Translations under genes and position numbers: made by a program
Assembly (NCBI GenBank): GCA_965230895.1
Contig: OZ246394.1
Location: 441,316-505,315 of the forward strand
DNA from: an uncultured Gammaproteobacteria bacterium
GTDB taxonomy: Bacteria > Patescibacteriota > Microgenomatia > Levybacterales > UBA12049
Length of the DNA stretch: 64,000 nucleotides
Reading direction: 5' to 3'
Shown: piece after piece, positions 1 to 64,000 of the stretch
Position numbering within the stretch: the first letter of the stretch is position 1
How the letters are laid out: each line of letters starts with the position of its first letter
The notes under the pieces: generated by a model
Databases searched by the model: none
Told to the model about the DNA's origin: nothing
Seen by the model: only the letters and a program-made list of their open reading frames with translations

Positions 1-480
1 ATTGCAATTATCGGATTTAATATTCTTTTATATTCCATGTGGGATGATCCGTATGGAGGTTGGGCTTTTGGTTCGCGTTACTTGATCCCGGCTTATGCGA
101 TCCTTTCCATCTTTATCGCATACCTCTTGACCAAATGGCACAAGTATAATCTCTTTTTGTTATTCTTCTTCGCGCTCTTCAGTTATTCTGTCGCCGTGAA
201 TACCCTTGGTGCGATAACGTCAAACAGAAATCCACCAAAAGTAGAAGCAGTCGCATTATCAGAAATTACCAAACAGGAAGAACCATACACATACATGAGA
301 AATGTGAATTTATTGAATCGTAATTTGTCAAAGTCATATGTCTATGAAACCTACGTTTCAAATTCAATGACTGCATGGCAATATTATACATTCCTGACTG
401 CATTTATCATTATTGTTTCAGCATTTTTGCTTACTATCTTTAAAGTATTAGTAAAAGGAGGAGCACACCGTGAAGTTTGA
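1..480 (+). CDS. C-terminal fragment of a polytopic membrane glycosyltransferase (GT-C fold, ArnT/PMT-like); reading frame open to window start
   Basis: Frame 1 has no stop from nt 1 to 480; hydrophobic helices alternate with short loops; ends in a final TM (AFIIIVSAFLLTIF); resembles the C-terminal part of the next gene (paralogue). Confidence 0.45.
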   Translation: MAIIGFNILLYSMWDDPYGGWAFGSRYLIPAYAILSIFIAYLLTKWHKYNLFLLFFFALFSYSVAVNTLGAITSNRNPPKVEAVALSEITKQEEPYTYMRNVNLLNRNLSKSYVYETYVSNSMTAWQYYTFLTAFIIIVSAFLLTIFKVLVKGGAHREV

Positions 481-2101
481 TTTCAGATCATTATCATTTA
501 AATTCTCTTTCGATGATGCAATTATCAGCAAAACAAGACATTTCTTCGAGAAACGATCTCAGATAATTATTTTCTTTATACTTTCGATGGTCTCCATCGC
601 ATACTTTATGTATTATTACGCAAATGGCCTGGGCGTAGCATACAATGATGCCCGGTCTCATCTCGATATTTCACGTCGTGTTGTTGAGAATTTAACTCCT
701 GGCTTCGCGCAGCTTGGAAGTGTATGGCTACCACTTCCTCATTTACTTGCAACGCTTACCATCTGGAACGACTTTATGTGGCATTCAGGGCTATCAGGCG
801 CTATTCAATCAATGATTGCTTTCGTGGCTACAGGGCTCATTATTTACAATATCCTCAAAGTTTTCGGTGTAGGACTATTTGGGCGTTGGGTTGGTGTTCT
901 TGTCTTTGCTACAAATTTAAATATCTTGTACATGCAATCAACAGCGATGACAGAGTTATTGCTCATCGGCACAATGACAGCTGGTGCTTATCAATTATTA
1001 ATGTGGCATAAAGAAAGTACAATGGTACGGTTATTGCAGGCAGCATTTTGGGTTATGCTTTCAACGCTTATCCGATACGATGGCTGGTTCCTTCTCGCCT
1101 TTTCTTTCGCTTTAATCTTTATCCATTCGATTCGCAAATGGGGTTACAAAACAACTGAAGGTACACTTGTATTATTTACAACGCTTGCTGCTTTCGGTAT
1201 TGCTCTATGGTTATTCTGGAACCTTATGATCTTTAAAGACCCATTGTACTTTGCGTTTGGTCCATTCTCTGCAAATGCTCAGCAAAGTCAACTTGAAGCA
1301 GCAGGTGTCTTGGAGACAAAACATAACTTGGGCTTTTCTTTCCAGACATACATTTATGCAATGGTCTACAATTCAGGCTTATTCACCTTCATTTTAGGAG
1401 TCATTGGTATGGCGCTATTTTGGTTTGATAAAAAGATTAACGGAGATCTTCGTATCGCAGCGGTTGCGCTTATGGCACCATTTGCATTTAATATTGTGGC
1501 ATTATTCCTCGGTCATTCAGTGCTCTATGTCCAAGGCCTCCATGGTGAGTCATGGTTCAATGTCCGTTACGGATTGATGATGGTTCCATCGCTGGCAATT
1601 TTCGTCGGATATTTGGCACATCGATTAAAACCAGTTCGGGTTGTCTTACTTTCTCTCATACTTTTTGTTTCTGTATTCTCATTCTCCAATGCAGATGCAG
1701 TAACGATTGATGACGCTGTCGTCGGTGCGAGTGGTAAGAACGTGAAAGAAGTAAGTGGATGGTTGCAAGATAATGTCACAAACGAAGAAGGATTTGTCCT
1801 TATCTCTGCAGCTTCTCACGATGCTATTATCTTCTCTTCGCATCTTCCGATGAAGCGATTCATCCATGAAGGTACAGGGGACTATTGGAAAGAAGCTACA
1901 GCACATCCGAGTAGATGGGCACGATGGATTGTGCTTCGTACAAATGATGTGAATGATTCAACATTCCGTGAGATCGGTGATAATCCAGAGTTCAAAGAAC
2001 GATATACCCTCGAACGCACACTTCCATTTGCTGATATTTACGAGTTGAAACCTGAATATGTACCAAATGTTCGAACCCAGCCAAATTTGGAATTGAATTA
2101 A
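470..2101 (+). CDS. Polytopic membrane glycosyltransferase, GT-C fold (GT83/GT39-like, ArnT/PMT family)
   Basis: 543 aa with >10 predicted TM helices; first extracytoplasmic loop 'YNDARSHLDISRRVVEN' resembles the ArnT/PMT DE-x-R-Y catalytic loop; GTG start overlaps the stop of the preceding paralogue. Confidence 0.55.
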   Translation: MKFDFRSLSFKFSFDDAIISKTRHFFEKRSQIIIFFILSMVSIAYFMYYYANGLGVAYNDARSHLDISRRVVENLTPGFAQLGSVWLPLPHLLATLTIWNDFMWHSGLSGAIQSMIAFVATGLIIYNILKVFGVGLFGRWVGVLVFATNLNILYMQSTAMTELLLIGTMTAGAYQLLMWHKESTMVRLLQAAFWVMLSTLIRYDGWFLLAFSFALIFIHSIRKWGYKTTEGTLVLFTTLAAFGIALWLFWNLMIFKDPLYFAFGPFSANAQQSQLEAAGVLETKHNLGFSFQTYIYAMVYNSGLFTFILGVIGMALFWFDKKINGDLRIAAVALMAPFAFNIVALFLGHSVLYVQGLHGESWFNVRYGLMMVPSLAIFVGYLAHRLKPVRVVLLSLILFVSVFSFSNADAVTIDDAVVGASGKNVKEVSGWLQDNVTNEEGFVLISAASHDAIIFSSHLPMKRFIHEGTGDYWKEATAHPSRWARWIVLRTNDVNDSTFREIGDNPEFKERYTLERTLPFADIYELKPEYVPNVRTQPNLELN

Positions 2102-2123
2102 AAAAAGAAGTTACGGGATATAT

Positions 2124-2159
2124 CCCTCTCCTCCTAGGAGAGGGTTAGGGTGAGGTTTC
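2124..2159. repeat. 36-bp element R1 (8-bp-stem palindrome ccctctcc/ggagaggg plus gggtgaggtYtc tail); direct repeat of 2600..2635
   Basis: R1 ccctctcctcctaggagagggttagggtgaggtttc vs R2 ccctctcctcttaggagagggtccgggtgaggtctc; R1 encodes the last 4 codons plus stop of the DUF559 gene. Confidence 0.7.
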
Positions 2160-2510
2160 ATTTAACACTCTTATAATTTCTTCTAGCACAGTATCTGTAT
2201 TCATAAGCACATCATTATCCCAGAATCGTATTACGCTAATTCCATAGCTCTGCAACCTTTGAGATCTTCTATTATCATAATTATTATTTAAAACATGCTG
2301 ACTACCGTCCAATTCTATTCCAATCTTTTTTTCCAAACAGTAAAAATCCAAAATATAGTTATCTATTGGAAATTGTCTTCTAAATTTAAGGCCCATTATT
2401 TGTCTCTTTCGCAAGTGAAACCATAATACTTTCTCAGCATTGGTTGAATGAACTCGATTATTACGAGCGTAATTAATTAATTTAGGCGTATATAAATACT
2501 TATACTTCAT
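2145..2510 (-). CDS. DUF559 / Vsr-like endonuclease-domain protein
   Basis: LWFHLRKRQIMGLKFRRQFPIDNYILDFYC...IELDGSQH...RLQSYGISVIRFWDNDV matches the DUF559 (very-short-patch-repair-like endonuclease) signature. Confidence 0.75.
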   Translation of the reverse strand: MKYKYLYTPKLINYARNNRVHSTNAEKVLWFHLRKRQIMGLKFRRQFPIDNYILDFYCLEKKIGIELDGSQHVLNNNYDNRRSQRLQSYGISVIRFWDNDVLMNTDTVLEEIIRVLNETSP

Positions 2511-2549
2511 ACTATTATTACTAGAATAACATATTAAACCTCATCCTAT

Positions 2550-2570
2550 CCTTCTCCTAAAAGGAGAAGG
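2550..2570. repeat. Related palindrome ccttctcc-taaaa-ggagaagg in the DUF559 upstream region
   Basis: Perfect 8-bp inverted repeat with 5-nt spacer, same architecture as R1/R2 cores. Confidence 0.6.
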
Positions 2571-2599
2571 AGAATTGTTAAATTTCTGGTTTAATAAAA

Positions 2600-2635
2600 C
2601 CCTCTCCTCTTAGGAGAGGGTCCGGGTGAGGTCTC
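2600..2635. repeat. 36-bp element R2, direct repeat of R1 at 2124..2159
   Basis: 32/36 identities to R1 in the same orientation; the two copies bracket the DUF559 gene. Confidence 0.7.
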
Positions 2636-2681
2636 TTATGTAGATCTAGAACCTGAAACATACTCCTGCTATACTACAGAT

Positions 2682-3677
2682 ATGAAATTTCATAAACTTG
2701 GCCTGAAGGAAGTTATAATAGTCCTTTGCACATTTCTTTTAGGTATGACTGCGTATGCTGTTTTCAATCAACCAAAGATTACTGAGCCGGTGAAGAAGGG
2801 ACATTGGGAGTTCCAATCCATCGATACAATGAAAAACTCACGTGATCTTGCCCGTGAAGAGCTTCATGATACAAATTTTGCTCAGGAAGTAGATAAGCAA
2901 GTTGCAGATATTGCAGCGACTGGAGCCACACACATAGCTATTGGGACACCATATGATGATGAATTTCTCCCTGTAATTAAGCTTTGGGTCCGGACCGCAC
3001 GAAAGTATGACCTAAAAGTATGGTATCGAGGTAATTGGTCAGGCTGGGAACAATGGTTTGGCTATTCCAAGATCGATGAACAAACGCATATTAATAATAC
3101 GAGACAATTTATCCTCAACAATAGCAATCTGTTCGAAAATGGTGATGTCTTCACTTCGTGCCCTGAATGTGAGAATGGAGCAAAACTTGAGACCGGAAAT
3201 AGCTTTGCTGTCGTCCAATATCGCAGATTCCTTATCGATGAATACACTTCTACAAAAGGTGCTTTTGCCCAAATTGGGAAAGATGTGAAGGCTAATTACT
3301 ATTCCATGAACGCTGATGTCGCAAAAACAGTCATGGATCGAGAAACAACTAAAGAACTTGATGGAGTTGTAGTCATTGACCATTATGTCCGCACACCTGA
3401 GCAACTCGCAAATGATGTTTCGATCATTGCTCAGCAAAGCGGCGGTCAAATCGTTTTGGGAGAAATTGGTGTTCCAATCCCTGATATCCATGGGAAAATG
3501 AACGAAGAAGAACGAGCTCAATGGTTAGACGAAGCATTATTACTCCTTTCTCAGAAGGAAGAACTCATTGGTATGAATTACTGGGTAAACCTTGGCGGCT
3601 CAACTGCGCTTTGGGATAAAGATGGCAAACCCACAAAAACCCAAGAAGTCCTCATGAAATACTACAAAGGAAAGTAG
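2682..3677 (+). CDS. Membrane-anchored/secreted hypothetical protein (possible TIM-barrel glycoside hydrolase-like)
   Basis: N-terminal TM/signal anchor (IIVLCTFLLGMTAYAVF); Trp/aromatic-rich (WYRGNWSGWEQWFGY); no catalytic motif confidently identified. Confidence 0.3.
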   Translation: MKFHKLGLKEVIIVLCTFLLGMTAYAVFNQPKITEPVKKGHWEFQSIDTMKNSRDLAREELHDTNFAQEVDKQVADIAATGATHIAIGTPYDDEFLPVIKLWVRTARKYDLKVWYRGNWSGWEQWFGYSKIDEQTHINNTRQFILNNSNLFENGDVFTSCPECENGAKLETGNSFAVVQYRRFLIDEYTSTKGAFAQIGKDVKANYYSMNADVAKTVMDRETTKELDGVVVIDHYVRTPEQLANDVSIIAQQSGGQIVLGEIGVPIPDIHGKMNEEERAQWLDEALLLLSQKEELIGMNYWVNLGGSTALWDKDGKPTKTQEVLMKYYKGK

Positions 3678-3824
3678 CTTTTGCCTGAGCGTAGTCGAAG
3701 GCTTTTTACACTTCGACTCCATTACATTTCGCTCAATGTAAATATAACATCCCATATTTAAACCTAAATTACTCATACAATTAGCCTTAAATTAGGCTAT
3801 TTTATATAAAATAGATTTACCCCC

Positions 3825-3853
3825 TTGACATCCCATAATATATATTATATAAT
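3825..3853 (+). promoter_or_regulatory. Sigma70-like promoter (TTGACA-17 bp-TATAAT) for the LAPTG-protein/sortase operon
   Basis: ttgaca at 3825-3830, 17-nt spacer, tataat at 3848-3853, ~45 bp upstream of ATG 3901. Confidence 0.6.
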
Positions 3854-3900
3854 CCCTTCAATATTAATATAGGCTTAAATAATCCTATATTTTTGAACTT

Positions 3901-4515
3901 ATGAACAAAAAGATTTTACTTACATCAATTGCTGGAACAGCCTTATTCTTAACGGCTGCTACTCCTGCACATGCAAATCCAATTCCTGAATTTGGAACTT
4001 GCCTTAACCCACAATGGTCTAAGACACAACAAAATACTGGTACAAAACACGGCGTTGTAGGAATTGGTACATATGCTGGTGTTGATTCTATCTATGAATC
4101 AAATGGTAATGTTTTACAATGTCTCTGCACAAACGATGGGAAAGGCTACCAAACAAATTGGTTAAAAGCAGATAACCTTTCAAAAGGCCAAAAAGAAGAA
4201 TTAAAAGCACAAGGTTGGATTTATGTAGCCTACGGTGAAGACTGGGGTTTGCAAAAATCAGCATACATGGCTAAGAACACAGAATACACATGTGCAGACT
4301 GTACGCCAACTCCAACAACAACTGTTACTCCTACAGTAACAAGTGTTCCTGGACCTACAGCAACTCCAGCACCGACAACAAAGACTGAAGAAAAAACTGA
4401 GAACAAAGTTCTCGGCGGACTCGCACCTACAGGAAATGCTTTAGCTATGTACTTGGCAATCCTCGCCGGAGTAGGCTCACTTATCACAGGGCTTGTGTTG
4501 CGCAAGTCAAAATAA
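3901..4515 (+). CDS. Sortase-anchored surface protein (LAPTG cell-wall sorting signal)
   Basis: Signal peptide (LLTSIAGTALFLTAATPAHA); Cys-containing N-domain; Thr/Pro-rich linker (TPTPTTTVTPTVTSVPGPTATPAPTT); C-terminal LAPTG + hydrophobic stretch + RKSK tail. Confidence 0.8.
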   Translation: MNKKILLTSIAGTALFLTAATPAHANPIPEFGTCLNPQWSKTQQNTGTKHGVVGIGTYAGVDSIYESNGNVLQCLCTNDGKGYQTNWLKADNLSKGQKEELKAQGWIYVAYGEDWGLQKSAYMAKNTEYTCADCTPTPTTTVTPTVTSVPGPTATPAPTTKTEEKTENKVLGGLAPTGNALAMYLAILAGVGSLITGLVLRKSK

Positions 4516-4527
4516 GGAGGTACTACC

Positions 4528-5064
4528 ATGAAACTGCTCTCTACTCTCTTTGTCATCATCGGACTCATTCTCGTTTCTTTCGGAGGATATCAACTATATC
4601 TGCGCGAAAATCCGCATAAGCTTTCATTTGATAATTATGCATATGCTGTCGATCATAAAGCTGAAGCAAAGCAACTTCCGGCACAAGTGGCGATACATGA
4701 TGTTAATATTGATGTTCCTGTCTATCCTGCAACGATTTCAAATGGACAATGGCCAGTTATAGAAAATGGAGCATCATATCTCTCGACATCTCCTCTCCCA
4801 GGCGAAAAAGGAAATAGTGTTATTTACGCACATAATTGGAAGAATCTTTTTGGTAATCTCGTGAATACCAAACCAGGAGAAGAAGTCGTTATAACTTACA
4901 AAGATGGGAGCAAAAAGACTTTTGTTATCGAATACACAAGCACTGTGTCTCCAAATGAATCAACAATCCTCGCTCCATCAAAAGATAAGAGAATTACGTT
5001 GTATACCTGCACCGGATTCTTAGATTCAAAAAGATTTGTTGTTGTAGCGTTGTTGAAGAACTAA
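4528..5064 (+). CDS. srt: Sortase (transpeptidase)
   Basis: N-terminal TM; catalytic TLxTC-type motif 'ITLYTCTG'; conserved His region 'VIYAHNW'; strong RBS AAGGAGG; lies immediately after its substrate gene. Confidence 0.85.
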   Translation: MKLLSTLFVIIGLILVSFGGYQLYLRENPHKLSFDNYAYAVDHKAEAKQLPAQVAIHDVNIDVPVYPATISNGQWPVIENGASYLSTSPLPGEKGNSVIYAHNWKNLFGNLVNTKPGEEVVITYKDGSKKTFVIEYTSTVSPNESTILAPSKDKRITLYTCTGFLDSKRFVVVALLKN

Positions 5065-5450
5065 TCCTCTTCCCTATTTACCTGTGTTACTTTTCCACCA
5101 TCTTTTTCAATGACATTGCCATGTGCTAAATCAACGATGAGATGTATTCCTCCTTTAGCATGAGCATCTTGCACTTCTCCTCTGACACGCACATTTATAT
5201 CCAATGGCTCTGTACCCGGTCGAACATCAGCTTCAACCAATGTAGCATTTCCACGGATAATCAAAGCAGTTTCACCAAATAGTGGTTTCTTTACTTTCGG
5301 AGGCTTAACATCACTAGCAACTCCTATTTCGACAAGGACATCTCCTGTACTATAAAAGTGTCCATCTAATCCACCTTGAGGTTTATTTAGTTTTCGAACT
5401 GGCAATGCAGCGAATTCACTCAGTCGTTGTATAATTCTGCGTTCAGGCAT
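5061..5450 (-). CDS. Hypothetical protein (weak beta-helix/bactofilin-like periodicity)
   Basis: 129 aa, Gly/Val-rich repeats (GDVLVEIGVASDV...ALIIRGNATLVEADV...GGIHLIVDLAHGNV); family not identified. Confidence 0.25.
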   Translation of the reverse strand: MPERRIIQRLSEFAALPVRKLNKPQGGLDGHFYSTGDVLVEIGVASDVKPPKVKKPLFGETALIIRGNATLVEADVRPGTEPLDINVRVRGEVQDAHAKGGIHLIVDLAHGNVIEKDGGKVTQVNREED

Positions 5451-5725
5451 AAGCTACGATTATACCATGCTCAGCTATAAATGTCTCACCCATAAAAAAG
5501 CCTCCTCAAGATGAGAAGGCTTTCCCCGTAACGTGATTCGCAGTAGTATATGGAATATACTTTTTGCAGAGATTACTGCTGATTTCGATCGTTCTTTTTA
5601 GCATAAGTAGCATATATTATTGAAGTAACATCTCAGAAAGAACCTTTCTATAAATGTGTAAGAATGATACAAAATTCAAGACAGAGCTAGTATTTTATTA
5701 ATAGATATGTATATACTATTAATAT

Positions 5726-6466
5726 ATGTCGAGCTCTTCTACAGAAAAAGATATTCAGAACCAACTTCGCGAGGGCGCAAAATTAGTTGAACAATCCTTC
5801 CGTTTCGAAAAAACTGAAGATGGATCCGTAACCAATGTAAAGCCTGCTTCAAGCACTGAAGCTATCAAGCAAGAAAAAAGCCCCTATACGAGCCAAACTG
5901 CTGCCGCCAAAGGTGCTCTCAAAGCAGTGACTGATTACATCAGTTTTGATAATAAGAAGCAAAGTGAGAAAGATGATACCATCGTCGACGTCAAAGTCCG
6001 CAATCCTTTTCATAAGATCATGAATCTCTTGCAGGATATTAAGAGCAAGCAGTCGACTACTGTCAGTATGCGCTTTACTATCCCACTGATTGCGCTTCCG
6101 ATCGTCCTTCTTGCTGCTTTTCAGCTAGGACGTGCACAAACTGTTTGTGCATCGAGGTTTACGTCTCAGATTGGAGTATTGAGATCTTTAACTGTCATGT
6201 CGCCTATTGAAGGAACTGTTGATGTCTATTCACATCTTTTATCTTTCTTTCCCGATATTCCCAGGTTACAAAAAGCAGAAGAACTACATTTAGCGAGAAG
6301 GACGATTCTTGTAGGTCTAGATGGAAAGATTCTCGATGTGCTCCATGATGAGAAATTGAAGATGAAGGGATTTGATGGAGAAGGTGTGATTCTTTCAGGA
6401 AATCTTTCTCCATGTGCAGGGACGATTAGCCTCGATGCAGAAGAAAATATTTCTTTGACTAATTAA
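5726..6466 (+). CDS. Hypothetical single-pass membrane protein
   Basis: 246 aa; one central TM (IPLIALPIVLLAAFQLG); no recognisable domain. Confidence 0.3.
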   Translation: MSSSSTEKDIQNQLREGAKLVEQSFRFEKTEDGSVTNVKPASSTEAIKQEKSPYTSQTAAAKGALKAVTDYISFDNKKQSEKDDTIVDVKVRNPFHKIMNLLQDIKSKQSTTVSMRFTIPLIALPIVLLAAFQLGRAQTVCASRFTSQIGVLRSLTVMSPIEGTVDVYSHLLSFFPDIPRLQKAEELHLARRTILVGLDGKILDVLHDEKLKMKGFDGEGVILSGNLSPCAGTISLDAEENISLTN

Positions 6467-6525
6467 GCTCTACTATAATATTCACGTACCATTTAGCCTG
6501 GTTTTATAGTAGAATAAAAGCCTCT

Positions 6526-8055
6526 ATGAAATTTTCAAAGCGTATAGTTTTTGTAGTGATTGCAATTTTTACTGTAGGACTCTTCAGCATAGCTATAGTA
6601 AGTTACACACAAAAAGAAATTGAAGTTAAAAAAGAAACCGCAAAAAGAGAAGCTTTATATAATCAAATTTTAGAAGGTTCTACCACCAAACCAACAACTG
6701 TATCTGTTGATTTTTCTTTATCCACTGCAAAAGGATCTCCATTAGTTTTTGGAGGATCACACCATCCAAATATAAACCATGCAGATGCTTGGAATAAGAT
6801 ACAAAACGTAGGGGTAACAATGATTAGAACAGATTTAGCAATGAATTACATGATTCGAAATACAACGTTACAAGATTACAAAAGTAACAAAAATGATATT
6901 CAAAATATCAAAAACTGGAATAATATAGATCTAAAAAAGATTAACAATGTGTTTGCAGAGGCACATTCAAGAGATATGAAAACTATTGGAATCATGGACT
7001 ATGCTCCTCCATGGTTAACACATGATGGCTCTGACTTTGGAGTTCCAACAGATTGGGAAGTATTTGAAGATATAGTTAAGAAAACCTATAAATACCATAG
7101 AAATGAACTTGATTATGTTGAGTTATGGAATGAAGCAAATCATGGACATTTTCTTCGCCCGGCTGGAAGTGGGATGTCAAGAGCTGAAGCTTATGAAAAA
7201 ATATATTATCATGCAGCAAAGGCTATTCGTGAAGTAGATGCAGAAGCAAATGATGGGAAAATTATACCTTTAGGAGGTCCTGTTGATCCATCTCCCAATG
7301 ATACAGCATTACTTGAACCGATTCTTAAAAATGAAGTAACACGAAGACAAGTTAATTTCATTAGTTATCACAATTATTATACTGCTGAACCTTCTTGGGA
7401 CAAGTATAAAACCTTATTAAAGCAATATAATATGGAAAACTATCCAATTTTTATAACAGAATGGAATATAGATGGCAAAAATGAAGTTGATGATCCTAAA
7501 AAAACTTCAGTTGATGCAATAATCTACACTGGTAATAAACTTGTAGATTTCTTAAAAATGGGGCTTACTGGAGCTAACTATTACTCCTTACAATCAATTA
7601 AAGAGGGGTCTGTCTATTTGGGATTTTACAAATGGGTTAACAATAAAGCGGAGCTCTTACCACAAGGAAAAACCTGGATGATAATGAGTAGACAAATGGG
7701 CTTAGGAAAAGGTGAAAGTACAATTTACCCAGTTCTAACTGAAGACAAAAACTTAAATAGTATTGGTTTTATAAATTCCACAAATGAACGAGGTGTCGTT
7801 TTGGTAAACTCCTCAAATGAAGCTCGTATGACATCGTTCAAATTAGAAAACACTCGAGTTGCACACACTGCCAAGATTAAAGTATACTACGCTTCTGGTA
7901 TTTATGATCCAGCTAAACCCATTTATGATGGAGTTATCAAAGCAACAAATGGTACAATCGATTTAGTTTTAGTTATACCAAAAGAGTCAGTTGTTGGAAT
8001 AAAACTTACTGGAGACAAAGAATGGTTTGATTTCCTCAATTTAACTTCTAATTAG
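6526..8055 (+). CDS. Secreted glycoside hydrolase, clan GH-A (GH5/GH39-like)
   Basis: N-terminal TM/signal; 'YVELWNEANHG' matches the clan GH-A catalytic acid/base NEP motif; 509 aa. Confidence 0.55.
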   Translation: MKFSKRIVFVVIAIFTVGLFSIAIVSYTQKEIEVKKETAKREALYNQILEGSTTKPTTVSVDFSLSTAKGSPLVFGGSHHPNINHADAWNKIQNVGVTMIRTDLAMNYMIRNTTLQDYKSNKNDIQNIKNWNNIDLKKINNVFAEAHSRDMKTIGIMDYAPPWLTHDGSDFGVPTDWEVFEDIVKKTYKYHRNELDYVELWNEANHGHFLRPAGSGMSRAEAYEKIYYHAAKAIREVDAEANDGKIIPLGGPVDPSPNDTALLEPILKNEVTRRQVNFISYHNYYTAEPSWDKYKTLLKQYNMENYPIFITEWNIDGKNEVDDPKKTSVDAIIYTGNKLVDFLKMGLTGANYYSLQSIKEGSVYLGFYKWVNNKAELLPQGKTWMIMSRQMGLGKGESTIYPVLTEDKNLNSIGFINSTNERGVVLVNSSNEARMTSFKLENTRVAHTAKIKVYYASGIYDPAKPIYDGVIKATNGTIDLVLVIPKESVVGIKLTGDKEWFDFLNLTSN

Positions 8056-8072
8056 TCTCATTAACTTTAGTT

Positions 8073-9326
8073 ATGAATTTAAAAAACTTACTACAGCTAT
8101 TTTTGAACGATTCTCTTTTTAAAAACTCTATTTACATCATGTTGAGTACTGCGATATTAGCGTTTCTTGGGTTCTTTTTTTGGATCGTAAATGCAAGACT
8201 ATATACTCCGGAGCAAGTTGGACTTGCAACTACATTACTTTCTGTTGTTGGATTAATTTCAAATGTTTGCTTATTAGGATTTAATAATGGCTTAATACGA
8301 TATCTGCCAACATCTGAACACAAGAATGACATGATTAATACAACACTTGTGCTAGTAGGATTTGCTTCACTAATATTAGGAATTCTTTATACAGTTTTTA
8401 TTGATGTTTTTTCTCCAAAGCTATCATTTATTAGAAATGATTTAGGTCTTTACTTTATTTTTCTTATATTTGTTGTCCTTTCTTCGTTTAGTGCTCTATC
8501 AGAAAATATATTCATTGCATTTCGAAATTCAAAGTATATTCTTATTAGGAACACATTGTTAAGTATAATAAAATTAATTTTTCCTTTATTTTTAGTGGCT
8601 TTAGGAGCTTATGGAATATTTTTATCAGTTGGAATCGCTACCGCAGTTTCATTCGTTGTGAGTATAGTTTATTTAGTTAAAAAGTTTGATTACAAAATTA
8701 AATTTATTGTTAATAAAATACTTGTTAGGAGGATGTTTAAATTCTCCTTAGCAAATTATATAGCAGGCTTAATTGGAGGATTACCTCAAACAATTCTTCC
8801 GATTTTAATTACAAATCATTTGGGACCATCCTATACTGCTTTTTATTATATGCCTATGATGATTGCTTCTCTACTTTTTATAATCCCGCAAGGAATAACA
8901 AAATCTCTTTTCGCAGAAGGTTCGACTAACGAAAAAGAGTTAAGTAAAATGTATAGAAAATCTTTAAAACTAAACGTCGCAATTTATCTTCCTGCAATGA
9001 TAATTTCTTTACTATTAGGACAATATGTATTGCTTGCATTCGGACCTGAATACGCAAAAGAAGGTACTACATTTCTTCAATTGTTAGCAGTTTCCGGAAT
9101 TTTTGTCTCCATCAACTCTATCATTGGCACTATACTAAATATACGCCACAAGTTAAAAGAGATTATTTTTATTAATGTATTTACAGTAGTTATAATACTC
9201 GGGTTGAGTTATGTTCTAACCTCAATGTATCTACTTGGAATTGGTATAGCTTGGATCATCGGCCAAATTGTCATGAGTGTTATATACTTTATTGTATATA
9301 TGCGTCTTAAGTCTAAATCAAAATGA
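8073..9326 (+). CDS. Polysaccharide biosynthesis protein / Wzx-like flippase (MOP superfamily)
   Basis: 417 aa, ~12 TM helices, typical Wzx hydropathy and length. Confidence 0.65.
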   Translation: MNLKNLLQLFLNDSLFKNSIYIMLSTAILAFLGFFFWIVNARLYTPEQVGLATTLLSVVGLISNVCLLGFNNGLIRYLPTSEHKNDMINTTLVLVGFASLILGILYTVFIDVFSPKLSFIRNDLGLYFIFLIFVVLSSFSALSENIFIAFRNSKYILIRNTLLSIIKLIFPLFLVALGAYGIFLSVGIATAVSFVVSIVYLVKKFDYKIKFIVNKILVRRMFKFSLANYIAGLIGGLPQTILPILITNHLGPSYTAFYYMPMMIASLLFIIPQGITKSLFAEGSTNEKELSKMYRKSLKLNVAIYLPAMIISLLLGQYVLLAFGPEYAKEGTTFLQLLAVSGIFVSINSIIGTILNIRHKLKEIIFINVFTVVIILGLSYVLTSMYLLGIGIAWIIGQIVMSVIYFIVYMRLKSKSK

Positions 9327-10438
9327 AAGTTTGTTTAATAAATGGTCACTATTATAAAAGTAACGATGGAATTGGTAGGTATGGTGAGAATTTAATTACG
9401 GATATTGCAAAAATTAACAATTCAATAAAGTTAGACATAGTAACGCATTTACCTACAGACTTATCTTCGAACAAATCAGTAAGAGTTAAATCTTCATTTC
9501 TCCATAAATTTTTACACCCATTTATAATGGAACTGAACTATTTTGTACGCTTTAAAAACAACACTTTAAGATTGCGTAAAGAATTACAAATACATAAAGG
9601 TAATGTTTACCATGCAGTATCGCCAAGTGAAGCAGTATCGGCGGTGTTGGAAAAGAAGCATCCATTAATTACGACATATCATGATATTATTCCCTTACTA
9701 GGGAAAAATCGTTTTATAATGGAAAAGTTTTATTTTCTTTTTTACAATAGTTACGCTAAAAAGAGTGACCTTATAATTTCTGACTCAATAAGTACAAAGA
9801 ATGATTTAGTTTCACATTTAGGAATTGATGAAGAAAAAGTAAAAGTTGTTTATCCAGGAATAGACTTAGAAAAGTTTAAACCATCTAAAAAAATCTCAAA
9901 TAATAAGCAAATAACACTTCTGTATTTAGGAGGGCTAGTTAAAAGAAAAGGGATTTATGAGACTATTTATGCCTTTCATAAGGTAGTACATGAAAGAAAT
10001 GGTCTACAATTATTAATTGCAGGAGTCGGGCCAGAAGAAAATTCTATTAAGAAAATTATAGAAAAACTGAACCTCTTAGATAAAGTAAAGTTGTTAGGAT
10101 TTATAAATGAAGAAAGAATAGCCGATACTTATCAAAAAGCAGATATTTTTATTTATCTATCGTTCTATGAGGGTTTTGGGTATACTCCTCTTGAAGCTAT
10201 GGCAAGTGGAATTCCCGTGATAGCCTCCAACAAGTCTTCTATTCCAGAAGTCGTAGGAGATGCTGGAATATTAGTAAACCCTTCAAATATTAAAGAAGTT
10301 TCAGAAAAAATAAAATTTCTAATAGATAATCCCACTCAGAGAAAGATATTAGCAAAAAAAGGATTGCTGCAATCGAAGAAGTTTAGTAATAGGACATTTA
10401 CAAAGAATATTCTTAGGATTTATAATGAACTAAATTAA
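9323..10438 (+). CDS. Glycosyltransferase family 4
   Basis: C-terminal GT4 motif [20 protein letters not shown]; start overlaps upstream stop (ATGA). Confidence 0.8.
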
Positions 10439-11527
10439 TTGCTTATAGAGATTTACTAATTGTAGAGATATTTCATGCCAAGAGAGTGATTTAGAGTAAG
10501 CTTTTCCAGCTTTTCTTTTTTCTCCTAACTTGGTCCGTTCCTTTATCGATTTTTCCATCATTTTTTCGAGACCGTCTTTGTTCTCCGCATCATAAAAATA
10601 TCCCACATTATTAGGTAAATCTTTAAGTGAACCAATTCGTGGACAGATGATAGGTAGTCCAAACCCTAATCCTAACATTGCAGTACTACTAGTTGTGACT
10701 TTTTTGAAAGGCAATACAAACATATCAGCTGAATTCATATAATATTGAACCAAATTATCTTCAACAAAATTGAGGTTTGCAATTATACGGCCTTCTAGCC
10801 TTTGCTCCTGCTCTTGAATATACTTTTTAAGTGTGTCATCTGAACATTCGCCAGCGATAACGAGTTTAGTATTACCATATTTTTTTGTGATCCTAGCAAA
10901 CTTTTGTATCAAAATATCCACACCTTTATAGTCTCTTATTAATCCTAAAAATAGAAATACAAATTCTTTGTTATTAATCTGCAACTTCATTCTAGCTATA
11001 TTTTTGTTTTTTATCTTATTAATGTAAATCCCTTCATAACTACCGATAGGTATTACGGAAACTTTTTTAGTATTATAATTTGATTTATTCATATCTTCTA
11101 TCGTAGAGTTTGAATGCGCAATGACCGCGTTTGATAAGTATGAAAGTATTTTAAAAATAAGCTTATCGTTGATAAAGATTTTTTCATGTGGCAATATATT
11201 GTGAACCGTCCAGATAACTTTATAATTTAGCAGTTTAACGCAGAGCAGAATTATTAAGAAATATACTGTAAAAAAAATGCGAGTGGCAAAGTTGTTAAAA
11301 ATGATACTCTTGTATGGAAAAATAAAATTATGTAGCCAGTGAATATGAAATATCTTGTATCCGTTAAAACGATAATAAATAATTAAAGGAATATATAAAA
11401 CAATGCTCAAAAAATAAGAGTTTGTAATTTGATTTAAATAAGTTACGAACACTTTATCTTTAGCAGCTTGATACAATAATTCTTGATATGGGTTATTATC
11501 TTTAGAAAATATTAGAATTTTTATCAT
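10430..11527 (-). CDS. Glycosyltransferase (GT4-like) with N-terminal membrane segment
   Basis: GT-B C-terminal region GLGFGLPIICPRIGSL; N-terminal TM helices. Confidence 0.6.
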   Translation of the reverse strand: MIKILIFSKDNNPYQELLYQAAKDKVFVTYLNQITNSYFLSIVLYIPLIIYYRFNGYKIFHIHWLHNFIFPYKSIIFNNFATRIFFTVYFLIILLCVKLLNYKVIWTVHNILPHEKIFINDKLIFKILSYLSNAVIAHSNSTIEDMNKSNYNTKKVSVIPIGSYEGIYINKIKNKNIARMKLQINNKEFVFLFLGLIRDYKGVDILIQKFARITKKYGNTKLVIAGECSDDTLKKYIQEQEQRLEGRIIANLNFVEDNLVQYYMNSADMFVLPFKKVTTSSTAMLGLGFGLPIICPRIGSLKDLPNNVGYFYDAENKDGLEKMMEKSIKERTKLGEKRKAGKAYSKSLSWHEISLQLVNLYKQLI

Positions 11528-11529
11528 TC

Positions 11530-12396
11530 TTATATAATAAGTACACGCTCTTTAAACGAGTATTTCCACAGTAAAACACGTTCATAAATTAATCTAGGAT
11601 AAACTAGCAAAAATAGCAAATAATCTTGTTTTGTTTTATGTTTATCAGTAAATAGTTTGATAAGTATTAACGGTGGAAAGAGAATTGCAGCTATTTTTTC
11701 AGGTGAATATATTCTGTAAAAAAGTTGATACCTTTCACCGTGTAATTTATATGCAAGTACTACGCGGTAATAAACCCATTGAGCAGAGGCCATATAATCC
11801 TTAGCCTTCCATATAGATTGGGAATGGTATACAAGCATTGAAGTGTTAAAGGCTATCTTCCCAAATTTCATTACTCTTAAAGCAAGATCACGATCTTGGT
11901 TCCTTGCAAAAGCTTTATTAAACATTCCAACTTTTTTTAAATATTCTCTTTTATATACGATGTTTGCAGTCATATACTCTCCCCCTTGCAAGTTTTGTAC
12001 TACTCTATCCGAATAACTTGGTACATATCCTTTTGCTATATAAAGTATCTTTCCTTCTACTCCTACTACATTACTTTTAGATAGGGCTTTCAATCCTTGC
12101 TTAATCCAGTTCTTGTCTACTATACAATCAGCATCAGTAAAAAAGATGTATTTACTTTTTGAAAGTGTTATGCCTTTATTTCGAGATAAAGATTTGCCCA
12201 AATTATAAATATTTTTAACAAGCTTTAATCTTTTATCTTTAATTTGTTTAATTTCAAGCAATGTATCGTCTGTTGAAGCGTCATCTATAACTATTAGCTC
12301 AAAGTCTGATTCTGTCTGGACAAGAACTGATTCTATAGTTTTTTTGATATGGTTACCCATATTAAATGTAGCAATGATTACTGTAGCCTTTATCAT
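11530..12396 (-). CDS. Glycosyltransferase family 2
   Basis: VIIATFNMGNHIKKTIESVLVQT...ELIVIDDASTDDT (GT2 DxD region). Confidence 0.8.
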   Translation of the reverse strand: MIKATVIIATFNMGNHIKKTIESVLVQTESDFELIVIDDASTDDTLLEIKQIKDKRLKLVKNIYNLGKSLSRNKGITLSKSKYIFFTDADCIVDKNWIKQGLKALSKSNVVGVEGKILYIAKGYVPSYSDRVVQNLQGGEYMTANIVYKREYLKKVGMFNKAFARNQDRDLALRVMKFGKIAFNTSMLVYHSQSIWKAKDYMASAQWVYYRVVLAYKLHGERYQLFYRIYSPEKIAAILFPPLILIKLFTDKHKTKQDYLLFLLVYPRLIYERVLLWKYSFKERVLII

Positions 12397-14637
12397 TTAT
12401 TTAAATACTGTAGATCCTTTATTTGTATATATTACATCTTTATTCTCATTAAGAAACTCTATCGGGAAATTATAAATGAGTAACCCGTTACCTCCATATT
12501 TAAAAGTTATTCCTTGTTTAATATTAGTTCGGGTTGCATAGACATAATCCTGATCATTCATTGCAGCAGGTAAAACTTCAAGCTTCACTTTACCGCTAAG
12601 GTTGTAGTATGGGGATTGATACAATTTAAACTGCGCATAATTATCTAATGCAATTAAGTTGTTCTTTGGTTTATGTTGTAAAAGCCAATTCATTGAATAT
12701 ATCTCATCTGCTGTCGTATAGCTAAAATCATAGTCTTTGCCTGCATTTGCTACGTTTAATTGGATTCTGTTGCCTCCAATAAAGTAATAAGGTACATGAG
12801 ACAGGAATAATAGATAAAGAGCGATGAAGACCGCATAGATGCTAACTTTGAATGAATTATTTAATACTTTAAGAATAGTTAGCGCAAAAATTGGAAAGAC
12901 TGCTAGAATAAGAAGCAACTGTTGATATAACCTAATAGGATCATAAAATCCTCCCAGAAATGGCAACTGGACAAGCATTGCTAGAGTTGCTAATGATACA
13001 AAACTTATTACTACATAGAATTTATTACTTTGACTATGTTTTTTAGCATACAAAAAGAGTCCAACAAGGATTAATAGAAACCCAGATCCTAAGAGTAAAA
13101 TTTTTATTTTTTCAAAAACTCCATAAAGAAGATTATGATTAAAAACAGGAGTTAAGACAGAAGTCTCTTTAATAGAACTCGGATATTTGTTAACTGCAGA
13201 ATCTGAATATGTAGTAATATCAAGTTTTTTTATTCTTTGGACATAGTTGGCTAAATCTGCTTCTGGAGTAATCGGAAGTCTTTTAACAATATAATTTAAT
13301 GGTGATTTATCCAAAGAGAATGCGTTTGCGCTAACACTATCCCGTAAGTTAACCGCTTTATGACCAATGTCTGTAACACCAAAATACCAAACTGCTTCTA
13401 AAAGTAAGAAAACTATAATTAGGACACCAAATAGATTTAAATTAAACTTTTCATTAAAAGCTTTCTTACTTACTTTTTTAATGTAAATTTTCCAGGTTTG
13501 GAAAAAGAAAGCAACTACATACACAAAAGGAAATAGAATCGTTAAGATAAAAGTTGTTGAATAGTGTGATGTAATCACACAGAAACTAAATATTGAGAAA
13601 AGAACTACTTTCATCTTATCTGTTAGCTTATTTGTAAAGAAAGTTAGGTACATTAAAGATAAAAATAAGAATGCTATTTCCTGCCTTGGTGGAAAGAGAT
13701 TCCATACTGCGAAAGTAGGCTGTACAATGAAAAAAAGAACACCTAAGAACGCATAGAGGTTTTTTGTTAATTTATTAAATAAGTAATACAGAGCAACAGG
13801 TAAAAAACAAAAAATAATTGGAAATGCTACTTTTTGAACAAGCAATAAGCTACTATCAAGAAAATGTGAAAGTATAATTGGAAGCATAACAATGCTTAAC
13901 ATTCCAAAATAATTATTTCCTCCTTCCCAATAGTCCCAATATCCATTCTGAAATACGAAATTACCTAATCCGTATTCTAAAGTGGCGTCCGTACTTGCGA
14001 TGAACCAACTCCTTAGCGATCCAGTAAAAATCAAGGTAAGCGACAAGAAATATAAATTCCAAGGATATAACTTTGAAGAAAGTTTTTTATGAAGAAATAC
14101 GAAGAATATTATGTAAAGTGCGACGAGCCCATACACAGATAATGTGATGTAACTCGTTCCATAATTATTTAAAGAAGTCGCCCCTAAAATACTTATTACG
14201 GGGAAAACTGCAGGTATTATAAAAAATACTGTGTTTAGTAAATTTCGCGAAGGAATTTGAATAGATAAATGTAATTTATGTATCCTGAAGTAAGCAATAG
14301 ATAATAATATAGAGAAAGCTATGTCAAAACTCACAAGTAAGGGTATTAATTCTAAAGGCCTTCTAACATCAAACAAAAGTAATGTTTCATTGCATAAGAC
14401 GCCTACAACCATTAAGAAGGCCACACTCATACCAACCGAATAAATAACATATTCCCCAAGCTCCATATTATAAATTTTAAATATGAGCATAAGCAAAAAT
14501 CCTGGTACAAAGATTAGGAATAGAAAAACAAGAAAAGTTTCTACATGAAAGATATTGATATTCCCCAAAATCAGTACATTAACAAGAGCTAATAGTGAGA
14601 GCAACAATATAAAAAGAGTATTTTTTGTGAAAATCAT
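12397..14637 (-). CDS. Large polytopic membrane protein (746 aa) with C-terminal soluble domain; candidate glycan polymerase/transferase
   Basis: >14 TM helices; loop motif 'NGYWDYWEGG'; ~140-aa hydrophilic C-terminus; embedded in a glycosyltransferase cluster. Confidence 0.35.
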   Translation of the reverse strand: MIFTKNTLFILLLSLLALVNVLILGNINIFHVETFLVFLFLIFVPGFLLMLIFKIYNMELGEYVIYSVGMSVAFLMVVGVLCNETLLLFDVRRPLELIPLLVSFDIAFSILLSIAYFRIHKLHLSIQIPSRNLLNTVFFIIPAVFPVISILGATSLNNYGTSYITLSVYGLVALYIIFFVFLHKKLSSKLYPWNLYFLSLTLIFTGSLRSWFIASTDATLEYGLGNFVFQNGYWDYWEGGNNYFGMLSIVMLPIILSHFLDSSLLLVQKVAFPIIFCFLPVALYYLFNKLTKNLYAFLGVLFFIVQPTFAVWNLFPPRQEIAFLFLSLMYLTFFTNKLTDKMKVVLFSIFSFCVITSHYSTTFILTILFPFVYVVAFFFQTWKIYIKKVSKKAFNEKFNLNLFGVLIIVFLLLEAVWYFGVTDIGHKAVNLRDSVSANAFSLDKSPLNYIVKRLPITPEADLANYVQRIKKLDITTYSDSAVNKYPSSIKETSVLTPVFNHNLLYGVFEKIKILLLGSGFLLILVGLFLYAKKHSQSNKFYVVISFVSLATLAMLVQLPFLGGFYDPIRLYQQLLLILAVFPIFALTILKVLNNSFKVSIYAVFIALYLLFLSHVPYYFIGGNRIQLNVANAGKDYDFSYTTADEIYSMNWLLQHKPKNNLIALDNYAQFKLYQSPYYNLSGKVKLEVLPAAMNDQDYVYATRTNIKQGITFKYGGNGLLIYNFPIEFLNENKDVIYTNKGSTVFK

Positions 14638-15716
14638 ATCTTAGCATTAACAACCCGTTGTATTTTTTCTCTTTGAAGATTAAAGCTACCTATAATTATA
14701 CCTACAAGGCTAATAAACTCAAGAATGAACTGAATATACGGAAATAATAAGTAAGTAAAATCTAAGGTTTTAATAAATTTAACTAGCCACCAGCCATAAA
14801 TAATATGGGGTATTATAAATATAACTAAAAACCATTCATATCCCAAGCTAATCAAAATGACACTATTTAAAACAATTAATAGTATAGGAAATGGAAATAA
14901 ATGAGGAATTTTCTTATTAAGGTGGTAATAGCTCACAATTGCATCTTTTCTAAGATACGGCTTTTTAATTAATTGAATAAATGATGTTTCACCGTTGTGG
15001 TAAATAATAGCTTTCCTGGTACAAATAAACGGATCTTTTGTTATTTTTTTAATTCGATTACATAAATCTGTGTCTTCAATTCCACTCAAGTCAGGGTTCC
15101 ATCCTCCAACTTTTTTTAGTAAATCAGTAGGAAATGAACAATTCTCTCCCCAAATCTCGCTGACGATGAATTTATTTTTCTTTATCTTACTAGTAGTCTT
15201 GCTATACATATCTTTTATATAAATTAGTAATCTCTTCAAAGGGCTATTGAGACGGCTATTATGTAGCGGTGAAGGGTTACCATGACCGATTTCCATGAGA
15301 TATTTATCAATAATTCCAGATGTAGAATTTTTCGTTTGGCCACAGACCCCTGCCACATTCGGAGAATATGCCTTAAGAAGCTCTTCTAACCAACTCTGGT
15401 CTGCAAAACAATCATCGTCAAAGCAAATATATACTTTTCCTTTTGCATGCTTTAGTCCTGTATTTCGTGCTATTGAAAGTCCTGCATTTTTTTTATGACG
15501 TATTACTTTAATAGGATAGGATTTCGCAACTTTGTAAGTATTATCAGTTGAACCATCATCAATAAGTATAATTTCGAATTTATTACTTGGATATGTTTGG
15601 TTTAATAAAGATTCTATACTTTTTCTAATTATCTTTTCACCATTAAATGTACAAATGATTATTGAAGCATCTAGTTTTATTTCTTTATTCATAAACCTCC
15701 TTATAAAAATTTTCAA
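14634..15716 (-). CDS. Glycosyltransferase family 2 with C-terminal TM helices
   Basis: IIICTFNGEKIIRKSIESLLNQT...IILIDDGSTDNT; two C-terminal TM helices. Confidence 0.8.
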   Translation of the reverse strand: MKIFIRRFMNKEIKLDASIIICTFNGEKIIRKSIESLLNQTYPSNKFEIILIDDGSTDNTYKVAKSYPIKVIRHKKNAGLSIARNTGLKHAKGKVYICFDDDCFADQSWLEELLKAYSPNVAGVCGQTKNSTSGIIDKYLMEIGHGNPSPLHNSRLNSPLKRLLIYIKDMYSKTTSKIKKNKFIVSEIWGENCSFPTDLLKKVGGWNPDLSGIEDTDLCNRIKKITKDPFICTRKAIIYHNGETSFIQLIKKPYLRKDAIVSYYHLNKKIPHLFPFPILLIVLNSVILISLGYEWFLVIFIIPHIIYGWWLVKFIKTLDFTYLLFPYIQFILEFISLVGIIIGSFNLQREKIQRVVNAKI

Positions 15717-16830
15717 CTCTCTTTGTAATTATGTCCCATGTATAATGCTTCTTAACAAAATTTAAAGCGTAACTTGACTTATTTAAACTGTTTTGTGATT
15801 TTAATATTTTTATAAGTCCTGTAGATAACGCATCACTATTATCAGATTCTATAATGTATCCTGCTTTTCCTTTATCAACATATAATGGTAAGTCTCCAAC
15901 ATTACTAACAACAGGAACCATCCCCATAGCCATATATTGAAACGCTTTTAAATTACTACATGCTTTTATTGTTTCTTCATTTGGCATATATGCATATCCA
16001 ATATCACCAAATTTTGTGAATTTAGGAATTTCATTCATTTGTACCCATCCAGTAAATTTAACATACTTACTAACTTTTAATTTTTTGACCAAATTCTTAA
16101 AATATGGAAGAGCTTGACCGTCGCCGAGTATATAAACAAAACGCCCTGAATACTTATATTCCCTAACAATCCGAGGTATAGCTTTAATGAGTGGACTAAT
16201 TATATTTTCTCTATTGAGAGACCCAATTGCAATGATTCTTTTTCCACTTTTTTGTTTTTTTCGATCCATAATATAATCTGAGTCTATACCATTAGATACC
16301 CATACAATGTTTTTTTGAGGAAACATGGCAGTGTACTTACTTTTTAAATAGTTTGAGGCACAGATAATCCCATCGGAATACTTAAGTGAAACAGTTTCAC
16401 ATATCTCTACTAGCTTCACCATTATTTTAGGATTATTCTCTAATACCATAACCTTACTACCTAAATCATCCATATCTACAATAATTGCCTTTTTCCGAGT
16501 AAATTTAGGAACTATACCAGGAATCGTTATAGGGGTAGGTTTATAAAGATGTACAATGTCATAATCTTTCTTATGCAAAATAATGAGAGTGTGTAGTATA
16601 TAAGGCACTAAATTAACTAATCTATTTTTAGTATTAAACTGAAAAGGCCTAATTATTTTTATACCTTTGACTTCAGAAAAACTCTCTCTTTTATAATCGC
16701 TATATTTATCTAGTGATGGCGCAATTATTGAAACGCTATGCCCTTTTCTGACTAGACATTTAGCAAAAGAAAGTATTCGATATGTTAGTGTACTGTTTAT
16801 GGTACCTGATGCTAGCATTATAATTTTCAT
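15685..16830 (-). CDS. Glycosyltransferase family 4
   Basis: GT-B fold; conserved region FQYMAMGMVPVVSNVGDL. Confidence 0.7.
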   Translation of the reverse strand: MKIIMLASGTINSTLTYRILSFAKCLVRKGHSVSIIAPSLDKYSDYKRESFSEVKGIKIIRPFQFNTKNRLVNLVPYILHTLIILHKKDYDIVHLYKPTPITIPGIVPKFTRKKAIIVDMDDLGSKVMVLENNPKIMVKLVEICETVSLKYSDGIICASNYLKSKYTAMFPQKNIVWVSNGIDSDYIMDRKKQKSGKRIIAIGSLNRENIISPLIKAIPRIVREYKYSGRFVYILGDGQALPYFKNLVKKLKVSKYVKFTGWVQMNEIPKFTKFGDIGYAYMPNEETIKACSNLKAFQYMAMGMVPVVSNVGDLPLYVDKGKAGYIIESDNSDALSTGLIKILKSQNSLNKSSYALNFVKKHYTWDIITKRVENFYKEVYE

Positions 16831-17954
16831 CTTACTGTATCTATAAATAGCTTATTAGTATTTTCTATTTTTTTGTCCCAACCGTAGTCTTTAACAACTT
16901 TGACGTGGCCTTGTTTTCCCATTTCTGCTCTTAAAGTTTTATTTGAGATTAATTTAGAAATTGCCTTAGTTAGTTCACTTACATTTTTAGGGGTATACAA
17001 TAGACCATCTTTACCATCTGATATTACCTCTTTTATACCACCATTTTTTGCCCCTATTACTGGTGTTCCACATGCCATTGATTCAATAAGAACCATTCCA
17101 AAACTTTCGTTTATGGAAGCTAAAACTAATGCGTTTGAGACTTGATACTGCCTTACAAGTTCTTCCTTATCCAGTTGGCCCTTAAAAGTAACATAGCGCT
17201 GTATATTAAGTTTTTTACTTAAATCCTTAAAATAATCTAGATTGTCTCCTTCTCCTACAGATACTAAATTAACAATCTTGTCTTGATTAATTAACTCCTT
17301 AACTGCATAAAAGATATCTTCTAATCTTTTATAACTTTCTGCTTTTCTTAAACCTCCGATAGTTAATATTTGAAATATTATATTTTTCTTTTTCTTTATA
17401 GGTTTAAATAAATTTAAATCTACACCAGGAGAGATCAAATGAGACTTACCTATTACATCCTTAAGAAGTGAATCACGAACAAAGCGAGATACATAAATTA
17501 TTCGTTTTGCCCGGTTAAGAAGTATTCTTAAAAAAAATCTTTCATATATTCCAATAATTATATCCGGAATAAGTTTCCCTTTAATCATTGAGCCTGTATG
17601 ATATGTCACAACTAACGGTATTTTCCCTTTTACGGAAGATACGACATCTGCGATAAAAGGCACTGGTGTATGAGCATTAATCAAATCTGGTTTTTCATTA
17701 TTAATAATTTGTTTAATTGTATGATACCAGAAAAGACTTAGAGGAGTATTTGATAGCTTAAACCAATACGGCAGTTGATATATTTTAATACCTTCGATAT
17801 TCTCAATATTAAATTCATTTTTTATATGATTTGAAGTTACGACAATTACTTCCCACTTATATTTTGTCTGAAGGCCTTTAGCAATATTAAATGCGTATTT
17901 CTCCATACCTCCAAGTTTGGGATAAAAATATGTTGCGACAAGCAATAATTTCAT
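16827..17954 (-). CDS. Glycosyltransferase family 4
   Basis: ESFGMVLIESMACGTPVIGAKNGGIKEVI motif. Confidence 0.8.
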   Translation of the reverse strand: MKLLLVATYFYPKLGGMEKYAFNIAKGLQTKYKWEVIVVTSNHIKNEFNIENIEGIKIYQLPYWFKLSNTPLSLFWYHTIKQIINNEKPDLINAHTPVPFIADVVSSVKGKIPLVVTYHTGSMIKGKLIPDIIIGIYERFFLRILLNRAKRIIYVSRFVRDSLLKDVIGKSHLISPGVDLNLFKPIKKKKNIIFQILTIGGLRKAESYKRLEDIFYAVKELINQDKIVNLVSVGEGDNLDYFKDLSKKLNIQRYVTFKGQLDKEELVRQYQVSNALVLASINESFGMVLIESMACGTPVIGAKNGGIKEVISDGKDGLLYTPKNVSELTKAISKLISNKTLRAEMGKQGHVKVVKDYGWDKKIENTNKLFIDTVR

Positions 17955-19090
17955 AGGTAATAAGTATTCTCTATATCTTTAGTGATAATTTCCCAATCAT
18001 ATTTAATACTATATTCTTTATAATTCGTATTTATTTTTTTATTTTGTAAAAGAATAACTTTTTCTGCAATAATTTTAGGATTAAGCTTGATTGAATATCC
18101 ATTTTCTCCATTCACAACAAGATCTTTTGACGCGTTATCATCATGATTGATTGTTATGACAGGCAAACCTGAAGCATTCGCCTCAATAATAACTATACCG
18201 AAGCCTTCTCTTGTTGAAGGAAACACAAAAACCTTTGATGATTTCATTAATGCGTATAAATCATCATGATTATTAAGAAATTTAAGAAATTTTATATTTT
18301 TTGTCATACCCATTTTTTCTATTCTAGCTTTAAGATTTTCTTCTTCTGGTCCGTTTCCAACGATAATACAATGTATATTTTTTTGGGATTCACTCAAAAT
18401 TTTGACAGCATCGATTAATACATCCACGTTTTTATGTTTAAGTAACCTTCCTGCAAAAATAATATCGCTTTTAATTTTAGAAGGATTAATACCATTAATA
18501 TGATTAATATCTATCCCAATAGGAATAGTTACAATCTGTGTTGTTGATTGGAATTCTGATAGAAGTTTTCTCGTGGTATGGTCTGATATTGAAATTATCT
18601 TGTTTGGAAGTTTTACGCTCAGCCACTCAATGGCATACGCAATATTGCCTAATAATCCCATATATTTAACCCAATACTTTTGACCCCATACCTCATTCCA
18701 AGTAACAATCATCTTTTTATTTTTATAAATACAGACAATTTTTAACGGAAAGAGAACCAGATGGGGCATATGATCTACATCAATTACATCAAAGTTCTTA
18801 TTCATCAATTTGAAGCAATGTAAGCCAAAAAGAATCGCTTCTTTAATGGATCTGCGTTCGCCGGAGTACAGAGGATACAAGGGGCTGATTGCTTCGTGGA
18901 CGACCCCTTCATGTGTAACCCGAGTACTTTTGCCTTTCCACCATTTCATGGTGTATATAGTTACTTTATGACCTCGTTTGGCTAAGCGGGTACTTATTTC
19001 GTAGATGCGTTTTTCCTTCCCACCGATATTGTATGGAAAAATGGCATCAGAAACGATAGCGATGTTCAGCTTTCTAGATTGAGGTTTCAT
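17951..19090 (-). CDS. Glycosyltransferase family 4
   Basis: EGFGIVIIEANASGLPVIT motif. Confidence 0.8.
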   Translation of the reverse strand: MKPQSRKLNIAIVSDAIFPYNIGGKEKRIYEISTRLAKRGHKVTIYTMKWWKGKSTRVTHEGVVHEAISPLYPLYSGERRSIKEAILFGLHCFKLMNKNFDVIDVDHMPHLVLFPLKIVCIYKNKKMIVTWNEVWGQKYWVKYMGLLGNIAYAIEWLSVKLPNKIISISDHTTRKLLSEFQSTTQIVTIPIGIDINHINGINPSKIKSDIIFAGRLLKHKNVDVLIDAVKILSESQKNIHCIIVGNGPEEENLKARIEKMGMTKNIKFLKFLNNHDDLYALMKSSKVFVFPSTREGFGIVIIEANASGLPVITINHDDNASKDLVVNGENGYSIKLNPKIIAEKVILLQNKKINTNYKEYSIKYDWEIITKDIENTYYL

Positions 19091-19099
19091 TAAAGGGAC

Positions 19100-19873
19100 T
19101 TAATATGATTCCTTTACGTTAAGTTTTGTTTGGGCAGAGCGCTTTTCAGGGCTCCATGATAGGTTTTGGATAAGAGTATTAAAAATCTTCAGACCATCAG
19201 AAATAGCTTCAATTTTTGATTCTCCTTCCCGTTGTTCATATGTAATTGGCACTGAATAGATTTCTTGCTTTAATTTTACCATCTTTGTAATCATTTCCAT
19301 CTCAATTGCAAACCCTCGAGACTCGAGATGTGGTAGAAGATCACGAAGTGCCTTGTGCTTCCAGGCAAAAAATCCACTAAGCACATCAGTGACATTTGCT
19401 CGATAGATTTGTCGGACAAAAAAGGTAAAAGCCCAGTTGGCTACCCTGTTGGTAAAGCGAAGTGATCCACTTTTAATTTTTCCGCCAAGTCGACTTCCTA
19501 CAACTACATCACAGAAGTTACTTGCCAAGGGTTCAACTAATCGTGGAATCTCCTTACCTTTGTATGTATTATCGCCATCCATCATTACAACATAATCAGT
19601 ATCCGGCTTAACAGCGTTCATACCAGTACGAATTGCATGACCCTTCCCCGGTTTTTCTTCACTTATGACTCGTGCACCTTTTGACTGAGCAATACTGCTT
19701 GTTTTATCGGTACAATTATTATCAATTACTATAATATCTGTATTATAACCAAGCCGATGTAATCGTGAAACCGGGATAGAATCAATTACTTTACCAATAC
19801 CTTTTTCTTCGTTATAACATGGAATTAAAACTGTAATTTTTTTGAGTTTCATTTCTGCTCCTCTCCTATCCAA
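19100..19873 (-). CDS. GT2 polyprenol/dolichol-phosphate sugar synthase-like glycosyltransferase
   Basis: ITVLIPCYNEEKGIGKVIDSIP...MDGDNTY; 257 aa soluble GT2 typical of Dpm1/polyprenyl-P-sugar synthases. Confidence 0.7.
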   Translation of the reverse strand: MDRRGAEMKLKKITVLIPCYNEEKGIGKVIDSIPVSRLHRLGYNTDIIVIDNNCTDKTSSIAQSKGARVISEEKPGKGHAIRTGMNAVKPDTDYVVMMDGDNTYKGKEIPRLVEPLASNFCDVVVGSRLGGKIKSGSLRFTNRVANWAFTFFVRQIYRANVTDVLSGFFAWKHKALRDLLPHLESRGFAIEMEMITKMVKLKQEIYSVPITYEQREGESKIEAISDGLKIFNTLIQNLSWSPEKRSAQTKLNVKESY

Positions 19874-20295
19874 TAATGAATTTCCTGATCCTTAGTTGGT
19901 AGGCTTACAACAACTTTTGCTCTTTTAACTGATTGAAGTAATTCATAATAAACAGGTATTGTTTTTTTCTCATCGTGATTAAGGACAACGATATCTTTCA
20001 GAATCTCAGCTCGATTACCATCAGCGTCTTCTATAAAGACTTCGTAAGGATAAGACATTTTATGGTATTCGACGTTATGAATGGTAAATGAAAATGTTTG
20101 GGCTTTCTGAAGATCTGTTTGTTTAGGAAGTTTATTATGATTCTCAAAATAAAGTTCTGTGAAGGTTTCAGGCTTTACTGTCGTAGCTAAGGCAACAGTT
20201 TGTTGAGCTGCAGGATTTTGAGACACGAGAAAAAACGCTGTTGCCGCAAAACTAATAATGATTGCTATTAAAACGTGTTTGGCTATGTAATTCAT
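19849..20295 (-). CDS. Small membrane-anchored protein, unknown function
   Basis: 148 aa, N-terminal TM (HVLIAIIISFAATAFFLV); overlaps the GT2 start, implying co-transcription. Confidence 0.4.
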   Translation of the reverse strand: MNYIAKHVLIAIIISFAATAFFLVSQNPAAQQTVALATTVKPETFTELYFENHNKLPKQTDLQKAQTFSFTIHNVEYHKMSYPYEVFIEDADGNRAEILKDIVVLNHDEKKTIPVYYELLQSVKRAKVVVSLPTKDQEIHYWIGEEQK

Positions 20296-20564
20296 TTTAA
20301 ATCACAGACAGGTTGGTAACTGACAAAATGATGACACTATATATCAGTATATCAAAATGATCTTTAAAAAATTATGGACAGATGGTAAGACATACCTATA
20401 CTCTGATGAGATTAAGTTTCATTACCAATCTATTTTCCATATATATACTAATAGATAAATATGAAAATTACGTAAGAGACACCCCAGAAACCCATCAATA
20501 ATGCAACCCCTAATTTTTGAACCTGACAAAATTCTACTTGATTAGTTGAGCTTTACAAATTAGA

Positions 20565-20933
20565 ATGCACTCTATGAAAGAGTGGTTGCGAGGATTTAAA
20601 CCAAAAATTCAAACAAAGCCTTCAGGAAGAGCTTTTAGCCAGGATGAAGCATTATGGAACAAGGAAGTTAAAGATACTCTTCATAAGAATATTGATGAGC
20701 GAACAGAACAGCTCATACGCTGTGGCTGTGCAAATTGTTTTTCAAGCATGAGAGAAGATCTGAATGTAAAATACTTTGGTGCAAAAGAAAGAGTGAAAAA
20801 CTGGCATATAGGTACTTTCATAAATAGTCATCGTCAACTTGCGCCGCACCTTGCAGAACTTACAAACCAGATACGAGCCTGGGAAAGCGGAGAAACTGAC
20901 ATTGTGGATTTCAAGCGCAAACCAAAACAGTAA
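20565..20933 (+). CDS. Hypothetical protein
   Basis: 122 aa, charged, contains CGCANC; no recognisable domain. Confidence 0.3.
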   Translation: MHSMKEWLRGFKPKIQTKPSGRAFSQDEALWNKEVKDTLHKNIDERTEQLIRCGCANCFSSMREDLNVKYFGAKERVKNWHIGTFINSHRQLAPHLAELTNQIRAWESGETDIVDFKRKPKQ

Positions 20934-20995
20934 CTACGAAAAAGCCCTACTCTTGCGCACCGAGCAGGGCTTAAACGAAAATACCTTTCTTAATC

Positions 20996-21592
20996 TTACT
21001 GATTAAGTGTATTTGAAGAACCGTTGACTGTTATATCTGTACCAGTAATTGCTGTTCCAGAATGCACAGTTGATGTTCCGCCTGTATTGAAACTCGATGA
21101 ATTTCCTCCAGTATTAGAACTTGAATTTACGCTATTGAAAACGTTACTCACGTTTGTTTGAAGAGCAGTAAACCAATTAGAGTTTGTAACTTTTACACTA
21201 TTATGTGAGAAAGCTCCATTATCTGTTACACCAACTGTTGCCCCAGCTTCACAATTGCAATCTGAATTAACAGTTGCTGTATTTGTGTTACCGCCTACAG
21301 TTATATTAGCAACACTGTGAGAGTCACTAGTACTAACACTTGAAGTTCCGCCAGTATTGAAGCTGACTTTATTGCCTCCAGTGTTAGCCTTTGAGTTAAC
21401 AACGTTCTTAACGTTTTGCTTGTTGGTTTGTGCAACAGTTGTTACTTTAACGTTCTTAACTTGTACTTTTGACTTTGAGAAAGCGCCGTTGTTTCCGACA
21501 ACTACATCTGTAGCTGCGAAAGCTGCTGGTGCCATTGCTCCGAGCAAAATAGCTGATGTAGCAATAGCTGTTCCTAATTTAAGTTTGTTCAT
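20996..21592 (-). CDS. Secreted repeat-containing surface protein (two ~70-aa internal repeats)
   Basis: Signal peptide (AILLGAMAPAAFAA); repeats NNGAFSKSKVQVKNVKV...NTGGNKVSFNTGGTS and DNGAFSHNSVKVTNSNW...NTGGNSSSFNTGGTS; ATG at rc 21590-21592 preceded by GGAGG. Confidence 0.6.
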   Translation of the reverse strand: MNKLKLGTAIATSAILLGAMAPAAFAATDVVVGNNGAFSKSKVQVKNVKVTTVAQTNKQNVKNVVNSKANTGGNKVSFNTGGTSSVSTSDSHSVANITVGGNTNTATVNSDCNCEAGATVGVTDNGAFSHNSVKVTNSNWFTALQTNVSNVFNSVNSSSNTGGNSSSFNTGGTSTVHSGTAITGTDITVNGSSNTLNQ

Positions 21593-22040
21593 ATCATTCA
21601 CCTCCTTTCTGTTTCATTCGTTAAATAATTCCGCCAGTCGACAAATCAGCGCACAGCGTTTAAAAAATTATTGGAATGAAGCGTTAAGAAGGACGGCAAG
21701 TGAAGCGTTGGCGAAACGTGTCCTTTAGCGAGAATGGAGATAATTTTTAGCGAGCACTGCCTTGTCGAGAGCTTTGGTACTTTGGCGGTCCAAAGTACAG
21801 AGAAAATAAATATAGGTTTTTTTCTAAAAGTATTTGTTGAAGTCATCAGCAATCAAAAAACTTGCTCTGCATGAAAAAACCTCTTGAATATCCCCAAAAA
21901 CAATATTCAAGAGGTTGGATGATTTCTACAGGGCAGTCTCATAAATACTTAATTAGATTAATAGAATTGCCCAGTTAAGTCAATTGATATAAAAAAGATA
22001 AAACTATATCAGAACTGACATTTTCTTCTCTATCTTATAA

Positions 22041-22865
22041 TTAACTTTTGCTAACAAATTTTGCGAGAAGGCCAATGTGATCAGAGAGGTAATTGCTAGT
22101 TTTTGGAGTGATTTGGACTTTATCTGTGAATGCATGATCAAGCGACTCGACGCTGATTCTATCATACTTATCAAGCAAAAAGATATAATCAATTCTGACT
22201 GATCCTTCAGTATTATACTTCCAGTTGTAACGGTCCCCAAAATACGTAGGCGATGTCTCTTTGGCAAAAAGATCTTTTGCTTTCGTAGACGAAATAAGAT
22301 CTTTATATGCTGGGTCTTCGTGGGTTATATTGAAATCTCCGACCATAACCACAGAATCTTCCGTCTTTGCAAAACGGGACATAAGAATACTCGCTTCCTG
22401 AACTTGCTTCTTTAAATAAATATAGTAAGGATTCTTGAGTGAAGACTTATACTCAAAATCCGAAATAAGATGGGTATTCATGATACGAATCGGGAAGTTC
22501 TTTAACCGACATGATAAAACTCCATTACGTAAGTATCGAGTGTATGTCGTAAGCGAACCAAGTTCTGAAAAGCCATCGTAACGGACTGATTCAAGCGGAA
22601 GCTTAGAGAAGATAACAAGTCCACCTTTTGGTCCGAGAAAAAACTTTTTATACACCTGATAAGGGTAACTTTTAAGGAACTTCTTCAATAAATGGACATG
22701 ATAATAGGTGGTCACTTCCTGCAAGCAAACAACATCAATGCCACTTGTCTCGATAAATTCTGCCATTTTTTTATAACGATCAGTTATTGAGGGAGCAAAA
22801 AAAGGTGTACCAAGCGTATTAAAACTAAGTAGCGAGAACGACGGATGATGGCTAGTTTTTGACAT
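22041..22865 (-). CDS. Endonuclease/exonuclease/phosphatase (EEP) family protein
   Basis: VVCLQEV near N-terminus; C-terminal IDYIF and SDHIGL motifs typical of the EEP fold. Confidence 0.7.
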   Translation of the reverse strand: MSKTSHHPSFSLLSFNTLGTPFFAPSITDRYKKMAEFIETSGIDVVCLQEVTTYYHVHLLKKFLKSYPYQVYKKFFLGPKGGLVIFSKLPLESVRYDGFSELGSLTTYTRYLRNGVLSCRLKNFPIRIMNTHLISDFEYKSSLKNPYYIYLKKQVQEASILMSRFAKTEDSVVMVGDFNITHEDPAYKDLISSTKAKDLFAKETSPTYFGDRYNWKYNTEGSVRIDYIFLLDKYDRISVESLDHAFTDKVQITPKTSNYLSDHIGLLAKFVSKS

Positions 22866-22942
22866 ATCTGAAGCTAAACTCTTGTTTTTTAGACCATAAA
22901 ATTATACCATAGAGTGTACCCTGTTCTCACTGCCTTTTTAAA

Positions 22943-24043
22943 ATGAATCAATTGAGTAATGAAACACAGCAGAACAAGATAATGCATGAAATATTTTCCG
23001 ACGAAACAGAAGCAAGGAAAAGCAGTCGTAGGATAAATGGAAGTAAAAAATTTACAGTTAAAAAACTCTTCTCCTACCTATTCATGGTCATCCCCCTATC
23101 CCTATTTTTTGCTGGTGCATTTTGGTATTACCTCGGCCCGCAAGTAGATAAAGCCACAGCCCCACTATCTCCAATTCCTGATTTTCTTACGGTAAACCAG
23201 AATAGCCAGGTAACCTTGCTTGACCTTTGGTCACCAGTTATTCAGCAAATTCATGGAAGTACAGGAAGTGATGCTCCTGAATTAACAGCTCAGGGAGTAC
23301 TGATGTATGATCTCACCTCAGACAAAGTATTGTATGAACGTGAACCAAAAGAACGACGTCCCATGGCTTCAATCACTAAAATTATGACAGCAATTATCGC
23401 CATCGAGAATCAAAAAGCAGATAATCGCTATGTTGTCAGTGCAGAGGATATTGTCGGAGAAAATAGCATGGGAGTTATAGCTGGTGAAGTAATGACTATG
23501 GAAGATTTGTTGTATGGATTAATGCTTCCTTCCGGAAATGATGCTGCAGAAGTTCTTGCGAGCAATTATCCTGGTGGACGAGGTGCTTTTATCCAGGCAA
23601 TGAATAATAAAGCTCGAGCAATGGGACTGACAGATACTCAATTCTCAAACCCGTCAGGACTTCAAGGTGATGGTATCCAATATACAACTCCTTATGATTT
23701 AGTCGTAATGACACGATACGCGCTTGAACACCATCCACTTTTTGAAGAAGTTGTGTCTACGGCGACTCATGAAATCCCTGCAAACGGAGAACATGGTGCA
23801 TATAGCCTTGTGAATGAAACGAACTTAGTAACCACTTATCCTGGTGTTCGTGGAGTGAAGACAGGATACACTCCAGAGGCGGGAATGTGTTTGGTGACAT
23901 ATCTCAATTATGGTGGACATAAAGTTATCGGTGTGATCTTAAATAGTGAGGATCGACGAGGAGAAATGCGCAAAATGCTTGATTATTCCCTTAAATCAGT
24001 CGGAGTAGAACCTCCAGAATACCAAGAACCCCCTCTATATTAG
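22943..24043 (+). CDS. dacA: D-alanyl-D-alanine carboxypeptidase (serine peptidase S11, PBP5-like)
   Basis: SxxK (SITK), SxN (LPSGND) and KTG (VKTGYT) active-site motifs; N-terminal TM anchor. Confidence 0.8.
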   Translation: MNQLSNETQQNKIMHEIFSDETEARKSSRRINGSKKFTVKKLFSYLFMVIPLSLFFAGAFWYYLGPQVDKATAPLSPIPDFLTVNQNSQVTLLDLWSPVIQQIHGSTGSDAPELTAQGVLMYDLTSDKVLYEREPKERRPMASITKIMTAIIAIENQKADNRYVVSAEDIVGENSMGVIAGEVMTMEDLLYGLMLPSGNDAAEVLASNYPGGRGAFIQAMNNKARAMGLTDTQFSNPSGLQGDGIQYTTPYDLVVMTRYALEHHPLFEEVVSTATHEIPANGEHGAYSLVNETNLVTTYPGVRGVKTGYTPEAGMCLVTYLNYGGHKVIGVILNSEDRRGEMRKMLDYSLKSVGVEPPEYQEPPLY

Positions 24044-24106
24044 GATTAATTTAATCGGCATTCAGCGCACAGCGTAAAGAAAAATCATATGCAATGACGA
24101 ATGAGA

Positions 24107-24592
24107 TCAAAATTCATGGAAAATCACAGATTTACCTGTAACTTTTCCATCTTTATACGAAATCTTACCCGAAAAATACTTCCCTTTCTTCATCCATTCA
24201 AGGAAATATTTATCGCCCTCCCACAGATTCAGACGTAAAATCTTATCATCATCAATCCAAGCTAAATCGCCCTCTGCCGATTCGATAAGTTCTCCGCTAA
24301 ATTGTGCTATTTCAAAGATATAGATGTGCCAATCTTCACCTTCTTTATCAAACTCAGGGAAAAGTAATCGCCCCATAAGCTTGGGATCTTTAATGTCTAA
24401 TCCCGTTTCTTCTTTCACTTCGCGGATTGCACATTCTTCAGGTGTCTCACCTTTTTCAAATTTTCCACCTACACCATTCCATTTTCCCTCATGCAAGTCA
24501 TTTTCTTTTTTTGTGCGATGAAGCATGAGTGTTTTTCCGTCCTTTTTAAGGTAGCAAAGCGTAGCAAGTTTCATAGAGCAATTATACATCAA
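24107..24592 (-). CDS. NUDIX hydrolase
   Basis: Nudix box GKWNGVGGKFEKGETPEECAIREVKEETGL. Confidence 0.85.
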   Translation of the reverse strand: MMYNCSMKLATLCYLKKDGKTLMLHRTKKENDLHEGKWNGVGGKFEKGETPEECAIREVKEETGLDIKDPKLMGRLLFPEFDKEGEDWHIYIFEIAQFSGELIESAEGDLAWIDDDKILRLNLWEGDKYFLEWMKKGKYFSGKISYKDGKVTGKSVIFHEF

Positions 24593-24671
24593 CTCAGCTA
24601 AGCCTTGAATATTCTCTGTATTTTGAGTACAATTACGGGGTGACTAATTTGTCATAGGTTATTCATAACCT

Positions 24672-24754
24672 GCCGCGGTGGTGGAATGGCAGACACAGGG
24701 GCCTTAAGAGCCCCCGTCCGCAAGGGCGTGAGGGTTCGACTCCCTCTCGCGGCA
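24672..24754 (+). tRNA. tRNA-Leu (anticodon UAA)
   Basis: Acceptor GCCGCGG/TCGCGGC; anticodon arm GGGGC-CTTAAGA-GCCCC; long variable arm; T-loop GGTTCGACTCC; no encoded CCA. Confidence 0.85.
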
Positions 24755-24775
24755 CATCATCGCCAAATGATACAT

Positions 24776-24849
24776 CGGGGACTAGCTCAGTTGGCTAGAG
24801 CGCGCGGTTTGGGACCGTGAGGTCGGAGGTTCGAGTCCTCTGTCCCCGA
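24776..24849 (+). tRNA. tRNA-Pro (anticodon UGG)
   Basis: Acceptor CGGGGAC/GTCCCCG; D-arm GCTCAGTTGGCTAGAGC; anticodon loop TTTGGGA; T-arm GGAGGTTCGAGTCCTCT. Confidence 0.85.
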
Positions 24850-24969
24850 CTCTTCGATTCGGTGCTCATTACATGAGCTCCTCACTCAGGGTCTACGACT
24901 TTGACAGAGGAAGCTAGTATGGACAGCGAATCGAAGAGCCCTGAGTTTATCGAAGGGCAATAATCCTCA

Positions 24970-25266
24970 ATGTACTCTGTCTACATTCTCAGAAATAATA
25001 AAAACCATTTATATATTGGATGTACAGGAAATGTTGATACCCGTTTAGAACGACATAAATCCGGTGATGGTGCTGAATTTACAAGGCGTAATAAAGATTT
25101 CAAGCTTGTCTATGAAGAAAAATATGCCACATTGCTAGAAGCTCGAAGACGCGAAGAGCAACTCAAGAAGTGGTCAAGAGCTAAGAAAGAAGCATTAATA
25201 AACCATGATCTGAGCTCATTGAAAAGTTTGAGTAAACGAAAATATTCTTCGAATATACAAGAGTAA
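24970..25266 (+). CDS. GIY-YIG nuclease-family small protein (UPF0213/YhbQ-like)
   Basis: YSVYILRNNKNHLYIGCTGNVDTRLERHKSG...KLVYEE (GIY-YIG motif layout). Confidence 0.7.
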   Translation: MYSVYILRNNKNHLYIGCTGNVDTRLERHKSGDGAEFTRRNKDFKLVYEEKYATLLEARRREEQLKKWSRAKKEALINHDLSSLKSLSKRKYSSNIQE

Positions 25267-25270
25267 TAAC

Positions 25271-25435
25271 TTAGCGGAGCTTTTCTAGGGAGGTTGGTGG
25301 ATAGGACATTCCGAGCATCATTTGTTGATAATTGTAAATTACTCCCATTGCGAGGATTGCTAAGGCAATAAGTGTCAGCCAGAGGACATGATTTGTGTGG
25401 TGGTGATGAACTTTTCTTCGGACAGCTTTTTTCAT
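25271..25435 (-). CDS. Small membrane protein with His tract (start uncertain)
   Basis: MKKAVRRKVHHHHTNH followed by one TM; the annotated longer ORF overlaps the GT2 3' end. Confidence 0.3.
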   Translation of the reverse strand: MKKAVRRKVHHHHTNHVLWLTLIALAILAMGVIYNYQQMMLGMSYPPTSLEKLR

Positions 25436-25491
25436 TCTTCTCTTAAAGTATTGCAAATAAAAGAGAGATTTGGCAAGAGGGCAATTATATC

Positions 25492-26712
25492 TTAAGCAAT
25501 TTTTGATCGGACGCGTTTCCAACTTTGGTTATCTGGATCTTTTCTGAAATCATACTGTCCTTTCAACGTACCCAGTTCATTTAAACCATACGACGCTACA
25601 TAAAAAGGTGCTTTTATCGGACTTTTCTTTACTCGCTTCAATAGATGTTTTGCACGTTCCTTTGCTCCCGTCACTTGAAGATTTTCTTGCCGTACTGTTG
25701 CCTCCGACTCCGGATGTTGTGCAATAATCTGAAGAGCACCTCGAGCATATCGTGCTCGTTCTCTCACAAAATTACGAACTCCTGATGATTTGTATGACCA
25801 TACATTTGCTTCTTGCGCATATGCAATTGTTCGCCCTTGCTGTCGTGCAATAACACCTGTAGCATAATCCTCAATCGCAACTTGTGGAATGCCACCTGAC
25901 TGGTGAACCATCTCAGTGTCCCAGGCAAAGACTTGTCCACTCACATGCCCTCGTGATACATCTTCAAAACGTGTTTTACGGAAGAAACCGAGCATTTTAC
26001 TCTTTCTATCATCATATTTCGAAAATACATAGGTTGGAAGACCACTGACAATTCCTGGCGTACCAGGTTCACCATTTATTTCTTTCTGTGCGGCGGCGTA
26101 AAGACTTGGGATTGTTTCAGGTTCAGCATAGACATCAGCATCCAAACACATGGCGATTGTTCCATGCCCTCGTGCTATATCATTACCAATATTCAGCGCG
26201 TTTGCCTTTCCCCGTTTCGCCGTATCTATATGCATAAACTCCACATTTCCTACTTTTGTGGTCGTATAAACAGGTGCTAAACCTTCAGTAGCTTGAATCG
26301 GGACATCATGTATCGGAAGTTCTTTTACTTCACCTAGCCCTTGCATAAAGTTTCGCACAATGGCTGCAGATGCTCCCTCATCTGTACATCCATTTGTAAC
26401 AAATACAAATCGTGCATTTGCATCGGCAGGGACATCGCTGGTTATGAGTGTACCGAGTGTTGATGCAAGCGTTTCTTTTTCATCATGGATAGGCACAATT
26501 ACTGAGAAATACGAATCTTCAGGTTTCTGTCCTGTCCGAGCTGTCCAACGCGCGTTTTGTTGCTCTTTTGCTCTATGTTCAAAATTTGGAGAGACCTTCG
26601 AGCCCAACAACGCCACTTGTTTTGTAATTTCAGGCTGCATACTTCGAACCCAATTGCCTGGATTGTCTTTGAGGAAATATACTGGCACTCTTCGGCTTTC
26701 TATATGACTCAT
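25492..26712 (-). CDS. Glycosyltransferase family 2
   Basis: SVIVPIHDEKETLASTLGTLITS...FVFVTNGCTDEG; CLDADVYAEP (DxD region). Confidence 0.7.
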   Translation of the reverse strand: MSHIESRRVPVYFLKDNPGNWVRSMQPEITKQVALLGSKVSPNFEHRAKEQQNARWTARTGQKPEDSYFSVIVPIHDEKETLASTLGTLITSDVPADANARFVFVTNGCTDEGASAAIVRNFMQGLGEVKELPIHDVPIQATEGLAPVYTTTKVGNVEFMHIDTAKRGKANALNIGNDIARGHGTIAMCLDADVYAEPETIPSLYAAAQKEINGEPGTPGIVSGLPTYVFSKYDDRKSKMLGFFRKTRFEDVSRGHVSGQVFAWDTEMVHQSGGIPQVAIEDYATGVIARQQGRTIAYAQEANVWSYKSSGVRNFVRERARYARGALQIIAQHPESEATVRQENLQVTGAKERAKHLLKRVKKSPIKAPFYVASYGLNELGTLKGQYDFRKDPDNQSWKRVRSKIA

Positions 26713-26769
26713 CCAGGGATTATACGCTTTTTGAGCTCAAAATGCAATACTATAAGACAATAATGGTCT

Positions 26770-28056
26770 TTATCGTATATGCATTGTACGATCAACTGTC
26801 ACATGCTTCTGAACCATTTCTACTTCAGGAGAAATACGTTGTTCATCGTCACGCTTTATCAATATATATGCAATTCCAGCAGCAGCCATTGCTGCCAAAC
26901 CAGCAACATACAAACCCCATCGAGGTCCCGCTGTCTCACCGATCCAACCAATAATCGGTGCACCAATCGGCGTGGTTCCAAGAAATGTTACTGTCCAAAG
27001 AGACATCACACGTCCACGCATCTCCGGCAAACTTTTTACTTGGAGATACGCATTTGCTTGAGAAAGAAAATTAGTTGAGATAACACCGACAACTACCATT
27101 GCGAGAGCAGCAATTTGGAGGTTTGGCGAGATTGCCACGAGAAAAACAGATATGCCGAAAAATATCGCAATACGGACAATTGCATGCAACGACGTTGTTT
27201 TCTTCCCCGCCGCCATAAGTCCCCCAATAACAGCTCCTACACCCATTGATGAAGAAAGCAGAGCATATCCAGCGACACCGTCCGCAAAAGTAAATTCTGC
27301 AAGCAGTGGAAGGATTACTTGGAACTCGTAGGTAAATGTACCGATCAATAACATCATAATTAATACAGTACGCAATGAATGCGTCTGCTTTACGTAATGC
27401 AAACCTTTAGCAAATTGTCCTTTAATTTTGGTAGCTCTCTTTGCAGGCATTAATCCACGCACGTTCATCATGGCAAGTACAATTAGTACAGCAATAAAGG
27501 AGAATCCATTAAGAAGAAAACACATCGCTAATCCAACCGTTGGTACGAGCAAACCAGCAACCATTGGTCCGACAACCCGAGCAAGATTGACCATCACAGC
27601 ATTGAGAGAAACTGCATTTCGGATATGATCCTTCCCTACCATTTCAAAAATAAACGTTTGTCTTGTCGGATTATCCAATGATGTAATGAGCCCCAACCCA
27701 AAAGCCAATATATACACCATCCATACTTCCGTAAGGTTAAGATACAAAAGTACAGCTTGGATGAGGGCAAGAATGCCTGCAAGTGTTTGGGTTATAAATA
27801 ATATTTTTCTTTTGGAAAACCTGTCTGCGATAACGCCTCCGAATGAACCGAAAAAGAGGATCGGCAGGAATTGGACTGCGATGAGTAACCCAAGGGCTGT
27901 ACCGGATTCTGTGAGTTGTAAAATAAGAAGCCCTTGTGCAACATTCTGCATCCAAGTACCGGAAAGAGAAATTGCCTGACCGATAAAATACAGTCTGAAA
28001 TTATGTATAGCCAATGACGAAAACGTCACCTTACTGTAACTGCGAATTTTATTCAT
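26770..28056 (-). CDS. MFS transporter
   Basis: 12 TM helices; motif GGVIADRFSKRKIL (MFS loop 2-3). Confidence 0.8.
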   Translation of the reverse strand: MNKIRSYSKVTFSSLAIHNFRLYFIGQAISLSGTWMQNVAQGLLILQLTESGTALGLLIAVQFLPILFFGSFGGVIADRFSKRKILFITQTLAGILALIQAVLLYLNLTEVWMVYILAFGLGLITSLDNPTRQTFIFEMVGKDHIRNAVSLNAVMVNLARVVGPMVAGLLVPTVGLAMCFLLNGFSFIAVLIVLAMMNVRGLMPAKRATKIKGQFAKGLHYVKQTHSLRTVLIMMLLIGTFTYEFQVILPLLAEFTFADGVAGYALLSSSMGVGAVIGGLMAAGKKTTSLHAIVRIAIFFGISVFLVAISPNLQIAALAMVVVGVISTNFLSQANAYLQVKSLPEMRGRVMSLWTVTFLGTTPIGAPIIGWIGETAGPRWGLYVAGLAAMAAAGIAYILIKRDDEQRISPEVEMVQKHVTVDRTMHIR

Positions 28057-28165
28057 AAATTGTAAGTAAAAGTAAAATGTGCAAAAGCGGTGGAAACTGC
28101 TTTGCAGGTGGAGTTGTATGGGAACAGCTCGTGTAGGATTACGTAAATAATCTTTCTTAATTCAT

Positions 28166-28183
28166 TGTAGCGCAAATGCTACA
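28166..28183. promoter_or_regulatory. Perfect 6-6-6 palindrome TGTAGC-GCAAAT-GCTACA in the divergent MFS/EamA promoter region; candidate operator
   Basis: Lies 10 bp upstream of the EamA ATG (28193); overlaps a tacaat -10-like hexamer. Confidence 0.4.
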
Positions 28184-28192
28184 ATACTTGCA

Positions 28193-29053
28193 ATGGAATT
28201 TTTGAATACGTGGCAATTTAATACTGCGGCATATTTACTTGCTACAGTTTGTTTTTATTTCAGTTATAAAGTGGCTGTCCAAAAAACATCAAAAGATGCA
28301 GCAGCTACGATTCTCATTCAAGTAATTGCAGGATTCAGTATATTGGTACTTGTTCCGTTTTTCCCGTGGACAGTTTCTTCTGAACCATTCACGTATGTAC
28401 TCTTATTTGCAGCATGTTTATTTTTTGCACTATCTGATCGACTCCAGACAACAGCACGAAAGCATTTAGAAGTTTCTATTTATGCAGTCATTGAACAGTT
28501 AATGACAATTTTTCTTGTCATGTATGGTTTTACTATTTTCCAGGAGCAACCGACAATTGAAAAGATATGTGGAATTGTACTCATTCTCGCGGGAAATATC
28601 CTTATTCACTTCAAAAGACAGAGTCTTCGATTCAATAAATATGTAGGCTTAGCAGTGATAGCAACATTTGCAATTGCTACAGCTGTGTCGATCGATGTCA
28701 GCATTATCGAGCAGTTCAATACACCATTTTATGTATCAATTACATTTCTTATTCCTGCGCTCATTATCGCCCTTTCCAATAGAATTCCGCCGAAAGAGAT
28801 ACTAGATGAATATCGACAGACACCACGTCTGCGTTATTATTTTTTCACCGGTTTTTCATTTGCACTACTTGTTTTCTTTTCGCTTCGTGCATTACAGTTA
28901 GGAGAAGTTTCAACAGTTGCACCACTGCAAGCAATCTCTGTTTTACTCAATGTTTTTATTGCATATATATTTTTAAGCGAGCGGGACCAAACATATAAAA
29001 AAGTTATTGCAGCGATAATTATTATTGCAGGCGTCTTTTTAACTTCAATGTAA
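28193..29053 (+). CDS. EamA/DMT-family transporter
   Basis: 10 TM helices in two 5-TM halves; 286 aa. Confidence 0.65.
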   Translation: MEFLNTWQFNTAAYLLATVCFYFSYKVAVQKTSKDAAATILIQVIAGFSILVLVPFFPWTVSSEPFTYVLLFAACLFFALSDRLQTTARKHLEVSIYAVIEQLMTIFLVMYGFTIFQEQPTIEKICGIVLILAGNILIHFKRQSLRFNKYVGLAVIATFAIATAVSIDVSIIEQFNTPFYVSITFLIPALIIALSNRIPPKEILDEYRQTPRLRYYFFTGFSFALLVFFSLRALQLGEVSTVAPLQAISVLLNVFIAYIFLSERDQTYKKVIAAIIIIAGVFLTSM

Positions 29054-30064
29054 CTATTTGAGGGCGTTTCCTAAATCGTTGAAACTTTCGACACCATTTT
29101 GCATGTCGGTGCCAACCATTCCCACATGAACTCCGAGAATATCAACATAGGGTTTAATTTTTAGCCAAAATGCACCAAGTACTTGAAACGGAATCATGAC
29201 AATTCGCGCAACCCCCTCAGCGAAAGCGCCGAGAGCATGGAATATAAAGAGTACTACGAAAACAATTCCTGAAAAGAGTAATGTCACTATCCATACTACT
29301 TTCTCAAAGATAAAGATCGCACTACTCGCCAAGATCGTAGCTGCCCGAACTGCATATTCTGCACTTGCTGCAGTTACTGTTTGTGCACCAGCCATAAAGT
29401 TCAAGCCCACTAAATTTATGCTTTGTACAAGCAAATCTCCAACTCGAGCTAATCCACTTATCGTTAAATTGCCAGCAGCACCAAGCGAACTAAAGAATGT
29501 CACTATGATATTTCCAATGATACTCCAAAATGCTCGAGTATCCGGAATAACAAAGAATGCAACAAACGCCTTCCCCACCATGATAAACGTTGTTTGAACA
29601 ACAAAGAAAACGACACTCAAAAAAGATCCTAATGCAACAAACGGTTGAGAGAATATATCATCAGCAGAGAATTCCGGTGGAGTAATAGTTGGAGGAGATA
29701 CAGCTGGTGCCTCAATGCTTGGCGCTGAAATTGTCGGAAGCGAAAGCCCTGGAAGCGTTATCGTTGGAAATGGTATCTCAGGCAAACGGAATGTTGGAGT
29801 TTGAATGGTTGGAGTTTGCAAAAGTGGCTCAATAGACGATGTTTGCTCCCGAAGGTTGAGGTTCATGAGAAGCATCGTTGCAAACGCGATTGCTAAAATA
29901 ATAAGCGGAAGCAAGCTAGCAAAAAGAGTCCGCATCGAAAATGTGGACTGAGGAACTGCGGCGTGGCGTGTATATTTTCTCTTCTGCCTGTTTTTAACCT
30001 TGAACTTTTTCATAAAAACCGGGCAGAACCTATGAATTATACACCTTTTCGACAAATTATGCAT
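29054..30064 (-). CDS. Polytopic membrane protein with Pro-rich extracytoplasmic N-region
   Basis: PT-rich repeats (TPTIQTPTFRLPEIPFPTITLPGLSLPTISAPSIEAP) followed by ~5 TM helices. Confidence 0.35.
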   Translation of the reverse strand: MHNLSKRCIIHRFCPVFMKKFKVKNRQKRKYTRHAAVPQSTFSMRTLFASLLPLIILAIAFATMLLMNLNLREQTSSIEPLLQTPTIQTPTFRLPEIPFPTITLPGLSLPTISAPSIEAPAVSPPTITPPEFSADDIFSQPFVALGSFLSVVFFVVQTTFIMVGKAFVAFFVIPDTRAFWSIIGNIIVTFFSSLGAAGNLTISGLARVGDLLVQSINLVGLNFMAGAQTVTAASAEYAVRAATILASSAIFIFEKVVWIVTLLFSGIVFVVLFIFHALGAFAEGVARIVMIPFQVLGAFWLKIKPYVDILGVHVGMVGTDMQNGVESFNDLGNALK

Positions 30065-30132
30065 TATTATGGGATATTAATGCTCAGTTCTTCTTGAGAG
30101 AAAACCGGATTTTTGCTATACTTATCTGTATT

Positions 30133-30203
30133 GCGGGTGTAGTTCAATGGTAGAACAACAGATTTCCAATCTGTATACGAGGGTCCGATTCCCTTCACCC
30201 GCT
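30133..30203 (+). tRNA. tRNA-Gly (anticodon UCC), atypical T-loop
   Basis: Acceptor GCGGGTG/CACCCGC; D-arm GTTCAATGGTAGAAC; anticodon arm ACAGA-TTTCCAA-TCTGT; T-loop TCCGATT (C at position 55). Confidence 0.75.
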
Positions 30204-30277
30204 CCGAGTCTCACTCGGCAGTGAGACGATGGCCAAGTCTGACTTGGCTTATTTTTTTATTAAACGTTTTGACGTTT

Positions 30278-30541
30278 ATGCATTATTACGTCTATATTCT
30301 TTTGAGTTTGATGGATAACAAGTTTTACACTGGTTATACAACTAATTTAAAACATAGATTAGCTGCTCATAAAAGAGGTGAAGTTTTATCAACAAAAGCA
30401 AGACGTCCCTTAAAACTCATTCACTATGAATATTTTGTAAATGAGCAGGATGCAAGAGCTAGAGAAGTATTTTTAAAAAGCGGATTTGGTAGAACTGAGT
30501 TAAAAAAAGCTCTTAAAAATACATTACAAAGTAACTTATGA
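30278..30541 (+). CDS. GIY-YIG nuclease-family small protein (UPF0213-like)
   Basis: MHYYVYILLSLMDNKFYTGYTTNLKHRLAAHKRG; immediately downstream of tRNA-Gly and its terminator hairpin. Confidence 0.65.
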   Translation: MHYYVYILLSLMDNKFYTGYTTNLKHRLAAHKRGEVLSTKARRPLKLIHYEYFVNEQDARAREVFLKSGFGRTELKKALKNTLQSNL

Positions 30542-31125
30542 ATAGCACTACAAACTTTGAAAAGCATACAAATCAAAATCCGATAAGTCGATTCTTTCTC
30601 GACAACTTCACCAAAGTCCTTATTGAAACGATTAAACCTTTGAAACCTGCGTCAATTCTTGATGTCGGAGCAGGTGAAGGATTTACTTTAGAAAAACTTC
30701 GCCAAAACAAAATTGGCAAAAAGCTTGAAGGAATTGAGTATATGGATGAAGCAATTGAATTAGGCAAAAAAACAAACCCTAAAGTAAAAATTAAAAAAGG
30801 TGACATTTACAAACTTCCTTACAAAGCGAATTCTTTCGAAGTGCTTATCTGCACTGAAGTGCTCGAACACCTTGAAGATCCAAAAGCTGCACTTGCTGAG
30901 TTAAAAAGAGTTGCGAGTAAATACGTCATTATTTCAGTACCAAATGAACCACTTTTTACAATCCAACGATTCTTCAGGGGGAAAAATATCATGAAGCTTG
31001 GAGATCACCCCGAACATATTCAACACTGGAATTCAAATTCATTCAGAACTTTTGTAGCCGATCAATTGACAGTAAAAGAAGTCAAAACCCCTCTCCCATG
31101 GACCATGGTCACCGCCAAGAAATAA
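30538..31125 (+). CDS. Class I SAM-dependent methyltransferase
   Basis: Motif I ILDVGAGEGF; post-I acidic residue; 195 aa. Confidence 0.75.
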   Translation: MNSTTNFEKHTNQNPISRFFLDNFTKVLIETIKPLKPASILDVGAGEGFTLEKLRQNKIGKKLEGIEYMDEAIELGKKTNPKVKIKKGDIYKLPYKANSFEVLICTEVLEHLEDPKAALAELKRVASKYVIISVPNEPLFTIQRFFRGKNIMKLGDHPEHIQHWNSNSFRTFVADQLTVKEVKTPLPWTMVTAKK

Positions 31126-31141
31126 AAGTACAAGAAGAAAC

Positions 31142-32131
31142 TTACTCCCACTCAGCAATTGCTTTATAAATCACAATACAAAATGAAATAAATGGTATCG
31201 CCAGCAATGCACCGATAACACCCAATAAATTAGCTCCGATGGAAACACCGATAATGACAATGACAGGATTGAGTCCAACAGCTCGCTCCATGATCTTTGG
31301 AACAAGAAGCTGATTTTCAAGCATTTGGATAAGGATATATGTTGCAGCAACAACGACAGCCATTGTTGGAGAAATCGTCAATGCCACAATCACTGCTGGT
31401 ATTGCGGCAAGTGTCGGTCCAAGCGTTGGGACAACTTCAAGCATTGCCGCCAAAAGCGCAAGCGGTAAGGCAAATGGAATTCCTAGGAGTGTAAGTGCAA
31501 CCCATGTGATGACGCCAATAAACAAACTTAAAATCGCCTGTCCTTGCAACCATGCACCGAGCTTTTCATTGACTAGACCAACGATTTTCATCACTTTATT
31601 ATGATGTTGGCGATCAAAAAGACGTGCAATAAACTTCTTAAATTGGTCATGATAAAGAAGCAGATATAAGCTGACAATAAAGATTGTTACGATAGTAAAT
31701 ACACCACCAAATACTCTTGTCGTTACTTCAAATGCACTACTTGATGCAGCACTCAATTGGCCATTGAGATACCCTTGTAGTTGCTTCGGATCAATGCTAA
31801 CGCCAAAAGTAGCTGCAGACCGATCAAGATATTTTGGAAAACCTTCAATGAGAGATTCAATTTGTGAGATAACAAATGGAACAAGTGGGAAAATGAGGAG
31901 CACGAGAAACAGAATAACTGTAAAATATGGAATAATAACTGACAGCACTTTAGGAACTCTCTTTCTGCGTAAGAATTCGACAATTGGAAGCATTGAAGCC
32001 ATGATAATGTATGAAAGAAAAAGCGTTACGAGAATATCGCGTATTTGAAAAACAAACCAACCAAAGAAGAGGATAAAGAGTGCAAAAAGAACCTGATTTT
32101 TAAGAAGGAATCCAAATAATCGTTGTAACAT
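31142..32131 (-). CDS. AI-2E family transporter (UPF0118/PerM-like)
   Basis: 329 aa, 7-8 TM, characteristic AI-2E topology and Gly-rich C-terminal TMs. Confidence 0.65.
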   Translation of the reverse strand: MLQRLFGFLLKNQVLFALFILFFGWFVFQIRDILVTLFLSYIIMASMLPIVEFLRRKRVPKVLSVIIPYFTVILFLVLLIFPLVPFVISQIESLIEGFPKYLDRSAATFGVSIDPKQLQGYLNGQLSAASSSAFEVTTRVFGGVFTIVTIFIVSLYLLLYHDQFKKFIARLFDRQHHNKVMKIVGLVNEKLGAWLQGQAILSLFIGVITWVALTLLGIPFALPLALLAAMLEVVPTLGPTLAAIPAVIVALTISPTMAVVVAATYILIQMLENQLLVPKIMERAVGLNPVIVIIGVSIGANLLGVIGALLAIPFISFCIVIYKAIAEWE

Positions 32132-32208
32132 AGCCTGACTTCACTATATGGAATTGCAAAAGTTTTGTCAATGTAACGATGAGATACTATGTAGGACAGA
32201 TAATAACT

Positions 32209-33486
32209 TTATCTATCTAGCCATTCTGCTTTCAACAGATGGAAGCTTCCTTCACCAATCGCCTCTCGAATTCTTGTCATTAATGACGTAATGAAGAACA
32301 GATTGTGATGAGTTGCCAATTGGAAGGCAAGTAATTCATTGCCGACAAAAAGATGATGGAGATATGCTCGTGTAAAATTCTGGCAGACATAGCATGAACA
32401 GCCAGGATCGATTGGATCTGCGTCGGTTTGGAATTTTTTGTTGGTGACATGAAAGACGAAATTGTTTTGCTTTCTCCCGCCATTTTTTGGACTAATAAAT
32501 AAACTTCCATGCCGTGCTCTTCTCGTTGGGGCTACACAATCAAAGAAATCCATACCGCGTGATACTGATTCGAAAACATCCTCTATTTCTCCGATACCAA
32601 GTAAATGCCGTGGTTTTTCTTCATCAAAGAATGGTACACATTCTGAAACTGTTTGGAATAACACTTCTTTTGAAGTGTACGCTCCACCGATTGAAACTGC
32701 ACCGAAATATTTATCAGTAAATTGTGCAGAAAACTTTCGTAATTCATCAAACCTTCCACCATGAACGATTCCATACATCAATTGATCTTTTCGTTTGTGT
32801 GCATCAATACTTCGTATTGCCCAACGACTCGTTCGTTCAAGTGAAAGTTTGGTCGTTTCATAATCCCACAGTGGAGATTCGTGATCATCAAATGCGACGA
32901 TGAGGTCGGCACCTAATTTCTCTTGAATTTCAATTGATTTTTCAGCATCAAACCAACGTTTCTCCCCGTTTAAATGGGAGTAAAACCAAACTCCTTCATC
33001 ATTTACTAAAGCAGTTTTAAGCTGATTCTTTTTCTTATCTTCAGTCGTTTTTGTAACAGCTGGAAGAACAGGCAAGCCTTCAACAGGATCAAGGAAAACT
33101 GATTTACTGAATTTATTTAACTTTTTCCCTGATTGGTCGCGAATCACAACTTTTTTCCGAGCAACCCCAAGTGAGAAAACCTGATATCCTCCACTGTCAG
33201 TCATTGTCGGTCCATCCCATCCCATGAACTTACCAAGCCCCCCCATTTTCTGGACAATATCTTCGCCAGGACGAAGATGCAAATGATAGGTATTCGATAA
33301 TACAATTTGCGCTCCCATTTCCTTAAGAGCATGTGGCGTCATCCCTTTAACACTTGCCAACGTCCCAACTGGGACAAATGTTGGCGTCAGGATTTCTCCG
33401 TGAGGAGTTTTAAGCTTTCCCAATCGGGCATTTGTTTGCTTATCTTTTTGAAGAATAGTGAATTTAAACGGTGAATTCGTGCTCAT
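32209..33486 (-). CDS. tgt: Queuine tRNA-ribosyltransferase (tRNA-guanine transglycosylase)
   Basis: ARLGKLKTPHGEILTPTFVPVGT N-terminus; catalytic region MTDSGGYQVFSL; zinc site CSCYVCQNFTRAYLHHL; start moved to the MSTNSPFKF Met. Confidence 0.85.
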   Translation of the reverse strand: MSTNSPFKFTILQKDKQTNARLGKLKTPHGEILTPTFVPVGTLASVKGMTPHALKEMGAQIVLSNTYHLHLRPGEDIVQKMGGLGKFMGWDGPTMTDSGGYQVFSLGVARKKVVIRDQSGKKLNKFSKSVFLDPVEGLPVLPAVTKTTEDKKKNQLKTALVNDEGVWFYSHLNGEKRWFDAEKSIEIQEKLGADLIVAFDDHESPLWDYETTKLSLERTSRWAIRSIDAHKRKDQLMYGIVHGGRFDELRKFSAQFTDKYFGAVSIGGAYTSKEVLFQTVSECVPFFDEEKPRHLLGIGEIEDVFESVSRGMDFFDCVAPTRRARHGSLFISPKNGGRKQNNFVFHVTNKKFQTDADPIDPGCSCYVCQNFTRAYLHHLFVGNELLAFQLATHHNLFFITSLMTRIREAIGEGSFHLLKAEWLDR

Positions 33487-33556
33487 TTGAATGAAAATTA
33501 AGTATACCATATATACCCATTGTGGATGTGTTGCTTCTCTATTATAATTAGCTACT

Positions 33557-34255
33557 ATGCAGGCCAAAAAATTAACCGTTCAATTTCGATATCTTGATTT
33601 CATCACAGCTATTTTCGTAGCTGTCCTCATCATTTCCAATGTTGCGTCTTCCAAGATTACTTCGTTTGGTCCTTTTACGCTTGACGCAGGAACAATCCTT
33701 TTCCCATTAACGTATATCTTTGGTGATATTTTGACGGAAGTATATGGATATGGCCGTGCACGACGGGTTATCTGGATGGGACTTTTGTGTAACATTCTTA
33801 TGGCAGCTGTCTTTATGATTGTTGCGGTGCTGCCTCCGTCACCTGATTGGCCAAACCAGAGTGCTTATGAAGCGATCCTTGGACTTACACCACGAATTGT
33901 CTTCGCAAGTGTTACAGCATATTTCGTGGGAGAATTCGTCAATTCATTTATTCTGGCTAAGCTTAAAGTAGCAACCAAAGGAAAAAAGCTTTGGATGAGA
34001 ACAATTGGTTCAACTCTTTTTGGACAACTTTTTGACACTGCAATTTTTATCGTTGTTGCCTTCTGGGGTGTCATGCCGATGGAAGTTCTTATTGCATTAT
34101 TTGTTTCAAATTACATATTTAAAGTTGCCGTAGAAATACTCTTTACACCAATTACCTATGCTGCGGCAAATAAGCTGAAAAAAGCTGAAGGTGAAGATTA
34201 TTTTGATACAAAGACTAACTTTAATCCTTTTGCTCTCCGCGCTGAAGAGAAATAA
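33557..34255 (+). CDS. yhhQ: Queuosine-precursor transporter (YhhQ/VUT family, DUF165)
   Basis: LTYIFGDILTEVYGYGRARRVIWMG signature; 6 TM; divergent from tgt. Confidence 0.7.
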   Translation: MQAKKLTVQFRYLDFITAIFVAVLIISNVASSKITSFGPFTLDAGTILFPLTYIFGDILTEVYGYGRARRVIWMGLLCNILMAAVFMIVAVLPPSPDWPNQSAYEAILGLTPRIVFASVTAYFVGEFVNSFILAKLKVATKGKKLWMRTIGSTLFGQLFDTAIFIVVAFWGVMPMEVLIALFVSNYIFKVAVEILFTPITYAAANKLKKAEGEDYFDTKTNFNPFALRAEEK

Positions 34256-34302
34256 TTTGAATTCAATCTACCCACATGGTAAAATTGCATATAGTTCTAA
34301 CC

Positions 34303-34375
34303 GCTCCCGTAGCTCAATGGATAGAGCACATCGGTTCTAACGATTAGGTTGGGGGTTCGAGTCCCTCCGGGAGTA
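34303..34375 (+). tRNA. tRNA-Arg (anticodon UCU)
   Basis: D-arm GCTCAATGGATAGAGC; anticodon loop GTTCTAA (U33, A37); T-arm GGGGGTTCGAGTCCCTC; one mismatch in the anticodon stem (C27/T43). Confidence 0.7.
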
Positions 34376-35875
34376 CTTATCGATATTTTTACTTTCAATT
34401 TGCTCCTTTAGGTTGTAAATAAAACCTAAATGAGGTGTTTGATAACTTCCATTTACAAAGATAAGTTTTTGCGGGAATATCGAACTCTGTATAGCATGTT
34501 TGCCTTCAATACTTGCTTTAGACCATACTTCATCCAAATGGGTAAGGTAGTAATGCATCCAATGCAAAAGTGTATCAATGTCTATCTGATCCATTTGCTT
34601 CTCATTGCTCAAACCTTTTTTTACAGAAAGATCCAAAGATAATTCATCCTTCATTTGCAAGTATTCTTCATCTGTATAAATACCTTTCAAATGCTTCATT
34701 TTCAGTGTATGTAAGATCTCTTCTGTTTGTTTGATATCCGCATTTACTTTATCGGAAGATTTGGAAAGCTCGGATAATTGTAATTCGTACTTTTCTTTAA
34801 GCATTTCCGTAAATATCTGCATTGGTTTATCTTTTACACAAATGTCTTTCAACAATTGAATAAATGCGTCGTCAGCTTTTTGTACAGGAACGCTGAAAGC
34901 TTTATGTTTCCTGCTACCACACACATAATAATTATATTTTTTCCCACTTTTTGATCTGCTTGGTGCACCTGTAAGACGTGACATACAAATTGCACAAAGC
35001 AATATACCTCTCAATGGGAAATCATCTCGGATATCACGCCGTACTGTATCTTTAACTTGCTTTCTTCCAGTTATTTGTTCACGCACACGGTAAAACAATT
35101 CTTCATCAATCATCGCTAGATGTTTTCCTTTTGCTTCACCATGCACTTTAGAAGTGATAATGCCCATGTAGTATTTGTTGGAAAAGATTTTTGAAACACT
35201 TTGTTTTATGAAAGGTTTATCATGTATTTGTAATTTATCGAGTTCTTTGCATGCCATACCAAGTGTAAGTTTTTCCTTATCAATTCGCTGCCATAAGTTT
35301 TTCAATTTAAAAAAAACTTTTTCATCGGGAATACCACAGCTTTTACCATTTACAATTCCTTTTTTATATCCAAGAGGGGGATAACTGTTTGTGTAGCCGT
35401 CCGTAAATCTTCGTTTCATTCCATCTTTGACACGAGCACTTTTAATATCGTTTTCGTATTGGCTTGCTGCACCAAGGATATTTTGCATGAATATTGCTTC
35501 AGCTGTCTCACCATTAGTTTCCGTTGCACTGATTAAAGAAACTCCGAATTTTGATAAATCACGCCGGATCAATAAGAAGTCCAACTGGTTACGACAAAGT
35601 CTATCCCATTTATAAATGGGAACAGCTGAAATATTATTATTTTTATCCGTACAGTATTTTAATAATTTTTGCAGTTCTGGACGATCCGTTGTTTTAGCAC
35701 TCTCTCCTTTCTCAATGAAATCATGCTTTATAACATATCCTTCTTTGTCAGCTTTTTTATGAATAATATCTTTTTGGCTATCAAGAGAGAAGTTGTCAGT
35801 TTGCAGCGATGTTGATACTCTTTCGTACCCAACAGCATACTTTATAATCATATCTTTATTGCTAGTTTTTATCAT
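34337..35875 (-). CDS. Large serine recombinase (resolvase/invertase N-domain plus recombinase and zinc-ribbon domains)
   Basis: YERVSTSLQ catalytic Ser region; Cys-rich zinc ribbon (CAICMSRL...YYVCGS); 3' end overlaps the tRNA-Arg 3' half. Confidence 0.8.
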   Translation of the reverse strand: MIKTSNKDMIIKYAVGYERVSTSLQTDNFSLDSQKDIIHKKADKEGYVIKHDFIEKGESAKTTDRPELQKLLKYCTDKNNNISAVPIYKWDRLCRNQLDFLLIRRDLSKFGVSLISATETNGETAEAIFMQNILGAASQYENDIKSARVKDGMKRRFTDGYTNSYPPLGYKKGIVNGKSCGIPDEKVFFKLKNLWQRIDKEKLTLGMACKELDKLQIHDKPFIKQSVSKIFSNKYYMGIITSKVHGEAKGKHLAMIDEELFYRVREQITGRKQVKDTVRRDIRDDFPLRGILLCAICMSRLTGAPSRSKSGKKYNYYVCGSRKHKAFSVPVQKADDAFIQLLKDICVKDKPMQIFTEMLKEKYELQLSELSKSSDKVNADIKQTEEILHTLKMKHLKGIYTDEEYLQMKDELSLDLSVKKGLSNEKQMDQIDIDTLLHWMHYYLTHLDEVWSKASIEGKHAIQSSIFPQKLIFVNGSYQTPHLGFIYNLKEQIESKNIDKYSRRDSNPQPNR

Positions 35876-36044
35876 TATCTATTCCGTTCGTCAATGCATT
35901 TTCTTTTCTCGCAACTTTCAGAATTTCATCACATATATTCCCAAATAATGTAAGTTGTTTAGCAAGCACTTCATCAGTTATTCCATTGGCATCTTCTCCT
36001 AATATCTCTCGGGCACGCTTTATTGTCATTTTTTGCCTTTCCAA
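35862..36044 (-). CDS. Small hypothetical protein (element-encoded)
   Basis: 60 aa, charged; overlaps the recombinase start. Confidence 0.3.
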   Translation of the reverse strand: MERQKMTIKRAREILGEDANGITDEVLAKQLTLFGNICDEILKVARKENALTNGIDNDKN

Positions 36045-36244
36045 CTTGCATCTTGTGTAACCAGTTTGTTAAAGTATGCCGCTTTATTTATGATGTGGTT
36101 TGCGTCTATTACTAATGCAACTAGCTTTTCGCACTTGTACAGACCAAGGTCACTGACAGCTTTGTAATAAAAAGCTATGCCTTTCAAATCATTAAATCTT
36201 TTTGCGATATTTTCGGCATGGTAAAGTGTTTCGGGATTATTCAC
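36026..36244 (-). CDS. Small hypothetical protein (element-encoded)
   Basis: 72 aa; overlapping gene chain typical of a compact mobile-element operon. Confidence 0.3.
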   Translation of the reverse strand: MNNPETLYHAENIAKRFNDLKGIAFYYKAVSDLGLYKCEKLVALVIDANHIINKAAYFNKLVTQDASWKGKK

Positions 36245-36830
36245 GACATTCGTTTTCCTCTCTTTCCTGTCTTTTTAAAGTTTCACTTTGTTCACGTAAT
36301 AGTTTTCGTCGCTCTTCTTCAGCGCTTAGTGTATTTTGTATTCCATAACCGTTTAGTAAAATTTTCGCCCGTTCATCCTGAAATTTTTCCATCGATAATC
36401 GAGTCTTATCATTGTTATCCTTATTATCATTATTGTTAGTCGTTATCTGTTCGTTATCCGATCGTTGCGTGGTCGATAGTTTGGTCGTTTCATCTTGAGC
36501 ATTAATGTTGAAAATGCTTGTATCTACAATCTTTGCGATAGTTCCCTTGTTCGTTGTTCTGATCGTTATCAGACCGTTTTTTTCAAGAAAAATCTTATCT
36601 GTTCGATAAATCATTTCAGTTGCACCATATGCTTCGTAATCTCCTATTAGTGCTTCACCAATATCTAATCCATCAAAAAGATCTTCAGAATGCCATCTTG
36701 CTCTAGTAGCAATTAATGTTAGTAAGCAGAATGCAGATTTTCTCTCTTTCAAAATCGACTCAAGCCTTTTTCCACGTTGTAACATTACGAAATTTACGTT
36801 TTTCTTCTCGTTATTATTTTCGTTCTCCAT
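36237..36830 (-). CDS. Putative replication-organiser/DnaD-like protein with low-complexity Asn/Asp linker
   Basis: N-terminal winged-helix-like region (FCLLTLIATRARWHSEDLFDGLDIGEAL); N/D-rich linker; charged C-terminus. Confidence 0.3.
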   Translation of the reverse strand: MENENNNEKKNVNFVMLQRGKRLESILKERKSAFCLLTLIATRARWHSEDLFDGLDIGEALIGDYEAYGATEMIYRTDKIFLEKNGLITIRTTNKGTIAKIVDTSIFNINAQDETTKLSTTQRSDNEQITTNNNDNKDNNDKTRLSMEKFQDERAKILLNGYGIQNTLSAEEERRKLLREQSETLKRQEREENECRE

Positions 36831-36999
36831 AGTTCTGTCTTTCTATCTCAACAGGTACAAATATGTATCCTTTACCCTCGCAGCCATGACAAATTCTACT
36901 TCCATGTTTCAGTGTTCCAAATCCGTGGCACACTGGACACATCTGAGCATAATATTTGGGATTTATTTCTTTAACTTTTATTTCGGGTGATTTTTCCAT
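36814..36999 (-). CDS. Zinc-ribbon small protein
   Basis: CPVCHGFGTLKHGSRICHGCEGKGY (CxxC...CxxC). Confidence 0.4.
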   Translation of the reverse strand: MEKSPEIKVKEINPKYYAQMCPVCHGFGTLKHGSRICHGCEGKGYIFVPVEIERQNYGERK

Positions 37000-37012
37000 C
37001 TATCTTTCTCAC

Positions 37013-37037
37013 AAAAAAAGCAACCATGAAAGGTTGC
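37013..37037 (-). terminator. Rho-independent terminator-like hairpin (minus strand)
   Basis: gcaacc-atgaaa-ggttgc stem-loop, preceded on the plus strand by a 7-A run (= U-run on minus). Confidence 0.45.
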
Positions 37038-37577
37038 TTCTGTATGAAAAAAGCTCAAGCAGAAATACTTTCCTTTCAGGCAAAAATTGCCAAAAACGGT
37101 TAAGTAATTCCTACTTGAGCCTTCCCTGAACTCGAATGGATTACATGTATGACTGTTACTATCCTACTTAAAGATAGCTCTTGATCAATGGCATGTAACG
37201 ACCCATTGTCGTTGTTCGCGGTCTCCTCGAAGTTGAACAGTACCGAAAATCTTTTGTTAACAATAAATTATCATGTATTTTGAAACTTTGCAACTTTAAT
37301 CTTATTCCTTTTTACGCCCCTGTTATGTACACTGTATATAGCTTGCAAAATATGCAATTTTATCCTATAATATAGGTATCATTTTAAGATTTGCCTAACC
37401 CTATTGGTTCGCCGATAGGCATGGCAAGAAAACCGTTGAAAGTAGTAAGCTCGTCGTCGAGTTCTTTCAACGGTCATATGGGGAAACTCATATGGGGAGA
37501 AATCCCGCTGGCGGCGAGCTTTTTGTATGGCTTCATTTTGTCCTCAAAAAGATCGTCCCATTTAGGAGGTGATACTT

Positions 37578-37772
37578 ATGTTAACAATGTTAATTATAAT
37601 GTTTATTGTTGCCGTTGGAATTGATCAAATGATGCACAATTACAGAGTACAAAAGCATAATGAGCAAGCCGAAATATACTGGCAAGATTATTTAGCAAAT
37701 AAAGAGCAAAGAGATGCACTAGATAGAAGTATGGGTGTTCCTACTTTGGAGGAAAGAGTACGGAAAAGTTAA
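37578..37772 (+). CDS. Small membrane protein (64 aa)
   Basis: Strong RBS AGGAGGTGA 8 nt upstream of ATG; N-terminal TM (LTMLIIMFIVAVGI) then charged tail. Confidence 0.4.
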   Translation: MLTMLIIMFIVAVGIDQMMHNYRVQKHNEQAEIYWQDYLANKEQRDALDRSMGVPTLEERVRKS

Positions 37773-38228
37773 TTACTTCCAATCTTTTTCTGTTTCGTAT
37801 CCAATTTGTAGCTTTGGTATATTTGACCATTTCTTATTTTTGGAAGCATTTGAATACCATGCAGGGTAATCCTTTATTTTGTAATAGCCTTGAGCTGTGC
37901 CGTTTGGTGAAGGTATGCTGTACCATGCTTGTGAATCCTGCTCATAATCCATACGAGCAAGTGTCTTCAGTATTTCGGATTTTAAGATCGGTTTAAGTCG
38001 CTCATAGAACTTATAGACCTGTCTTGTTGGGATACCAGTAAGATTTGCTATTTCCCATGCCGTGAAACCAAAATCACGACGTAGACGGTATATCATAAAT
38101 GCCAAATGCAGATGTTGATCAGACTTGAAGAGTTTATGACCAACAATAGTCATACGGTTTGTAAGAACTCTACTGTATACTTTCTTCCTTTTGTTTTCTT
38201 CTTTCAGTTTTGCCAACTCTTTTTTCAT
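37773..38228 (-). CDS. HTH DNA-binding protein (element-associated regulator)
   Basis: FTAWEIANLTGIPTRQVYKFYERL helix-turn-helix; basic N-terminus. Confidence 0.4.
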   Translation of the reverse strand: MKKELAKLKEENKRKKVYSRVLTNRMTIVGHKLFKSDQHLHLAFMIYRLRRDFGFTAWEIANLTGIPTRQVYKFYERLKPILKSEILKTLARMDYEQDSQAWYSIPSPNGTAQGYYKIKDYPAWYSNASKNKKWSNIPKLQIGYETEKDWK

Positions 38229-38493
38229 AATTCACTGGGGGACAACTCGGATTATATACAAGCCACTATACCTCTCTCCGAATTTTGGGTAAAATACTTT
38301 TTCTGCTATTCATTTTACAAAATTTTTGCAAGGGAACAATAAAGAAAATATATAATTACAGAATAAATATACTGTATTTGAAGCCTCTAATACTGAAACT
38401 CTCCCATTTATGCTAAGAATGCTGCTTCATAATTGCTGTCGATACTTTTAATAATGTTTTTCATTTCTTCAGTAATTACTTTTTTGTTCATAT

Positions 38494-40713
38494 TTATACT
38501 TTTACTAAATCCTTTTCAGCACGTTTGAGTGATACAGCATTAATAGCAACAATTATTGAGGATAAACTCATTAGAAGGGCAGCCCATTCTGGACGTAGCG
38601 CAATTTTGAATGCCGGATATAAGACCCCAGCAGCTACAGGAATTGCTAAGAGATTGTAAATTGAAGCCCAGAAAAGATTTTGTTTCATTTTGCGTACTGT
38701 TGCTTTAGAAAGTGTAATTGCTCGTAAAATATCAGTTGGATCAGATTTCATAAGCACTACTTTAGCTGTCTCAATTGCGACATCTGTACCAGCTCCGATA
38801 GCAATACCAATATTTGCTTGAGCCAATGCAGGAGCATCATTGACACCATCACCCACCATAGCAACAAATTTCCCTTCATTTTGAAGTTCTTTAACGTACT
38901 TTGCTTTATCTTGAGGCATGACATCTGCAAATACGCGTTGTATGCCGAGCTTTTTAGCGACTATTTCAGCCGTTTTCTCGTTATCACCAGTAATCATTGC
39001 AGTTTCAATACCTAAAGCATTCATCCTCTCTATAGCTTTTCTTGAGGATGCTTTGATTGGATCGGAAGCACCTACAACTGCTTTAATCTTTTTATCAACT
39101 GCAAGTACCATAATCGTTTGTCCATCTCTTAATAATGCATCAATATCATCTTTAAGCGGTTGTATATCAATGTTATTCTTCTCCATCAACTTAACAGTTC
39201 CGACAAGAACTGCCTTCCCATTAACGAGTGCCTTTACACCAAGTCCAGAAAGGTTTTCGAACTTTTCAACTTTTGCCTGTATTTTTACATTGCGTTTTTT
39301 TGCTGCTTCTAAAATAGCATTACTTAAAGGATGTGAAGATTTCTCCTCAGCTGCAGCCATTAAATGCAACATCTCCATTTCATCAACTCCTTTAAGCGTA
39401 ACAATTTTGGTAACTTGGGGCTTTCCATCAGTAAGTGTTCCTGTTTTATCAAGGACAACAGCTGCAATTTTTGATACTTGCTCAAGGGTTGGTGCGTCTT
39501 TAATAAGAATATTATGTTTAGCACCCAATCCTGTTCCAACTGCAACAGCCGTTGGTGTAGCTAATCCTAATGCATCGGGGCAAGCGATAACAACTGCTGA
39601 TATTGCAAAGGTAAGAGCAAACAGCAAAGGTTGTCCAAGAATAAAATACCAAACTACAAATGTTAGTAAACCACTTCCTACAGCAAGAACAACTAAATAG
39701 CCTGCAAAACGATCAGCCAAACGTTGTCCTGGAGCTTTTGAATTTTGTGCAGTCTCTACCATTTGAACGATCTGTGCCAATGCAGTGTCGTTACCAACCT
39801 TTGTAGCCTTAAATCGTACAGATCCTGTTTGATTAATAGATCCTCCAATAACTATATCTCCCTTTTTTCTCGTTACAGGAAGGGACTCTCCTGTAACTAA
39901 AGACTCGTCAATTGAAGTTTCGCCTTCAATAATCTCTCCATCTACTGGTACTTTATCTCCGGGTTTCAAAACGAGAATGTCTCCGAGTTGTACTTCAGAA
40001 GTAGGAAGCATTTTCTCTTTACCATTTTTAAGAACTCTAGCTTGCGGAGGTACGAGATTAAAGAGCGCCTGCAAAGCATCTGTTGTACCTCTGCGTGATT
40101 TCATTTCCATCCAGTGCCCAAAAAGTACAAAGGTAATTAACATCGCAGCCGCTTCATAAAATGTCTCATGACTTCCCATTAGAGTCAGCAGTACACTAAA
40201 AAGGTATGCAGCAGTAATACCCACGGCAATCAAAACTGACATACCCAACTTTTTAGTTTTAAATTCAAAGTATGATGAGTAAAGGAATAACCATCCTCCG
40301 TAAAAGAATACAGGTGTGGTTAACAAAAATAATATCCAAGGAGTTGGAATTGGTTCAGGAAGTGTCCAACCGAGTAACATTTGCCCCATAGAGTAAGCAA
40401 GTATAGGAAGAGTTAACAGTAGAGAAAAGAAAAATTTATTGCGAATATCTTCCTCCATAAGTTTTGCCATTTCACGACCTGTTAGTCCTGTATGATCCAT
40501 ACCCATTGTCATAGTTAAACCCATTTTTTGCTTTTCCCAAAATGACATCTCGGAAACTGGCTTCATATGGTGCATGCCATACTGTCCATCTTCTTTCTTC
40601 TCTTCAACCAATGCCATGCCGCATAGTGGACAAACACCTGGTTTGTTTTGTTGGACTTCTGGATGCATTGGACATCGGTAGCTCTTTATAAAAACTGTCG
40701 AATTATGTTTCAT
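38494..40713 (-). CDS. copA: Copper-translocating P1B-type ATPase
   Basis: N-terminal CPMHPE...CPLCGM metal-binding motif; TM CPD motif (ACPDALGLATP); DKTGTLT phosphorylation site; GDGVNDAPAL hinge. Confidence 0.9.
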   Translation of the reverse strand: MKHNSTVFIKSYRCPMHPEVQQNKPGVCPLCGMALVEEKKEDGQYGMHHMKPVSEMSFWEKQKMGLTMTMGMDHTGLTGREMAKLMEEDIRNKFFFSLLLTLPILAYSMGQMLLGWTLPEPIPTPWILFLLTTPVFFYGGWLFLYSSYFEFKTKKLGMSVLIAVGITAAYLFSVLLTLMGSHETFYEAAAMLITFVLFGHWMEMKSRRGTTDALQALFNLVPPQARVLKNGKEKMLPTSEVQLGDILVLKPGDKVPVDGEIIEGETSIDESLVTGESLPVTRKKGDIVIGGSINQTGSVRFKATKVGNDTALAQIVQMVETAQNSKAPGQRLADRFAGYLVVLAVGSGLLTFVVWYFILGQPLLFALTFAISAVVIACPDALGLATPTAVAVGTGLGAKHNILIKDAPTLEQVSKIAAVVLDKTGTLTDGKPQVTKIVTLKGVDEMEMLHLMAAAEEKSSHPLSNAILEAAKKRNVKIQAKVEKFENLSGLGVKALVNGKAVLVGTVKLMEKNNIDIQPLKDDIDALLRDGQTIMVLAVDKKIKAVVGASDPIKASSRKAIERMNALGIETAMITGDNEKTAEIVAKKLGIQRVFADVMPQDKAKYVKELQNEGKFVAMVGDGVNDAPALAQANIGIAIGAGTDVAIETAKVVLMKSDPTDILRAITLSKATVRKMKQNLFWASIYNLLAIPVAAGVLYPAFKIALRPEWAALLMSLSSIIVAINAVSLKRAEKDLVKV

Positions 40714-40787
40714 ACTATTTTTGCTCTGTATATCAGTGATCTGCTTAGAAGAAGTGCATATGATGCACCTCTCCCAAAAAGATTACT

Positions 40788-41813
40788 TTAGTGGCCACTA
40801 TGACCATCATTACCTAATGGTGCTTCGATATCCACGAGTAATTGTTCTATTTTGCTTATTTCTTGATTTTGAGTTGAAATTATATTGTTTGCTAATGTCT
40901 TTATTTCAGCTCGTTCTGTTTTCTTTAAAACCTCTTGTGCCATTGCAATAGCACCATTATGATGTTCAATCATTCCTTGAAGATATGTTTCTTCTGCTTC
41001 ATGAGATCCTTTACCTTTAATGCTCTGCATCATAGGTTGATATTGACCATTATCTTCGTATTCTGCATCGAACCAGGCTTTATGCCAGCCTTTCATATCT
41101 GCAACCTCTTTCTTTTGTGCATCAATAATACCTTGTGCTAAGGCTTCTATTTCTGGATTGGTAGTTACCGTTAGAATTTCTTCTGAAGTGGTAATAGCTT
41201 CTTCATGATGCGGTATCATGCCTTCAATAAAGGATTTATCATCCGTTACTGTAGCAGCATGAGAACTATGATCAGCAACACTTGCCGGCATCCTTGCGCT
41301 TTCATTTCCATGACCGTGCCCGGATGAAGTATCTATTGTCTTTGCGTAAGCTTGTAAGCCTACAAAAAGCAATCCTACAATTATTACAGAAAATATTGTA
41401 AGCTTTAGTAACTGTTTGAGCTGTAAATGAATATTACTTTTCAATAAATACCCAACCAAAGCAACAATGCCACCTAAAGGAATTAGGTATGTTGCATACT
41501 CTGGAAACTCTTCAAAGTGTTGCACACCTCCTGAAATCATTCCAATTCCTAAAGAAAGAATAAGTGAAAAGAAAATTACTTTGGCAAGTCCTTCTTCCTT
41601 AAAATCTTTCTTGTTAAAAATTGCTTCGTTAATTGTAGAAGCTGCAACAAAGATTATCGCTCCGATTATACCGAGAACTAAAAATCTTGGTGGATCAATT
41701 TGAAAATGAACTATTGCTCCTGAAAGAAATCCAGTACCAATAAAGAGTGAAATATATACTAAAAACTGAATTAAAATACTACGTAAGCGTTTTGTATTCT
41801 CCATTGAAATCAC
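40788..41813 (-). CDS. DUF305-domain membrane protein (copper-resistance associated)
   Basis: Two DUF305 HH motifs (MIPHHEEAITTSEEIL; MIEHHNGAIAMAQEVL) after 4-5 TM helices. Confidence 0.65.
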   Translation of the reverse strand: MISMENTKRLRSILIQFLVYISLFIGTGFLSGAIVHFQIDPPRFLVLGIIGAIIFVAASTINEAIFNKKDFKEEGLAKVIFFSLILSLGIGMISGGVQHFEEFPEYATYLIPLGGIVALVGYLLKSNIHLQLKQLLKLTIFSVIIVGLLFVGLQAYAKTIDTSSGHGHGNESARMPASVADHSSHAATVTDDKSFIEGMIPHHEEAITTSEEILTVTTNPEIEALAQGIIDAQKKEVADMKGWHKAWFDAEYEDNGQYQPMMQSIKGKGSHEAEETYLQGMIEHHNGAIAMAQEVLKKTERAEIKTLANNIISTQNQEISKIEQLLVDIEAPLGNDGHSGH

Positions 41814-41824
41814 CTCCTTTCAAT

Positions 41825-42097
41825 TTAAGACTTTTTCTTAAATACCTGCATTACTTCATTGATCGTTTCTTCTTTATTGCCTTTGCTTATCGCATCGGCA
41901 ACACAAGTCTTTAAATGGTTCTCTAGGATAACGTTTCCAGTTTCTTTCAGACCGCTCTGTACTGCTTGGAGTTGATGCATTGTATCAATACAATATGCAT
42001 CTGTTTCCACCATAGAAATAACCTTATCGAGGTGTCCTCTTGCGATCCTTAATCTGTGAGCAATGCGCTCTTGTTGATCTTTTGGTTGGTATGCCAT
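41825..42097 (-). CDS. csoR: CsoR/RcnR-family metal-sensing transcriptional repressor
   Basis: RLRIARGHLDKVISMVE...YCIDTMHQLQAV (DUF156 with Cys/His metal ligands). Confidence 0.85.
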   Translation of the reverse strand: MAYQPKDQQERIAHRLRIARGHLDKVISMVETDAYCIDTMHQLQAVQSGLKETGNVILENHLKTCVADAISKGNKEETINEVMQVFKKKS

Positions 42098-42120
42098 ATA
42101 TCCCCCCTATGGGGATATAG
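42098..42120 (-). promoter_or_regulatory. CsoR-type operator: GC-core palindrome TATATCCCC-cctat-GGGGATATA directly upstream of the csoR ATG
   Basis: 9-bp inverted repeat with 5-bp spacer, similar in style to known CsoR operators (ATACCC..GGGTAT type); overlaps the RBS. Confidence 0.6.
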
Positions 42121-42207
42121 TACCATAAAGAAGTTTTTTGTCAATATAATGAGAATATAGAAGTTTATATATTACAATTCTTAGATAAAAATTCTATGAG
42201 AAAGATG

Positions 42208-42840
42208 CTAACCCCTCCGTAATAAGCCTGAAAATTTTCCACGTACTTCAAAAGTATCGGTAGGTACTGTAAAAGGTTTGAGAGACGGGTTTCTTGGAAT
42301 AAGAGTAACATTACCATCTTTCATACCTCCATATCTTTTTAATGTTACTTCACCGTCTGAGACTGCTACAATAATATCACCTACCTGAACCTGAGATTGC
42401 AATTGTTGAATTAAAATTATATCGCCATCCCAAATTTCATCACTTATCATTGAGTCACCACTTACTTTGAGTGCATAACAGGTGGATGGACTTGACACCA
42501 TACTTCTAGGAACTGTTATCATTTGTCGTTCATCTTCAAACGGTTCAGATGGTGAACCTGCATGTATTATTCCCAATAAAGGTATGTTTACTGTGTTTTC
42601 AGTATAGCTTGGTGGTTTAAGTCCTCTTGATTGGAAACTTGCTTTTTTCAAATAACCTTTCTTTTTAATTAATTCGATGTGTTCATGTATAGTAGGTGTG
42701 GAATTCCCAAAGTGCTTAGCAATCTCCTGTAGAGACGGAGAAAATCCATGCTGCTGATGAAATGCAAAAACAAAATCTATTATTGCTTTTTGCTTGGGGG
42801 TCAGTGGACGTATGTGTTGGTTATTGACAAGCTTATCCAT
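42208..42840 (-). CDS. lexA: LexA-like S24-peptidase transcriptional repressor
   Basis: N-terminal wHTH (LTPKQKAIIDFV...GFSPSLQEIAKHFG); S24 catalytic Ser (VSGDSM) and Lys (TLKRYG); 210 aa. Confidence 0.8.
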   Translation of the reverse strand: MDKLVNNQHIRPLTPKQKAIIDFVFAFHQQHGFSPSLQEIAKHFGNSTPTIHEHIELIKKKGYLKKASFQSRGLKPPSYTENTVNIPLLGIIHAGSPSEPFEDERQMITVPRSMVSSPSTCYALKVSGDSMISDEIWDGDIILIQQLQSQVQVGDIIVAVSDGEVTLKRYGGMKDGNVTLIPRNPSLKPFTVPTDTFEVRGKFSGLLRRG

Positions 42841-42964
42841 AAGGTATATTATAGCCCTAATCTACCCCTAATACAAGGGGGACAAAAAAACCGCTCGACA
42901 GCAGTTTTTTGTGAGTTTTAGCCTCATTCATAGGCTATCACATGCTGCTTCAGAGGTCAATAGC

Positions 42965-43927
42965 ATGAATTATACTGACCAAGCAATTAGTGATCTTCTT
43001 AAAGCTATGGCTCGCACGAGCCTCAGCAACTTCGTTAGCGAAATAACTGTAAAGAAATCCGAGATAGAACAAGCTTCAAAGAGTTATGGCTACATTTCAG
43101 AAGTCTTGAAGACAAAAGCAGAGGAAGAAAAAATCCCCGCATTAATTCCATATCCTACATTTTTGATAGGTTCTTACCCCCGAGGAACAAAGATCTCACC
43201 ATTGAATGATATCGACATTTTTCTTGTAGCACACGCTTTTGGGACTTCATATGTTAAATGGAGCGACGGGATACATTGGTTTCACGGTGATGTCGAGAAA
43301 TTAAAGAAGTTTTCTCAAGATGGATACACAGTAAGCTCTGTTTCGGTACTGAATTCCATAAAGAAAGCACTTGAAGAGACATATTCTTCAGACATCAGTA
43401 GAAATCAGCAAGCAGTGACTGTATACCTCGAATCATATGGAATAACAATTGATATTGTACCTGCTGTCAGAATTAAAGATGAAGATTTTTTCATCATTCC
43501 TAGCGGCAATGGAAACCCAACTTGGAAATTTTCTCACCCACTACAAGACGCTTTACTACTGGATGAGATACACCTGGCACATAACAATACAATAAAACAG
43601 ACCTTGAAGATAGCAAAATACTGGAACAGAGAGCACAACCATAATAAGCTTAAGTCTTATCATATGGAAGCAGCTGCTTACCACATCTTTGGAAGCTTTT
43701 CAAATCCTACCGCAACAATTCTGGAGTCCTGTCTTACGTACTTCAGTCAGCTTACTTCATACCTGTACTACTGTTCTGATCCTACTGGGATGTCTGAGCC
43801 GATCAGTGGGTATTTGTCAGAGGATGTATTGGATCGCTTGAACCATGAAGTGAGGATCATGGAAGTGCAAAATGCAGCGGCGAAAGGATCTGAAGAATTT
43901 ATTAAATTTTTGAGGAAAGAGAAATAA
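42965..43927 (+). CDS. SMODS/CD-NTase-like nucleotidyltransferase (Pol-beta superfamily; candidate CBASS cyclase)
   Basis: LIGSYPRGTKISPLNDIDIFLV (GS...DxD); third acidic strand GITIDIVPA; C-terminal K..KYW helix (KIAKYWNREH); ATG at 42965 after AGAGGT. Confidence 0.6.
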   Translation: MNYTDQAISDLLKAMARTSLSNFVSEITVKKSEIEQASKSYGYISEVLKTKAEEEKIPALIPYPTFLIGSYPRGTKISPLNDIDIFLVAHAFGTSYVKWSDGIHWFHGDVEKLKKFSQDGYTVSSVSVLNSIKKALEETYSSDISRNQQAVTVYLESYGITIDIVPAVRIKDEDFFIIPSGNGNPTWKFSHPLQDALLLDEIHLAHNNTIKQTLKIAKYWNREHNHNKLKSYHMEAAAYHIFGSFSNPTATILESCLTYFSQLTSYLYYCSDPTGMSEPISGYLSEDVLDRLNHEVRIMEVQNAAAKGSEEFIKFLRKEK

Positions 43928-43930
43928 AGC

Positions 43931-44410
43931 ATGACAGATCATAAACTACTAAAACAAATGGCTGAAGAAGCTATCTACTCCGCAAAAGGACACTTTAAAT
44001 CAAGTGATTGGATTGGGTACTGTTTGTTTCTACTGATAGTAGTTCCATTTATCACTTCTAGCGTCATACTGATCTTCGACGTTGATGATTTTTGGACAAG
44101 AGTATTGGCATTTGTTGGAGCAGTGTTCTCTATGCTGGCGATAGTTTATTCGTTTACTTCCAATCAGCCTCAAGCTAAAAAAAGGATAGAACAACATATG
44201 ACTTTGGGAAATCAGTATCTCGGTATTTATTCAGAGATAAGGGAATTGGTTATGACAAATAGTCAGACACCTACAAAAATACAAAGATTACGCAAAGATC
44301 TCCATGAACTTAATGTGAAGACAAGCAATTGCAAAATTACTTTTTTTGGAAGGTGGCATTCGAAGATAGTTATACATAACGAAGTTGATACAAAATGGTT
44401 ATATGAATAA
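43931..44410 (+). CDS. 2TM SLATT-like effector/membrane protein
   Basis: 159 aa; two adjacent TM helices (WIGYCLFLLIVVPFITSSVILIF; VLAFVGAVFSMLAIVYSF) plus helical C-terminal region; 3 bp after the NTase gene. Confidence 0.5.
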   Translation: MTDHKLLKQMAEEAIYSAKGHFKSSDWIGYCLFLLIVVPFITSSVILIFDVDDFWTRVLAFVGAVFSMLAIVYSFTSNQPQAKKRIEQHMTLGNQYLGIYSEIRELVMTNSQTPTKIQRLRKDLHELNVKTSNCKITFFGRWHSKIVIHNEVDTKWLYE

Positions 44411-44428
44411 CGGAAGGGGGTGATAATC

Positions 44429-44638
44429 ATGGCAGCTAAAAAACCAATTAATCAAGGTAAACCATGGACAGGCGTTCAGGAAACAAATCTAAAAAAACTT
44501 GCTAAAGGAAATACTCCTACAGCTCTTATTGGATATAAGCTTGGAAGAACAGAAAGTTCTATACAATCTAAAGCTCAGGAACTGAATATATCTCTAAAAC
44601 CGGTTAACAAATCACCGTACAATCGGTTAAAGAAATAA
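44429..44638 (+). CDS. Small GcrA-N-like HTH DNA-binding protein
   Basis: WTGVQETNLKKLAKGNTPTALIGYKLGRTESSIQSKAQEL matches the W-T..E..L.KL....s...IA..LGRT HTH pattern; RBS AAGGGGGTGA. Confidence 0.4.
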   Translation: MAAKKPINQGKPWTGVQETNLKKLAKGNTPTALIGYKLGRTESSIQSKAQELNISLKPVNKSPYNRLKK

Positions 44639-44698
44639 TTATGTTCGCCTTTAAATATAACTGCTGACGCTATAGTAAACTTTGCTAAAGTGCGATAT

Positions 44699-44729
44699 AA
44701 GTGTTTGAACTTCCGTAACTCGGGGGTAC
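44699..44729 (+). repeat. 31-bp direct repeat copy A (aagtgtttgaacttccgtaactcgggggtac)
   Basis: 28/31 identical to 48535..48565; contains the TTACGG motif on the minus strand. Confidence 0.7.
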
Positions 44730-44871
44730 ACAAGGCTATTTTTATTATTTTTCTTCAACACTTTTTAACTTCTGAGGCTAAAGTGTGTTTGAGTCCCTTT
44801 AGGTAGTATTCAGATTTATAAGTTCGAATATATATACTCTGAGTCCTCTATATTGAATATACTTAACTCTC

Positions 44872-46128
44872 ATGATATACTTCCTTCTTATGCCTGAAGG
44901 AAATAGAACACATTATTTACAATCAGAACCATATAAACCCGGAGATACTAATTTGAAGGTTCAGTTTTTAAGTAGAGATTTACCTATAGAAAGTACAGGT
45001 GGTAGTAGTACTTATAGACTAGATTTTCTGCGATATTTAAATATGATGGGTTGTAACATTGAGTATAGCCTTTTTAAACATAAGCTTGCTCCACCAAATG
45101 AAGACAGCAACGGTTCACAATCACTTGCAGATATTGCAAATATTGTAACATTAAACTCTGGTGAACAAGCTCCAGTATGGAATGGATTACCTACTTCTAA
45201 AGAAAAAGATTTTTTCTTAGAAAGATTTCATAACTTTAAACCCGATGTTATTGTTATGGATAGAGTATGGTTGGGAGAACTGTTTGATCTTCTACCTAAC
45301 GAGTCTAAAACCATTAAATCAATACTGACACATGATGTTATCTACCAAAGATATGACGCTTTCAGAGCTGCTGGGCTAGAACCTTTCAAAAAAACGGGTA
45401 ACCTATCACACCCAGTTTGGGATAAAGATCTAGAATCACAACAACTTAGAAGGTCAGATATCATACTCGCCATTCAAAATGAAGATAAGAATAATTTCAC
45501 TCAAATGGCTCCAAATTCAGAAGTTATAAATATGCCAATGGCAGCTTCACTCCAACCTTTGAATCCAGACTTACAAGTACCTGGCAGAGTTTTATTTGTA
45601 GGGGGAAGTGCAAGCCACAATGTTGATGGTTTACAATGGTTTTTTGAAGATGTTTGGGATAAAGTCACAGATGAAGTACCTAAAGCGAGCCTACATGTAT
45701 GTGGAGATATCATTAAAGACTTCCAAGGGGACTATTACACAAGTACAGAATTTAGAGGTAGAGTGCCTGATCTATCAAATGAATATTCCCAAGCTGAAGT
45801 ATGTATTGTACCTGTAAGAGTAGGAAGTGGATTAAAAATAAAGCTAGTCGAAGCACTTGCTCACAGTAGAACTGCTGTATCAACAGAAATAGGTGTACAA
45901 GGAGTTGAAGATGTAATTGGCAATGGTGTACTTTTAGCAAATTCTGCTGATGACTTTGCAGAAACAGTAACTAATACCTTAAATAATCCTGTAAACCGAA
46001 AAATAAATGAAATAAAAGGTAGACAATATGCTCAAACGAAATTATCACCTGACATTTCCTACGGTAAATTCGTGCAAACGATTTATGAACGATTAACTTA
46101 TAATGAGGAAGGAAGTCATAATGGCTGA
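44872..46128 (+). CDS. Glycosyltransferase family 4 (possible TTG start near 44953)
   Basis: N-domain STGGSSTYRLDFLRYL; C-domain VPVRVGSGLKIKLVEALAHSRTAVSTEIGVQG...GVLLANSADDF. Confidence 0.65.
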   Translation: MIYFLLMPEGNRTHYLQSEPYKPGDTNLKVQFLSRDLPIESTGGSSTYRLDFLRYLNMMGCNIEYSLFKHKLAPPNEDSNGSQSLADIANIVTLNSGEQAPVWNGLPTSKEKDFFLERFHNFKPDVIVMDRVWLGELFDLLPNESKTIKSILTHDVIYQRYDAFRAAGLEPFKKTGNLSHPVWDKDLESQQLRRSDIILAIQNEDKNNFTQMAPNSEVINMPMAASLQPLNPDLQVPGRVLFVGGSASHNVDGLQWFFEDVWDKVTDEVPKASLHVCGDIIKDFQGDYYTSTEFRGRVPDLSNEYSQAEVCIVPVRVGSGLKIKLVEALAHSRTAVSTEIGVQGVEDVIGNGVLLANSADDFAETVTNTLNNPVNRKINEIKGRQYAQTKLSPDISYGKFVQTIYERLTYNEEGSHNG

Positions 46129-46981
46129 AAAAGACATACTACAGTTAAATCCAAAAGATTTTAAAGGTGGAGTTGAGCTTTGGGGAGTTTTACCACCATT
46201 TTATGATTCATCAAAAAAAGGAGTTAAAACTGGTATTCATGTACATGCATGGGATGAAATTGATGGGGTGAAAGCGATTGATAGGACTTTTAAAGAAGTT
46301 GAGATATTGTCTACAGTTAATAATAAAGAAAAAACGATTGGTATAAATTATGCTGATGCTGTTGACTACTTTGCGAAGAAAATTCTTGATTCAAAATTAA
46401 ATACAAATAGTTTTACAACACATTATGAGCATAGCTGTGAGAACTGTGTCCATGAAAAAGATAATAAACCAAATGCTCATGATAATCCAGTATTTTTAGT
46501 TCAAGAATTGTTTGATTCACGCATAGATTTAGCAGACATTTTAGAAGATGAGCAAACAATTAGTATAGATCATCGTAGTTACAGAAGAGGAATAACTCTT
46601 TGGGGCTCTAGTCCTGCAATCTTAAGAACTTCGCCAAAAGAATTGAGTGAAAAAGCAGGAATACATCTACATGCTTATAATGACGATGGTGAAAGAGAGA
46701 TTGATGGAACTTTTGGAACAGTAATCGTTAATAACGAGATGATAGACAATACAAGTGCACAACATTATATGGCTCAGAATGAGATTCCTTCATTACGCTC
46801 TCATCTTGAAGGATTAAAGTGTAATGGTTGCAATTTCTCACATTTCGACAAAGGATCAAGAAGCAGTCATGCACATACGTCTCATAACTGTGAAAATTGT
46901 GGGACTATCTTTGAATCTAATCCTACTATCAGTAATCCAGTTTTTTCTGTAATTGACTTTTTGGAGAAAAATAAACTTTAA
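46121..46981 (+). CDS. Internally duplicated His/Cys-rich protein of unknown function
   Basis: Two ~125-aa repeats sharing LWG..P, GIH[VL]HA, ID[GR]TF, H.CENC and NPVF motifs; ATG overlaps the upstream stop (ATGGCTGA) with RBS GAGGAAGG. Confidence 0.55.
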   Translation: MAEKDILQLNPKDFKGGVELWGVLPPFYDSSKKGVKTGIHVHAWDEIDGVKAIDRTFKEVEILSTVNNKEKTIGINYADAVDYFAKKILDSKLNTNSFTTHYEHSCENCVHEKDNKPNAHDNPVFLVQELFDSRIDLADILEDEQTISIDHRSYRRGITLWGSSPAILRTSPKELSEKAGIHLHAYNDDGEREIDGTFGTVIVNNEMIDNTSAQHYMAQNEIPSLRSHLEGLKCNGCNFSHFDKGSRSSHAHTSHNCENCGTIFESNPTISNPVFSVIDFLEKNKL

Positions 46982-47610
46982 ACGTTGTTAATTCCTTCGG
47001 CCTCTTCTATAAAAAATTCTGTTCCATCAGATTTCAGAACAAAGTAACCTGTATTTTCAATGCATCCACTAGGTAATTCTTCATACTTTGCAAATCCCAA
47101 ATGTACCAACAGTATTTTCATCATGTTTCCATGACTTGTTATTAGAATATTTTTGTCAGGGTATGCCATTGCTGTTTCTCTAAGAAATAACATTACTCTA
47201 TTTATGACTTCTTCATCATTTTCCATGTCTGGAACAATTCTTGCTTTCAATCTTTCTTGATACGTTAATTCATAAAATTTTTTATATTTCTCAAGTAATT
47301 TCCCTTCTAACTTTTTACCTTCTAGTTCTCCATAAAATCTTTCCCGAAGTAATTTTGTAGTTTCTATTACTAATTTATTATTTGATGCTATTTGTTTGGC
47401 AGTCAATTTAGCCCTTTGAAGATCTGAAGAAAATATTGCGTGGAAACGAATGTTTGAAAACTTATTTGCAAGAGTTTCTGCTTGAATTAACCCCTTCTCA
47501 GAAAGTGAAGGGTCTCTATGTCCTGACAAAACTCCCAAGATCTGGTCTTCGGAATGACCATGTCTAACAATATAAAAAGTGCAATATGAATTATTAGTAT
47601 CGCTCATCAA
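46978..47610 (-). CDS. Histidine phosphatase family protein (phosphoglycerate-mutase-like)
   Basis: YIVRHGHSE catalytic RHG motif; 210 aa. Confidence 0.75.
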   Translation of the reverse strand: MMSDTNNSYCTFYIVRHGHSEDQILGVLSGHRDPSLSEKGLIQAETLANKFSNIRFHAIFSSDLQRAKLTAKQIASNNKLVIETTKLLRERFYGELEGKKLEGKLLEKYKKFYELTYQERLKARIVPDMENDEEVINRVMLFLRETAMAYPDKNILITSHGNMMKILLVHLGFAKYEELPSGCIENTGYFVLKSDGTEFFIEEAEGINNV

Positions 47611-47656
47611 TTTAATTATATTATTTAAAACTTTATATACAAAATATCACAACTTA

Positions 47657-48439
47657 TCATACTGCCAAGTAAAAAATCGGAGATTTTTTTAATTGTTTAT
47701 GTAACGGAGCTGCCATATGAAAGATTGGGTTTCCACCTCGTGTAAAGTCTTTCCAGATAATATCTGCTGGGTTTACTGGGGTATGTGGCCCATGTTCATG
47801 CCCATCAATAATAGCTGTCCAGTTAGTTCTATCTAAGGTACTTTCAAATATAGGAGGTAACGCATCATAAGCCACGGAGTCATCATTAGGCACTCCTCTT
47901 ATTGGTTTTATTGGGTAATGTTGAACCCATATTTTTTCTTGGGATGTTATATTTGAAATTGCTTTTTCAAATTTGGGATATACTTTCTGGAAGGTTAGTT
48001 CATCATATTTCTCTTTTCTTTGTTTGCCTTTAAGATTCCTTAAACTATTATAATCATCTCGTCCTATGCTAGTACTCATACCTGCTATACCTATATCTTT
48101 AATGCCATTACTTATTTTATATTCATTTCCATGCAACATTGTAACTCCAGCTTCCCCTTCTAAAATTCTGCTTATTTCAGCTTCATTTCCAGCATCTTCG
48201 TCATGGTTACCTAATACTGCATAAGATTTATCACCAATACCAATTGAATTCAATATTAATGCCAAGTCAAATGCTTGTTCAGTTGTACCCCTATGGGTTA
48301 AATCCCCTGACATAATCAGTCCATCCACATTATTCATCTTGTTAAATATGTCCAGCCACTGATTTTTTGAATAATATCTATTATTATTCTCTACTCCAAT
48401 ATGCAAATCACTTACTGCTGCCAGTTTTAAAGTTTCCAT
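47657..48439 (-). CDS. Metallophosphoesterase (calcineurin-like)
   Basis: AVSDLHIG, GDLTHRG, GNHD, GHEH motifs. Confidence 0.8.
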   Translation of the reverse strand: METLKLAAVSDLHIGVENNNRYYSKNQWLDIFNKMNNVDGLIMSGDLTHRGTTEQAFDLALILNSIGIGDKSYAVLGNHDEDAGNEAEISRILEGEAGVTMLHGNEYKISNGIKDIGIAGMSTSIGRDDYNSLRNLKGKQRKEKYDELTFQKVYPKFEKAISNITSQEKIWVQHYPIKPIRGVPNDDSVAYDALPPIFESTLDRTNWTAIIDGHEHGPHTPVNPADIIWKDFTRGGNPIFHMAAPLHKQLKKSPIFYLAV

Positions 48440-48534
48440 AACTAATATATATTATATCAGAACATATCAATAAACACTATAAAGTCCTAGATAAATGAGT
48501 AAAGCTGCTGATATGCTACATTAATCGAACCTAA

Positions 48535-48565
48535 AAGTGTTTGAATATCCGTAACTCGGGAGTAC
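48535..48565 (+). repeat. 31-bp direct repeat copy B (aagtgtttgaatatccgtaactcgggagtac)
   Basis: Pairs with 44699..44729; the two copies bracket the 4-gene island. Confidence 0.7.
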
Positions 48566-48621
48566 TAACAGATTAAAATAATTGACAAACTCTTCGTAAC
48601 CTTGGATACTATTTCTTAGAT

Positions 48622-48756
48622 ATGAAGAAACAAGCAATTACTCCGAAGAGGTTATTCGTATTGCTTCTTATAGCTACCGCAATCTTTCTTATTATAATTT
48701 CACTACCATGGATTTTAGTAAACTTTTGGATACTTATAGGTATTTTTTTCATATAG
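48622..48756 (+). CDS. Possible small membrane peptide (44 aa)
   Basis: MKKQAITPKRLFVLLLIATAIFLIIISLPWILVNFWILIGIFFI; weak RBS; below the ORF-track length cut-off. Confidence 0.25.
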   Translation: MKKQAITPKRLFVLLLIATAIFLIIISLPWILVNFWILIGIFFI

Positions 48757-48937
48757 TTATTCATTACTTCTAGACTGGAGATGATATTGTATGCCTTTCA
48801 TTAGGTTTTGCGCTGATGGTAAAAGAGAATTATATGAATAAATTGGATTACATGAAGCTGTATTCGAAGAGATTTAATAGTTATAGAATATATTTACGTT
48901 CTCTGTTGCAGATTAATTAGTATTTGTGGAGAATAAA

Positions 48938-49483
48938 TTATACTTCTTTGATAACGCCGCAGACGATTCTTGGACCACCACTGATTTTTGAACCTGTTTC
49001 TCCACCTTTGTATGGATCAGGATTACCATGAATCATGAGAGATGTACCTTCACCTGAAAGAATACTTGCTGGTCCATCTGAAAGTGTAACACGAGTTGTG
49101 ATAGCTTCAAGCGTCCCCTTCCCTGAATCATCGACTGTAATGTTTGGGAGATCTCCTGCATGGAATGGATGATTCACGTCAGGATCAGAATTACCATTTG
49201 GGCCTGGATCGAAATGTCCTCCAGCACAGGTAAATGTTCCACTGCAATCTGCTTTCTCATGGATGTGTACTGCGTGCTTGCCAGGGACTAATTTTGTTGG
49301 GTCACCTTCAAGATGAACAGTAATCTTCACTACCTTTTGGTCATCAAATTGATATTCAATAAACTCTGCGTTACCGGTAATTCCTTCACCAAAGAGTTCA
49401 GCAGTAGCTTTTTTATTTTCTGTTCCTTCGAAGGAGAACAATTGCATACCAATGATAATAGAATATCCAAAATGAAAATGCAA
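48938..49483 (-). CDS. sodC: Cu/Zn superoxide dismutase
   Basis: HAVHIHEKADCSG...GGHFDPG...GDLPNI...LMIHGNPD match SodC metal-ligand blocks. Confidence 0.8.
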   Translation of the reverse strand: MHFHFGYSIIIGMQLFSFEGTENKKATAELFGEGITGNAEFIEYQFDDQKVVKITVHLEGDPTKLVPGKHAVHIHEKADCSGTFTCAGGHFDPGPNGNSDPDVNHPFHAGDLPNITVDDSGKGTLEAITTRVTLSDGPASILSGEGTSLMIHGNPDPYKGGETGSKISGGPRIVCGVIKEV

Positions 49484-49525
49484 TCTATTTTACGGGATTC
49501 TTACGCAGGACACTGAAGAGTTGAA

Positions 49526-49648
49526 TTATTTTCGATTTGCAGCTTTTGCTGCAAGCATTTCACTTTTTGCAGCACGTCTTTTTGCTGTCTTGTGAGGAGA
49601 CTTTAATTTTGCTCTTTTACTTCCGACACCGGTACTTCTTTTTGCCAT
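49526..49648 (-). CDS. Small very basic protein (40 aa), unannotated
   Basis: MAKRSTGVGSKRAKLKSPHKTAKRRAAKSEMLAAKAANRK; rich in K/R/A like ribosomal/nucleoid small proteins. Confidence 0.3.
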   Translation of the reverse strand: MAKRSTGVGSKRAKLKSPHKTAKRRAAKSEMLAAKAANRK

Positions 49649-49685
49649 GAAGCTATTATACACTATTTCTTAGAGAAAAAACAGA

Positions 49686-49907
49686 TCAGTTTTTGGCTTT
49701 ATGCTTACCCCAGTGGATGCGATTCCAGATACGTTCATGTATGTAGTATAAAACGGTATTTATAATATTCGAAATTATTGTAATACTTGTTGTGGTTTCA
49801 ACATCACCCGTCATCATATAAATTACGATAAACGTTGCAACAACAATAAGAAGTCTGTAGGTAATTGTTTTTGCTAGGGATCTTTTTACATGCTCGAAAT
49901 GCTTCAT
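49686..49907 (-). CDS. Small 2-TM membrane protein (DUF2061-like)
   Basis: KTITYRLLIVVATFIVIYMMTGD...TVLYYIHERIWNRIHW. Confidence 0.45.
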   Translation of the reverse strand: MKHFEHVKRSLAKTITYRLLIVVATFIVIYMMTGDVETTTSITIISNIINTVLYYIHERIWNRIHWGKHKAKN

Positions 49908-49929
49908 TTATCCAGTATAGCAGAGAGCT

Positions 49930-50244
49930 TTACACTTTTTCAGCGTACACGTTTATCGCATGAATGATCGGAAGCAATGCCATACCTTTTGTAGTTAAGT
50001 TATAAGCGACGGAAACTTTATCGACAGTCTCTTTCTCCTTCATGACGATTTGCTCTTGCTCAAGTTTCTTGAGGCGATCAGTCAATGTCGCAGGACATAT
50101 ATCAGGTACGGTCCTTTCAAGTTCACTAAAGCGCATCTGCTTCTGAGAAAGCATGGCAATAATGTTCAAGATATATGCGTCCCCGATAACTTTTACCACA
50201 TTTTGGAACTCTTTTGAGATGGCTTTTGGTTGTACTGTTGACAT
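49930..50244 (-). CDS. HxlR-family winged-helix transcriptional regulator
   Basis: ILNIIAMLSQKQMRFSELERTVPDICPATLTDRLKKLEQEQIV. Confidence 0.75.
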   Translation of the reverse strand: MSTVQPKAISKEFQNVVKVIGDAYILNIIAMLSQKQMRFSELERTVPDICPATLTDRLKKLEQEQIVMKEKETVDKVSVAYNLTTKGMALLPIIHAINVYAEKV

Positions 50245-50385
50245 GATTTGTGAACTTTAGTACTATACTTTTCATAGTACTATTATTTTTATAGTAAGTG
50301 TATTGTACTCCTTTATGCCTAGAAAATTCAATTACTTCACAACTTGTATCCCACAAAAGTTTTCCTTGAAAGGAGGTGAAATAAT

Positions 50386-51318
50386 TTGAAAGCAGCACAA
50401 TTAAAAGAATACGGTGAAAAAGACAATGTGCAAGTTACTGATATCCCCCAACCTGAAATAACTGAAGGAAATATCCTTGTAGAAGTTTATGCAGCAGGTG
50501 TGAATCCTGTTGATTGGAAAGTGCAATATGGTTATATGAAGGACATGCTCCCTCCACTTCCAATTACCTTGGGCGGAGACATCGCTGGAGTTGTAAAAGC
50601 AATCGGCGCTGGAGTAACGAATTTCAAAGAAGGTGATGAAGTCTACGGACAAGGAAGTGTCTTGGGTAAAGCAAGTGGTGCATTTGCAGAGTTTGATCTG
50701 ACATCAGCCAATTCAATAGGCTTAAAACCTGAAAAAATTTCCTTTACAGAAGCAGGAGCAGCGCCTTTAACAGGAGTCAGTGCGGTACAAGCATTGTATG
50801 ATCATATCGGTTTAACAAGTGATCAAAAGATTCTTATCCATGGAGGTGCAGGCGGCATTGGATCTATGGCAATCCAGATTGCCAAACATATTGGTGCACA
50901 TGTCATTACAACTGTCAGTACTAATGATGTTGAGTTCGCAAAGAGTTTAGGAGCTGATGAAGTCATCGACTACAAGAGTTTACAGTTTGAAACTATTGTA
51001 AAAGACGTTGACGCAGTATTTGACCTCGTTGGTGGAGAAAGCAATAAGAAATCCTATGCTGTCCTCAAAAAAGGAGGCAAACTCGTTTCTATGGTAATGC
51101 CAGGAGATGATGAACTTGCTAAACAGTATGAAGTTGAAGCGATGGTGCAATGGACAAAAGTAACCACTGAACGACTGGATAAGCTTACACAACTTATCAA
51201 TGATGGAGTTGTCAATGTACACATTGAGAAAACATTTACACTCGATGAAGCAGCAAATGCATTAGCATATCTTCACGATACACCACCAAAAGGTAAGGTG
51301 GTTATATCTATAAAATAA
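50386..51318 (+). CDS. NAD(P)H:quinone oxidoreductase / zinc-type alcohol dehydrogenase-like (MDR family)
   Basis: MKAAQLKEYGEKDNVQ...VYAAGVNPVDWKV; Rossmann ILIHGGAGGIGSMAIQIAK. Confidence 0.8.
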   Translation: MKAAQLKEYGEKDNVQVTDIPQPEITEGNILVEVYAAGVNPVDWKVQYGYMKDMLPPLPITLGGDIAGVVKAIGAGVTNFKEGDEVYGQGSVLGKASGAFAEFDLTSANSIGLKPEKISFTEAGAAPLTGVSAVQALYDHIGLTSDQKILIHGGAGGIGSMAIQIAKHIGAHVITTVSTNDVEFAKSLGADEVIDYKSLQFETIVKDVDAVFDLVGGESNKKSYAVLKKGGKLVSMVMPGDDELAKQYEVEAMVQWTKVTTERLDKLTQLINDGVVNVHIEKTFTLDEAANALAYLHDTPPKGKVVISIK

Positions 51319-51374
51319 CGTTAGTATTGCTTAAGGAAACCTTAAGTATTACTTTATAATCTGAATGAAAGGAG

Positions 51375-51911
51375 GTGAATTATATGGAAGGACAAAATAC
51401 AAATACTCAGTCAACTGAGAAAAAAAGTAGTAATGGAGGACTTATCGCGATTATCGGAATAATCGTTATTGTTCTTGTCGGTGTCATCGGCTACCAAACT
51501 ATGACAAAGCAACAAAGTACTACGAATCAAACACAAACGCAAACACCAGCAACACAAGAACAGACAGCAGAAACAACACAGCCAACAACAGGTGAAACAA
51601 CAACAGGAGCGTATAAAGATGGGACATACACAGCTGTAGGAAATTACACTTCTCCTGGGGGACAGGAAGAGGTTGATGTGACATTGACTATCGCAAACGG
51701 TGTTGTAACAGATTCAGAATTTGTATCAAAAGCAACACGACCGATTTCAAAGGAACGTCAAGCTGATTTTGGTGCACATTACAAAGATCAAGTAGTTGGA
51801 AAGAGTCTTGATGAGATCGAACTTGGAAAAGTTTCAGGATCATCACTTACACCAAAAGGATTTAACGACGCAGTATCAAAGATTAAAGCAGAAGCCGGAT
51901 CACAATCGTAA
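51375..51911 (+). CDS. Membrane-anchored FMN-binding domain protein
   Basis: N-terminal TM; Thr/Gln-rich linker; YKDGTYTAVGNY...VDVTLTIANGVVTD resembles FMN_bind domains. Confidence 0.5.
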   Translation: MNYMEGQNTNTQSTEKKSSNGGLIAIIGIIVIVLVGVIGYQTMTKQQSTTNQTQTQTPATQEQTAETTQPTTGETTTGAYKDGTYTAVGNYTSPGGQEEVDVTLTIANGVVTDSEFVSKATRPISKERQADFGAHYKDQVVGKSLDEIELGKVSGSSLTPKGFNDAVSKIKAEAGSQS

Positions 51912-51983
51912 GAAGGAATACAGTGACAAAGGCAGAGTATGGAATTCCGAATTCATACTCTGCTTTTTTGTTGCAGAAGAAAT

Positions 51984-53321
51984 TTATAACTCGTGCTCTT
52001 CCCCATTGAGAGGAACAACTACATCTTTAAAGCCTAAATCACTTTTCACCTTTTGCGAGAAGACATCTCTTTGTACAGTATCACCGTGGATAATAAACAC
52101 TTTTTTGACTCCCTGAATATGCTTGAGCCAATCTAACAATTTTGGCTGATCAGCATGAGAACTCATCGTAGTCTCCCGAATTGCGGCTCGGACATTGATG
52201 AACTTATCATAGATTCTGACCTTTCGAGCACCTTGGAGAATTTTCCTTCCCAATGTTTCTTCCGCTTGATATCCAACAAAAAGCAATCGTGAATTTTTCA
52301 ATGGAAGATAATTGAGTGCGTGATGAAGGATTCGACCTCCAGAAAGCATTCCAGAACCTGCCACAATTACTTTTGGATCAATTGCTTTAATTATTTCTTT
52401 ACTATCTCGAGCTTCTGATGTCACAGCTAAGCCTTCAAAATTGAATGGATCATCATTGTGACTTTGCAATTCCTGATTATAGAACTCGCGATATTGGCGG
52501 AAAATTTCTGTCGCCCGGATACCCATAGGACTGTCCATAAATACAGGCGTATCTCTTTGAATTTTTCCTTCTTTCTTCAAATGATAAATTCTATGGAGAA
52601 TCTCTTGCGTTCGTTCAAGTGAAAAGGCCGGAATCATGAGAACACCACTGTCCCGCTCAGCCGCATTAATCTCTTCTTGTATGACTTTCGATGGATCCTC
52701 TTTCGGATGTACTTTATCTCCATAGGTCGATTCCATTACGACGATATCTGCACTATCAATATAATCTGTCGGACGGATAATATCTTCTGGCGTATTGCCT
52801 AAATCTCCACTAAAGACAATTTTTCTCCCATCACCTTTATCAGTCACTTCAATACTTGCTGATCCGAGAATATGTCCAGCATTTTTGAAATTTACAGTAA
52901 AAGGTCCAAAAACAACCGGTTTGTCGTATTCAACAATTTCGACAAGCTTGAGCGTCTTTTCAACTTCTTCAAGACCATACAATGGTGGAACATCGATTTT
53001 CTCCTCAGCAATTTTTGCCGAATCATTTAAAATAACTTCCATTAAAGCAAATGTCGGAGCCGTCATATAAATTTTCCCGGCAAATCCTCCGTAGACAAGC
53101 AGTGGCAAGCGTCCACAATGATCTAAATGTGCATGAGTAAGGACAACGCCTTTTACTTGTGCTGGATTAAATTGAAGCGGCTGGTAATTAAGGTTTGCAA
53201 TTTCTTTTGGTCCCTGGAACATACCGAGGTCAACAAGAAGCTGACTTTCATCATCAGCAGTTAAAAGAAAAGAAGAGCCAGTAACTTCTCCAGAGGCACC
53301 AAGGAATTTTAATTTTTTCAT
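51984..53321 (-). CDS. MBL-fold beta-CASP RNA-metabolising hydrolase
   Basis: HAHLDHCG (HxHxDH); beta-CASP region; 445 aa. Confidence 0.7.
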   Translation of the reverse strand: MKKLKFLGASGEVTGSSFLLTADDESQLLVDLGMFQGPKEIANLNYQPLQFNPAQVKGVVLTHAHLDHCGRLPLLVYGGFAGKIYMTAPTFALMEVILNDSAKIAEEKIDVPPLYGLEEVEKTLKLVEIVEYDKPVVFGPFTVNFKNAGHILGSASIEVTDKGDGRKIVFSGDLGNTPEDIIRPTDYIDSADIVVMESTYGDKVHPKEDPSKVIQEEINAAERDSGVLMIPAFSLERTQEILHRIYHLKKEGKIQRDTPVFMDSPMGIRATEIFRQYREFYNQELQSHNDDPFNFEGLAVTSEARDSKEIIKAIDPKVIVAGSGMLSGGRILHHALNYLPLKNSRLLFVGYQAEETLGRKILQGARKVRIYDKFINVRAAIRETTMSSHADQPKLLDWLKHIQGVKKVFIIHGDTVQRDVFSQKVKSDLGFKDVVVPLNGEEHEL

Positions 53322-53366
53322 CTTTATTTAGTATAGTTCGTTAGTGAAGAGATTGCTAGAAGATGT

Positions 53367-54086
53367 TTACACTCCAGCAACACCAACCATAGAACCGACA
53401 ATTGAGGTTGCAATCATAGCAAGCGCACCACCGATAACAACTCGTACTGTTGCACGAAAAGGATTTGCTCCACCAACTTTTGCACTGATTGTCCCTGTGA
53501 GAACAAGCGCAACAAGAACTGCCACAAATGTCACAGGAACTTTCAAATCACTTGCAGGTAATAAAATTGCAATCAGCGGAATCATTGCGCCCAAGGTAAA
53601 CGATGCAGCTGAGGCTAATGCCGCATGCCAAGGATTCGTTAAATTATTTGGATCTATACCGAATTCCACATCAGCGTGAGCTGCAAATGCATCTTTTTCA
53701 GATAATTCTGTCGCGACAACATGAGCTGTGTGTTTACTTAAACCTTTTTGTTCATAAATTTTTGCAAGTTCTTCCAATTCATGTTCAGGATTCTCTCGTA
53801 ATGCAATCCGTTCTTCTTCTAAAAGCGCTTTCTCTGTATCTCTTGCGCTACTTACTGAGACATATTCTCCCGCAGCCATAGATATTGCGCCAGCTATAAT
53901 GCCAGCCATACCTGCTGTAAATATCACTTCATGTGAACTTGTTGCACTCGCCACACCGACAACCAAACCTGCGATTGAAACGATTCCGTCATTGGCACCA
54001 AGCACAGCAGCACGAAGCCAATTAAGTTTGGCACTGTGGTTCGATACAAGTTCTTCGCTTAGTAACTGCTCTTTTTCGGTACTCAT
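53367..54086 (-). CDS. VIT1/CCC1-family membrane protein (iron/manganese transporter-like)
   Basis: LGANDGIVSIAGLVVGVASA motif; 5 TM. Confidence 0.7.
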   Translation of the reverse strand: MSTEKEQLLSEELVSNHSAKLNWLRAAVLGANDGIVSIAGLVVGVASATSSHEVIFTAGMAGIIAGAISMAAGEYVSVSSARDTEKALLEEERIALRENPEHELEELAKIYEQKGLSKHTAHVVATELSEKDAFAAHADVEFGIDPNNLTNPWHAALASAASFTLGAMIPLIAILLPASDLKVPVTFVAVLVALVLTGTISAKVGGANPFRATVRVVIGGALAMIATSIVGSMVGVAGV

Positions 54087-54095
54087 AGCATGGAG

Positions 54096-55163
54096 TTATT
54101 GTTTGACTATATTTTGTCCGTTGCCGGAAAGAAGTTTTTGAACGTTTTCTATCGTAACATCAAGGATTTGATGAACTGATTCTGTACTGTTAAATCCGTT
54201 GTGAGAAGTATACAAGACATCGTCACGACTTATAAGCATATGGTCCATAAGTTGTGTTTTAATGTCACATGATTTAAAGAACTCTTCTGTAAGCAATTCT
54301 CTTTCTTCTTTCAAACCACACTCTTCTTCGAGAACATCAAGCCCGGCACCTCTCAATATACCACTTTCCAATCCGTATAAAATTGCTTGTGTTTCAACCA
54401 ACGGTCCACGCGCAGTGTTAATCAGTATACTTCCCTTTTTAAACTTTTGGATATTTTCTTTATTCACCAAATGATGTGTTTCAGGAGTATGTGGCACATG
54501 CAAAGTAACAATATCTGAATTCGCGAACAGCTCATCAAGCCCTACAGCTTTAATTCCCTCCTGCCCAGCAACTTCTTCAGGATGACGTGTGTACAGTAAA
54601 ACATTCATTTCAAATGCTCGTGACAGCCGTACTACTTTATCTCCAATCTTTCCAGCACCAACAACGCCAATTGTCTTACCTGCAAGATCAAATCCTGTCA
54701 GATCATGAAGATCGAAATCTCCTCTTTTTGCACGATTTACCGTTCTTACTAATTTTCGACTCAACGCTAAAATCAACGCAAAGGTATGTTCCGCTACCGT
54801 GTGGGCTCCATATGTTGGGACGTTAACAACTGTAATATTTCGTTCTTTACAATAGTTAAGATCGATATGATCAAATCCTGTTGATCGTGTAGCAATAACT
54901 TTCAGATTTGGAAATTTTGCGAGTACATCGGCTGCCATTTGAGAATAGATGAATGTTGAAATAATTGTAGATTTTAAGAAGTTCTCATCGGTTACTTCAT
55001 GTCCCTTATCTGCTGTAAAATACAAAGTATCTTGAGGGAAAGATTTGGTTATATATTCTTTTTCCCAATCTTCAATTTCGAAAAATGTAATCGTTTCCAC
55101 AAATCTATTGTACACCCATTGTTGAGATGAAACAATTACATTACGTTTAGCCCATGGATTCAA
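54096..55163 (-). CDS. D-isomer-specific 2-hydroxyacid dehydrogenase family protein
   Basis: NAD fold GKTIGVVGAGKIGDKVV; catalytic His region; 355 aa. Confidence 0.75.
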   Translation of the reverse strand: MNPWAKRNVIVSSQQWVYNRFVETITFFEIEDWEKEYITKSFPQDTLYFTADKGHEVTDENFLKSTIISTFIYSQMAADVLAKFPNLKVIATRSTGFDHIDLNYCKERNITVVNVPTYGAHTVAEHTFALILALSRKLVRTVNRAKRGDFDLHDLTGFDLAGKTIGVVGAGKIGDKVVRLSRAFEMNVLLYTRHPEEVAGQEGIKAVGLDELFANSDIVTLHVPHTPETHHLVNKENIQKFKKGSILINTARGPLVETQAILYGLESGILRGAGLDVLEEECGLKEERELLTEEFFKSCDIKTQLMDHMLISRDDVLYTSHNGFNSTESVHQILDVTIENVQKLLSGNGQNIVKQ

Positions 55164-55367
55164 GCAAATTATCTTACGGACTTCTTACTGATTATTTATC
55201 GAAAATAATAAGAATATGAGTACCATAGAAGTAATCATCCCAAAACGGCGGAGGGCGTAATAGTAAGAGAGCTCTAGCGAAACAAAATCCAAAGTTACGG
55301 GATGATTTTTGTGGAATATCTACTTATTTTATATCCTCAATAAGGTATAATGCAGTAATACATCTAA

Positions 55368-55394
55368 CAACTCTTGTACAAGAGTTGTTTTTTT
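55368..55394 (+). terminator. Rho-independent terminator (orphan; no upstream plus-strand ORF)
   Basis: caactcttg-taca-caagagttg perfect 9-bp stem followed by TTTTTTTG. Confidence 0.6.
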
Positions 55395-55457
55395 GTTACA
55401 ATTTAGACCTATAGTTGACATTTGTGGCTAAATTTGGTACACTAGCCTCATAAAATT

Positions 55458-56699
55458 ATGGTTATTTCAAACCTAACATACGTAAAAAACACTAATACTG
55501 TCACAGTATCAGCTGACATTAACTTCCGCGGCAAGAAAATAGAACGGGCTTATATCACAACCGACAAAAAGTATGAACGCTTTATTGTAAAAGATTACAC
55601 AGCATTCCTGGCCGCTGTACTCCTTCCATGTATGAAGACAGGTGAAAATATCTATGTAGATGGTGCAGTTTCAGAACAATTCCTTGCAAACACCAATGAT
55701 ATCATGAAACTCCTCGTAAAATGGCAAGTTGGACTTACCCGTATAAAGATTCGTGCAAAGGAAACAAATGTAGATACATTTAAGCCTCGATATACAGGAA
55801 GTTTCTTTACAGCCGGTGTTGATTCTTTCTATACCTATTTGCGAAATAAAGATAAGAAGACAACCAAAGTTTCTCATCTTGTTATTGTCCATGGCTTTGA
55901 TGTGCCACTCTCAAATAAGCCTTTTTATAATAAAGTAAAAGCCACTGTTGAAAAAGTGGCTCAAGAAGAAAAAATTAATGCAATTTCACTTGAAACAAAT
56001 CTTGGAGAAATTATAGAAAAACGATTGGTCTGGGATTTTGCGCATGGTGGAGCGCTTGCAGCAATAGCTCTTATTTTAAGAAAGCAAATGAAAAATATGC
56101 TCATTCCAGGCGCAGTTCGTAATGACCAACTCTTCCCTTACGGTACACATCCAGAACTTGATGTACTTTGGTCAACTGAAACGCTCAATGTTAAAAGTGA
56201 TGGCGGAGAGCATGACCGTATGGGTAAAGTTACAAGTTTAGTAAGTAAATCCCCTCTTGCTTTAAAATACCTACGAGTTTGTACACAAAACCTTGAAGGT
56301 AAATATAATTGCTCACGATGTTACAAATGTTTGATGACAATGATGTATCTTGTCGGTTCAAATACATTATCCAAATCTAAGACCTTTGAGAAGAAAATCA
56401 ATATTGATGCAGTTCGGAGGATGTACTATGACTACAAACTAAAGTATAATATACAAGGAGAGCAAGCGCTCGCACTTTTGAAACGCAAAAAGATTAACCC
56501 AGAGTTGCAAGAAGCAATCGCATTTAGTCTTGAGAAAAGTAAAAAGCCGCAATTTGTAAAACAAGTATCACAAACAATTGCTGCATGGGATCAAAAGTAT
56601 AACGATCGAAGATTGTATCAATTCATTTTCAAAATGAATGATAAGAACGATCGAAACGCCCTTTTCAAATTCTTATTTAAGAAAGGTTTATTAAAATAA
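55458..56699 (+). CDS. Hypothetical protein with degenerate PP-loop-like motif and C-terminal CxxC...CxxC
   Basis: FFTAGVDSFYT (cf. SGGxDS PP-loop); NCSRCYKC; 413 aa; TTGACA/TACACT promoter-like hexamers upstream. Confidence 0.35.
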   Translation: MVISNLTYVKNTNTVTVSADINFRGKKIERAYITTDKKYERFIVKDYTAFLAAVLLPCMKTGENIYVDGAVSEQFLANTNDIMKLLVKWQVGLTRIKIRAKETNVDTFKPRYTGSFFTAGVDSFYTYLRNKDKKTTKVSHLVIVHGFDVPLSNKPFYNKVKATVEKVAQEEKINAISLETNLGEIIEKRLVWDFAHGGALAAIALILRKQMKNMLIPGAVRNDQLFPYGTHPELDVLWSTETLNVKSDGGEHDRMGKVTSLVSKSPLALKYLRVCTQNLEGKYNCSRCYKCLMTMMYLVGSNTLSKSKTFEKKINIDAVRRMYYDYKLKYNIQGEQALALLKRKKINPELQEAIAFSLEKSKKPQFVKQVSQTIAAWDQKYNDRRLYQFIFKMNDKNDRNALFKFLFKKGLLK

Positions 56700-57235
56700 T
56701 GGAACTTATTGCATTACTGACATTAGGAATAGTCATCATCAAAGTATTATGGATTCGTACTGAAATTAAGTTTTCAAAAGAACGAATTAATTTCGACATG
56801 ATTAAAACAAACTTTGTTGAAGCAGCAATACTCGTTTTGCAAATACTTGCAGCAATCTTTACTCCGATTCCTCAAACTCCATTCTCATTCTTAATTACAA
56901 TTGCTGGTGTTGCGATGTATATTGGTGGATTTATCCTCGCGATCTGGGCAAAGAACACAATGAGCAAATCTTGGGGAGTCCCGGGAGAGCATCATAAGAA
57001 ACAAGATAAGCTTGTAACCGAAGGACCTTTCGGGTTCTCACGAAATCCTATTTATCTCGCGTTCATGATGATCTATTTCGGTTTTGCAATTGCAATCCAA
57101 AGTTGGCTTATTATTTTGAGAATCCCTCTTGCAATTTACTTCTATAAATCAGCAGTTCGTGAAGAAAAGAATCTCGAAAAAATATTTGGTAAAGAATACA
57201 CAGACTACAAAAAACGCGTCCCCCGATTCATTTAA
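56699..57235 (+). CDS. Isoprenylcysteine carboxyl methyltransferase (ICMT/PEMT) family membrane methyltransferase
   Basis: 4-5 TM; C-terminal GPFGFSRNPIYLAFMMIY...REEKNLEKIFGKEYTDYKKRVPRFI; start overlaps upstream stop (TAATGG). Confidence 0.7.
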   Translation: MELIALLTLGIVIIKVLWIRTEIKFSKERINFDMIKTNFVEAAILVLQILAAIFTPIPQTPFSFLITIAGVAMYIGGFILAIWAKNTMSKSWGVPGEHHKKQDKLVTEGPFGFSRNPIYLAFMMIYFGFAIAIQSWLIILRIPLAIYFYKSAVREEKNLEKIFGKEYTDYKKRVPRFI

Positions 57236-57236
57236 A

Positions 57237-58571
57237 TTATTTACCTTTAAACTTCTGTGCAGCAATAAGAGGTAATGCCAATGCAGATAATGCAGCATCC
57301 AATCCAATTTTTTTAGACAAACGCAACTGCTTCTGATACTTCTCATATGATATATGATACTCATCATCTCCGTGAGCAATTAAAACATATAATGGCGGCT
57401 GCCAATATTTAGGGAAAAGCATATGAAGAAGCGTATCTGCTTTATCTTTCAAAACAAAAAACGGTGAACGACTTTTATCGCGCAATTCAATAAAGTTCTC
57501 TTTCGCTAAATCTGCCATAAGATCTGTATTTCTTTTTCGATTTTCTTGATACAACGGAAATACTTTTGGTAAATCTCCATCATATTTGTCATACAACTCA
57601 CTAAATTTCAAACAATCATCAAATGCGGCACACATCCCCTGTCCGTAAAATGGAATGAACGCATGTGCAGCATCTCCAATAAGCATCATGAAGTCTCTAT
57701 CATGCCATGTCGGATTGTGTAATGTGACAAACGTTCCGGTTTTCCTTATGAGGAATGATTCTGTAATTTCAGAAACTAATGGCAAAAGATCAGGAAAATC
57801 TGATTTGATAAACGCTTCAATCTTCTCGGGTGTATTTAATTGTGCAAAACTTTTCTCTCCTTCCAATTGAAGATTAAACATCAAGGTGAAAGAATCATCA
57901 GGGTTTGGGAAGGCAATCAACAATGAATCAGGACGCGGCCAAGTATGTGTTGCTCGCAAACGAAGTTTCATGTCTTCTGTTAATTTCGGTGATATATGAA
58001 CTTCCTTATATCCCCAATCTTCAAACTCTTTTTTGCCATGATCTTTTTTATCAGATGCGACAAAAGATCGGATGACAGAATTAACACCATCTGCACCGAT
58101 AACTAAATCAGTTTTTAAAGCAATCTCTTTACCTTTGTCTTTTTGAATGGTGATTTCTTTTTTCTTTTTATCAACCCCAATGCATTTTGTATTAAAGTGG
58201 AATGTTATTTCAGGATATTTATCTGCTGCTGTAATAAGTGCGCCATTTAATCTATTTCTATGAACTGTATAGAGAATTTCGTTTCCTTTTGCATCAAAAG
58301 AATCATAGACGTTTTTTGTTTCGTAATGAGCAACATTTCCCTCTGCAATGATCGCAACTTTTTTTGCTTCATCCCAAATACCAATTTTCTTCATTGCTTC
58401 TATGCCACGATAATATAATGTCAAATTAAAAGAACGACCTGAATCATAATTCTCCTCTCTGACGTCAGGACGATATTCATAGACATCAACATCATAATTT
58501 CTCTTTGCAAGACAGATTGCCATAAAGCATCCCGCCATACCAGCACCGATGATTGAAACTCTTTTCTTCAT
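57237..58571 (-). CDS. FAD-dependent monooxygenase (kynurenine-3-monooxygenase-like)
   Basis: N-terminal VSIIGAGMAGCFMAICLAKRNYDVDVYE; C-terminal GDAAHAFIPFYGQGMCAAFDDC. Confidence 0.7.
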   Translation of the reverse strand: MKKRVSIIGAGMAGCFMAICLAKRNYDVDVYEYRPDVREENYDSGRSFNLTLYYRGIEAMKKIGIWDEAKKVAIIAEGNVAHYETKNVYDSFDAKGNEILYTVHRNRLNGALITAADKYPEITFHFNTKCIGVDKKKKEITIQKDKGKEIALKTDLVIGADGVNSVIRSFVASDKKDHGKKEFEDWGYKEVHISPKLTEDMKLRLRATHTWPRPDSLLIAFPNPDDSFTLMFNLQLEGEKSFAQLNTPEKIEAFIKSDFPDLLPLVSEITESFLIRKTGTFVTLHNPTWHDRDFMMLIGDAAHAFIPFYGQGMCAAFDDCLKFSELYDKYDGDLPKVFPLYQENRKRNTDLMADLAKENFIELRDKSRSPFFVLKDKADTLLHMLFPKYWQPPLYVLIAHGDDEYHISYEKYQKQLRLSKKIGLDAALSALALPLIAAQKFKGK

Positions 58572-58942
58572 AAAGCTATTTTACCATTAAATTAACCTAA
58601 ACAGATTAGTAAAAATGATTAACTTTCTATTTAGATTGATTTGATAACATAATTACCTCAACAAGACATTTTTAGCCACGGCTGTGCTTGAAATTTTTGC
58701 GAAAAGGGTGTAGTATCTTGTATAGATACGAGACGAAATTATCATCCGAAAAGATGATAAAGGTGGGAACTGAGCCGAGAGATTTGGAAAGAGTATATTA
58801 CCCAACACTCCACAAAAGCCCCACTGCCCAAAACTCAAGAAAATAAACAATTATCGTTGCGGACTTGTTCCGGAATCTTCTAGACCAAAAGATTCTCAAC
58901 AAATTCATAATGACTATCCCACAAAGAAAGGGGGTGAAGACT

Positions 58943-59473
58943 ATGACAAATAATGGAATTGTAAATATACATGGAAAAGAATACATGACGGTTGCACGTC
59001 GAGTTGAATTAGCACAGGAGAACCGAGCTTTAGAAGGAGTAGAAACTGAAGTACTAAACCACAACCCTGTTGTTGTGAAAGCAAAAGTCACTCTCAAAGG
59101 TGAAGTCTACACTGGAATTAGTTCAGTGAGTCTTGAAACAACTCGAGAAATCGAAAAGCAAAACCCATACGAAGTTGCAGAAACTTCAGCTGTTGGAAGA
59201 GCATTGGGATTTGCAGGATACGGTTTGATTGAAAGTATCGCATCAGCGGATGAAATGGTACGAGCAACGTTTGGCAAACCACAGAATACCGTCAAACAAC
59301 TTCCACAAAAACTTTCCGATACACGTGTTGACTCTGAGAAGGACACTGTTACTTGCGAAGTTTGTGGCGAACCGGCAACAGAACGCAAAGGAACAACAAG
59401 AAATGGCAAACAATATCATGGCATTTTTTGCTCCACAGAGAACAGAAGTCACACACGATGGCTCTGGAATTAA
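58943..59473 (+). CDS. Hypothetical protein with C-terminal zinc ribbon
   Basis: RBS AAGGGGGTGAAG; CEVCGEPATERKGTTRNGKQYHGIFC; 176 aa. Confidence 0.4.
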   Translation: MTNNGIVNIHGKEYMTVARRVELAQENRALEGVETEVLNHNPVVVKAKVTLKGEVYTGISSVSLETTREIEKQNPYEVAETSAVGRALGFAGYGLIESIASADEMVRATFGKPQNTVKQLPQKLSDTRVDSEKDTVTCEVCGEPATERKGTTRNGKQYHGIFCSTENRSHTRWLWN

Positions 59474-59544
59474 GAAGCGGGGGAAGGTAAGCATATGGGC
59501 AGATATATGTAATCTTCCCCTTCTTTAGAGAATCTTCAACAACT

Positions 59545-60849
59545 ATGACACAACAAGAAGCATTAGATGTACTGAAAACTGGAAACAATGTTTTCTTAAC
59601 TGGATCTGCGGGTTCAGGAAAAACATATGTCATTAATAGGTACATAGATTATTTAAAAGTACAAAATAAAAAAGTGGGCATTACTGCATCGACAGGTGTC
59701 GCAGCTACCCATATTAATGGAATTACACTCCATGCTTGGGCAGGGATTGGCGCACGTACAGAGATTAATGACATTGTCATTAATGATTTACTGCAAAGAA
59801 AATATTTACGTGATCGATTCTCAAAAACGGATGTACTTATCATTGATGAAGTCTCTATGTTATCTGCTCAAACGTTTGGCGCAGTTGATACCATTTTGCA
59901 AGCATTTCGTGACAACGACGAACCGTTTGGTGGAATGCAAGTTGTTTTGTGCGGAGACTTCTTTCAGCTTCCTCCGATTGAGAAAACACTCCATTTAAAC
60001 TCCAGTTCTTCATCATATGTCTACCGCGCACCTGTATGGAAATTATTAGATATTAAAGTTTGTTACCTTGATAAGATTTATCGACAAGTAGATGACACGT
60101 TCCTCAACATTCTTAATCAAATTCGTCAGAATAATATTACCAAAGATGTTTGGGATACACTCAAGCATCGTTTCTTCCACTCATTTTATGATGGTGTTTC
60201 TCCTACCCGACTTTATACACATAATGCTCAGGCAGATAAAGTGAATAATCAGGAATTAGCAAAATTGGATGGCATCCCAAAAACATATCATATGAAATCC
60301 CGTGGCAATGACATCCTTGCAAATATTATGAAGAAAAATTGCTTGGCACCTGAACAACTGATATTGAAAAAGCAAGCGCTCGTCATGTTTGTAAAAAATA
60401 ATTATGAAGAAGGTTATGCCAATGGCACAATGGGACGCGTCATCGATTTTACTGAGAAAGAGGGATACCCAATCGTACGAATGTTCAATAAAAAAGAGCT
60501 TATTGTTCGTCCGTCAGAGTGGACGATAGAAGAAGAAGGCGAATCGAAAGCAACAATTCAGCAAATTCCTTTACGACTTGCTTGGGCAATCACGATCCAT
60601 AAAAGCCAGGGTATGACATTGGACGCTGCAGAAATTGATCTAGGAAAGTCTTTTGTTACGGGTATGGGGTACGTCGCACTTTCACGAGTGAAAAGTCTTA
60701 ATGGTATACGACTACGTAGTTTAAATCGTACAGCACTTACCGTGAGCGATGAAATTATTAAAGTTGATAAAAGGCTCCAGCAAATGTCTGCAGAAGTTGT
60801 CCAGGAGCTCCATAACAGTTCATACTACAAGATAAATAAAGAAAACTAG
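59545..60849 (+). CDS. PIF1/RecD-like SF1B DNA helicase
   Basis: Walker A TGSAGSGKTYVI; Walker B LIIDEVSML; motif HKSQGMTLD; 434 aa. Confidence 0.8.
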   Translation: MTQQEALDVLKTGNNVFLTGSAGSGKTYVINRYIDYLKVQNKKVGITASTGVAATHINGITLHAWAGIGARTEINDIVINDLLQRKYLRDRFSKTDVLIIDEVSMLSAQTFGAVDTILQAFRDNDEPFGGMQVVLCGDFFQLPPIEKTLHLNSSSSSYVYRAPVWKLLDIKVCYLDKIYRQVDDTFLNILNQIRQNNITKDVWDTLKHRFFHSFYDGVSPTRLYTHNAQADKVNNQELAKLDGIPKTYHMKSRGNDILANIMKKNCLAPEQLILKKQALVMFVKNNYEEGYANGTMGRVIDFTEKEGYPIVRMFNKKELIVRPSEWTIEEEGESKATIQQIPLRLAWAITIHKSQGMTLDAAEIDLGKSFVTGMGYVALSRVKSLNGIRLRSLNRTALTVSDEIIKVDKRLQQMSAEVVQELHNSSYYKINKEN

Positions 60850-60897
60850 CTCAACAATTCTTATACAATTGTTACAAGAATTTTCTATAATAAACGT

Positions 60898-61572
60898 ATG
60901 TTTCCACTTTCCGATTCTATAAAAGCAACAAGGTTTCCATTTTTAAACTATTTAATTGTCGGGATTACAATCTATGTTTTTATCAAACAACTCATTGCAC
61001 CAGATCCGGAAGCGTTTATCATGAAATATGCATTGGTTCCAACGGATGTTAATTTCAATGATTACAGAACGTTACTTCCTTTTGTTACTTCAATTTTTCT
61101 TCATGGAGGAATTTTGCACATCCTTTCAAATATGTGGTTTCTTATAGTCTTTGGCGATAATATTAATGCAAGACTCTCCCCAATCGGATTTTTACTACTT
61201 TATCTTACGGCAGGAGTTGCAGGTGGTCTTGCGCAATATGCGTTTACCACTACAGAATCAATTCCAATGCTGGGAGCATCAGGTGCAGTTGCCGGAATAC
61301 TTGGATGTTATGCTGTCCTTTTCCCGCATGCGAAAATTAAGACATTAATCTTCGTAGTCTTCTTTATAACAGTTGTCGAGATCAGCGCATTACTCATGTT
61401 GGGATACTGGTTCGCGTTACAATTATTTTCTGGTGTTGGTACATTTTCTGAATTGGGTTCAGGTGAAGGCGGAGTTGCATATCTAGCGCATATTGCTGGA
61501 TTTATCGTAGGACTTATCTGGGGATTTGCAAATAAAAACCGTGGAGAGGAGGCAGGTATAACACATGAATGA
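60898..61572 (+). CDS. Rhomboid-family intramembrane serine protease
   Basis: GASGAVAGILG catalytic Ser in TM4; AHIAGFIVGL catalytic His in TM6. Confidence 0.8.
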   Translation: MFPLSDSIKATRFPFLNYLIVGITIYVFIKQLIAPDPEAFIMKYALVPTDVNFNDYRTLLPFVTSIFLHGGILHILSNMWFLIVFGDNINARLSPIGFLLLYLTAGVAGGLAQYAFTTTESIPMLGASGAVAGILGCYAVLFPHAKIKTLIFVVFFITVVEISALLMLGYWFALQLFSGVGTFSELGSGEGGVAYLAHIAGFIVGLIWGFANKNRGEEAGITHE

Positions 61573-61783
61573 AAGCATGGGTAAAATGCTCATTGTCATT
61601 GGCATCGTTATTATAATAGTAGGAATACTTTTTGTCGCACTTCCAAAGCTAACCTCGCTGCCAAAACTCCCAGGTGATATTTATATCAAAAAAGATAATT
61701 TCACTTTTTACTTTCCCTGGGTTTCTTCCCTTCTAATTAGTGGTATTTTATCGTTAATCTTCTATCTCTTTTTTAGAAAATAA
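61565..61783 (+). CDS. DUF2905-like small membrane protein
   Basis: MLIVIGIVIIIVGILFVALPKL...LPGDIYIKKDNFTFYFP. Confidence 0.5.
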   Translation: MNESMGKMLIVIGIVIIIVGILFVALPKLTSLPKLPGDIYIKKDNFTFYFPWVSSLLISGILSLIFYLFFRK

Positions 61784-61830
61784 TGTAAGAATTAGCCACA
61801 AAACTTGCACACTCTAACAGAATTAGTATA

Positions 61831-62664
61831 ATGGGTAAGTTTATGGCACAACCTGAACGTGGTCACCCACAAGACCATGAACCCACATCTCCAAGAAAAC
61901 CTGTTGTCGTGTATGATAGGTTAACAGTTGTTAATTCACATACTTCTCCTGAAGACATACGTCTTGGGCTAGCTCGAACTGCCGTGGGAGAAGGTTATGT
62001 ACCGTACTACCACAAGTATATACGCACAATTAAAGCGAAAGAAGCAAGAGGACAAACTATTAATAAACAACTATTGGGGAAATACGCAGATGAGGCATCC
62101 CAACTTATGTACGATGATTCGTACGGACGAAGTGGACGATCCGAAACAATTTGCGTATTTGACGAAAATCGCCGGCTTGGAACGGTCCTGGCAGCTACAG
62201 GAAGACTTGTTCTGGGGGAAGAATATCCTACAGAAGTAATGAGACCCCTTGAATTGATGGAATTGGTAAATCCCGAGGGAGGCTGGGATGCAATCTTGGG
62301 AAATAAATCCTTAGATAGAGTTGTCGAACTTGGGAGAATTGTTGTAGTCAATGAATATCGTGGCACTATCGAAAAGAATGGTAAAGCGGTCAATCAGACT
62401 TCAGAAATCGCCCACCATCTTATTGATAGTCCAAATGGAGTTGTCGAAGTAGCACAAGATCACGATAGAGAGATAGTGCTTATGGTGGCACAACAGAAAT
62501 TTGCTAAACACGCGAAAGGGACACAACTTGACTTTGGTGAAGGTGTACCGATACAATTGCTCCCAGCTGCGAGAGTGGTAAAAAAGGTTTTTCCGGGATA
62601 TTGGAAGGACCAGCAAGACCCTCCAATGCTCTATGCAGCGCAAGTCCCGCCCAAAGCCGCTTAA
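61831..62664 (+). CDS. Hypothetical protein, GC-elevated; partner of the E1-like gene
   Basis: 277 aa; no TM; single Cys (ETICVFDEN); no confident family. Confidence 0.3.
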   Translation: MGKFMAQPERGHPQDHEPTSPRKPVVVYDRLTVVNSHTSPEDIRLGLARTAVGEGYVPYYHKYIRTIKAKEARGQTINKQLLGKYADEASQLMYDDSYGRSGRSETICVFDENRRLGTVLAATGRLVLGEEYPTEVMRPLELMELVNPEGGWDAILGNKSLDRVVELGRIVVVNEYRGTIEKNGKAVNQTSEIAHHLIDSPNGVVEVAQDHDREIVLMVAQQKFAKHAKGTQLDFGEGVPIQLLPAARVVKKVFPGYWKDQQDPPMLYAAQVPPKAA

Positions 62665-63878
62665 TTATGGAAAGAATAATACCAGGAGGTCACTCTGAAA
62701 GATATAAAAGAATACGTACAGAAGTAAACCGTCCTACACTAGAAACGATGAGACCAATTATTTATCCTGCTGGTACTGGAGAGAGTTGGCATGCATTTAA
62801 TGAATCTCTGCGGACTTTCCCAGAAAGAGCACATCAAATTCCTTGGAGATCAGGTGATCCAGAAGAAATACGAATAGAAGCAATGCAACGAGGAGTCCTC
62901 ATCGATAAATTCCCGGCTATGTTGGGAGATGTTGCAAAACGAAAATGGAGTAATCGCTATAACCCTGATTTTTTTGCAGACAATCCAGATATAATACCTC
63001 GCTATATAAATCTGTTTGATAGACCTCAATTTCAGACTGGGTTCGAATTTCCTTGGACAACACAAGGAGCATTTGTTATCGGAGGCGATGAAAAAACAAC
63101 AAGAGAAACAATATATTCAGGGACTGTGGATGAAGATCCTAGACTTATCACTCCAGAAGACTTTGATGCTTTTGGAAAATTAAAAGTAGGAATTTTGGGA
63201 GGCGGTGTAGGATCATCAGTTGGAGATGCATTAATTGAATTAGGAGTTAGAGATATAAAAATGATTGATGGCGGAGATGTTTTACTTCATGATTTTAGAA
63301 GTCAACCAAATGCAGGTTTTCCAAGATTCGGAATGAATCATGCAGAGCATTGGGGCTTACGAGCATATGAGATGTATCCTTATGGAAATTTTGAATATAT
63401 TAAACAAAACTTAGGAGATGGTACAAAAGGAACATACTCAAGAGCTGCATTCATCGAAGATAGAGACATTCTATTTGAAGTCGTCGATAATTTGCCTGAA
63501 AAGTTACGTAGTCGAGAAGCCGCACGAGATAGAGGTATTCCAGTATTTATGCCCACAGATTTATTAATGGGTGCAGATATGATGTATCAACCAGGGCAAT
63601 CTGATGCAGAAATTTTTCCAAATTTAAGTGAAGAAAGCCGCAGAAAAGCGTTATCAGGAAAACCAATGGGATTTGTTGAAATATCAGACATTGCGAACGA
63701 ATTAGTTGGTCCAAACGCGGACTATTGGAGTGCTGGGGCAAGAAGAGGTCGAGGTAACTGGTCACAAAACGGTGCTCAAGCAGCAACTTCGAAAGCCGCC
63801 GTAGCACAAACACTTAGAAGGTATGTCAGAGGTAAGGAAATACCTCATAGGAAAGGTTTTCTATTAGAAGATTATTAA
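62665..63878 (+). CDS. E1/ThiF-like adenylyltransferase-domain protein with ~170-aa N-terminal extension
   Basis: Rossmann GILGGGVGSSVGDALIELGVRDIKMIDGGDV (GxGxxG ... D.D); ATG directly after the upstream stop. Confidence 0.45.
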
Positions 63879-64000
63879 GTAGTTTTATCGTAATACTTGC
63901 ATTTTTTGCTAAAAATGAGTAAGCTCTGCATACAATGACATTGGCAGTAATTTTGCTGACAGCATTTACAAACATACTGCTCGGAATAATAAGCTATAAG

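Follow-up and report, generated by a model that had tools for sequence, protein, structure and literature searches.

The tiny genomes of Patescibacteria are often regarded as defense-poor, and how any bacterium keeps toxic abortive-infection systems silent until they are needed is an active question. Since 2022, three dedicated classes of DNA-damage-responsive regulator have been described: the repressor systems CapW, CapH/CapP, and CapK/CapS, whose genes precede CBASS or other immune operons. The loci compared here also document several CBASS types in Patescibacteria. In the 64-kb stretch of Patescibacteria (CPR) DNA analyzed here, called the window throughout, a lexA gene stands back to back with a small nucleotide-signaling operon, which raises the question of whether LexA itself could hold such a system in check. 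Our reading, to which we give a probability of about 0.58, is that a type I CBASS abortive-infection system sits here in a lexA-anchored, LexA-repressed, DNA-damage-inducible slot for interchangeable defense cassettes.

A standard type I CBASS whose cyclase is divergent

A first-pass annotation of the sequence had placed four open reading frames here, and all are present at its coordinates. lexA (42208-42840, minus strand) encodes a full-length LexA repressor of 210 aa. Divergent from it on the plus strand are genes for the CBASS oligonucleotide cyclase, or CD-NTase (42965-43927; 320 aa from the ATG at 42965, not 321 aa as annotated), a SLATT-type 2TM effector with two hydrophobic helices (43931-44410; 159 aa), and a predicted tri-helical helix-turn-helix (HTH) protein of phage origin (44429-44638; 69 aa). 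Only 3 nt separate the cyclase stop from the start of the effector gene, and 18 nt lie between the effector stop and the third gene, which is probably co-transcribed and carries its own ribosome-binding site (GGAAGGGGG).

The first-pass annotation had assigned the first of these genes to the CD-NTases by its motifs and the second to their SLATT-type 2TM partners, proposing profile searches as a check; both assignments held, with family matches well above chance level. The cyclase matches the SMODS family (PF18144) at 1.8e-17 (64.5 bits; cut-off, 26.5) and 32 cyclase models of PADLOC, the best being PDLC00802 at 1.9e-45, while a profile search of the PDB reaches 6p8u/6p82 (4.5e-36) and then CdnC, CdnD, and cGAS. 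The quoted motifs GSYPRGT, DIDIF, IDIVPA, and KIAKYW all occur in the translation, the first three aligning with GSYARYT, DIDIF, and VDAVPA of the solved CD-NTase 6p82, and residues G69, S70, D82, D84, and D163 are conserved across 28 relatives. Judged by these residues, the enzyme is a genuine CD-NTase with an intact G-S/DxD/D active site. An exhaustive search returned 630 relatives, of which the closest, with an S_4TM effector as its partner, is 52% identical. The protein scores 108 bits against the NCBIfam equivalog CBASS_cyclase_b and 41 bits against CBASS_cyclase_a, both short of the cut-offs of 200, and on its sequence the protein is a divergent CD-NTase outside these two groups.

The 159-aa protein matches the PADLOC 2TM effector model PDLC00677 at 1.6e-12, and its hydropathy profile has adjacent peaks at about residues 28-50 and 55-76. 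Against Pfam it marginally exceeds the cut-off for SLATT_6 (27.2 bits; cut-off, 27.1) and falls below that for SLATT_4 (21.3; cut-off, 27); against NCBIfam it scores 50 bits for SLATT_4 (cut-off, 55) and 27.9 for SLATT_6 (cut-off, 100). Pfam, PADLOC, and NCBIfam scans of the window neighbors, which include a glycosyltransferase, a 292-aa protein without assignment, CsoR, DUF305, and CopA, found neither Cap2/Cap3 (E1/E2/JAB) nor HORMA/TRIP13. By gene content, cyclase and effector are thus an ordinary type I CBASS, and the suggestion of a variant outside the described types is not borne out. The pair shares with other type I systems of the 2TM kind the order of CD-NTase and small two-TM protein, the close spacing, and the lack of accessory genes; it differs in the divergence of its cyclase, whose nearest PDB entries are of CdnC/CdnD type, in the marginal SLATT scores of its effector, and in its CPR host.

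A non-cyclase nucleotidyltransferase (of antibiotic, CCA-adding, or MNT type) beside a housekeeping membrane protein would account for the missed equivalog cut-offs and for weak matches to an archaeal CCA enzyme and to the DS2_2 anti-phage nucleotidyltransferase. This reading is highly improbable and already effectively refuted, given the strength of the PADLOC and PDB matches, which extend to cGAS, the conserved catalytic residues, a partner that matches 2TM effector and SLATT models, and the S_4TM effector paired with the closest relative.

The third gene has a different history. Its product matches phrog_323 ("transcriptional regulator, D5-like") at 1.2e-7 and has no match in Pfam. The AF2 model consists of three helices (pLDDT 80.7); Foldseek returned nothing at E <= 0.001, and among the top structural neighbors are GcrA (7ye1_G; rmsd 1.3 Å over 46 columns, probability 0.89) and, alongside it, Myb and Tc3 domains, which is compatible with the GcrA-N-like HTH fold that had been proposed. 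Its 82 relatives are 56-81% identical, and the family is much better conserved than the cyclase (60-81% identity, compared with a maximum of 52%). The gene is found in prophage and mobile-element contexts, on 64 viral contigs, and in Pseudomonas phages; in two loci (L193 and L194) the homologue sits within an operon headed by a LexA-like repressor, beside a terminase. All other lexA-CBASS loci examined lack a homologue. This gene is therefore not a conserved part of the module: by its sequence relatives it is a phage gene of wide distribution and no component of CBASS, and at the operon end it would be a phage-derived passenger or an additional regulator.

The divergent gene encodes a bona fide LexA

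The LexA-type S24 repressor recognized in the first pass stands up well. The protein passes the TIGR00498 equivalog over its full length (148.5 bits; cut-off, 110.95), with a LexA_DNA_bind winged HTH (PF01726; 47.2 bits) and a Peptidase_S24 domain (PF00717; 90.7 bits), and the A94-G95 cleavage site and the S130/K168 dyad are invariant in a 31-sequence alignment. By these features it is a bona fide LexA, predicted to be competent for autocleavage. It is 43-48% identical to Patescibacteria-named LexA proteins from long contigs, at most 38% to LexA from viral contigs, and 33% to the prophage LexA of L193; a scan of reference genomes turned up LexA from Bdellovibrionota alone (30-38% identity). 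Among the open reading frames of the window that were scanned, none was recognized as recA or as a translesion polymerase gene.

A predicted bidirectional promoter region and a candidate operator

The predicted lexA promoter (42848-42876, minus strand) has a -35 element TTGTAT (42871-42876), a 17-nt spacer, and a -10 element TATAAT (42848-42853), an architecture that is the same in all relatives. Its spacer is filled by a direct repeat of period 11, TTAGG-N6-TTAGG (42856-42871, minus strand), our candidate LexA operator, which is the sole exact site in the window. Every related lexA promoter has an equivalent period-11 repeat at the matching position, and within each relative locus an operator-like repeat occurs only there. 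The repeat is of type TTAGS in the window, in the loci that carry an LTD gene (the LTD group), and in L025, and of type TTCGN in L195, L196, L032, and the CPR background loci; the type tracks that of the LexA recognition helix. A direct-repeat LexA motif has been reported for Patescibacteria, as cited in PMC7739468 (its ref. 52), and the period-11 repeat is consistent with it in form. No TTCG-N7-TTCG sites (the canonical CPR type) of note occur in the window, so nothing there points to a second LexA specificity.

Facing outward is a predicted sigma70-type promoter, P_div (42824-42852, plus strand; TTGACA-17-TATTAT, 11 of 12 consensus matches), whose -35 element consists of lexA codons 5-6 (GTC AAT) and whose -10 element overlaps that of lexA. 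P_div is conserved in five independent lineages, among which the position of the Val-Asn codons moves (lexA nt 6-11 or 12-17) in a way that keeps the spacing at 17-18 nt; it is found in 4 of 82 background lexA loci (Fisher p = 8e-5). Its absence in this geometry from L196 and L062 counts against our reading. In L032, where just 68 nt separate lexA from the cassette, P_div is the sole promoter able to serve the latter. The candidate operator comes immediately after the P_div start site and, a further point against our reading, not over its core hexamers; given that position and the -10 base pairs shared by the two promoters, bound LexA would close both.

Beyond the promoters, the leader is structured. 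A first hairpin (42865-42880, plus strand; CCCCU-N6-AGGGG) overlaps the lexA -35 element on the opposite strand, and at this position LTD-type loci carry AGGCT-N7-AGCCT, so that the arms differ and complementarity is kept. It is followed by an A-run/hairpin/T-run element (42885-42910), terminator-like in both directions, which ends the sequence conserved with relatives and is also present in LTD-type loci and L195. In the minimum-free-energy fold (z = -3.1), this element competes with a helix that pairs the Shine-Dalgarno region; the leaders of relatives' loci are structured too. Lying between P_div and the cyclase, the terminator-like hairpin could equally be an insulator against read-through. 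Overall, the stretch of the intergenic region nearest lexA is conserved from locus to locus and the cargo is not. LTD-type loci have additional promoter-like and palindromic elements nearer the cargo.

Other candidate operators were set aside. A perfect dyad, TAGCCT-N7-AGGCTA (42919-42937), lies 28 nt upstream of the cyclase ATG and has two exact copies in the window, where about 0.6 would be expected even with one mismatch; its spacing (N6 or N7) and the orientation of its arms do not agree with what the relatives have. The other copy is at 3782-3799, and the genes downstream of the second operator-like site, at 3781, encode a sortase substrate and a sortase, neither of them concerned with repair or defense. 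LTD-type loci contain the SOS-box palindrome CTGTA-N7-TACAG; the window has no excess of this motif, whose spacing varies among loci.

Varied defense cassettes beside related lexA genes

The related set comprises 10 lexA loci from 7 lineages, a small sample of metagenome contigs picked for being long. All 10 carry a divergent defense cassette beside lexA, at intergenic distances of 68-157 nt. Six of the ten are CBASS; their cyclases are unrelated, and their effectors fall into five types: cyclase plus 2TM in the window; LTD, TM effector, and cyclase-AGS_C in L022; a 263-aa protein, cyclase, and E2 in L025; SAVED-HNH, cyclase, and E2 in L195; and cyclase plus a Cap15-type effector in L196 and L062. 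The others encode LTD with an OLD/AriAB-like ATPase (L023 and L029), LTD with TIR and caspase (L027), or DUF2188, a 397-aa protein, and a HEC-06-like protein (L032). A cyclase was found at one of 51 distant background loci (Fisher p = 6e-5), and that locus, L062, is also among the ten.

Cyclases from different loci are only 22-25% identical, which indicates independent acquisition. Within the LTD group, LexA (80-88%) and LTD (about 78%) are closely similar, yet the cassettes differ. For L196 and L062 the identities of LexA (47%), cyclase (41%), and Cap15 (46%) are alike and point to co-divergence. One prediction fared less well: the P_div-bearing background loci L047, L065, and L071 should also hold defense cassettes, and the outcome was mostly negative (a weak NYN/HEC-09 match only in L047, a co-directional upstream gene in L065, and nothing in L071). 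The idea that the coupling to lexA is meaningful, raised in the first-pass annotation, is strongly backed by the comparison of the ten loci; regulation of the cassette by LexA is what we infer, with an operator that is a candidate by position and conservation.

Proposed mechanism and competing explanations

In the mechanism we propose, a LexA dimer would bind the TTAGG-N6-TTAGG repeat in the spacer of the lexA promoter and shut off both that promoter and P_div. DNA damage or phage replication would give rise to RecA-ssDNA filaments, LexA would cleave itself at A94-G95, and both promoters would open. Transcripts from P_div would then have to pass the structured leader, with its terminator-like hairpin and sequestered ribosome-binding site, before cyclase and effector could be made. 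On sensing infection, the cyclase would synthesize a cyclic oligonucleotide, and this would activate the 2TM protein to permeabilize the membrane and kill the infected cell.

The main rival to this scheme is a passive hotspot, in which a housekeeping lexA merely borders a defense island or integration hotspot, the cassettes use promoters of their own, and the hairpin insulates them. Defense genes do lie on both sides of lexA: downstream are type I restriction-modification genes in L023, L027, and L029 and GmrSD in L195, with a possible HEPN also among the flanking genes. In 4 of 8 loci, recombinase or conjugation genes occur no more than about 7 kb away. The region as a whole is therefore a defense island, and a hotspot could by itself explain the adjacency; the hairpin with A and T runs between P_div and the cargo, the extra promoter-like and palindromic elements of LTD-type loci, and the mostly negative outcome at the three background loci fit as well. 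What a hotspot would not lead one to expect is divergent orientation at short distance in 10 of 10 loci, a P_div kept through DNA-level constraint on lexA codons, an intergenic region in L032 with no room for another promoter, co-divergence of LexA and CBASS between L196 and L062, and the near absence of cyclases from distant lexA loci. On balance we consider a passive hotspot unlikely, while still the most serious competitor.

Less probable again is that the LexA belongs to an integrative element or prophage as its immunity or maintenance repressor, in the manner of cI or SetR, with the CBASS traveling as moron-type cargo; rexAB beside lambda cI offers an analogy for cargo next to a repressor. 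The first-pass annotation had placed the locus next to an integrated element, and a serine recombinase does abut tRNA-Arg 6.3 kb from lexA, but no att-like duplicate of the tRNA-Arg was found. Mobile functions also accompany relatives (TraG, relaxase, and ArdC in L023; serine recombinases in L027 and L196, the latter with Prim-Pol and AAA_25), the regions flanking lexA differ from one lineage to the next, and the 69-aa phage gene has its counterparts behind the LexA-like repressor of L193/L194. Set against this, the LexA passes its equivalog cut-off and is closer to Patescibacteria LexA than to viral or prophage homologues, its promoter and operator are laid out as in chromosomal lexA genes of CPR bacteria, the neighboring mobile genes vary from locus to locus, and the window has no phage structural genes close to lexA.

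An integron-like platform was also considered and rejected: no integrase adjoins the cassette, and relatives have no boundary-hairpin repeat at the far cassette end; in the window there is only a 10-of-11-nt inverted pair. The locus resembles integrons, where intI is LexA-regulated and divergent from the cassettes with Pc inside it, in having a conserved gene divergent from variable cargo, an outward promoter within that gene, and a link to SOS. It differs in lacking integrase, attI/attC, and bracket repeats and in that each "cassette" is a whole operon, which leaves an analogy of layout only.

LexA as a candidate switch for immunity

Returning to the LexA-repressed slot, the closest parallels are CapW, CapH+CapP, and CapK+CapS, which likewise combine a repressor gene directly upstream, interchangeable immune cargo, and proposed de-repression by ssDNA or DNA damage. 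The proteins differ: CapW is a WYL protein, CapH+CapP an HTH protein with an M78-type peptidase, and CapK+CapS a kinase with a repressor, whereas the protein here has only LexA_DNA_bind and Peptidase_S24 domains and no second regulator gene beside it, so it is not a member of the Cap regulators. LexA may thus be functionally parallel to these systems while standing outside them. The papers searched do not mention LexA or S24 proteins as regulators of immune operons.

The arrangement also recalls the canonical SOS regulon and its LexA-controlled lethal genes, such as colicin operons and SOS-induced toxins, in which a LexA operator lies in the promoter of self-harmful genes and lexA is autoregulated. 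Here the target would be an anti-phage signaling system beside lexA with a common promoter region, and the candidate operator is a period-11 direct repeat instead of the canonical CTGT-N8-ACAG palindrome.

A broader proposal, which we hold tentatively and at somewhat short of even odds, is that the LexA of this Patescibacteria lineage constitutes a fourth, hitherto undescribed class of DNA-damage-responsive immune-operon regulator. It would be a fixed docking platform with a bidirectional LexA-operated promoter lying partly inside lexA codons, onto which whole operons (five kinds of CBASS, OLD-type ATPases, TIR-caspase, and GmrSD-like systems) have been swapped in evolution, so that the SOS signal would directly arm abortive infection in these minimal-genome bacteria. 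The gene set divergent from lexA in this CPR lineage could serve as an anchor for mining new defense systems, with the LTD protein, DUF2188, and the 263-aa and 537-aa proteins as unannotated partners at the slot. If LexA does play this role, its compact bidirectional promoter and operator would lend themselves to direct tests. If the reading is correct, anti-phage immunity would be tied directly to SOS through RecA-stimulated autocleavage, not through parallel ssDNA sensors, and the other defense systems at the same spot in relatives suggest that LexA is a new on-switch for bacterial immunity.

The lexA-cyclase locus

The genes considered here are lexA (42208-42840, minus strand, 210 aa) and, across an intergenic region of 124 nt (42841-42964), a divergent plus-strand cassette. 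It comprises a nucleotidyltransferase (cyclase) gene (42965-43927, 320 aa), a two-transmembrane (2TM) gene that starts 3 nt past the cyclase stop (43931-44410, 159 aa), and, 18 nt further on, a helix-turn-helix (HTH) gene of 69 codons with its own GGAAGGGGG ribosome-binding site (44429-44638). All four reading frames lie where the first-pass annotation had placed them; the cyclase start, ATG 42965, is the gene callers' choice on four identical metagenome contigs. An inverted pair matching at 10 of 11 nt, CGACAGCAGTT (42896-42906) and AACTGCTGACG (44659-44669), encloses the cassette precisely, running from the leader hairpin to a point 21 nt beyond the last stop codon. Since the relatives' cassettes have no such brackets, the pair is probably due to chance.

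The repressor passes the NCBIfam LexA equivalog (148.5 against a cut-off of 110.95), and alignment with 30 relatives shows the cleavage site A94-G95, the serine nucleophile S130 and the lysine base K168 to be invariant. Its named relatives, at 41-48% identity, are from Patescibacteria, Daviesbacteria, Roizmanbacteria, Paceibacterota and Berkelbacteria.

The cyclase scores 64.5 bits on Pfam SMODS (cut-off 26.5) and is recognized by 32 PADLOC CBASS cyclase models, at best 1.9e-45; on the two NCBIfam CBASS cyclase equivalogs its scores, 108 and 41 bits, fall below the cut-off of 200. Among 1.8 billion representative proteins, scanned exhaustively with HMMER, 630 relatives were found, the best at 52% identity and just 20 scoring below 1e-30; the protein is therefore a divergent CD-NTase, though not an isolated one. 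A profile built from 28 relatives reaches the solved CD-NTases 6p8u, 6p82 and 6p8j at 4.5e-36, and after them CdnC, CdnD, cyclic AMP-AMP-GMP synthases and cGAS. Pairwise alignment with a solved CD-NTase sets GSYPRGT...DIDIF against GSYARYT...DIDIF and IDIVPA against VDAVPA, and G69, S70, D82, D84 and D163 are invariant or almost so across the subfamily. With the catalytic residues both aligned and kept, the worry that the enzyme might lack the acidic triad falls away; that the 320-aa protein is something other than a cyclase is effectively refuted.

Its partner has two adjacent hydrophobic helices (residues 28-50 and 55-76) and matches PADLOC 2TM effector models at 1.6e-12; the Pfam SLATT_6 match is marginal (27.2 bits, cut-off 27.1), and the protein lies just under NCBIfam SLATT_4 (50, cut-off 55). 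No Cap2/Cap3 or HORMA/TRIP13 genes are present with the pair, which by gene content is a type I CBASS, an already described type, rather than the variant outside described types that had been entertained. The window's CBASS is thus ordinary in itself, a new and divergent member of type I.

Defense cassettes at related lexA loci

The closest LexA relatives on the longest metagenome contigs were taken with no other selection, and two more cases came from distant loci, giving 10 loci (window included) in seven lineages, all on metagenome contigs. A defense cassette is divergent from lexA in every one of the 10, at a gap of 68-157 nt, and six carry CBASS, with five effector types. Besides the window's cyclase and 2TM SLATT pair (with the HTH gene), these are, with LexA identity to the window LexA, L022 (55%; LTD protein, TM effector [PADLOC C3a59, 7.6e-22], cyclase-AGS_C [7e-73] and a 537-aa protein), L025 (55%; a 263-aa protein, cyclase [9e-46] and E2 [2e-14]), L195 (56%; SAVED-HNH Cap5-like effector [3.8e-144], cyclase [1e-68] and E2 [3.9e-59]), L196 (48%; DUF2188, cyclase [1.6e-90] and Cap15-type effector [2.2e-61]) and L062 (39%; cyclase [6e-111] and Cap15-type effector [1e-83]). 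The other cassettes pair an LTD protein with a 609-aa OLD/AriAB/PtuA-like ATPase (2.7e-54; L023 and L029, LexA 53%) or with a ThsB-type TIR and a caspase (L027, 53%), or join DUF2188 to a 397-aa protein and a 621-aa HEC-06/Orf5/SspE-like protein (L032, 44%). The lexA frame of L062 (7998-9863) stays open to 621 codons without a stop, which could reflect a fusion, a frameshift or an assembly artifact.

As a control, the three upstream genes at 51 more distant lexA loci (148 proteins, metagenome and viral scans) yielded exactly one cyclase, that of L062; CBASS is thus found at 5/8 subclade loci versus 1/51 distant ones (Fisher p = 6e-5). The supposition that homologous loci would pair these genes holds for LexA, which always accompanies a defense cassette, but not for the window's own cyclase, which was not found beside LexA elsewhere; its nearest relative with context (contig L005) partners an S_4TM effector without LexA. 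Because cyclases from different loci share just 22-25% identity, they were acquired independently. In the LTD group (L022, L023, L027 and L029), LexA is 80-88% and the LTD protein about 78% identical, yet the cargo differs, pointing to rapid cassette turnover. Between L196 and L062, identities of 47% for LexA, 41% for the cyclase and 46% for Cap15 show that the three diverged in step.

Two small genes recur at the head of these cassettes. The lamin-tail-domain (LTD) protein (156-157 aa; L022 7371-7844, L023 7374-7844, L027 5476-5949, L029 2063-2536, all minus strand) is always encoded first, and its gene abuts variable defense genes or overlaps them by 4 nt. PADLOC and PHROG gave no match to the protein, which could be a conserved adaptor or sensor common to different effectors. 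A small DUF2188 gene (PADLOC candidate PDC-S16; phrog_3220) heads both the Cap15-type CBASS of L196 (7625-7870) and the HEC-06-like cassette of L032 (7705-7932), on the minus strand in each. L196 also has, beside its CBASS (1147-5857), NAMPT/NAPRTase, PRPP-synthetase-like, NUDIX-NrtR regulator and Band_7 genes, an NAD-salvage set adjoining an abortive-infection system.

Shared promoter region and candidate operator

Read with lexA oriented rightward, the lexA-proximal half of the intergenic region is built alike in the LTD group, L195 and the window; its promoter, repeat and outward promoter are shared by L025 and L032 as well, but these two lack its hairpin. The lexA promoter consists of TTGnnT, a spacer of 16-18 nt and TATAAT, and a direct repeat fills the spacer, beginning straight after the -35 and ending at the -10, with a constant N6 spacing (period 11). 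The repeat is of TTAG type in the window (TTAGG-N6-TTAGG, 42856-42871), the LTD group (TTAGC-N6-TTAGG) and L025 (TTAGG-N6-TTAGG), and of TTCG type in L195 (TTCGT-N6-TTCGG), L196 (TTCGT-N6-TTCGC) and L032 (TTCGA-N6-TTCGA). The N-terminus of the LexA recognition helix tracks this difference, with S-[IT]-P-[ST]-I-H accompanying TTAG and A-[VI]-S-T-V-H accompanying TTCG. The same repeat occurs in CPR-type lexA promoters of the more distantly related background loci (L034, ATGTTCGGCAAATGTTCGGTATAAT; also L033, L038, L042 and L060), and in each relative locus (11-17 kb) it is found at the lexA promoter only. A direct-repeat LexA motif, GTTC-N7-GTTC, is described for Alphaproteobacteria, and a Patescibacteria study is cited among independent origins of direct-repeat recognition in PMC7739468 (its ref. 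52). On these grounds the period-11 repeat is the best candidate for a LexA operator.

The window holds a second copy of the candidate operator at 3781-3799 (plus strand), TTAGCCTTAAATTAGG then CTATTTTAT, a site that doubles as a perfect dyad, TAGCCT-N6-AGGCTA. Some 100 nt downstream of it begins a gene for a secreted protein with a LAPTG sortase signal (3901-4515), with a sortase gene at 4528-5064, and the dyad arms recur at 42919-42937, 28 nt upstream of the cyclase.

A predicted sigma70-type promoter, P_div, points outward from the lexA start toward the cassette, with the consensus TTGAC[AT], 17-18 nt, then TATTAT, TATTCT or TAAAAT; it is present in five independent lineages and scores 11/12 in the window (42824-42852). 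Its -10 and that of lexA coincide base pair for base pair, and its -35 is built from Val-Asn codons (GTC AAY) at the lexA start. Loci with a long lexA leader have these codons at lexA nt 6-11; the window and L032, whose leader is short, have them at nt 12-17. The shift preserves the spacing to the -10, which places the constraint on the DNA rather than the protein. Among background lexA loci, just 4/82 (L032 included) have a P_div-like promoter (p = 8e-5). The geometry is missing in L196 and L062, and the prediction that background loci with a P_div-like promoter (L047, L065 and L071) carry defense cassettes proved mostly negative. At L032 the intergenic region is just 68 nt, so that P_div would be the sole promoter able to serve the cassette, and the repeat falls in its early transcribed region.

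The conserved half includes a hairpin flanked by runs of A and T, terminator-like both ways (window 42885-42910), beyond which the loci are unrelated in sequence. Compared with shuffled controls, the RNA predicted to run from P_div to the cyclase start has more structure (z = -3.1), and in the predicted fold of the window leader the terminator-like hairpin competes with a helix pairing the Shine-Dalgarno region. The LTD-type leader has a strong hairpin sequestering the ribosome-binding site (z = -3.2), together with a CTGTA...TACAG palindrome of variable spacing.

The 69-aa HTH protein

The 69-aa protein has no match in Pfam, NCBIfam or PADLOC and matches phrog_323, "transcriptional regulator, D5-like", at 1.2e-7. 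Its structure, predicted confidently with 50 homologues, is a set of three helices (pLDDT 80.7). Foldseek gave no significant match, as is usual for domains of about 50 residues; the top, non-significant neighbors were Myb/SANT and Tc3 HTH domains and GcrA (7ye1_G, rmsd 1.3 A over 46 columns). The "GcrA-N-like HTH" label of the first-pass annotation is reasonable at the level of fold.

The family has 82 relatives at 56-81% identity, versus 35% for the nearest cyclase relative by the same tool, and is far better conserved than the cyclase. Members were found on 64 IMG/VR contigs. In L193 and L194 the gene follows a LexA-like repressor and DUF3892 in one operon, with terminase and ParB-methyltransferases adjoining; in L191 a zeta toxin and a TraG-like ATPase are close by; and in phage AUS531phi it stands alone, in opposite orientation, amid the tail genes. 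Homologues in temperate Pseudomonas phages are 59-64% identical. With such phage and mobile-element contexts, and with the gene absent from all other lexA-CBASS loci examined, the small HTH protein loses the place in the module that it had been given: it is either a passenger derived from a phage or an additional regulator, not a CBASS component. Kept at about 60% identity from a CPR bacterium to temperate Pseudomonas phages, it is also an unusually conserved small phage regulator.

Genomic neighborhood and alternative explanations

Directly downstream of lexA lies a csoR-DUF305-copA copper-resistance set (38494-42097, minus strand) with its own sigma70-like promoter (42144-42117). Four distant background loci (L060, L072, L104 and L105) likewise have copper P-type ATPases (40-45% identity) a few kb or less from lexA, so the lexA-copA neighborhood recurs. 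Further away, a large serine recombinase gene (34337-35875, minus strand, 512 aa) overlaps the 3' end of tRNA-Arg(TCT) (34303-34376), and past it are small ORFs, a 197-aa protein with a weak DnaD-like helicase-loader match and a 151-aa HTH-like protein. The whole (34303-38228) resembles a small integrative element; a search for an att-like copy of the tRNA gave none, and same-strain metagenome contigs break at it (L001). A LOOT RNA (Rfam RF03000; 37392-37506, plus strand; 85.5 bits, gathering score 46.4) sits between a 64-aa ORF and the 151-aa HTH-like gene, in the stretch from the recombinase to the copper ATPase. The LOOT motif is named for the OD1/OP11/TM7 lineages. Taken with the named LexA relatives, its presence speaks for a CPR bacterium as the host. 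Elsewhere, window 8000-19000 is markedly lower in G+C (28-32% versus 35-43%), with a run of minus-strand ORFs of 257-746 aa from about 10.4 kb onward, and is possibly a surface-polysaccharide or glycosylation cluster gained by horizontal transfer.

The association could arise passively, with lexA merely sitting within a defense island. Type I R-M lies downstream of lexA in L023, L027 and L029, GmrSD and a helicase-PLD protein in L195, and recombinase or conjugation genes near 4/8 loci, while the leader hairpin could be an insulator. We regard this as less likely than control by LexA, given a cassette that is divergent at 10/10 loci, the conservation of P_div at the DNA level, the 68-nt case of L032 and the co-divergence of LexA, cyclase and Cap15. 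It is more doubtful still that LexA is the repressor of a mobile element, as the recombinase abutting tRNA-Arg might suggest: identity is 43-48% to Patescibacteria-named LexA versus at most 38% to any LexA on a viral contig, the prophage LexA of L193 is just 33% identical, and the lexA promoter is of the CPR chromosomal type.

A regulatory model and its precedents

The identities of the genes, their conserved association with lexA and the conserved layout of the DNA are shown directly; from these features we infer LexA binding, P_div activity and inducibility. LexA on the repeat would block the lexA promoter by filling its spacer and, because the -10 is common to both promoters and the repeat lies just downstream of the P_div start site, would be expected to block P_div as well. 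LexA would cleave itself once RecA-ssDNA filaments form upon DNA damage or during phage replication, freeing both promoters, with the structured leader serving as a possible second brake on CBASS expression. On infection, the cyclase would then make a cyclic oligonucleotide, at a guess from its CdnC/CdnD affinity a trinucleotide, and the 2TM protein would permeabilize the membrane.

It is the LexA linkage, and not CBASS itself, that is the interesting part of this locus, because it is conserved, statistically supported and tied to a concrete, testable promoter and operator architecture. No account of a lexA gene next to CBASS turned up in full-text literature searches. The role proposed here for LexA has parallels in CapW, CapH/CapP and CapK/CapS, damage-responsive systems whose genes lie upstream of CBASS and other immune operons; the papers searched on these systems mention neither LexA nor S24 regulators.

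Follow-up and report, generated by a model that had tools for sequence, protein, structure and literature searches.

Repeats around a four-gene cassette as probable attachment sites of serine recombinase elements at a tRNA-Arg gene in a Patescibacteria-like genome

What are the two near-identical 31-bp repeats that bracket a 3.8-kb segment of this DNA, and what do they say about the four genes between them? The initial annotation drew attention to the repeats, and its count of 28/31 identical positions was confirmed. The copies are 3836 nt apart, and extending them to 44696/48532 gives 34 nt at 88%. They are the only two matches to the 31-mer (up to 3 mismatches) in the window, by which we mean the whole 64-kb stretch analysed; shuffled sequences gave 0/100.

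44699-44729: repeat A, 31-bp core copy, AAGTGTTTGAACTTCCGTAACTCGGGGGTAC
48535-48565: repeat B, 31-bp core copy, AAGTGTTTGAATATCCGTAACTCGGGAGTAC

The initial annotation overlooked a tRNA gene and a recombinase gene 10 kb upstream. Nor did it note that the cassette appears to form the distal part of a tandem array of 14.2 kb, or that the repeat derives from the recombinase gene, as a displaced piece of it. As read from sequence, the array runs from tRNA-Arg(TCT) through a recombinase-bearing element (34377-44729) ending in repeat A, to the cassette (44730-48565) with repeat B.

34303..34376, plus strand: tRNA-Arg(TCT), predicted integration target (ARAGORN, Rfam tRNA, motif scan)
34337..35875, minus strand: large serine recombinase (LSR) with Resolvase, Recombinase and Zn_ribbon_recom domains (Pfam)
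34377..44729, 10,353 bp: element 1, recombinase-bearing island, from putative attL to the first putative attR-type site (repeat A)
44651..44729, minus strand: repeat A with its extension; P arm and core at 44699-44729
48487..48565, minus strand: repeat B with its extension; P arm and core at 48535-48565

The LSR has the resolvase catalytic domain, recombinase domain and zinc ribbon of its class (PF00239, 99 bits; PF07508, 33 bits; PF13408, 29 bits; all exceed cut-offs) and carries a YERVSTSLQ motif. This architecture is also that of phiC31, Bxb1, TndX and CcrAB, phage and ICE large serine integrases that use short att sites and integrate unidirectionally. The window protein is 100% identical to P0155. 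Its best NCBIfam match is CcrB, at 93 bits against a cut-off of 900, and XisF scores 86 against 375, so it is a relative of these equivalogs and not a member. Its gene is intact and adjoins tRNA-Arg(TCT), overlapping the tRNA 3′ end; the stop codon lies within the tRNA antisense, and the last 11 codons (SRRDSNPQPNR*) come from that strand. The tRNA is called intact at this boundary of the array, and at the other its 3′ end is present as a partial copy. We read the tRNA plus the adjoining P′ arm as a putative attL.

The tRNA 3′ end (...CCGGGAGTAC) holds the crossover core common to repeats A and B, which end in CGGGGGTAC and CGGGAGTAC, respectively. The shared core, GGG[AG]GTAC, is at 34369-34376, 44722-44729 and 48558-48565. 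Since the final 9–10 nt of the repeats match the tRNA-Arg 3′ end, they could be plain tRNA 3′-end direct repeats left by a tyrosine integrase, as in a classical genomic island, or chance similarity. We find this reading barely credible. Only ~10 of the 31 nt are tRNA-derived and the remainder matches the LSR tail, not the T arm, while no tyrosine integrase was found among ORFs of at least 150 aa in 34.3-48.6 kb. Chance is excluded by the shuffles and by recurrence of the 31-nt motif in 9 independent places.

Read on the minus strand, each repeat with its extension is a displaced C-terminal tail of the LSR: Y-PRVTEVQTLISHFSKVYYSVSSYI for repeat A and Y-SRVTDIQTLLGSINVAYQQLYSFI for repeat B. The repeat B tail retains the YQQL motif of the LSR family, with 27/48 identity to active elements. 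In repeat A the stretch upstream of the 31 nt has decayed (18-21/48). The upstream ctgctga that had been proposed to extend the repeat is present at both copies, but 6 nt out of register between them; in copy B the string is antisense to conserved Tyr-Gln-Gln codons, a position with which the one in copy A does not align. Across motif copies, the last 31 nt are far better kept than the 48 nt upstream (21-29/31 versus 18-36/48), which suggests constraint at the DNA level.

A motif scan of metagenomes found 5 further loci, three or four of which are clearly the same site. In L091, a 55%-identical LSR has the same geometry at a tRNA-Arg(TCG), and ~7.7 kb from it lies AAGTGTTCGTATTTCCGCAACTTGGGGGTAC, which shares 26/31 positions with repeat A. 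Translated in the frame of the LSR, the motif copies of both window repeats, L005, L100 and L101 encode a 24-residue tail with a common stop codon. The tail of L091/L099 runs past that codon (...HQYIPINYL*), and that of L097 is shortened by an earlier stop.

The recombinase gene occurs in both split and joined forms. The C-termini of the 13 closest LSR homologues are tRNA-antisense peptides (..RDSNP..) in 10 cases and the contiguous tail (..KYPQVIDIRTLLASMEESYQQLHKYIHV) in 3; contiguous tails occur in P0157, P0163 and P0164. The tail of the joined form is a conserved stretch of ~24 residues, P.VTE.QTLL....YQQL.QYI. In L102, LSR body and tail are contiguous, the attP form: the body corresponds to L091 10034-11506 and the tail to L091 3766-3855. 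The L102 attP combines the P arm of the L091 distal repeat with the P′ arm of the L091 tRNA junction. In both L102 and L103, the motif belongs to the recombinase ORF. This contiguous form was seen in relatives only, and the window's own element is not among them.

Taken as sequence evidence, these observations make it quite likely that the repeats are attR-type sites of LSR elements that target tRNA-Arg 3′ ends in Patescibacteria-like genomes, and that the window holds a tandem array with a CIME-like cassette. The att-like boundaries that the initial annotation had suggested thus gain support in a more specific form. In this model, attP would sit within the last ~25 codons of the recombinase gene, and integration would fuse the gene body to the tRNA antisense, creating the new 11-residue tail. 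The original tail-coding piece (~75 nt) would stay at the far end of the element. Its last 31 nt would comprise a conserved P half-site plus the core GGGnGTAC, and each 31-bp repeat would be such a piece. Recombination of attL with repeat B would then excise all 14.2 kb, and recombination with repeat A the 10.35-kb element alone. We infer that the sites are still active, and likewise infer any order of insertion events.

Under this model, the repeat A junction (P1 + P′c) looks like a hybrid, attP-like site, and repeat B like the distal attR (Pc + B′) of the array. The left arm of the cassette, P′c, bears a weak likeness to the window's own P′ arm (16/30), compared with 8-9/30 to the P′ arms of L091, L102 and L103; B′ arms match the four P′ arms at 3-15/30. 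To our knowledge, canonical LSRs recombine attP with attB only, so the hybrid would need a non-canonical event or the integration of a pre-formed composite.

An alternative is a single 14.2-kb element with repeat B as its only working attR. The four genes would then count as normal cargo at its distal end, and repeat A as an inactive relic, internal to the element, of an earlier recombination. The decay of the repeat A tail upstream of the 31 nt, next to the family consensus kept in repeat B, fits such a relic, and we know of no LSR that uses attL or attR as an integration target. Contigs with the downstream SOD gene also fit: 4/5 reach past the gene, and 4/4 of those carry the cassette. We regard this reading as possible though doubtful, since the 31-nt P arm of repeat A is conserved as well as that of repeat B (24-27/31 in comparisons with other elements), the ORF of its tail remains open at the correct length, and in L005 the cassette stands alone next to a tRNA-Arg. 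Under both readings the repeats are att sites, and the two differ only in which sites remain active. No empty attB or circular attP junction was found for the window's element. Contigs with the upstream Vut_1 gene (Logan) break inside the tRNA, and the closest GTDB genome, a Levyibacteriota MAG with 71% Vut_1 identity, is not syntenic beyond Vut_1.

Element 1 carries the LSR, small ORFs, a LOOT RNA, CopA, DUF305, CsoR, LexA, a SMODS+SLATT pair and a 69-aa ORF. The SMODS+SLATT pair adjoins the cassette and matches models of a CBASS cyclase and a 2TM effector (PADLOC). The equivalog-level LexA and the copper genes could be chromosomal. No conjugation or virion genes were recognised in the array, no second small recombinase (DsiA/CcrA-like) was seen beside the LSR, and no recombination directionality factor was identified at the locus.

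All four genes that had been described between the repeats were recovered, three of them with Pfam matches.

44890..46128, plus strand: GT4-type (GT-B) glycosyltransferase (PF13692; alternative ATG 44872; gene call in L001)
46121..46981, plus strand: duplicated 286-aa protein; its ATG overlaps the GT4 stop (ATGGCTGA)
46978..47610, minus strand: His_Phos_1 histidine phosphatase, branch 1 (PF00300, 137 bits; RHG motif in IVRHGHS)
47657..48439, minus strand: calcineurin-like metallophosphoesterase, Metallophos or MPE (PF00149, 50 bits)

In another metagenome, L005 has a tRNA-Arg(TCG), the same four genes and the motif, followed by unrelated genes. There the cassette lies directly beside the tRNA, without a recombinase, and the real tRNA end stands in place of the left repeat copy. 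Nucleotide identity with the window cassette is 75.5% over 3.8 kb; homology starts 9 nt before GTAC and ends at the att sites. The same genes beside a different tRNA-Arg in another organism support the proposal that the cassette was acquired, although L005 is the only other contig in which we found it. All four genes are under purifying selection, with dN/dS against L005 of 0.088 (GT4), 0.098 (duplicated protein), 0.054 (His_Phos_1) and 0.117 (Metallophos), and dS >1 for each. Because the cassette has no recombination or transfer genes yet has att-type sequences on both sides (P1+P′c, Pc+B′), its sequence matches the definition of a cis-mobilizable element (CIME).

The initial annotation had also offered the repeats as a shared regulatory element. 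As an operator or promoter, they would control the GT4 operon together with either a downstream 44-aa peptide or the MPE operon, and their placement is suitable: copy A is ~160 nt upstream of GT4, and copy B precedes the 44-aa ORF by 57 nt and the start of MPE by 96 nt, the latter distance being identical in L005. A weakly sigma-70-like sequence on the minus strand (48503-48476) also overlaps the copy B tail remnant. Promoter-like matches are, however, not enriched (21 versus 19.6 in shuffled sequence). Downstream of the repeat, the 44-aa ORF is preceded by a better -35/-10 match of its own, and the ORF is missing from L005, where the left copy is replaced. Motif copies also flank unrelated genes at element ends in L091, L097, L100 and L101, and in the attP form they are part of the recombinase gene. 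These findings make regulatory control highly improbable, and that reading is already largely refuted.

What the cassette does is a matter for tentative suggestion. The C-terminal Glyco_trans_1_4 domain of GT4 (PF13692, residues 239-372) scores 70 bits against a cut-off of 27, with no match among NCBIfam equivalogs. Every NCBIfam equivalog score for His_Phos_1 was below cut-off; its gene converges on that of the duplicated protein with a 4-nt overlap. The metallophosphoesterase has the motifs DLH, GDLTHRG and GNHDED. As first described, the 286-aa protein consists of two homologous halves (E=2e-14, 28% identity) with the motifs LWG, GIH[VL]HA, ID.TF, H.CENC and NPVF in common, and its gene, with the start/stop overlap, is translationally coupled to GT4. 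Each half has a beta-rich domain (GG..WG, G.H.H, D.TF), then a zinc ribbon and SNP; in the first of the two ribbons, the first CxxC knuckle has been lost. The statement that no family could be assigned holds for the curated libraries (no match in Pfam, NCBIfam, PHROG or PADLOC), but the protein can be placed in an unannotated family of considerable size (212 cluster representatives). The structure prediction that had been proposed gave a confident model with no fold match and no solved relative. Against PADLOC defence models, the sole match of the cassette was a weak one of MPE to candidate PDC-S10 (E=1e-5), and no known anti-phage defence system was called. One guess is a complex of GT4 with the zinc-ribbon protein coupled to it, whose glycosylation target may be a nucleotide, a nucleic acid or an envelope substrate; the two phosphatases might then act on a phosphorylated precursor or product.

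A close parallel in layout comes from the ssrA-specific islands of Dehalococcoides, whose DsiB is a CcrB-like serine recombinase and many of which lack an integration module and were proposed to be cis-mobilizable (McMurdie et al. 2011, PMC3146451). Both systems have a serine recombinase of ~500-540 aa on the reverse strand, by attL at the 3′ end of a tRNA-like gene, with tandem islands downstream bounded by target 3′-end repeats plus an extra conserved upstream motif. The resemblance extends to CcrB, the best NCBIfam match of our LSR, though far under cut-off. Here, in contrast, the target is tRNA-Arg (two isoacceptors) rather than ssrA, the small DsiA/CcrA-like partner was not seen, the host genome is of Patescibacteria type, the crossover falls inside the recombinase ORF, and the extra motif is that gene's displaced 3′ end.

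CIMEs and tandem accretion are known from ICESt1/ICESt3 of Streptococcus thermophilus (reviewed in Guedon et al. 2017, PMC5704250). As there, an element that keeps attL and attR but has no integration or transfer genes shares its target gene with a recombinase-bearing neighbour in a tandem arrangement, and composite co-excision is possible. ICESt1/ICESt3 differ in using tyrosine integrases, identical core repeats and conjugation, whereas our array has an LSR, half-site repeats with a short core and no recognisable transfer machinery, and its mobilisation is predicted only. Classic large serine integrases have attP outside int and usually target sites inside protein-coding genes (PMC5704250); here, attP would lie within the recombinase gene and the target is a tRNA gene.

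An att site within the integrase gene is known from SSV-type ('suicidal') archaeal integrases (Badel et al. 2021, PMC8371274). They share with our LSR a tRNA target, a site in the recombinase's own coding sequence, and a gene split to opposite ends of the element. The archaeal integrases are, however, of the tyrosine type and have been described as restricted to archaea, and much of the enzyme is lost through the split; the bacterial LSR swaps only its last ~24 residues for 11 tRNA-antisense ones, leaving the recognised domains intact.

With attP inside its gene, the LSR would exist in two forms, with the conserved ~24-residue tail in the free element and 11 tRNA-antisense residues in the integrated one. 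We think it unlikely, but conceivable, that this tail swap is a built-in switch of recombination direction or level that acts without a separate directionality factor. If so, the archaeal split integrases would have a counterpart among bacterial serine recombinases, and cassettes that lack a recombinase but retain a tail fragment, such as the four-gene module here, could supply or compete for the switch. An LSR with its att site inside its own reading frame is unusual in any case, and such enzymes might be of use in genome engineering as compact integrases directed to tRNA genes. The duplicated zinc-ribbon family is a reasonable target for structural and defence-system work because members in other phyla are repeatedly found next to ImmA/IrrE, Nmad2-like and PIN-like genes.

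Mobile elements of Patescibacteria (candidate phyla radiation) are poorly charted. This locus provides a concrete, testable system comprising a recombinase, a tRNA-Arg target, both att half-sites, a relative's joined attP and a passenger cassette without a recombinase. Metagenomes can be searched for such islands and their cargo with the conserved 31-mer as a practical key; the cargo here includes copper resistance, a CBASS-like pair, a LOOT RNA and the four-gene cassette.

We recovered the two near-identical 31-bp repeats at the positions where the initial annotation had placed them. Repeat A (AAGTGTTTGAACTTCCGTAACTCGGGGGTAC, 44699-44729) and repeat B (AAGTGTTTGAATATCCGTAACTCGGGAGTAC, 48535-48565) match at 28 of 31 positions with a spacing of 3836 nt, and they are the sole matches in the 64 kb at up to 3 mismatches. 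Chance similarity is excluded, as 100 shuffles gave no match and the motif recurs elsewhere. In pairwise alignment the nucleotide similarity was confined to about 34 nt; any extension was seen at the protein level only. No further att copies were found inside 34-49 kb. A 65% match to the repeat at 39391 lies inside copA and was taken as chance. The window has a G+C content of about 36%; this, its LOOT RNA and a Levyibacteriota MAG as nearest genome match assign it to a Patescibacteria/CPR-type organism. The four genes between the repeats are as follows.

44890-46128, plus strand: GT-B glycosyltransferase (GT4)
46121-46981, plus strand: duplicated 286-aa protein, its ATG overlapping the GT4 stop
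46978-47610, minus strand: histidine phosphatase, branch 1
47657-48439, minus strand: calcineurin-like metallophosphoesterase

A word-index search of 5.8 billion sequences yielded only five homologues of the duplicated protein. One of them, 77% identical, is encoded on contig L005 together with the same four genes, and the overlap between GT4 and the duplicated protein is kept there. Homology between L005 and the window starts with the final bases of an intact tRNA-Arg(TCG) (...CCGGGTGTAC, followed by ACAAGGCTA) and stops just past AAGTGTTTGAAGTGCTGGAATTTGGGAGTAC; the L005 genes beyond that edge are unrelated and have no homologue anywhere in the window. The cassette is therefore a discrete unit, bounded by a tRNA-Arg 3' end or a look-alike. 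It is present in two different genomic contexts, and in L005 it stands alone beside tRNA-Arg. We also considered a decayed tRNA at copy A and rejected it, since its alignment to the L005 tRNA is close to random except over the final ~10 nt.

In the window itself, an intact tRNA-Arg(TCT) (34303-34376; 3' end ...TCCCTCCGGGAGTAC) lies about 10 kb upstream of repeat A, and its 3' end has GGGnGTAC in common with both repeats. Abutting this tRNA on the minus strand is a gene for a 512-aa large serine recombinase (LSR, 34337-35875) with Resolvase, Recombinase and Zn_ribbon_recom domains. Since the LSR frame runs into the tRNA, ending ...KNIDKY and then SRRDSNPQPNR before the stop, the last 11 residues are tRNA antisense. 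Classical direct repeats of a tyrosine integrase are excluded: no such gene is present in 34.3-48.6 kb, and only about 10 of the 31 nt are tRNA-derived. Inside the LSR gene, 58 nt downstream of the tRNA, 34434-34456 (plus strand) reads GGTGTTTGATAACTTCCATTTAC, which partly resembles, in direct orientation, the P arm (one of the two arms, P and P', of attP); the likeness may be coincidental or may mark an accessory site.

The origin of the repeat became apparent from relatives of this recombinase. P0156, an LSR 55% identical to that of the window, is arranged likewise at a tRNA-Arg(TCG) on contig L091, where a copy of the motif (AAGTGTTCGTATTTCCGCAACTTGGGGGTAC, 3774-3804) lies about 7.7 kb away. 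We translated each motif copy in the recombinase orientation, using the frame set by the Tyr codon at GTAC.

Peptides encoded by the motif copies
Window, repeat A: YPRVTEVQTLISHFSKVYYSVSSYI, then stop
Window, repeat B: YSRVTDIQTLLGSINVAYQQLYSFI, then stop
L005: YSQIPALQTLFVSMNENYLQLNRYV, then stop
L100: YPQVTELQTLLEAFQATYQQLHQYI, then stop
L101: YPQVTEIRTLLEAIRETYQQLYQYI, then stop
L091: YPQVAEIRTLIDAFYETYQQLHQYI..., reading on with no stop at the common codon

Five of these tails share one stop codon position, L091 being the exception; a seventh copy, on L097, meets a stop sooner and is truncated. Of the 13 nearest LSR homologues, 10 carry a tRNA-antisense peptide (..RDSNPQP..) at the C-terminus, and the other three (P0157, P0163 and P0164) have a contiguous tail, ...KY followed directly by PQVIDIRTLLASMEESYQQLHKYIHV. 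L102, the contig that encodes P0157, aligns with L091 in two separate places, the LSR body with 10034-11506 and the tail with 3766-3855. The L102 site, AAGTGTTCGTATATCGATAACTTGGGGGTAC joined to TTCGAAAATTTTTGAGC, is the distal P arm of L091 plus the tRNA-side P' arm of L091, and this relationship, attP = P + P', is what defines a site-specific integration system. In the LSR family, attP therefore sits in the 3'-terminal part of the recombinase gene. The att-like boundaries first proposed for the island are supported, with the "31-bp repeat" now read as the displaced 3' end of a recombinase gene. The ctgctga extension noted earlier holds in copy B, where it is the antisense of conserved YQQ codons, but is shifted by 6 nt from that register in copy A. 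Across all copies, conservation is higher in the 31 nt adjoining the crossover (21-29/31) than in the rest of the tail (18-36/48), which fits their serving as the recombinase P half-site beyond any coding role.

The alternative that the repeats are a shared regulatory element, placing the island and a downstream 44-aa membrane peptide under common control, finds no support. The motif is seen at element ends beside unrelated genes and is coding sequence in its attP form, promoter-like matches occur at background frequency, and the 44-aa ORF is absent from L005. The region's best sigma-70-like match (TTGACA-17-GATACT, 48582-48610, plus strand) falls just beyond repeat B, ahead of the 44-aa ORF, which therefore does not depend on the repeat for a promoter. 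An Rfam scan of the whole window at gathering thresholds returned 4 tRNAs and a LOOT RNA only, with no structured RNA or riboswitch at the repeats. Three other candidates were dropped on sequence alone: an ECF-sigma promoter (spacing wrong for GAAC..CGT), a Xer/dif site of an IMEX or pdif module (11-6-11 layout without dyad symmetry) and an integron attC (no attC-like palindrome).

With the repeats read as displaced recombinase gene ends, the region resolves into the following array, in which P1 and P'1 are the arms of element 1, Pc and P'c those of the cassette, and B' the chromosomal arm.

34303-34376 plus P': attL, tRNA-Arg(TCT) joined to the P'1 arm
34377-44729 (10,353 bp): element 1, with LSR, small ORFs, LOOT RNA, CopA, DUF305, CsoR, LexA, SMODS cyclase and SLATT effector, and a 69-aa ORF
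44699-44729: repeat A, P1 arm joined to the cassette left arm P'c
44730-48565 (3,836 bp): cassette, four genes
48535-48565: repeat B, Pc arm joined to the chromosomal flank B'

The cassette lacks a recombinase and has att-type sequence on both sides. It matches the definition of a cis-mobilizable element (CIME), in tandem accretion with a recombinase-bearing element, as both terms are used in a review (PMC5704250). Its left arm shows only a weak resemblance to genuine P' arms: P'c is identical to the window's own P' arm at 16/30 positions and to the other three at 8-9/30, and B' arms match P' arms at 3-15/30. When the left end was considered as an LSR remnant, arm identities were 15-16/30 against the window's own P' arm and 5-9/30 against the other three; its antisense translation bears only a vague likeness to LSR C-termini and is interrupted by stops. 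One functional 14.2-kb unit with copy A as a relic is a live alternative, because copy A keeps its 31-mer well while the remaining tail has decayed, and copy B keeps the family consensus.

Neither an empty site nor an excision junction was found in a GTDB scan with the upstream flanking gene Vut_1 or in exact-protein look-ups of Vut_1 and the downstream flanking gene SOD. The Vut_1 scan also gave no synteny with the closest GTDB genomes, which are too distant. Short-read contigs with Vut_1 either end within the tRNA or run on just as the window does; an identical SOD occurs on five contigs, and the cassette is present on each of the four that reach beyond it. Because the Vut_1 and SOD contigs show no variant junction, the island is fixed in the sampled population; its present mobility is presumed. 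No transfer or virion genes were recognised. Viral origin was rejected: neither the 31-nt motif nor a relative of the duplicated protein was found in IMG/VR or INPHARED, and tblastn gave no match in the INPHARED phages.

Element 1 carries varied cargo. The LOOT RNA (RF03000, 37392-37506, plus strand; 85.5 bits against a gathering threshold of 46.4) lies between small ORFs and a 151-aa ORF. Since it sits inside a recombinase-bearing element, this structured RNA of unassigned function may travel on mobile elements. At 38494-42840 (minus strand) is a copper module (CopA P-type ATPase, DUF305 and CsoR) plus a LexA scoring at equivalog level (148 vs 111 bits); if the cell has no other LexA, there is something unusual about the element boundary or about the biology. 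Directly left of repeat A, at 42911-44410 (plus strand), is a minimal CBASS-like pair, in which a SMODS-type oligonucleotide cyclase (PADLOC Cyclase, E=2e-45) precedes a SLATT 2TM effector (PADLOC 2TM effector, E=2e-12). Elsewhere in the window, two 42-nt copies (2118-2159 and 2594-2635; 86% identical, 476 nt apart) each contain the palindrome CCCTCTCCTCCTAGGAGAGGG, and a 64-nt direct repeat (12329-12392 and 15610-15673; 72% identity, 3281 nt apart) lies in a region of low G+C (~0.30).

The dN/dS values of the four cassette genes between the window and L005 (0.088, 0.098, 0.054 and 0.117, with dS >1) show strong purifying selection on all four; they are functional genes and not debris. The histidine phosphatase and the metallophosphoesterase have their catalytic motifs and missed all NCBIfam equivalog cut-offs; no cassette protein convincingly matched a known defence system in PADLOC. 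The internal duplication described for the 286-aa protein was confirmed, its halves aligning at E=2e-14. That no family could be assigned to it was correct as regards curated libraries, but exhaustive HMMER searches revealed a family of 212 cluster representatives at E<=1e-3 (37 at E<=1e-30). Alignments show two copies of a module in which a zinc ribbon (CxxC ... H.CxxC) and SNP come after a beta-rich domain (GG..WG, G.H.H, D.TF). Among the invariant residues are H40, H42, H182, H184, D195, T197, C234, C237, C257 and N272. The first ribbon of the window protein lacks the first CxxC knuckle, and residues 93-118, in that region, are the sole low-confidence part of an AlphaFold2 model built from 53 sequences (pLDDT 89, pTM 0.85). 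Foldseek of the model against PDB and BFVD gave nothing beyond ribbon matches of ~50 residues; the family profile hit only zinc fingers among PDB sequences, and Pfam scans of members only zinc-ribbon models.

Co-occurrence with GT4 is specific to the lineage of the window; in other phyla, outside CPR, the family adjoins other genes. Members on the Bacteroidota-like contigs L006 (1320-3475) and L008/L009 (L008 5147-7355) and on Azospirillum plasmid NZ_CP032324 (L104 7980-11309) lie beside Nmad2-like, M78-HTH (ImmA/IrrE, PADLOC RmrA/CapP-like) and PIN-like (DUF3368/PDC-S70) genes, in what looks like a conserved four-gene module of Bacteroidota-like contigs and an alphaproteobacterial plasmid. 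An M78 protein gene also adjoins a member on L090 (2360-4477). On Bacteroidota-like L007 (10001-11435), a homologue overlaps by 8 nt a MazZ-like gene with a dATP/dGTP diphosphohydrolase N-terminal domain (PF18909, 103 bits). Neighbours of these kinds hint at a link to mobile elements, stress response or nucleotide modification; literature searches found nothing relevant on Nmad2. Quite tentatively, we infer that GT4 and its coupled partner might form a complex on a nucleotide, nucleic-acid or envelope substrate, with the two phosphatases processing a phosphorylated intermediate.

There is precedent for tandem site-specific islands, for CIMEs and for serine recombinases with tRNA-like targets. 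The closest described parallel to the window array is the tandem ssrA islands of Dehalococcoides, where a CcrB-like serine recombinase adjoins attL, an additional conserved motif precedes the direct repeats, and an integration module is missing from many islands (PMC3146451). Our limited literature searches found no description of such an element type in Patescibacteria. That setting is unusual, as are a tRNA-Arg specificity covering two isoacceptors and a passenger cassette with a protein family lacking both annotation and fold match. Also unusual is an att site inside a serine recombinase's own ORF, an arrangement that one review treats as exclusive to archaeal tyrosine integrases (PMC8371274); because of it, the LSR tail differs between the free and integrated states. 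The integrated LSRs (window 34337-34376; homologues P0155-P0183) end in tRNA-antisense peptides (..RDSNPQP.., ..GIRTRD.., ..GLEPRT..), and therefore the C-terminus alone shows the integration state and the target tRNA type across the LSR clade.

Follow-up and report, generated by a model that had tools for sequence, protein, structure and literature searches.

Two open reading frames, here called A and B, lie one behind the other close to the end of the window, the stretch of 64,000 nucleotides that was analysed, and ORF analysis of the window indicates that both are real genes. They are on the same strand as each other and as the start of a histidine kinase gene that follows them. The features of the locus are:

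61805..61832, plus strand: promoter-like element before A, read from the sequence (TTGCAC, 16-nt spacer, TATAAT)
61843..62664, plus strand: gene A, 273 aa, proposed N-acyl amino acid synthase with a GNAT fold (structural model, Foldseek)
62667-63878, plus strand: the whole of gene B, 403 aa, ThiF/E1-fold protein
62667..63023, plus strand: N-terminal extension of B, approximately residues 1-119 (alignment invariants)
63024..63878, plus strand: predicted ThiF-like adenylating/cyclase domain of B, approximately residues 120-403 (Pfam, NCBIfam, hhalign, model)
63897..63925, plus strand: promoter-like element before the kinase gene (TTGCAT, 17-nt spacer, TAAGCT)
63935..64000, plus strand: 5′ end of the histidine kinase gene, cut by the window end (the full 708-aa gene is seen in L001)

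The stop codon of A (TAA, 62662-62664) is separated by 2 nt from the ATG of B at 62667. An earlier note on this DNA was right in describing two adjacent genes, though not in placing them without a gap, nor in giving the first a length of 277 residues. The start of A is almost certainly the ATG at 61843, which gives a protein of 273 residues, since the ATG at 61831 sits within the conserved TATAAT box and the codon equivalent to 61843 is the start in every homologue. As anticipated, the context continues beyond the window: the kinase gene crosses the window end and is visible in its entirety in L001 (5501-7627), which extends past this point and is the same genome, as its A and B are identical to those of the window. 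The suggestion that the two genes form a module also holds, in that the pairing of A with B recurs at related loci and A-like and B-like domains are fused elsewhere. The pair occupies the same syntenic site in related genomes, in a lineage where gene order is generally conserved with rhomboid upstream and PspC and DAGK downstream. The rhomboid, DUF2905, FAD monooxygenase and PIF1 genes were considered as members of the module and rejected, being missing from the related loci L009, L023 and L024.

The ATG of A is positioned 10 nt past the -10 box of the upstream element, implying a leaderless or near-leaderless start. The layout CTTGCA...TAGTATAAT...GTTT-ATG upstream of A is kept in L003, L007, L011, L018, L019 and L022; the automated promoter scan omitted this element, the -35 box of which matches at 3 of 6 positions only. 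In the spacer between B and the kinase gene, the kinase ATG is 9 nt past the -10 box, the motif ACTTGCATTTTT...TAAGCTCTGCATACA-ATG is conserved at 10 loci and a sequence scan found no terminator-like site. With the 2-nt gap and the promoter-like element before A, the A–B pair is predicted from the sequence to be a single transcription unit, while the kinase gene is predicted to carry its own conserved promoter.

In base composition A, at 44.7% GC, is the highest of the 60 ORFs in the window (z = +1.85). The earlier estimate of about 45% for both genes against about 33% for their flanks is correct for A, whereas B is at 39.2% (z = +0.5; GC3 0.208, z = -1.45) and not elevated, and the flanks are at 36-39%. 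The excess in A is confined to the first codon positions (GC1 0.62, with an ordinary GC3 of 0.335, z = +0.9), and so reflects amino-acid composition. Horizontal acquisition, as it had been read from the GC content, is therefore not borne out: GC3 is unremarkable, B shows no GC excess and relatives carry the pair at the same syntenic site. A and B are nonetheless swapped in a cassette-like manner between close relatives, the flanking genes of which stay 70-90% identical, and they are phylogenetically incongruent with these flanks. It follows that gene replacement has taken place here, though invisibly in the GC content, which partly favours the earlier idea of acquisition. The stretch of the window with an unusual composition is a low-GC cluster of glycosyltransferase genes at approximately 6.5-19 kb.

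The ThiF/E1-type Rossmann motif noted in B is confirmed by Pfam (PF00899, 40.1 bits against a cut-off of 28.1, residues 161-294), and the predicted structure, with a pLDDT of 82, has the E1/ThiF fold. The top fold match is AclA (PDB 9egb); a literature search for 'AclA' found no paper. The best NCBIfam model is that of the Rv1355c family (NF005901, E 5e-10), the next best being ThiF (2e-3). The match to NF005901 scores 38.2 bits and covers profile positions 92-229 only, not reaching the family cut-off of 476 bits, which is that of a full-length ThiF-FDO equivalog. Comparison with a Rhodococcus Rv1355c-family protein by hhalign gave a probability of 98.3% and an E-value of 1.3e-14 over residues 120-396 of B, with 26% identity over 252 aa in BLASTP. 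The closest relatives of B are, as judged by sequence, the ThiF-like cyclase domains of Rv1355c/TrzS-type oxazolone synthetases.

B has an F-P-W motif, a glycine-rich loop G178-x-x-V181-G182-S, D201, the 'NR' arginine R211/R212, N224-H225, the catalytic-type D274, K279, R283 and a C-terminal W365-x-Q367-x-G369 motif. G178, V181, G182, D201, the NR arginine, D274, K279 and R283 are conserved across the B variants, the fusions described below and the Rv1355c-type proteins, with D274 aligning with the conserved motif Asp of the latter. B is thus predicted to keep the adenylation and ATP-binding residues with one deviation, His225, which replaces the GxNK lysine in all Levybacteria two-gene versions. 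There is no cysteine in B and no conserved Cys column in the family. The N-terminal extension is real, although shorter than the roughly 170 residues first proposed, as homology to Rv1355c-type proteins begins at about residue 120. It is a helical/mixed subdomain with a conserved P-W-x-S-x-D-P...R-x-E-A..R-G motif and no family match of its own in Pfam or NCBIfam; it is also found in the GNAT-ThiF fusion P0038, as the linker region, while the short N-terminus of Rv1355c-type proteins aligns with its final portion only.

Gene A has no sequence match in Pfam, NCBIfam, PADLOC or the PDB, in agreement with its earlier description as a protein of unknown family, but its fold had been missed. When the AlphaFold model (pLDDT 87.4) was searched against the PDB with Foldseek, GNAT acetyltransferases and the AHL synthases LasI, RpaI, BjaI and MesI were found, and on this model A is most likely an acyltransferase with a GNAT fold, similar to the synthases of AHLs and of N-acyl amino acids. 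Residues conserved in the family are Y52, D92, R121, E162-L-G-R165, R173, Y253-W254 and P261. The likeness to LuxI-type AHL synthases, FeeM-type N-acyl amino acid synthases and TIGR03694 lies in the predicted fold, shared with the four synthases above, and in an E-x-x-R motif on a core strand; relative to these A is larger, at 273 aa, and has its own C-terminal Y-W...D-P-P motif. The single Cys that had been noted is C104 of the 273-residue form and is not conserved among homologues.

At the level of sequence, all attempts to link A to known ACYLTRANSFERASES failed. The LuxI-type Pfam family PF00765 (Autoind_synth) did not match A at E-values up to 0.1, solved AHL synthases among the PDB sequences matched the A family profile only at E 0.18-1.6, and a sub-profile of the core gave no relevant match and did not find the AHL synthases. 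The top PDB-sequence matches of the profile were spurious TALE-repeat sums. TIGR03694, the exosortase-associated acyltransferase, was weakly matched by 15 of the 41 family and remote members of A. Neither hhalign nor hmmsearch showed similarity of the A profile to the Rhodococcus hypothetical protein adjoining an Rv1355c gene, to the N-terminus of a Streptomyces fusion or to that of a Desulfovibrio protein. It is the predicted fold and the context that would tie A to the oxazolone acyltransferases.

The functions of A and B appear linked, as A-like and B-like domains are found in one polypeptide in P0038 (MBI2074524.1, Levybacteria, 641 aa). A Streptomyces sp. NBC_01431 plasmid protein (WP_329468361.1, 622 aa) similarly combines GNAT with an Rv1355c-type ThiF domain (397 bits, model positions 26-340) and has no FDO. 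Both fusions have the same two domains in the same order as the A–B pair, with the desaturase likewise absent, but at approximately 25-30% identity and in one polypeptide rather than two. P0038 is, like A–B, followed by a HisKA_7TM kinase gene, whereas in Streptomyces a KAS III gene comes next. In Desulfovibrio PRK14852, about 300 N-terminal residues that have no assigned family precede ThiF and then FDO. No FDO was found in the 64-kb window or at 22 related loci with a profile and with single sequences of three FDO domains, and neither B nor its neighbours contain a nitroreductase or Acg-type domain. A component that defines every characterised oxazolone system is therefore missing.

The arrangement of A and B recalls OxzAB of Pseudoalteromonas rubra and other Proteobacteria (de Rond et al., bioRxiv 10.1101/2020.06.11.147165), in which an N-acyltransferase gene with a GNAT/AHL-synthase-like fold, as in the model of A, is immediately upstream of a ThiF-type gene on the same strand. 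In both, ATP-dependent carboxylate activation of the ThiF type would be expected to close an oxazolone ring. OxzB, however, is a ThiF-nitroreductase fusion, while A–B has neither a nitroreductase/FDO domain nor a gene for one; the sequences are extremely divergent, B adds the N-terminal subdomain of about 120 aa, and the A–B host is a CPR bacterium (Levybacteria) in which a 7TM histidine kinase is invariably linked. Both the oxzA-oxzB-like arrangement and the invariable kinase neighbour had escaped the earlier note. To the TrzAS and TyzACB systems of Mycobacterium tuberculosis and relatives (PMC10404671, PMC12856293) the likeness is in sequence, B aligning over the whole cyclase domain with an Asp in the column of TrzS D217, and TyzB, the cyclase of TyzACB, is a stand-alone ThiF protein as is B. 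An FDO is always part of these systems, as a protein of its own (TyzC) or fused (TrzS), in contrast to A–B; their GxNK lysine is a His in B, and trzAS has c-di-GMP genes as neighbours where A–B has a histidine kinase gene. The GNAT fold class has been reported for TyzA and OxzA (PMC10404671). In TrzS, desaturation comes after the cyclase step, and with O2 limiting or the FDO disabled the cyclase by itself produces the saturated, cyclised intermediate; the D217A mutation, which removes the motif Asp, abolishes cyclisation, and oxazolones are destroyed by acid and by methanol (PMC12856293).

Taken together, this is consistent with A and B constituting a two-enzyme small-molecule pathway related to OxzAB, TyzACB and TrzAS that lacks the flavin desaturase, a reading to which we give a probability of about 0.55. 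The product is most likely a small acylated amino-acid ring compound, with A as the acyltransferase and B as the ATP-using ring-closing enzyme. A would act first, as an N-acyl amino acid synthase, and B would then act as an ATP-dependent cyclase. The homology to TrzS, OxzB and TyzB and the conserved ATP-site residues suggest that B would adenylate the carboxylate group on this N-acyl amino acid; attack by the amide oxygen would close the ring to a 5(4H)-oxazolone with release of AMP. With no desaturase of the nitroreductase type either fused or in the vicinity, the oxazolone produced would remain saturated and prone to hydrolysis, or alternatively the acyl-adenylate or azlactone may be captured by another nucleophile. 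To our knowledge CPR bacteria generally lack fatty-acid synthesis, and the acyl donor is thus a point against this pathway.

Such capture would lead to a non-cyclic conjugate. The pair could form an amide or ester ligase, in which B adenylates a carboxylic acid and an amine then receives the activated acyl group through the GNAT-fold A, or in which the N-acyl amino acid made by A, once adenylated by B, joins a second nucleophile such as an amine, a lipid head group or a protein. The absence of the desaturase that stabilises the oxazolone and the change of the GxNK lysine to His in the Levybacteria clade would both fit, and ThiF-like enzymes share carboxylate adenylation while their nucleophiles vary widely (review PMC12596934). 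The nearest sequence relatives of B are nevertheless oxazolone cyclase domains, the module contains no conserved third gene for an acceptor or carrier, and this reading seems decidedly unlikely. GNAT enzymes in the fold class of A are also not known to use acyl-adenylates. Cyclodehydration of an N-acylated amino-acid moiety is likewise the chemistry of TcdA, analogous to that proposed here, and the B profile matches TcdA and a TcdA-like domain in the PDB with E-values of 1e-4 to 1e-3, which could point to B acting on a modified tRNA nucleoside, for instance t6A. The Rv1355c model is however far better than TcdA (E 5e-10 against 0.05), and TcdA orthology was rejected, the score of 13 bits being far under the equivalog cut-off of 304. 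RNA modification would also leave the obligate pairing and fusion with a GNAT acyltransferase unexplained, and a tRNA-modification gene would not be expected to be swapped between close relatives as A and B are, making this role scarcely probable.

The two readings offered by the earlier note fare no better. In the first, B would adenylate the C-terminus of a small ribosomal peptide, as in the RiPP systems for microcin C and pantocin, and A could then be an MccE-like acetyltransferase for self-immunity or tailoring. MccB and PaaA are indeed among the fold matches of B, and mcc clusters include the GNAT protein MccE (PMC4010828). In the fold search the MccB alignment spanned only about 250 columns, which corresponds in size to the adenylation domain, and A resembles AHL synthases, not RimL or MccE. 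The 7-codon ORF MSKLCIQ (63915-63938) in the B–kinase spacer might be taken for a precursor peptide but was rejected as a by-product of the conserved kinase promoter, not being an ORF in L003, L012 or L019; when the related loci were compared, no conserved small ORF was seen upstream of A, at the A–B junction or in the spacer before the kinase, and no exporter or peptidase gene is present at the loci examined. The extension, read earlier as an MccB-like clamp, is common to Rv1355c-type proteins and the fusions. Fusion of an immunity enzyme to the synthetase, as P0038 would require, would be odd, and MccB-type proteins have a zinc site with Cys residues, whereas B has none; a RiPP system is very improbable. 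The lack of cysteine also means that B cannot form a thioester, which, despite its E1 fold, leaves a ubiquitin-like conjugation or anti-phage system of the Cap2, Bil or 6A type most improbable. The PADLOC E1-E2 matches are weak and at the domain level only (E 5e-4, 17 bits), and the site is syntenic with housekeeping-type neighbours. A search for Ubl, E2, JAB/deubiquitinase or precursor-peptide genes, proposed earlier as a check, found none in the 10 kb downstream in L001 or at related loci, with no Ubl, E2 or JAB gene at any of 11 loci.

The kinase that follows B has the Pfam domain order HisKA_7TM, GAF, HisKA, HATPase_c. A kinase of this 7TM-GAF family lies directly after B at all 11 independent loci where the downstream side is visible, the fusion locus included. 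The adjacency holds at L009 and L023 despite different flanks, and at the fusion locus L024, which lies within a type IV pilus cluster; identity to the window's proteins is there only about 28-30% for the enzymes and 41% for the kinase. The fused version at L024 is flanked by a CheY-like regulator as well as type IV pilus genes. Given this association, the oxazolone-type A–B module may be functionally tied to the adjoining kinase, which might sense the product, or what the product does to the membrane, or might control a response coordinated with the product. The kinase could instead be just a conserved neighbour of the proposed enzyme pair, or a regulator of other genes, that neither senses the product nor is coupled to it. 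It has its own conserved promoter and lies in a lineage of conserved gene order (rhomboid, PspC, DAGK), and its 7TM domain is 94% identical where B is only 37% identical. High conservation of the 7TM sensor while A and B are replaced would usually be unexpected of a co-evolving signal–receptor pair, and argues against the kinase as a receptor. The persistence of the kinase where both flanks differ, and beside a distant fusion protein within a pilus cluster, is at odds with mere neighbourhood, which we regard as somewhat doubtful.

A further, speculative and on balance unlikely extension is that A, B and the kinase together form a self-contained chemical signalling circuit of Levybacteria, in which a desaturase-less oxazolone synthetase makes a short-lived signal derived from an N-acyl amino acid, either a saturated oxazolone or a derivative, that the adjacent kinase perceives with an output to cell-surface or pilus behaviour. 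An acyl-signal synthase gene beside a sensor kinase gene has previously been considered a candidate complete signalling system in CPR bacteria, for LuxI homologues (Bernard et al., PMC7567580). Those cases are LuxI-profile matches with a directly adjacent kinase in other CPR phyla (Giovannonibacteria, WWE3 and others), and ThiF or a Levybacteria LuxI case is not mentioned.

The A–B module is so far confined to Levybacteria-type CPR bacteria. Among 5.8 billion proteins there are 7 clusters for B (9 in the B profile search) and 9 for A, and 42 A-like representatives were found among 1.84 billion proteins. Scans of the GTDB genome collection and of JGI metagenome contigs, and a tblastn search of plasmids with B, gave no match.

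Oxazolone synthetases were discovered in 2020-2021, with a signalling role suggested only. A–B would be a minimal, two-enzyme and desaturase-free version, very rare in public data, and as such a natural experiment on what a ThiF cyclase produces when the desaturase is absent. A fold and a probable function can now be assigned to protein family A, which sequence libraries fail to recognise, and the locus is one where biosynthetic genes swap between close relatives while their neighbours are conserved. The coupling to the kinase offers a testable candidate for an oxazolone-related sensor. If the signalling circuit were true, oxazolone-type lipids would gain a first receptor and a first physiological role, and the cassette-like replacement of A and B would represent chemical 'dialects' or an arms race.

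The ORFs calling in the window placed two genes on one strand across 61831-63878 (+), as the earlier note had described, with two corrections: gene A starts at 61843 rather than 61831, and a gap of 2 nt rather than none separates its TAA stop codon (62662-62664) from the ATG of gene B at 62667. Position 61831 lies inside a perfect TATAAT box (61827-61832), all A homologues start at the codon that corresponds to the 61843 ATG, and the arrangement upstream of A (CTTGCA, ~16 nt, TATAAT, 10 nt, ATG) is kept in six related loci, so that A was assigned to 61843-62664 with a leaderless-type start. The histidine kinase gene that follows B is preceded by a conserved promoter-like motif of its own (TTGCAT, 17 nt, TAAGCT, 9 nt, ATG), and a scan of the window sequence found no terminator-like site between B and the kinase. 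The promoter-to-ATG spacing at A and at the kinase implies that mRNAs in this lineage may be leaderless or near-leaderless. The features are as follows.

Features of the locus
61805-61843, + strand: promoter-like element of A
61843-62664, + strand: gene A, 273 aa, start set by homologues and upstream motif
62667-63878, + strand: gene B, 403 aa
63897-63935, + strand: promoter-like element of the kinase; both elements read CTTGCA(C/T), 16-17 nt, TATAAT or TAAGCT, 9-10 nt before ATG
63915-63938, + strand: ORF of seven codons (MSKLCIQ), its stop codon overlapping the ATG of the kinase
63935-64000, + strand: first 22 codons of the histidine kinase (708 aa; HisKA_7TM, GAF, HisKA and HATPase_c)

The seven-codon ORF resembles a microcin-C-type heptapeptide gene, but it overlaps the conserved -10 region and no such ORF is present in the related loci L003, L012 and L019; it was rejected as such a gene.

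The ThiF/E1-type motif noticed earlier in the second gene was borne out: B matches Pfam ThiF with 40.1 bits (cut-off 28.1) over residues 161-294, and its AlphaFold model (pLDDT 82) matches the folds of AclA (PDB 9egb), ThiF, MoeB, Atg7, SUMO E1, PaaA and MccB. The best curated sequence model is that of the 'Rv1355c family protein' (E 5e-10), the ThiF, TcdA and Atg7 models giving just 2e-3 to 5e-2. Against Rv1355c-family genes from Rhodococcus and Mycobacterium plasmids, B shares 26% identity over 252 aa with a Rhodococcus protein (BLASTP), and profile comparison aligns B 120-396 with residues 57-325 of that protein (probability 98.3%, E 1.3e-14), spanning the entire ThiF-like half including the preceding F/Y-P-W and the C-terminal W-x-Q-x-G motifs. 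Six variants of B were aligned with two GNAT-ThiF fusions, two proteins of the Rv1355c type and Desulfovibrio PRK14852. Conserved or nearly so are G178, V181 and G182 of the glycine-rich loop, D201, the 'NR' arginine, D274, K279 and R283; the GxNK lysine is His in all the Levybacteria two-gene versions. D274 shares its column with the conserved motif Asp of Rv1355c-type proteins, and mutation of that Asp in TrzS (D217A) abolishes cyclisation (PMC12856293). These computations show that B is homologous to the TrzS-type cyclase domain, with the ATP site conserved. As B contains no cysteine, E1-type thioester chemistry is ruled out.

No match to A was found in Pfam, NCBIfam, PADLOC or PDB sequences. 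A model built from a nine-sequence alignment (pLDDT 87.4, pTM 0.84) retrieved the GNAT acetyltransferases PaiA, GCN5/PCAF and NatD in Foldseek searches of the PDB, with the acyl-homoserine-lactone (AHL) synthases LasI, RpaI, BjaI and MesI recurring. The TM-scores are moderate (0.36-0.39 for the query, 0.45-0.62 for the targets); on this modelling the predicted GNAT fold is secure and an AHL-synthase-like subfamily is only suggested. Remote A-like proteins match TIGR03694 (exosortase-associated acyltransferase) weakly (15/41 members, best E 1.7e-6). Y52, D92, R121, E162, R165, Y253, W254 and P261 are conserved across the family. Its E-x-x-R motif on a strand, together with a D...R pattern, is reminiscent of LuxI-type and N-acyl-amino-acid synthases, a likeness that gained no support from sequence statistics (profile, core sub-profile, comparison with the available acyltransferase domains).

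That A and B belong together is supported by their adjacency, with 2 nt between them in the window and most relatives, and by natural fusions. In P0038 (MBI2074524.1; 641 aa, from a Levybacteria MAG), residues 57-233 match the A profile (pairwise E 3e-7) and residues 275-627 align with B 32-392 (27% identity, E 2e-27). A Streptomyces plasmid protein (WP_329468361.1, Streptomyces sp. NBC_01431; 622 aa) joins a GNAT domain to an Rv1355c-type ThiF domain, with 397 bits on Rv1355c model positions 26-340 and no oxidase, and in Desulfovibrio PRK14852 (989 aa) the oxidase is an extra domain after the ThiF part. The metagenome proteins P0043 and P0060 (JGI) carry an A-like GNAT domain fused to a FAD_binding_4 domain of the vanillyl-alcohol-oxidase / 4-cresol dehydrogenase type; the acyltransferase family is here coupled to a flavoprotein of another kind.

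The family is very rare. Word-indexed searches of 5.8 billion proteins found 9 clusters for A and 7 for B (9 with a profile repeat), and a profile run exhaustively over 1.84 billion representatives found 42 A-like proteins at E <= 1e-3, only ~11 of them full-length close relatives; GTDB representative genomes and JGI contigs, when scanned, gave no match. The homologues carry the NCBI organism name 'Candidatus Levybacteria bacterium', which places the host genome in the CPR/Patescibacteria.

The same enzyme logic, an acyltransferase upstream and a ThiF-type enzyme downstream, is found in OxzAB, where oxzA lies directly upstream of oxzB, OxzA makes N-acyl-tyrosine from acyl-CoA and OxzB, a ThiF-nitroreductase fusion, converts this with ATP to an oxazolone (de Rond et al.). 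M. tuberculosis makes C12-tyrazolone with TyzA, structurally a neighbour of FeeM and BjaI, the stand-alone ThiF homologue TyzB, and a nitroreductase-superfamily flavin-dependent oxidase (FDO), TyzC (PMC10404671); there, TrzA with TrzS (Rv1355c) gives tryptazolones (PMC12856293). According to a 2025 review, the one ThiF-like chemistry of secondary metabolism outside RiPPs is oxazolone formation (PMC12596934). Whereas these systems all have an FDO, fused or separate, A-B has none: a nitroreductase/FDO domain is absent from B and from the Pfam annotations of all neighbours, and an HMM and three single sequences found no match in six-frame ORFs of the window or 22 related loci. Because this defining feature was looked for and is missing, A-B is classed as a variant that would work like the oxazolone synthetases, not as a family member. 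TrzS carries out cyclisation first and desaturation second, and starving or mutating its oxidase lets the saturated cyclised intermediate build up (PMC12856293). A would N-acylate an amino acid, and B would adenylate the carboxylate of that product and close a saturated 5(4H)-oxazolone; alternatively, B may pass the activated acyl group to another nucleophile. We put the probability of the enzyme-pair explanation at about 0.55. The literature search turned up no paper describing GNAT-ThiF modules that lack an FDO, nor one on their link to HisKA_7TM kinases.

The context does continue past the window, as had been expected: in L001, which is the same genome and carries the identical A and B, the histidine kinase follows B directly. 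A Ubl conjugation, defence or RiPP setting had also been proposed, but beyond the kinase L001 has no Ubl, E2, JAB, precursor-peptide or transporter gene, and B is cysteine-free. The same kinase family directly follows B, or the fusion, in 11/11 loci with a visible downstream side (L001, L003, L007, L009, L011, L012, L018, L019, L022, L023 and the fusion locus L024), even in L009 and L023, which have different genes on both flanks (upstream BacA, downstream Trp-repressor or His_Phos_1). Compared with the window's kinase, that of L024 has 41% identity overall and 54% in the 7TM part; for the enzyme parts the figure is about 28-30%. Fusion and kinase there (L024 4461-8634 and 14232-21926) sit within a type IV pilus cluster, which has PilB/MshE-, PilT- and PilC-like genes, N_methyl pilins and a prepilin peptidase, beside a divergent CheY-like single-domain response regulator (9466-9840). 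Adjoining the trio in L007 (12251-14798), L008, L012 (5228-7706) and L019 (7552-9868), but not in the window genome, are a second, soluble GAF histidine kinase (~396 aa) and then a 374-454-aa protein of no assigned family, one with a weak nSTAND3 match.

Horizontal acquisition had been suggested from a raised GC of the pair against flanks of ~33%. Among 60 non-overlapping ORFs called in the window, A does have the highest GC (0.447, z = +1.85), the excess lying in first codon positions (GC1 0.62; GC3 0.335, z = +0.9), but B is not raised (0.392, z = +0.5; GC3 0.208, z = -1.45) and the adjoining genes have 0.36-0.39; composition therefore does not point to a foreign origin. By composition, the atypical stretch of the window is at ~6526-19090: a low-GC surface-polysaccharide cluster of ~12 genes (GC 0.29-0.33, z -1.0 to -2.0) for glycosyltransferases of types GT1, GT2 and GT4, a flippase (Polysacc_synt) and a membrane protein with DUF2206. 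Elsewhere, a match to LOOT RNA (Rfam RF03000) lies at 37392-37506 (+), its 85.5 bits well over the gathering score of 46.4, and the gene at 55458-56699 (+), for a 413-aa protein that matches neither Pfam nor NCBIfam models, runs up to the start codon of a gene for a PEMT-like methyltransferase (56699-57235), a pairing kept in L003, L005 and L007. Between the FAD monooxygenase and rhomboid genes, an ORF with no family match (58865/58910-59473) and a PIF1-type helicase (59545-60849) form a variable two-gene insert, upstream of the rhomboid also in L007, L012, L019 and L021 and not at that spot in L003, L004, L005 and L011.

The proteins on either side, kinase and rhomboid, share 67-91% identity among seven related genomes and give congruent relationships, which A and B do not follow.

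Amino-acid identity (%) between loci
Window genome and L003: kinase 89, rhomboid 88, A 69, B 37
L018 and L019: kinase 83, rhomboid 91, A 35, B 35
L007 and L022: kinase 77, A 35, B 83
Window genome and L009: kinase 52, A 26, B 59

A-types and B-types are combined differently among the relatives (window against L003, L007, L009, L011, L012, L018, L019, L022 and L023). Compared as nucleotides, the window genome and L003 share 73-87% identity across the flanks, 59-76% within A and 39-60% within B, with sharp edges at the A/B junction and the B stop. Given this incongruence and these edges, both A and B have been replaced cassette-like inside a conserved locus.

The kinase may sense the A-B product or be otherwise coupled to it. 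LuxI-profile homologues beside sensor kinases are known in other CPR phyla, in a paper that mentions neither ThiF nor a Levybacteria LuxI case (PMC7567580). Family A is undetected by LuxI profiles in the Pfam search. The sensor region is the most conserved segment of the kinase (94% against L003, 54% against L024). At the agr and comQXP pherotype loci the sensor co-varies with the signal genes, unlike the pattern here; a conserved sensor beside variable A and B lowers confidence in the kinase as a ligand-specific receptor for a variable product, and a full circuit of A-B signal and kinase receptor seems unlikely. The catalytic motifs are kept in all B variants, and the genes therefore remain under selection.
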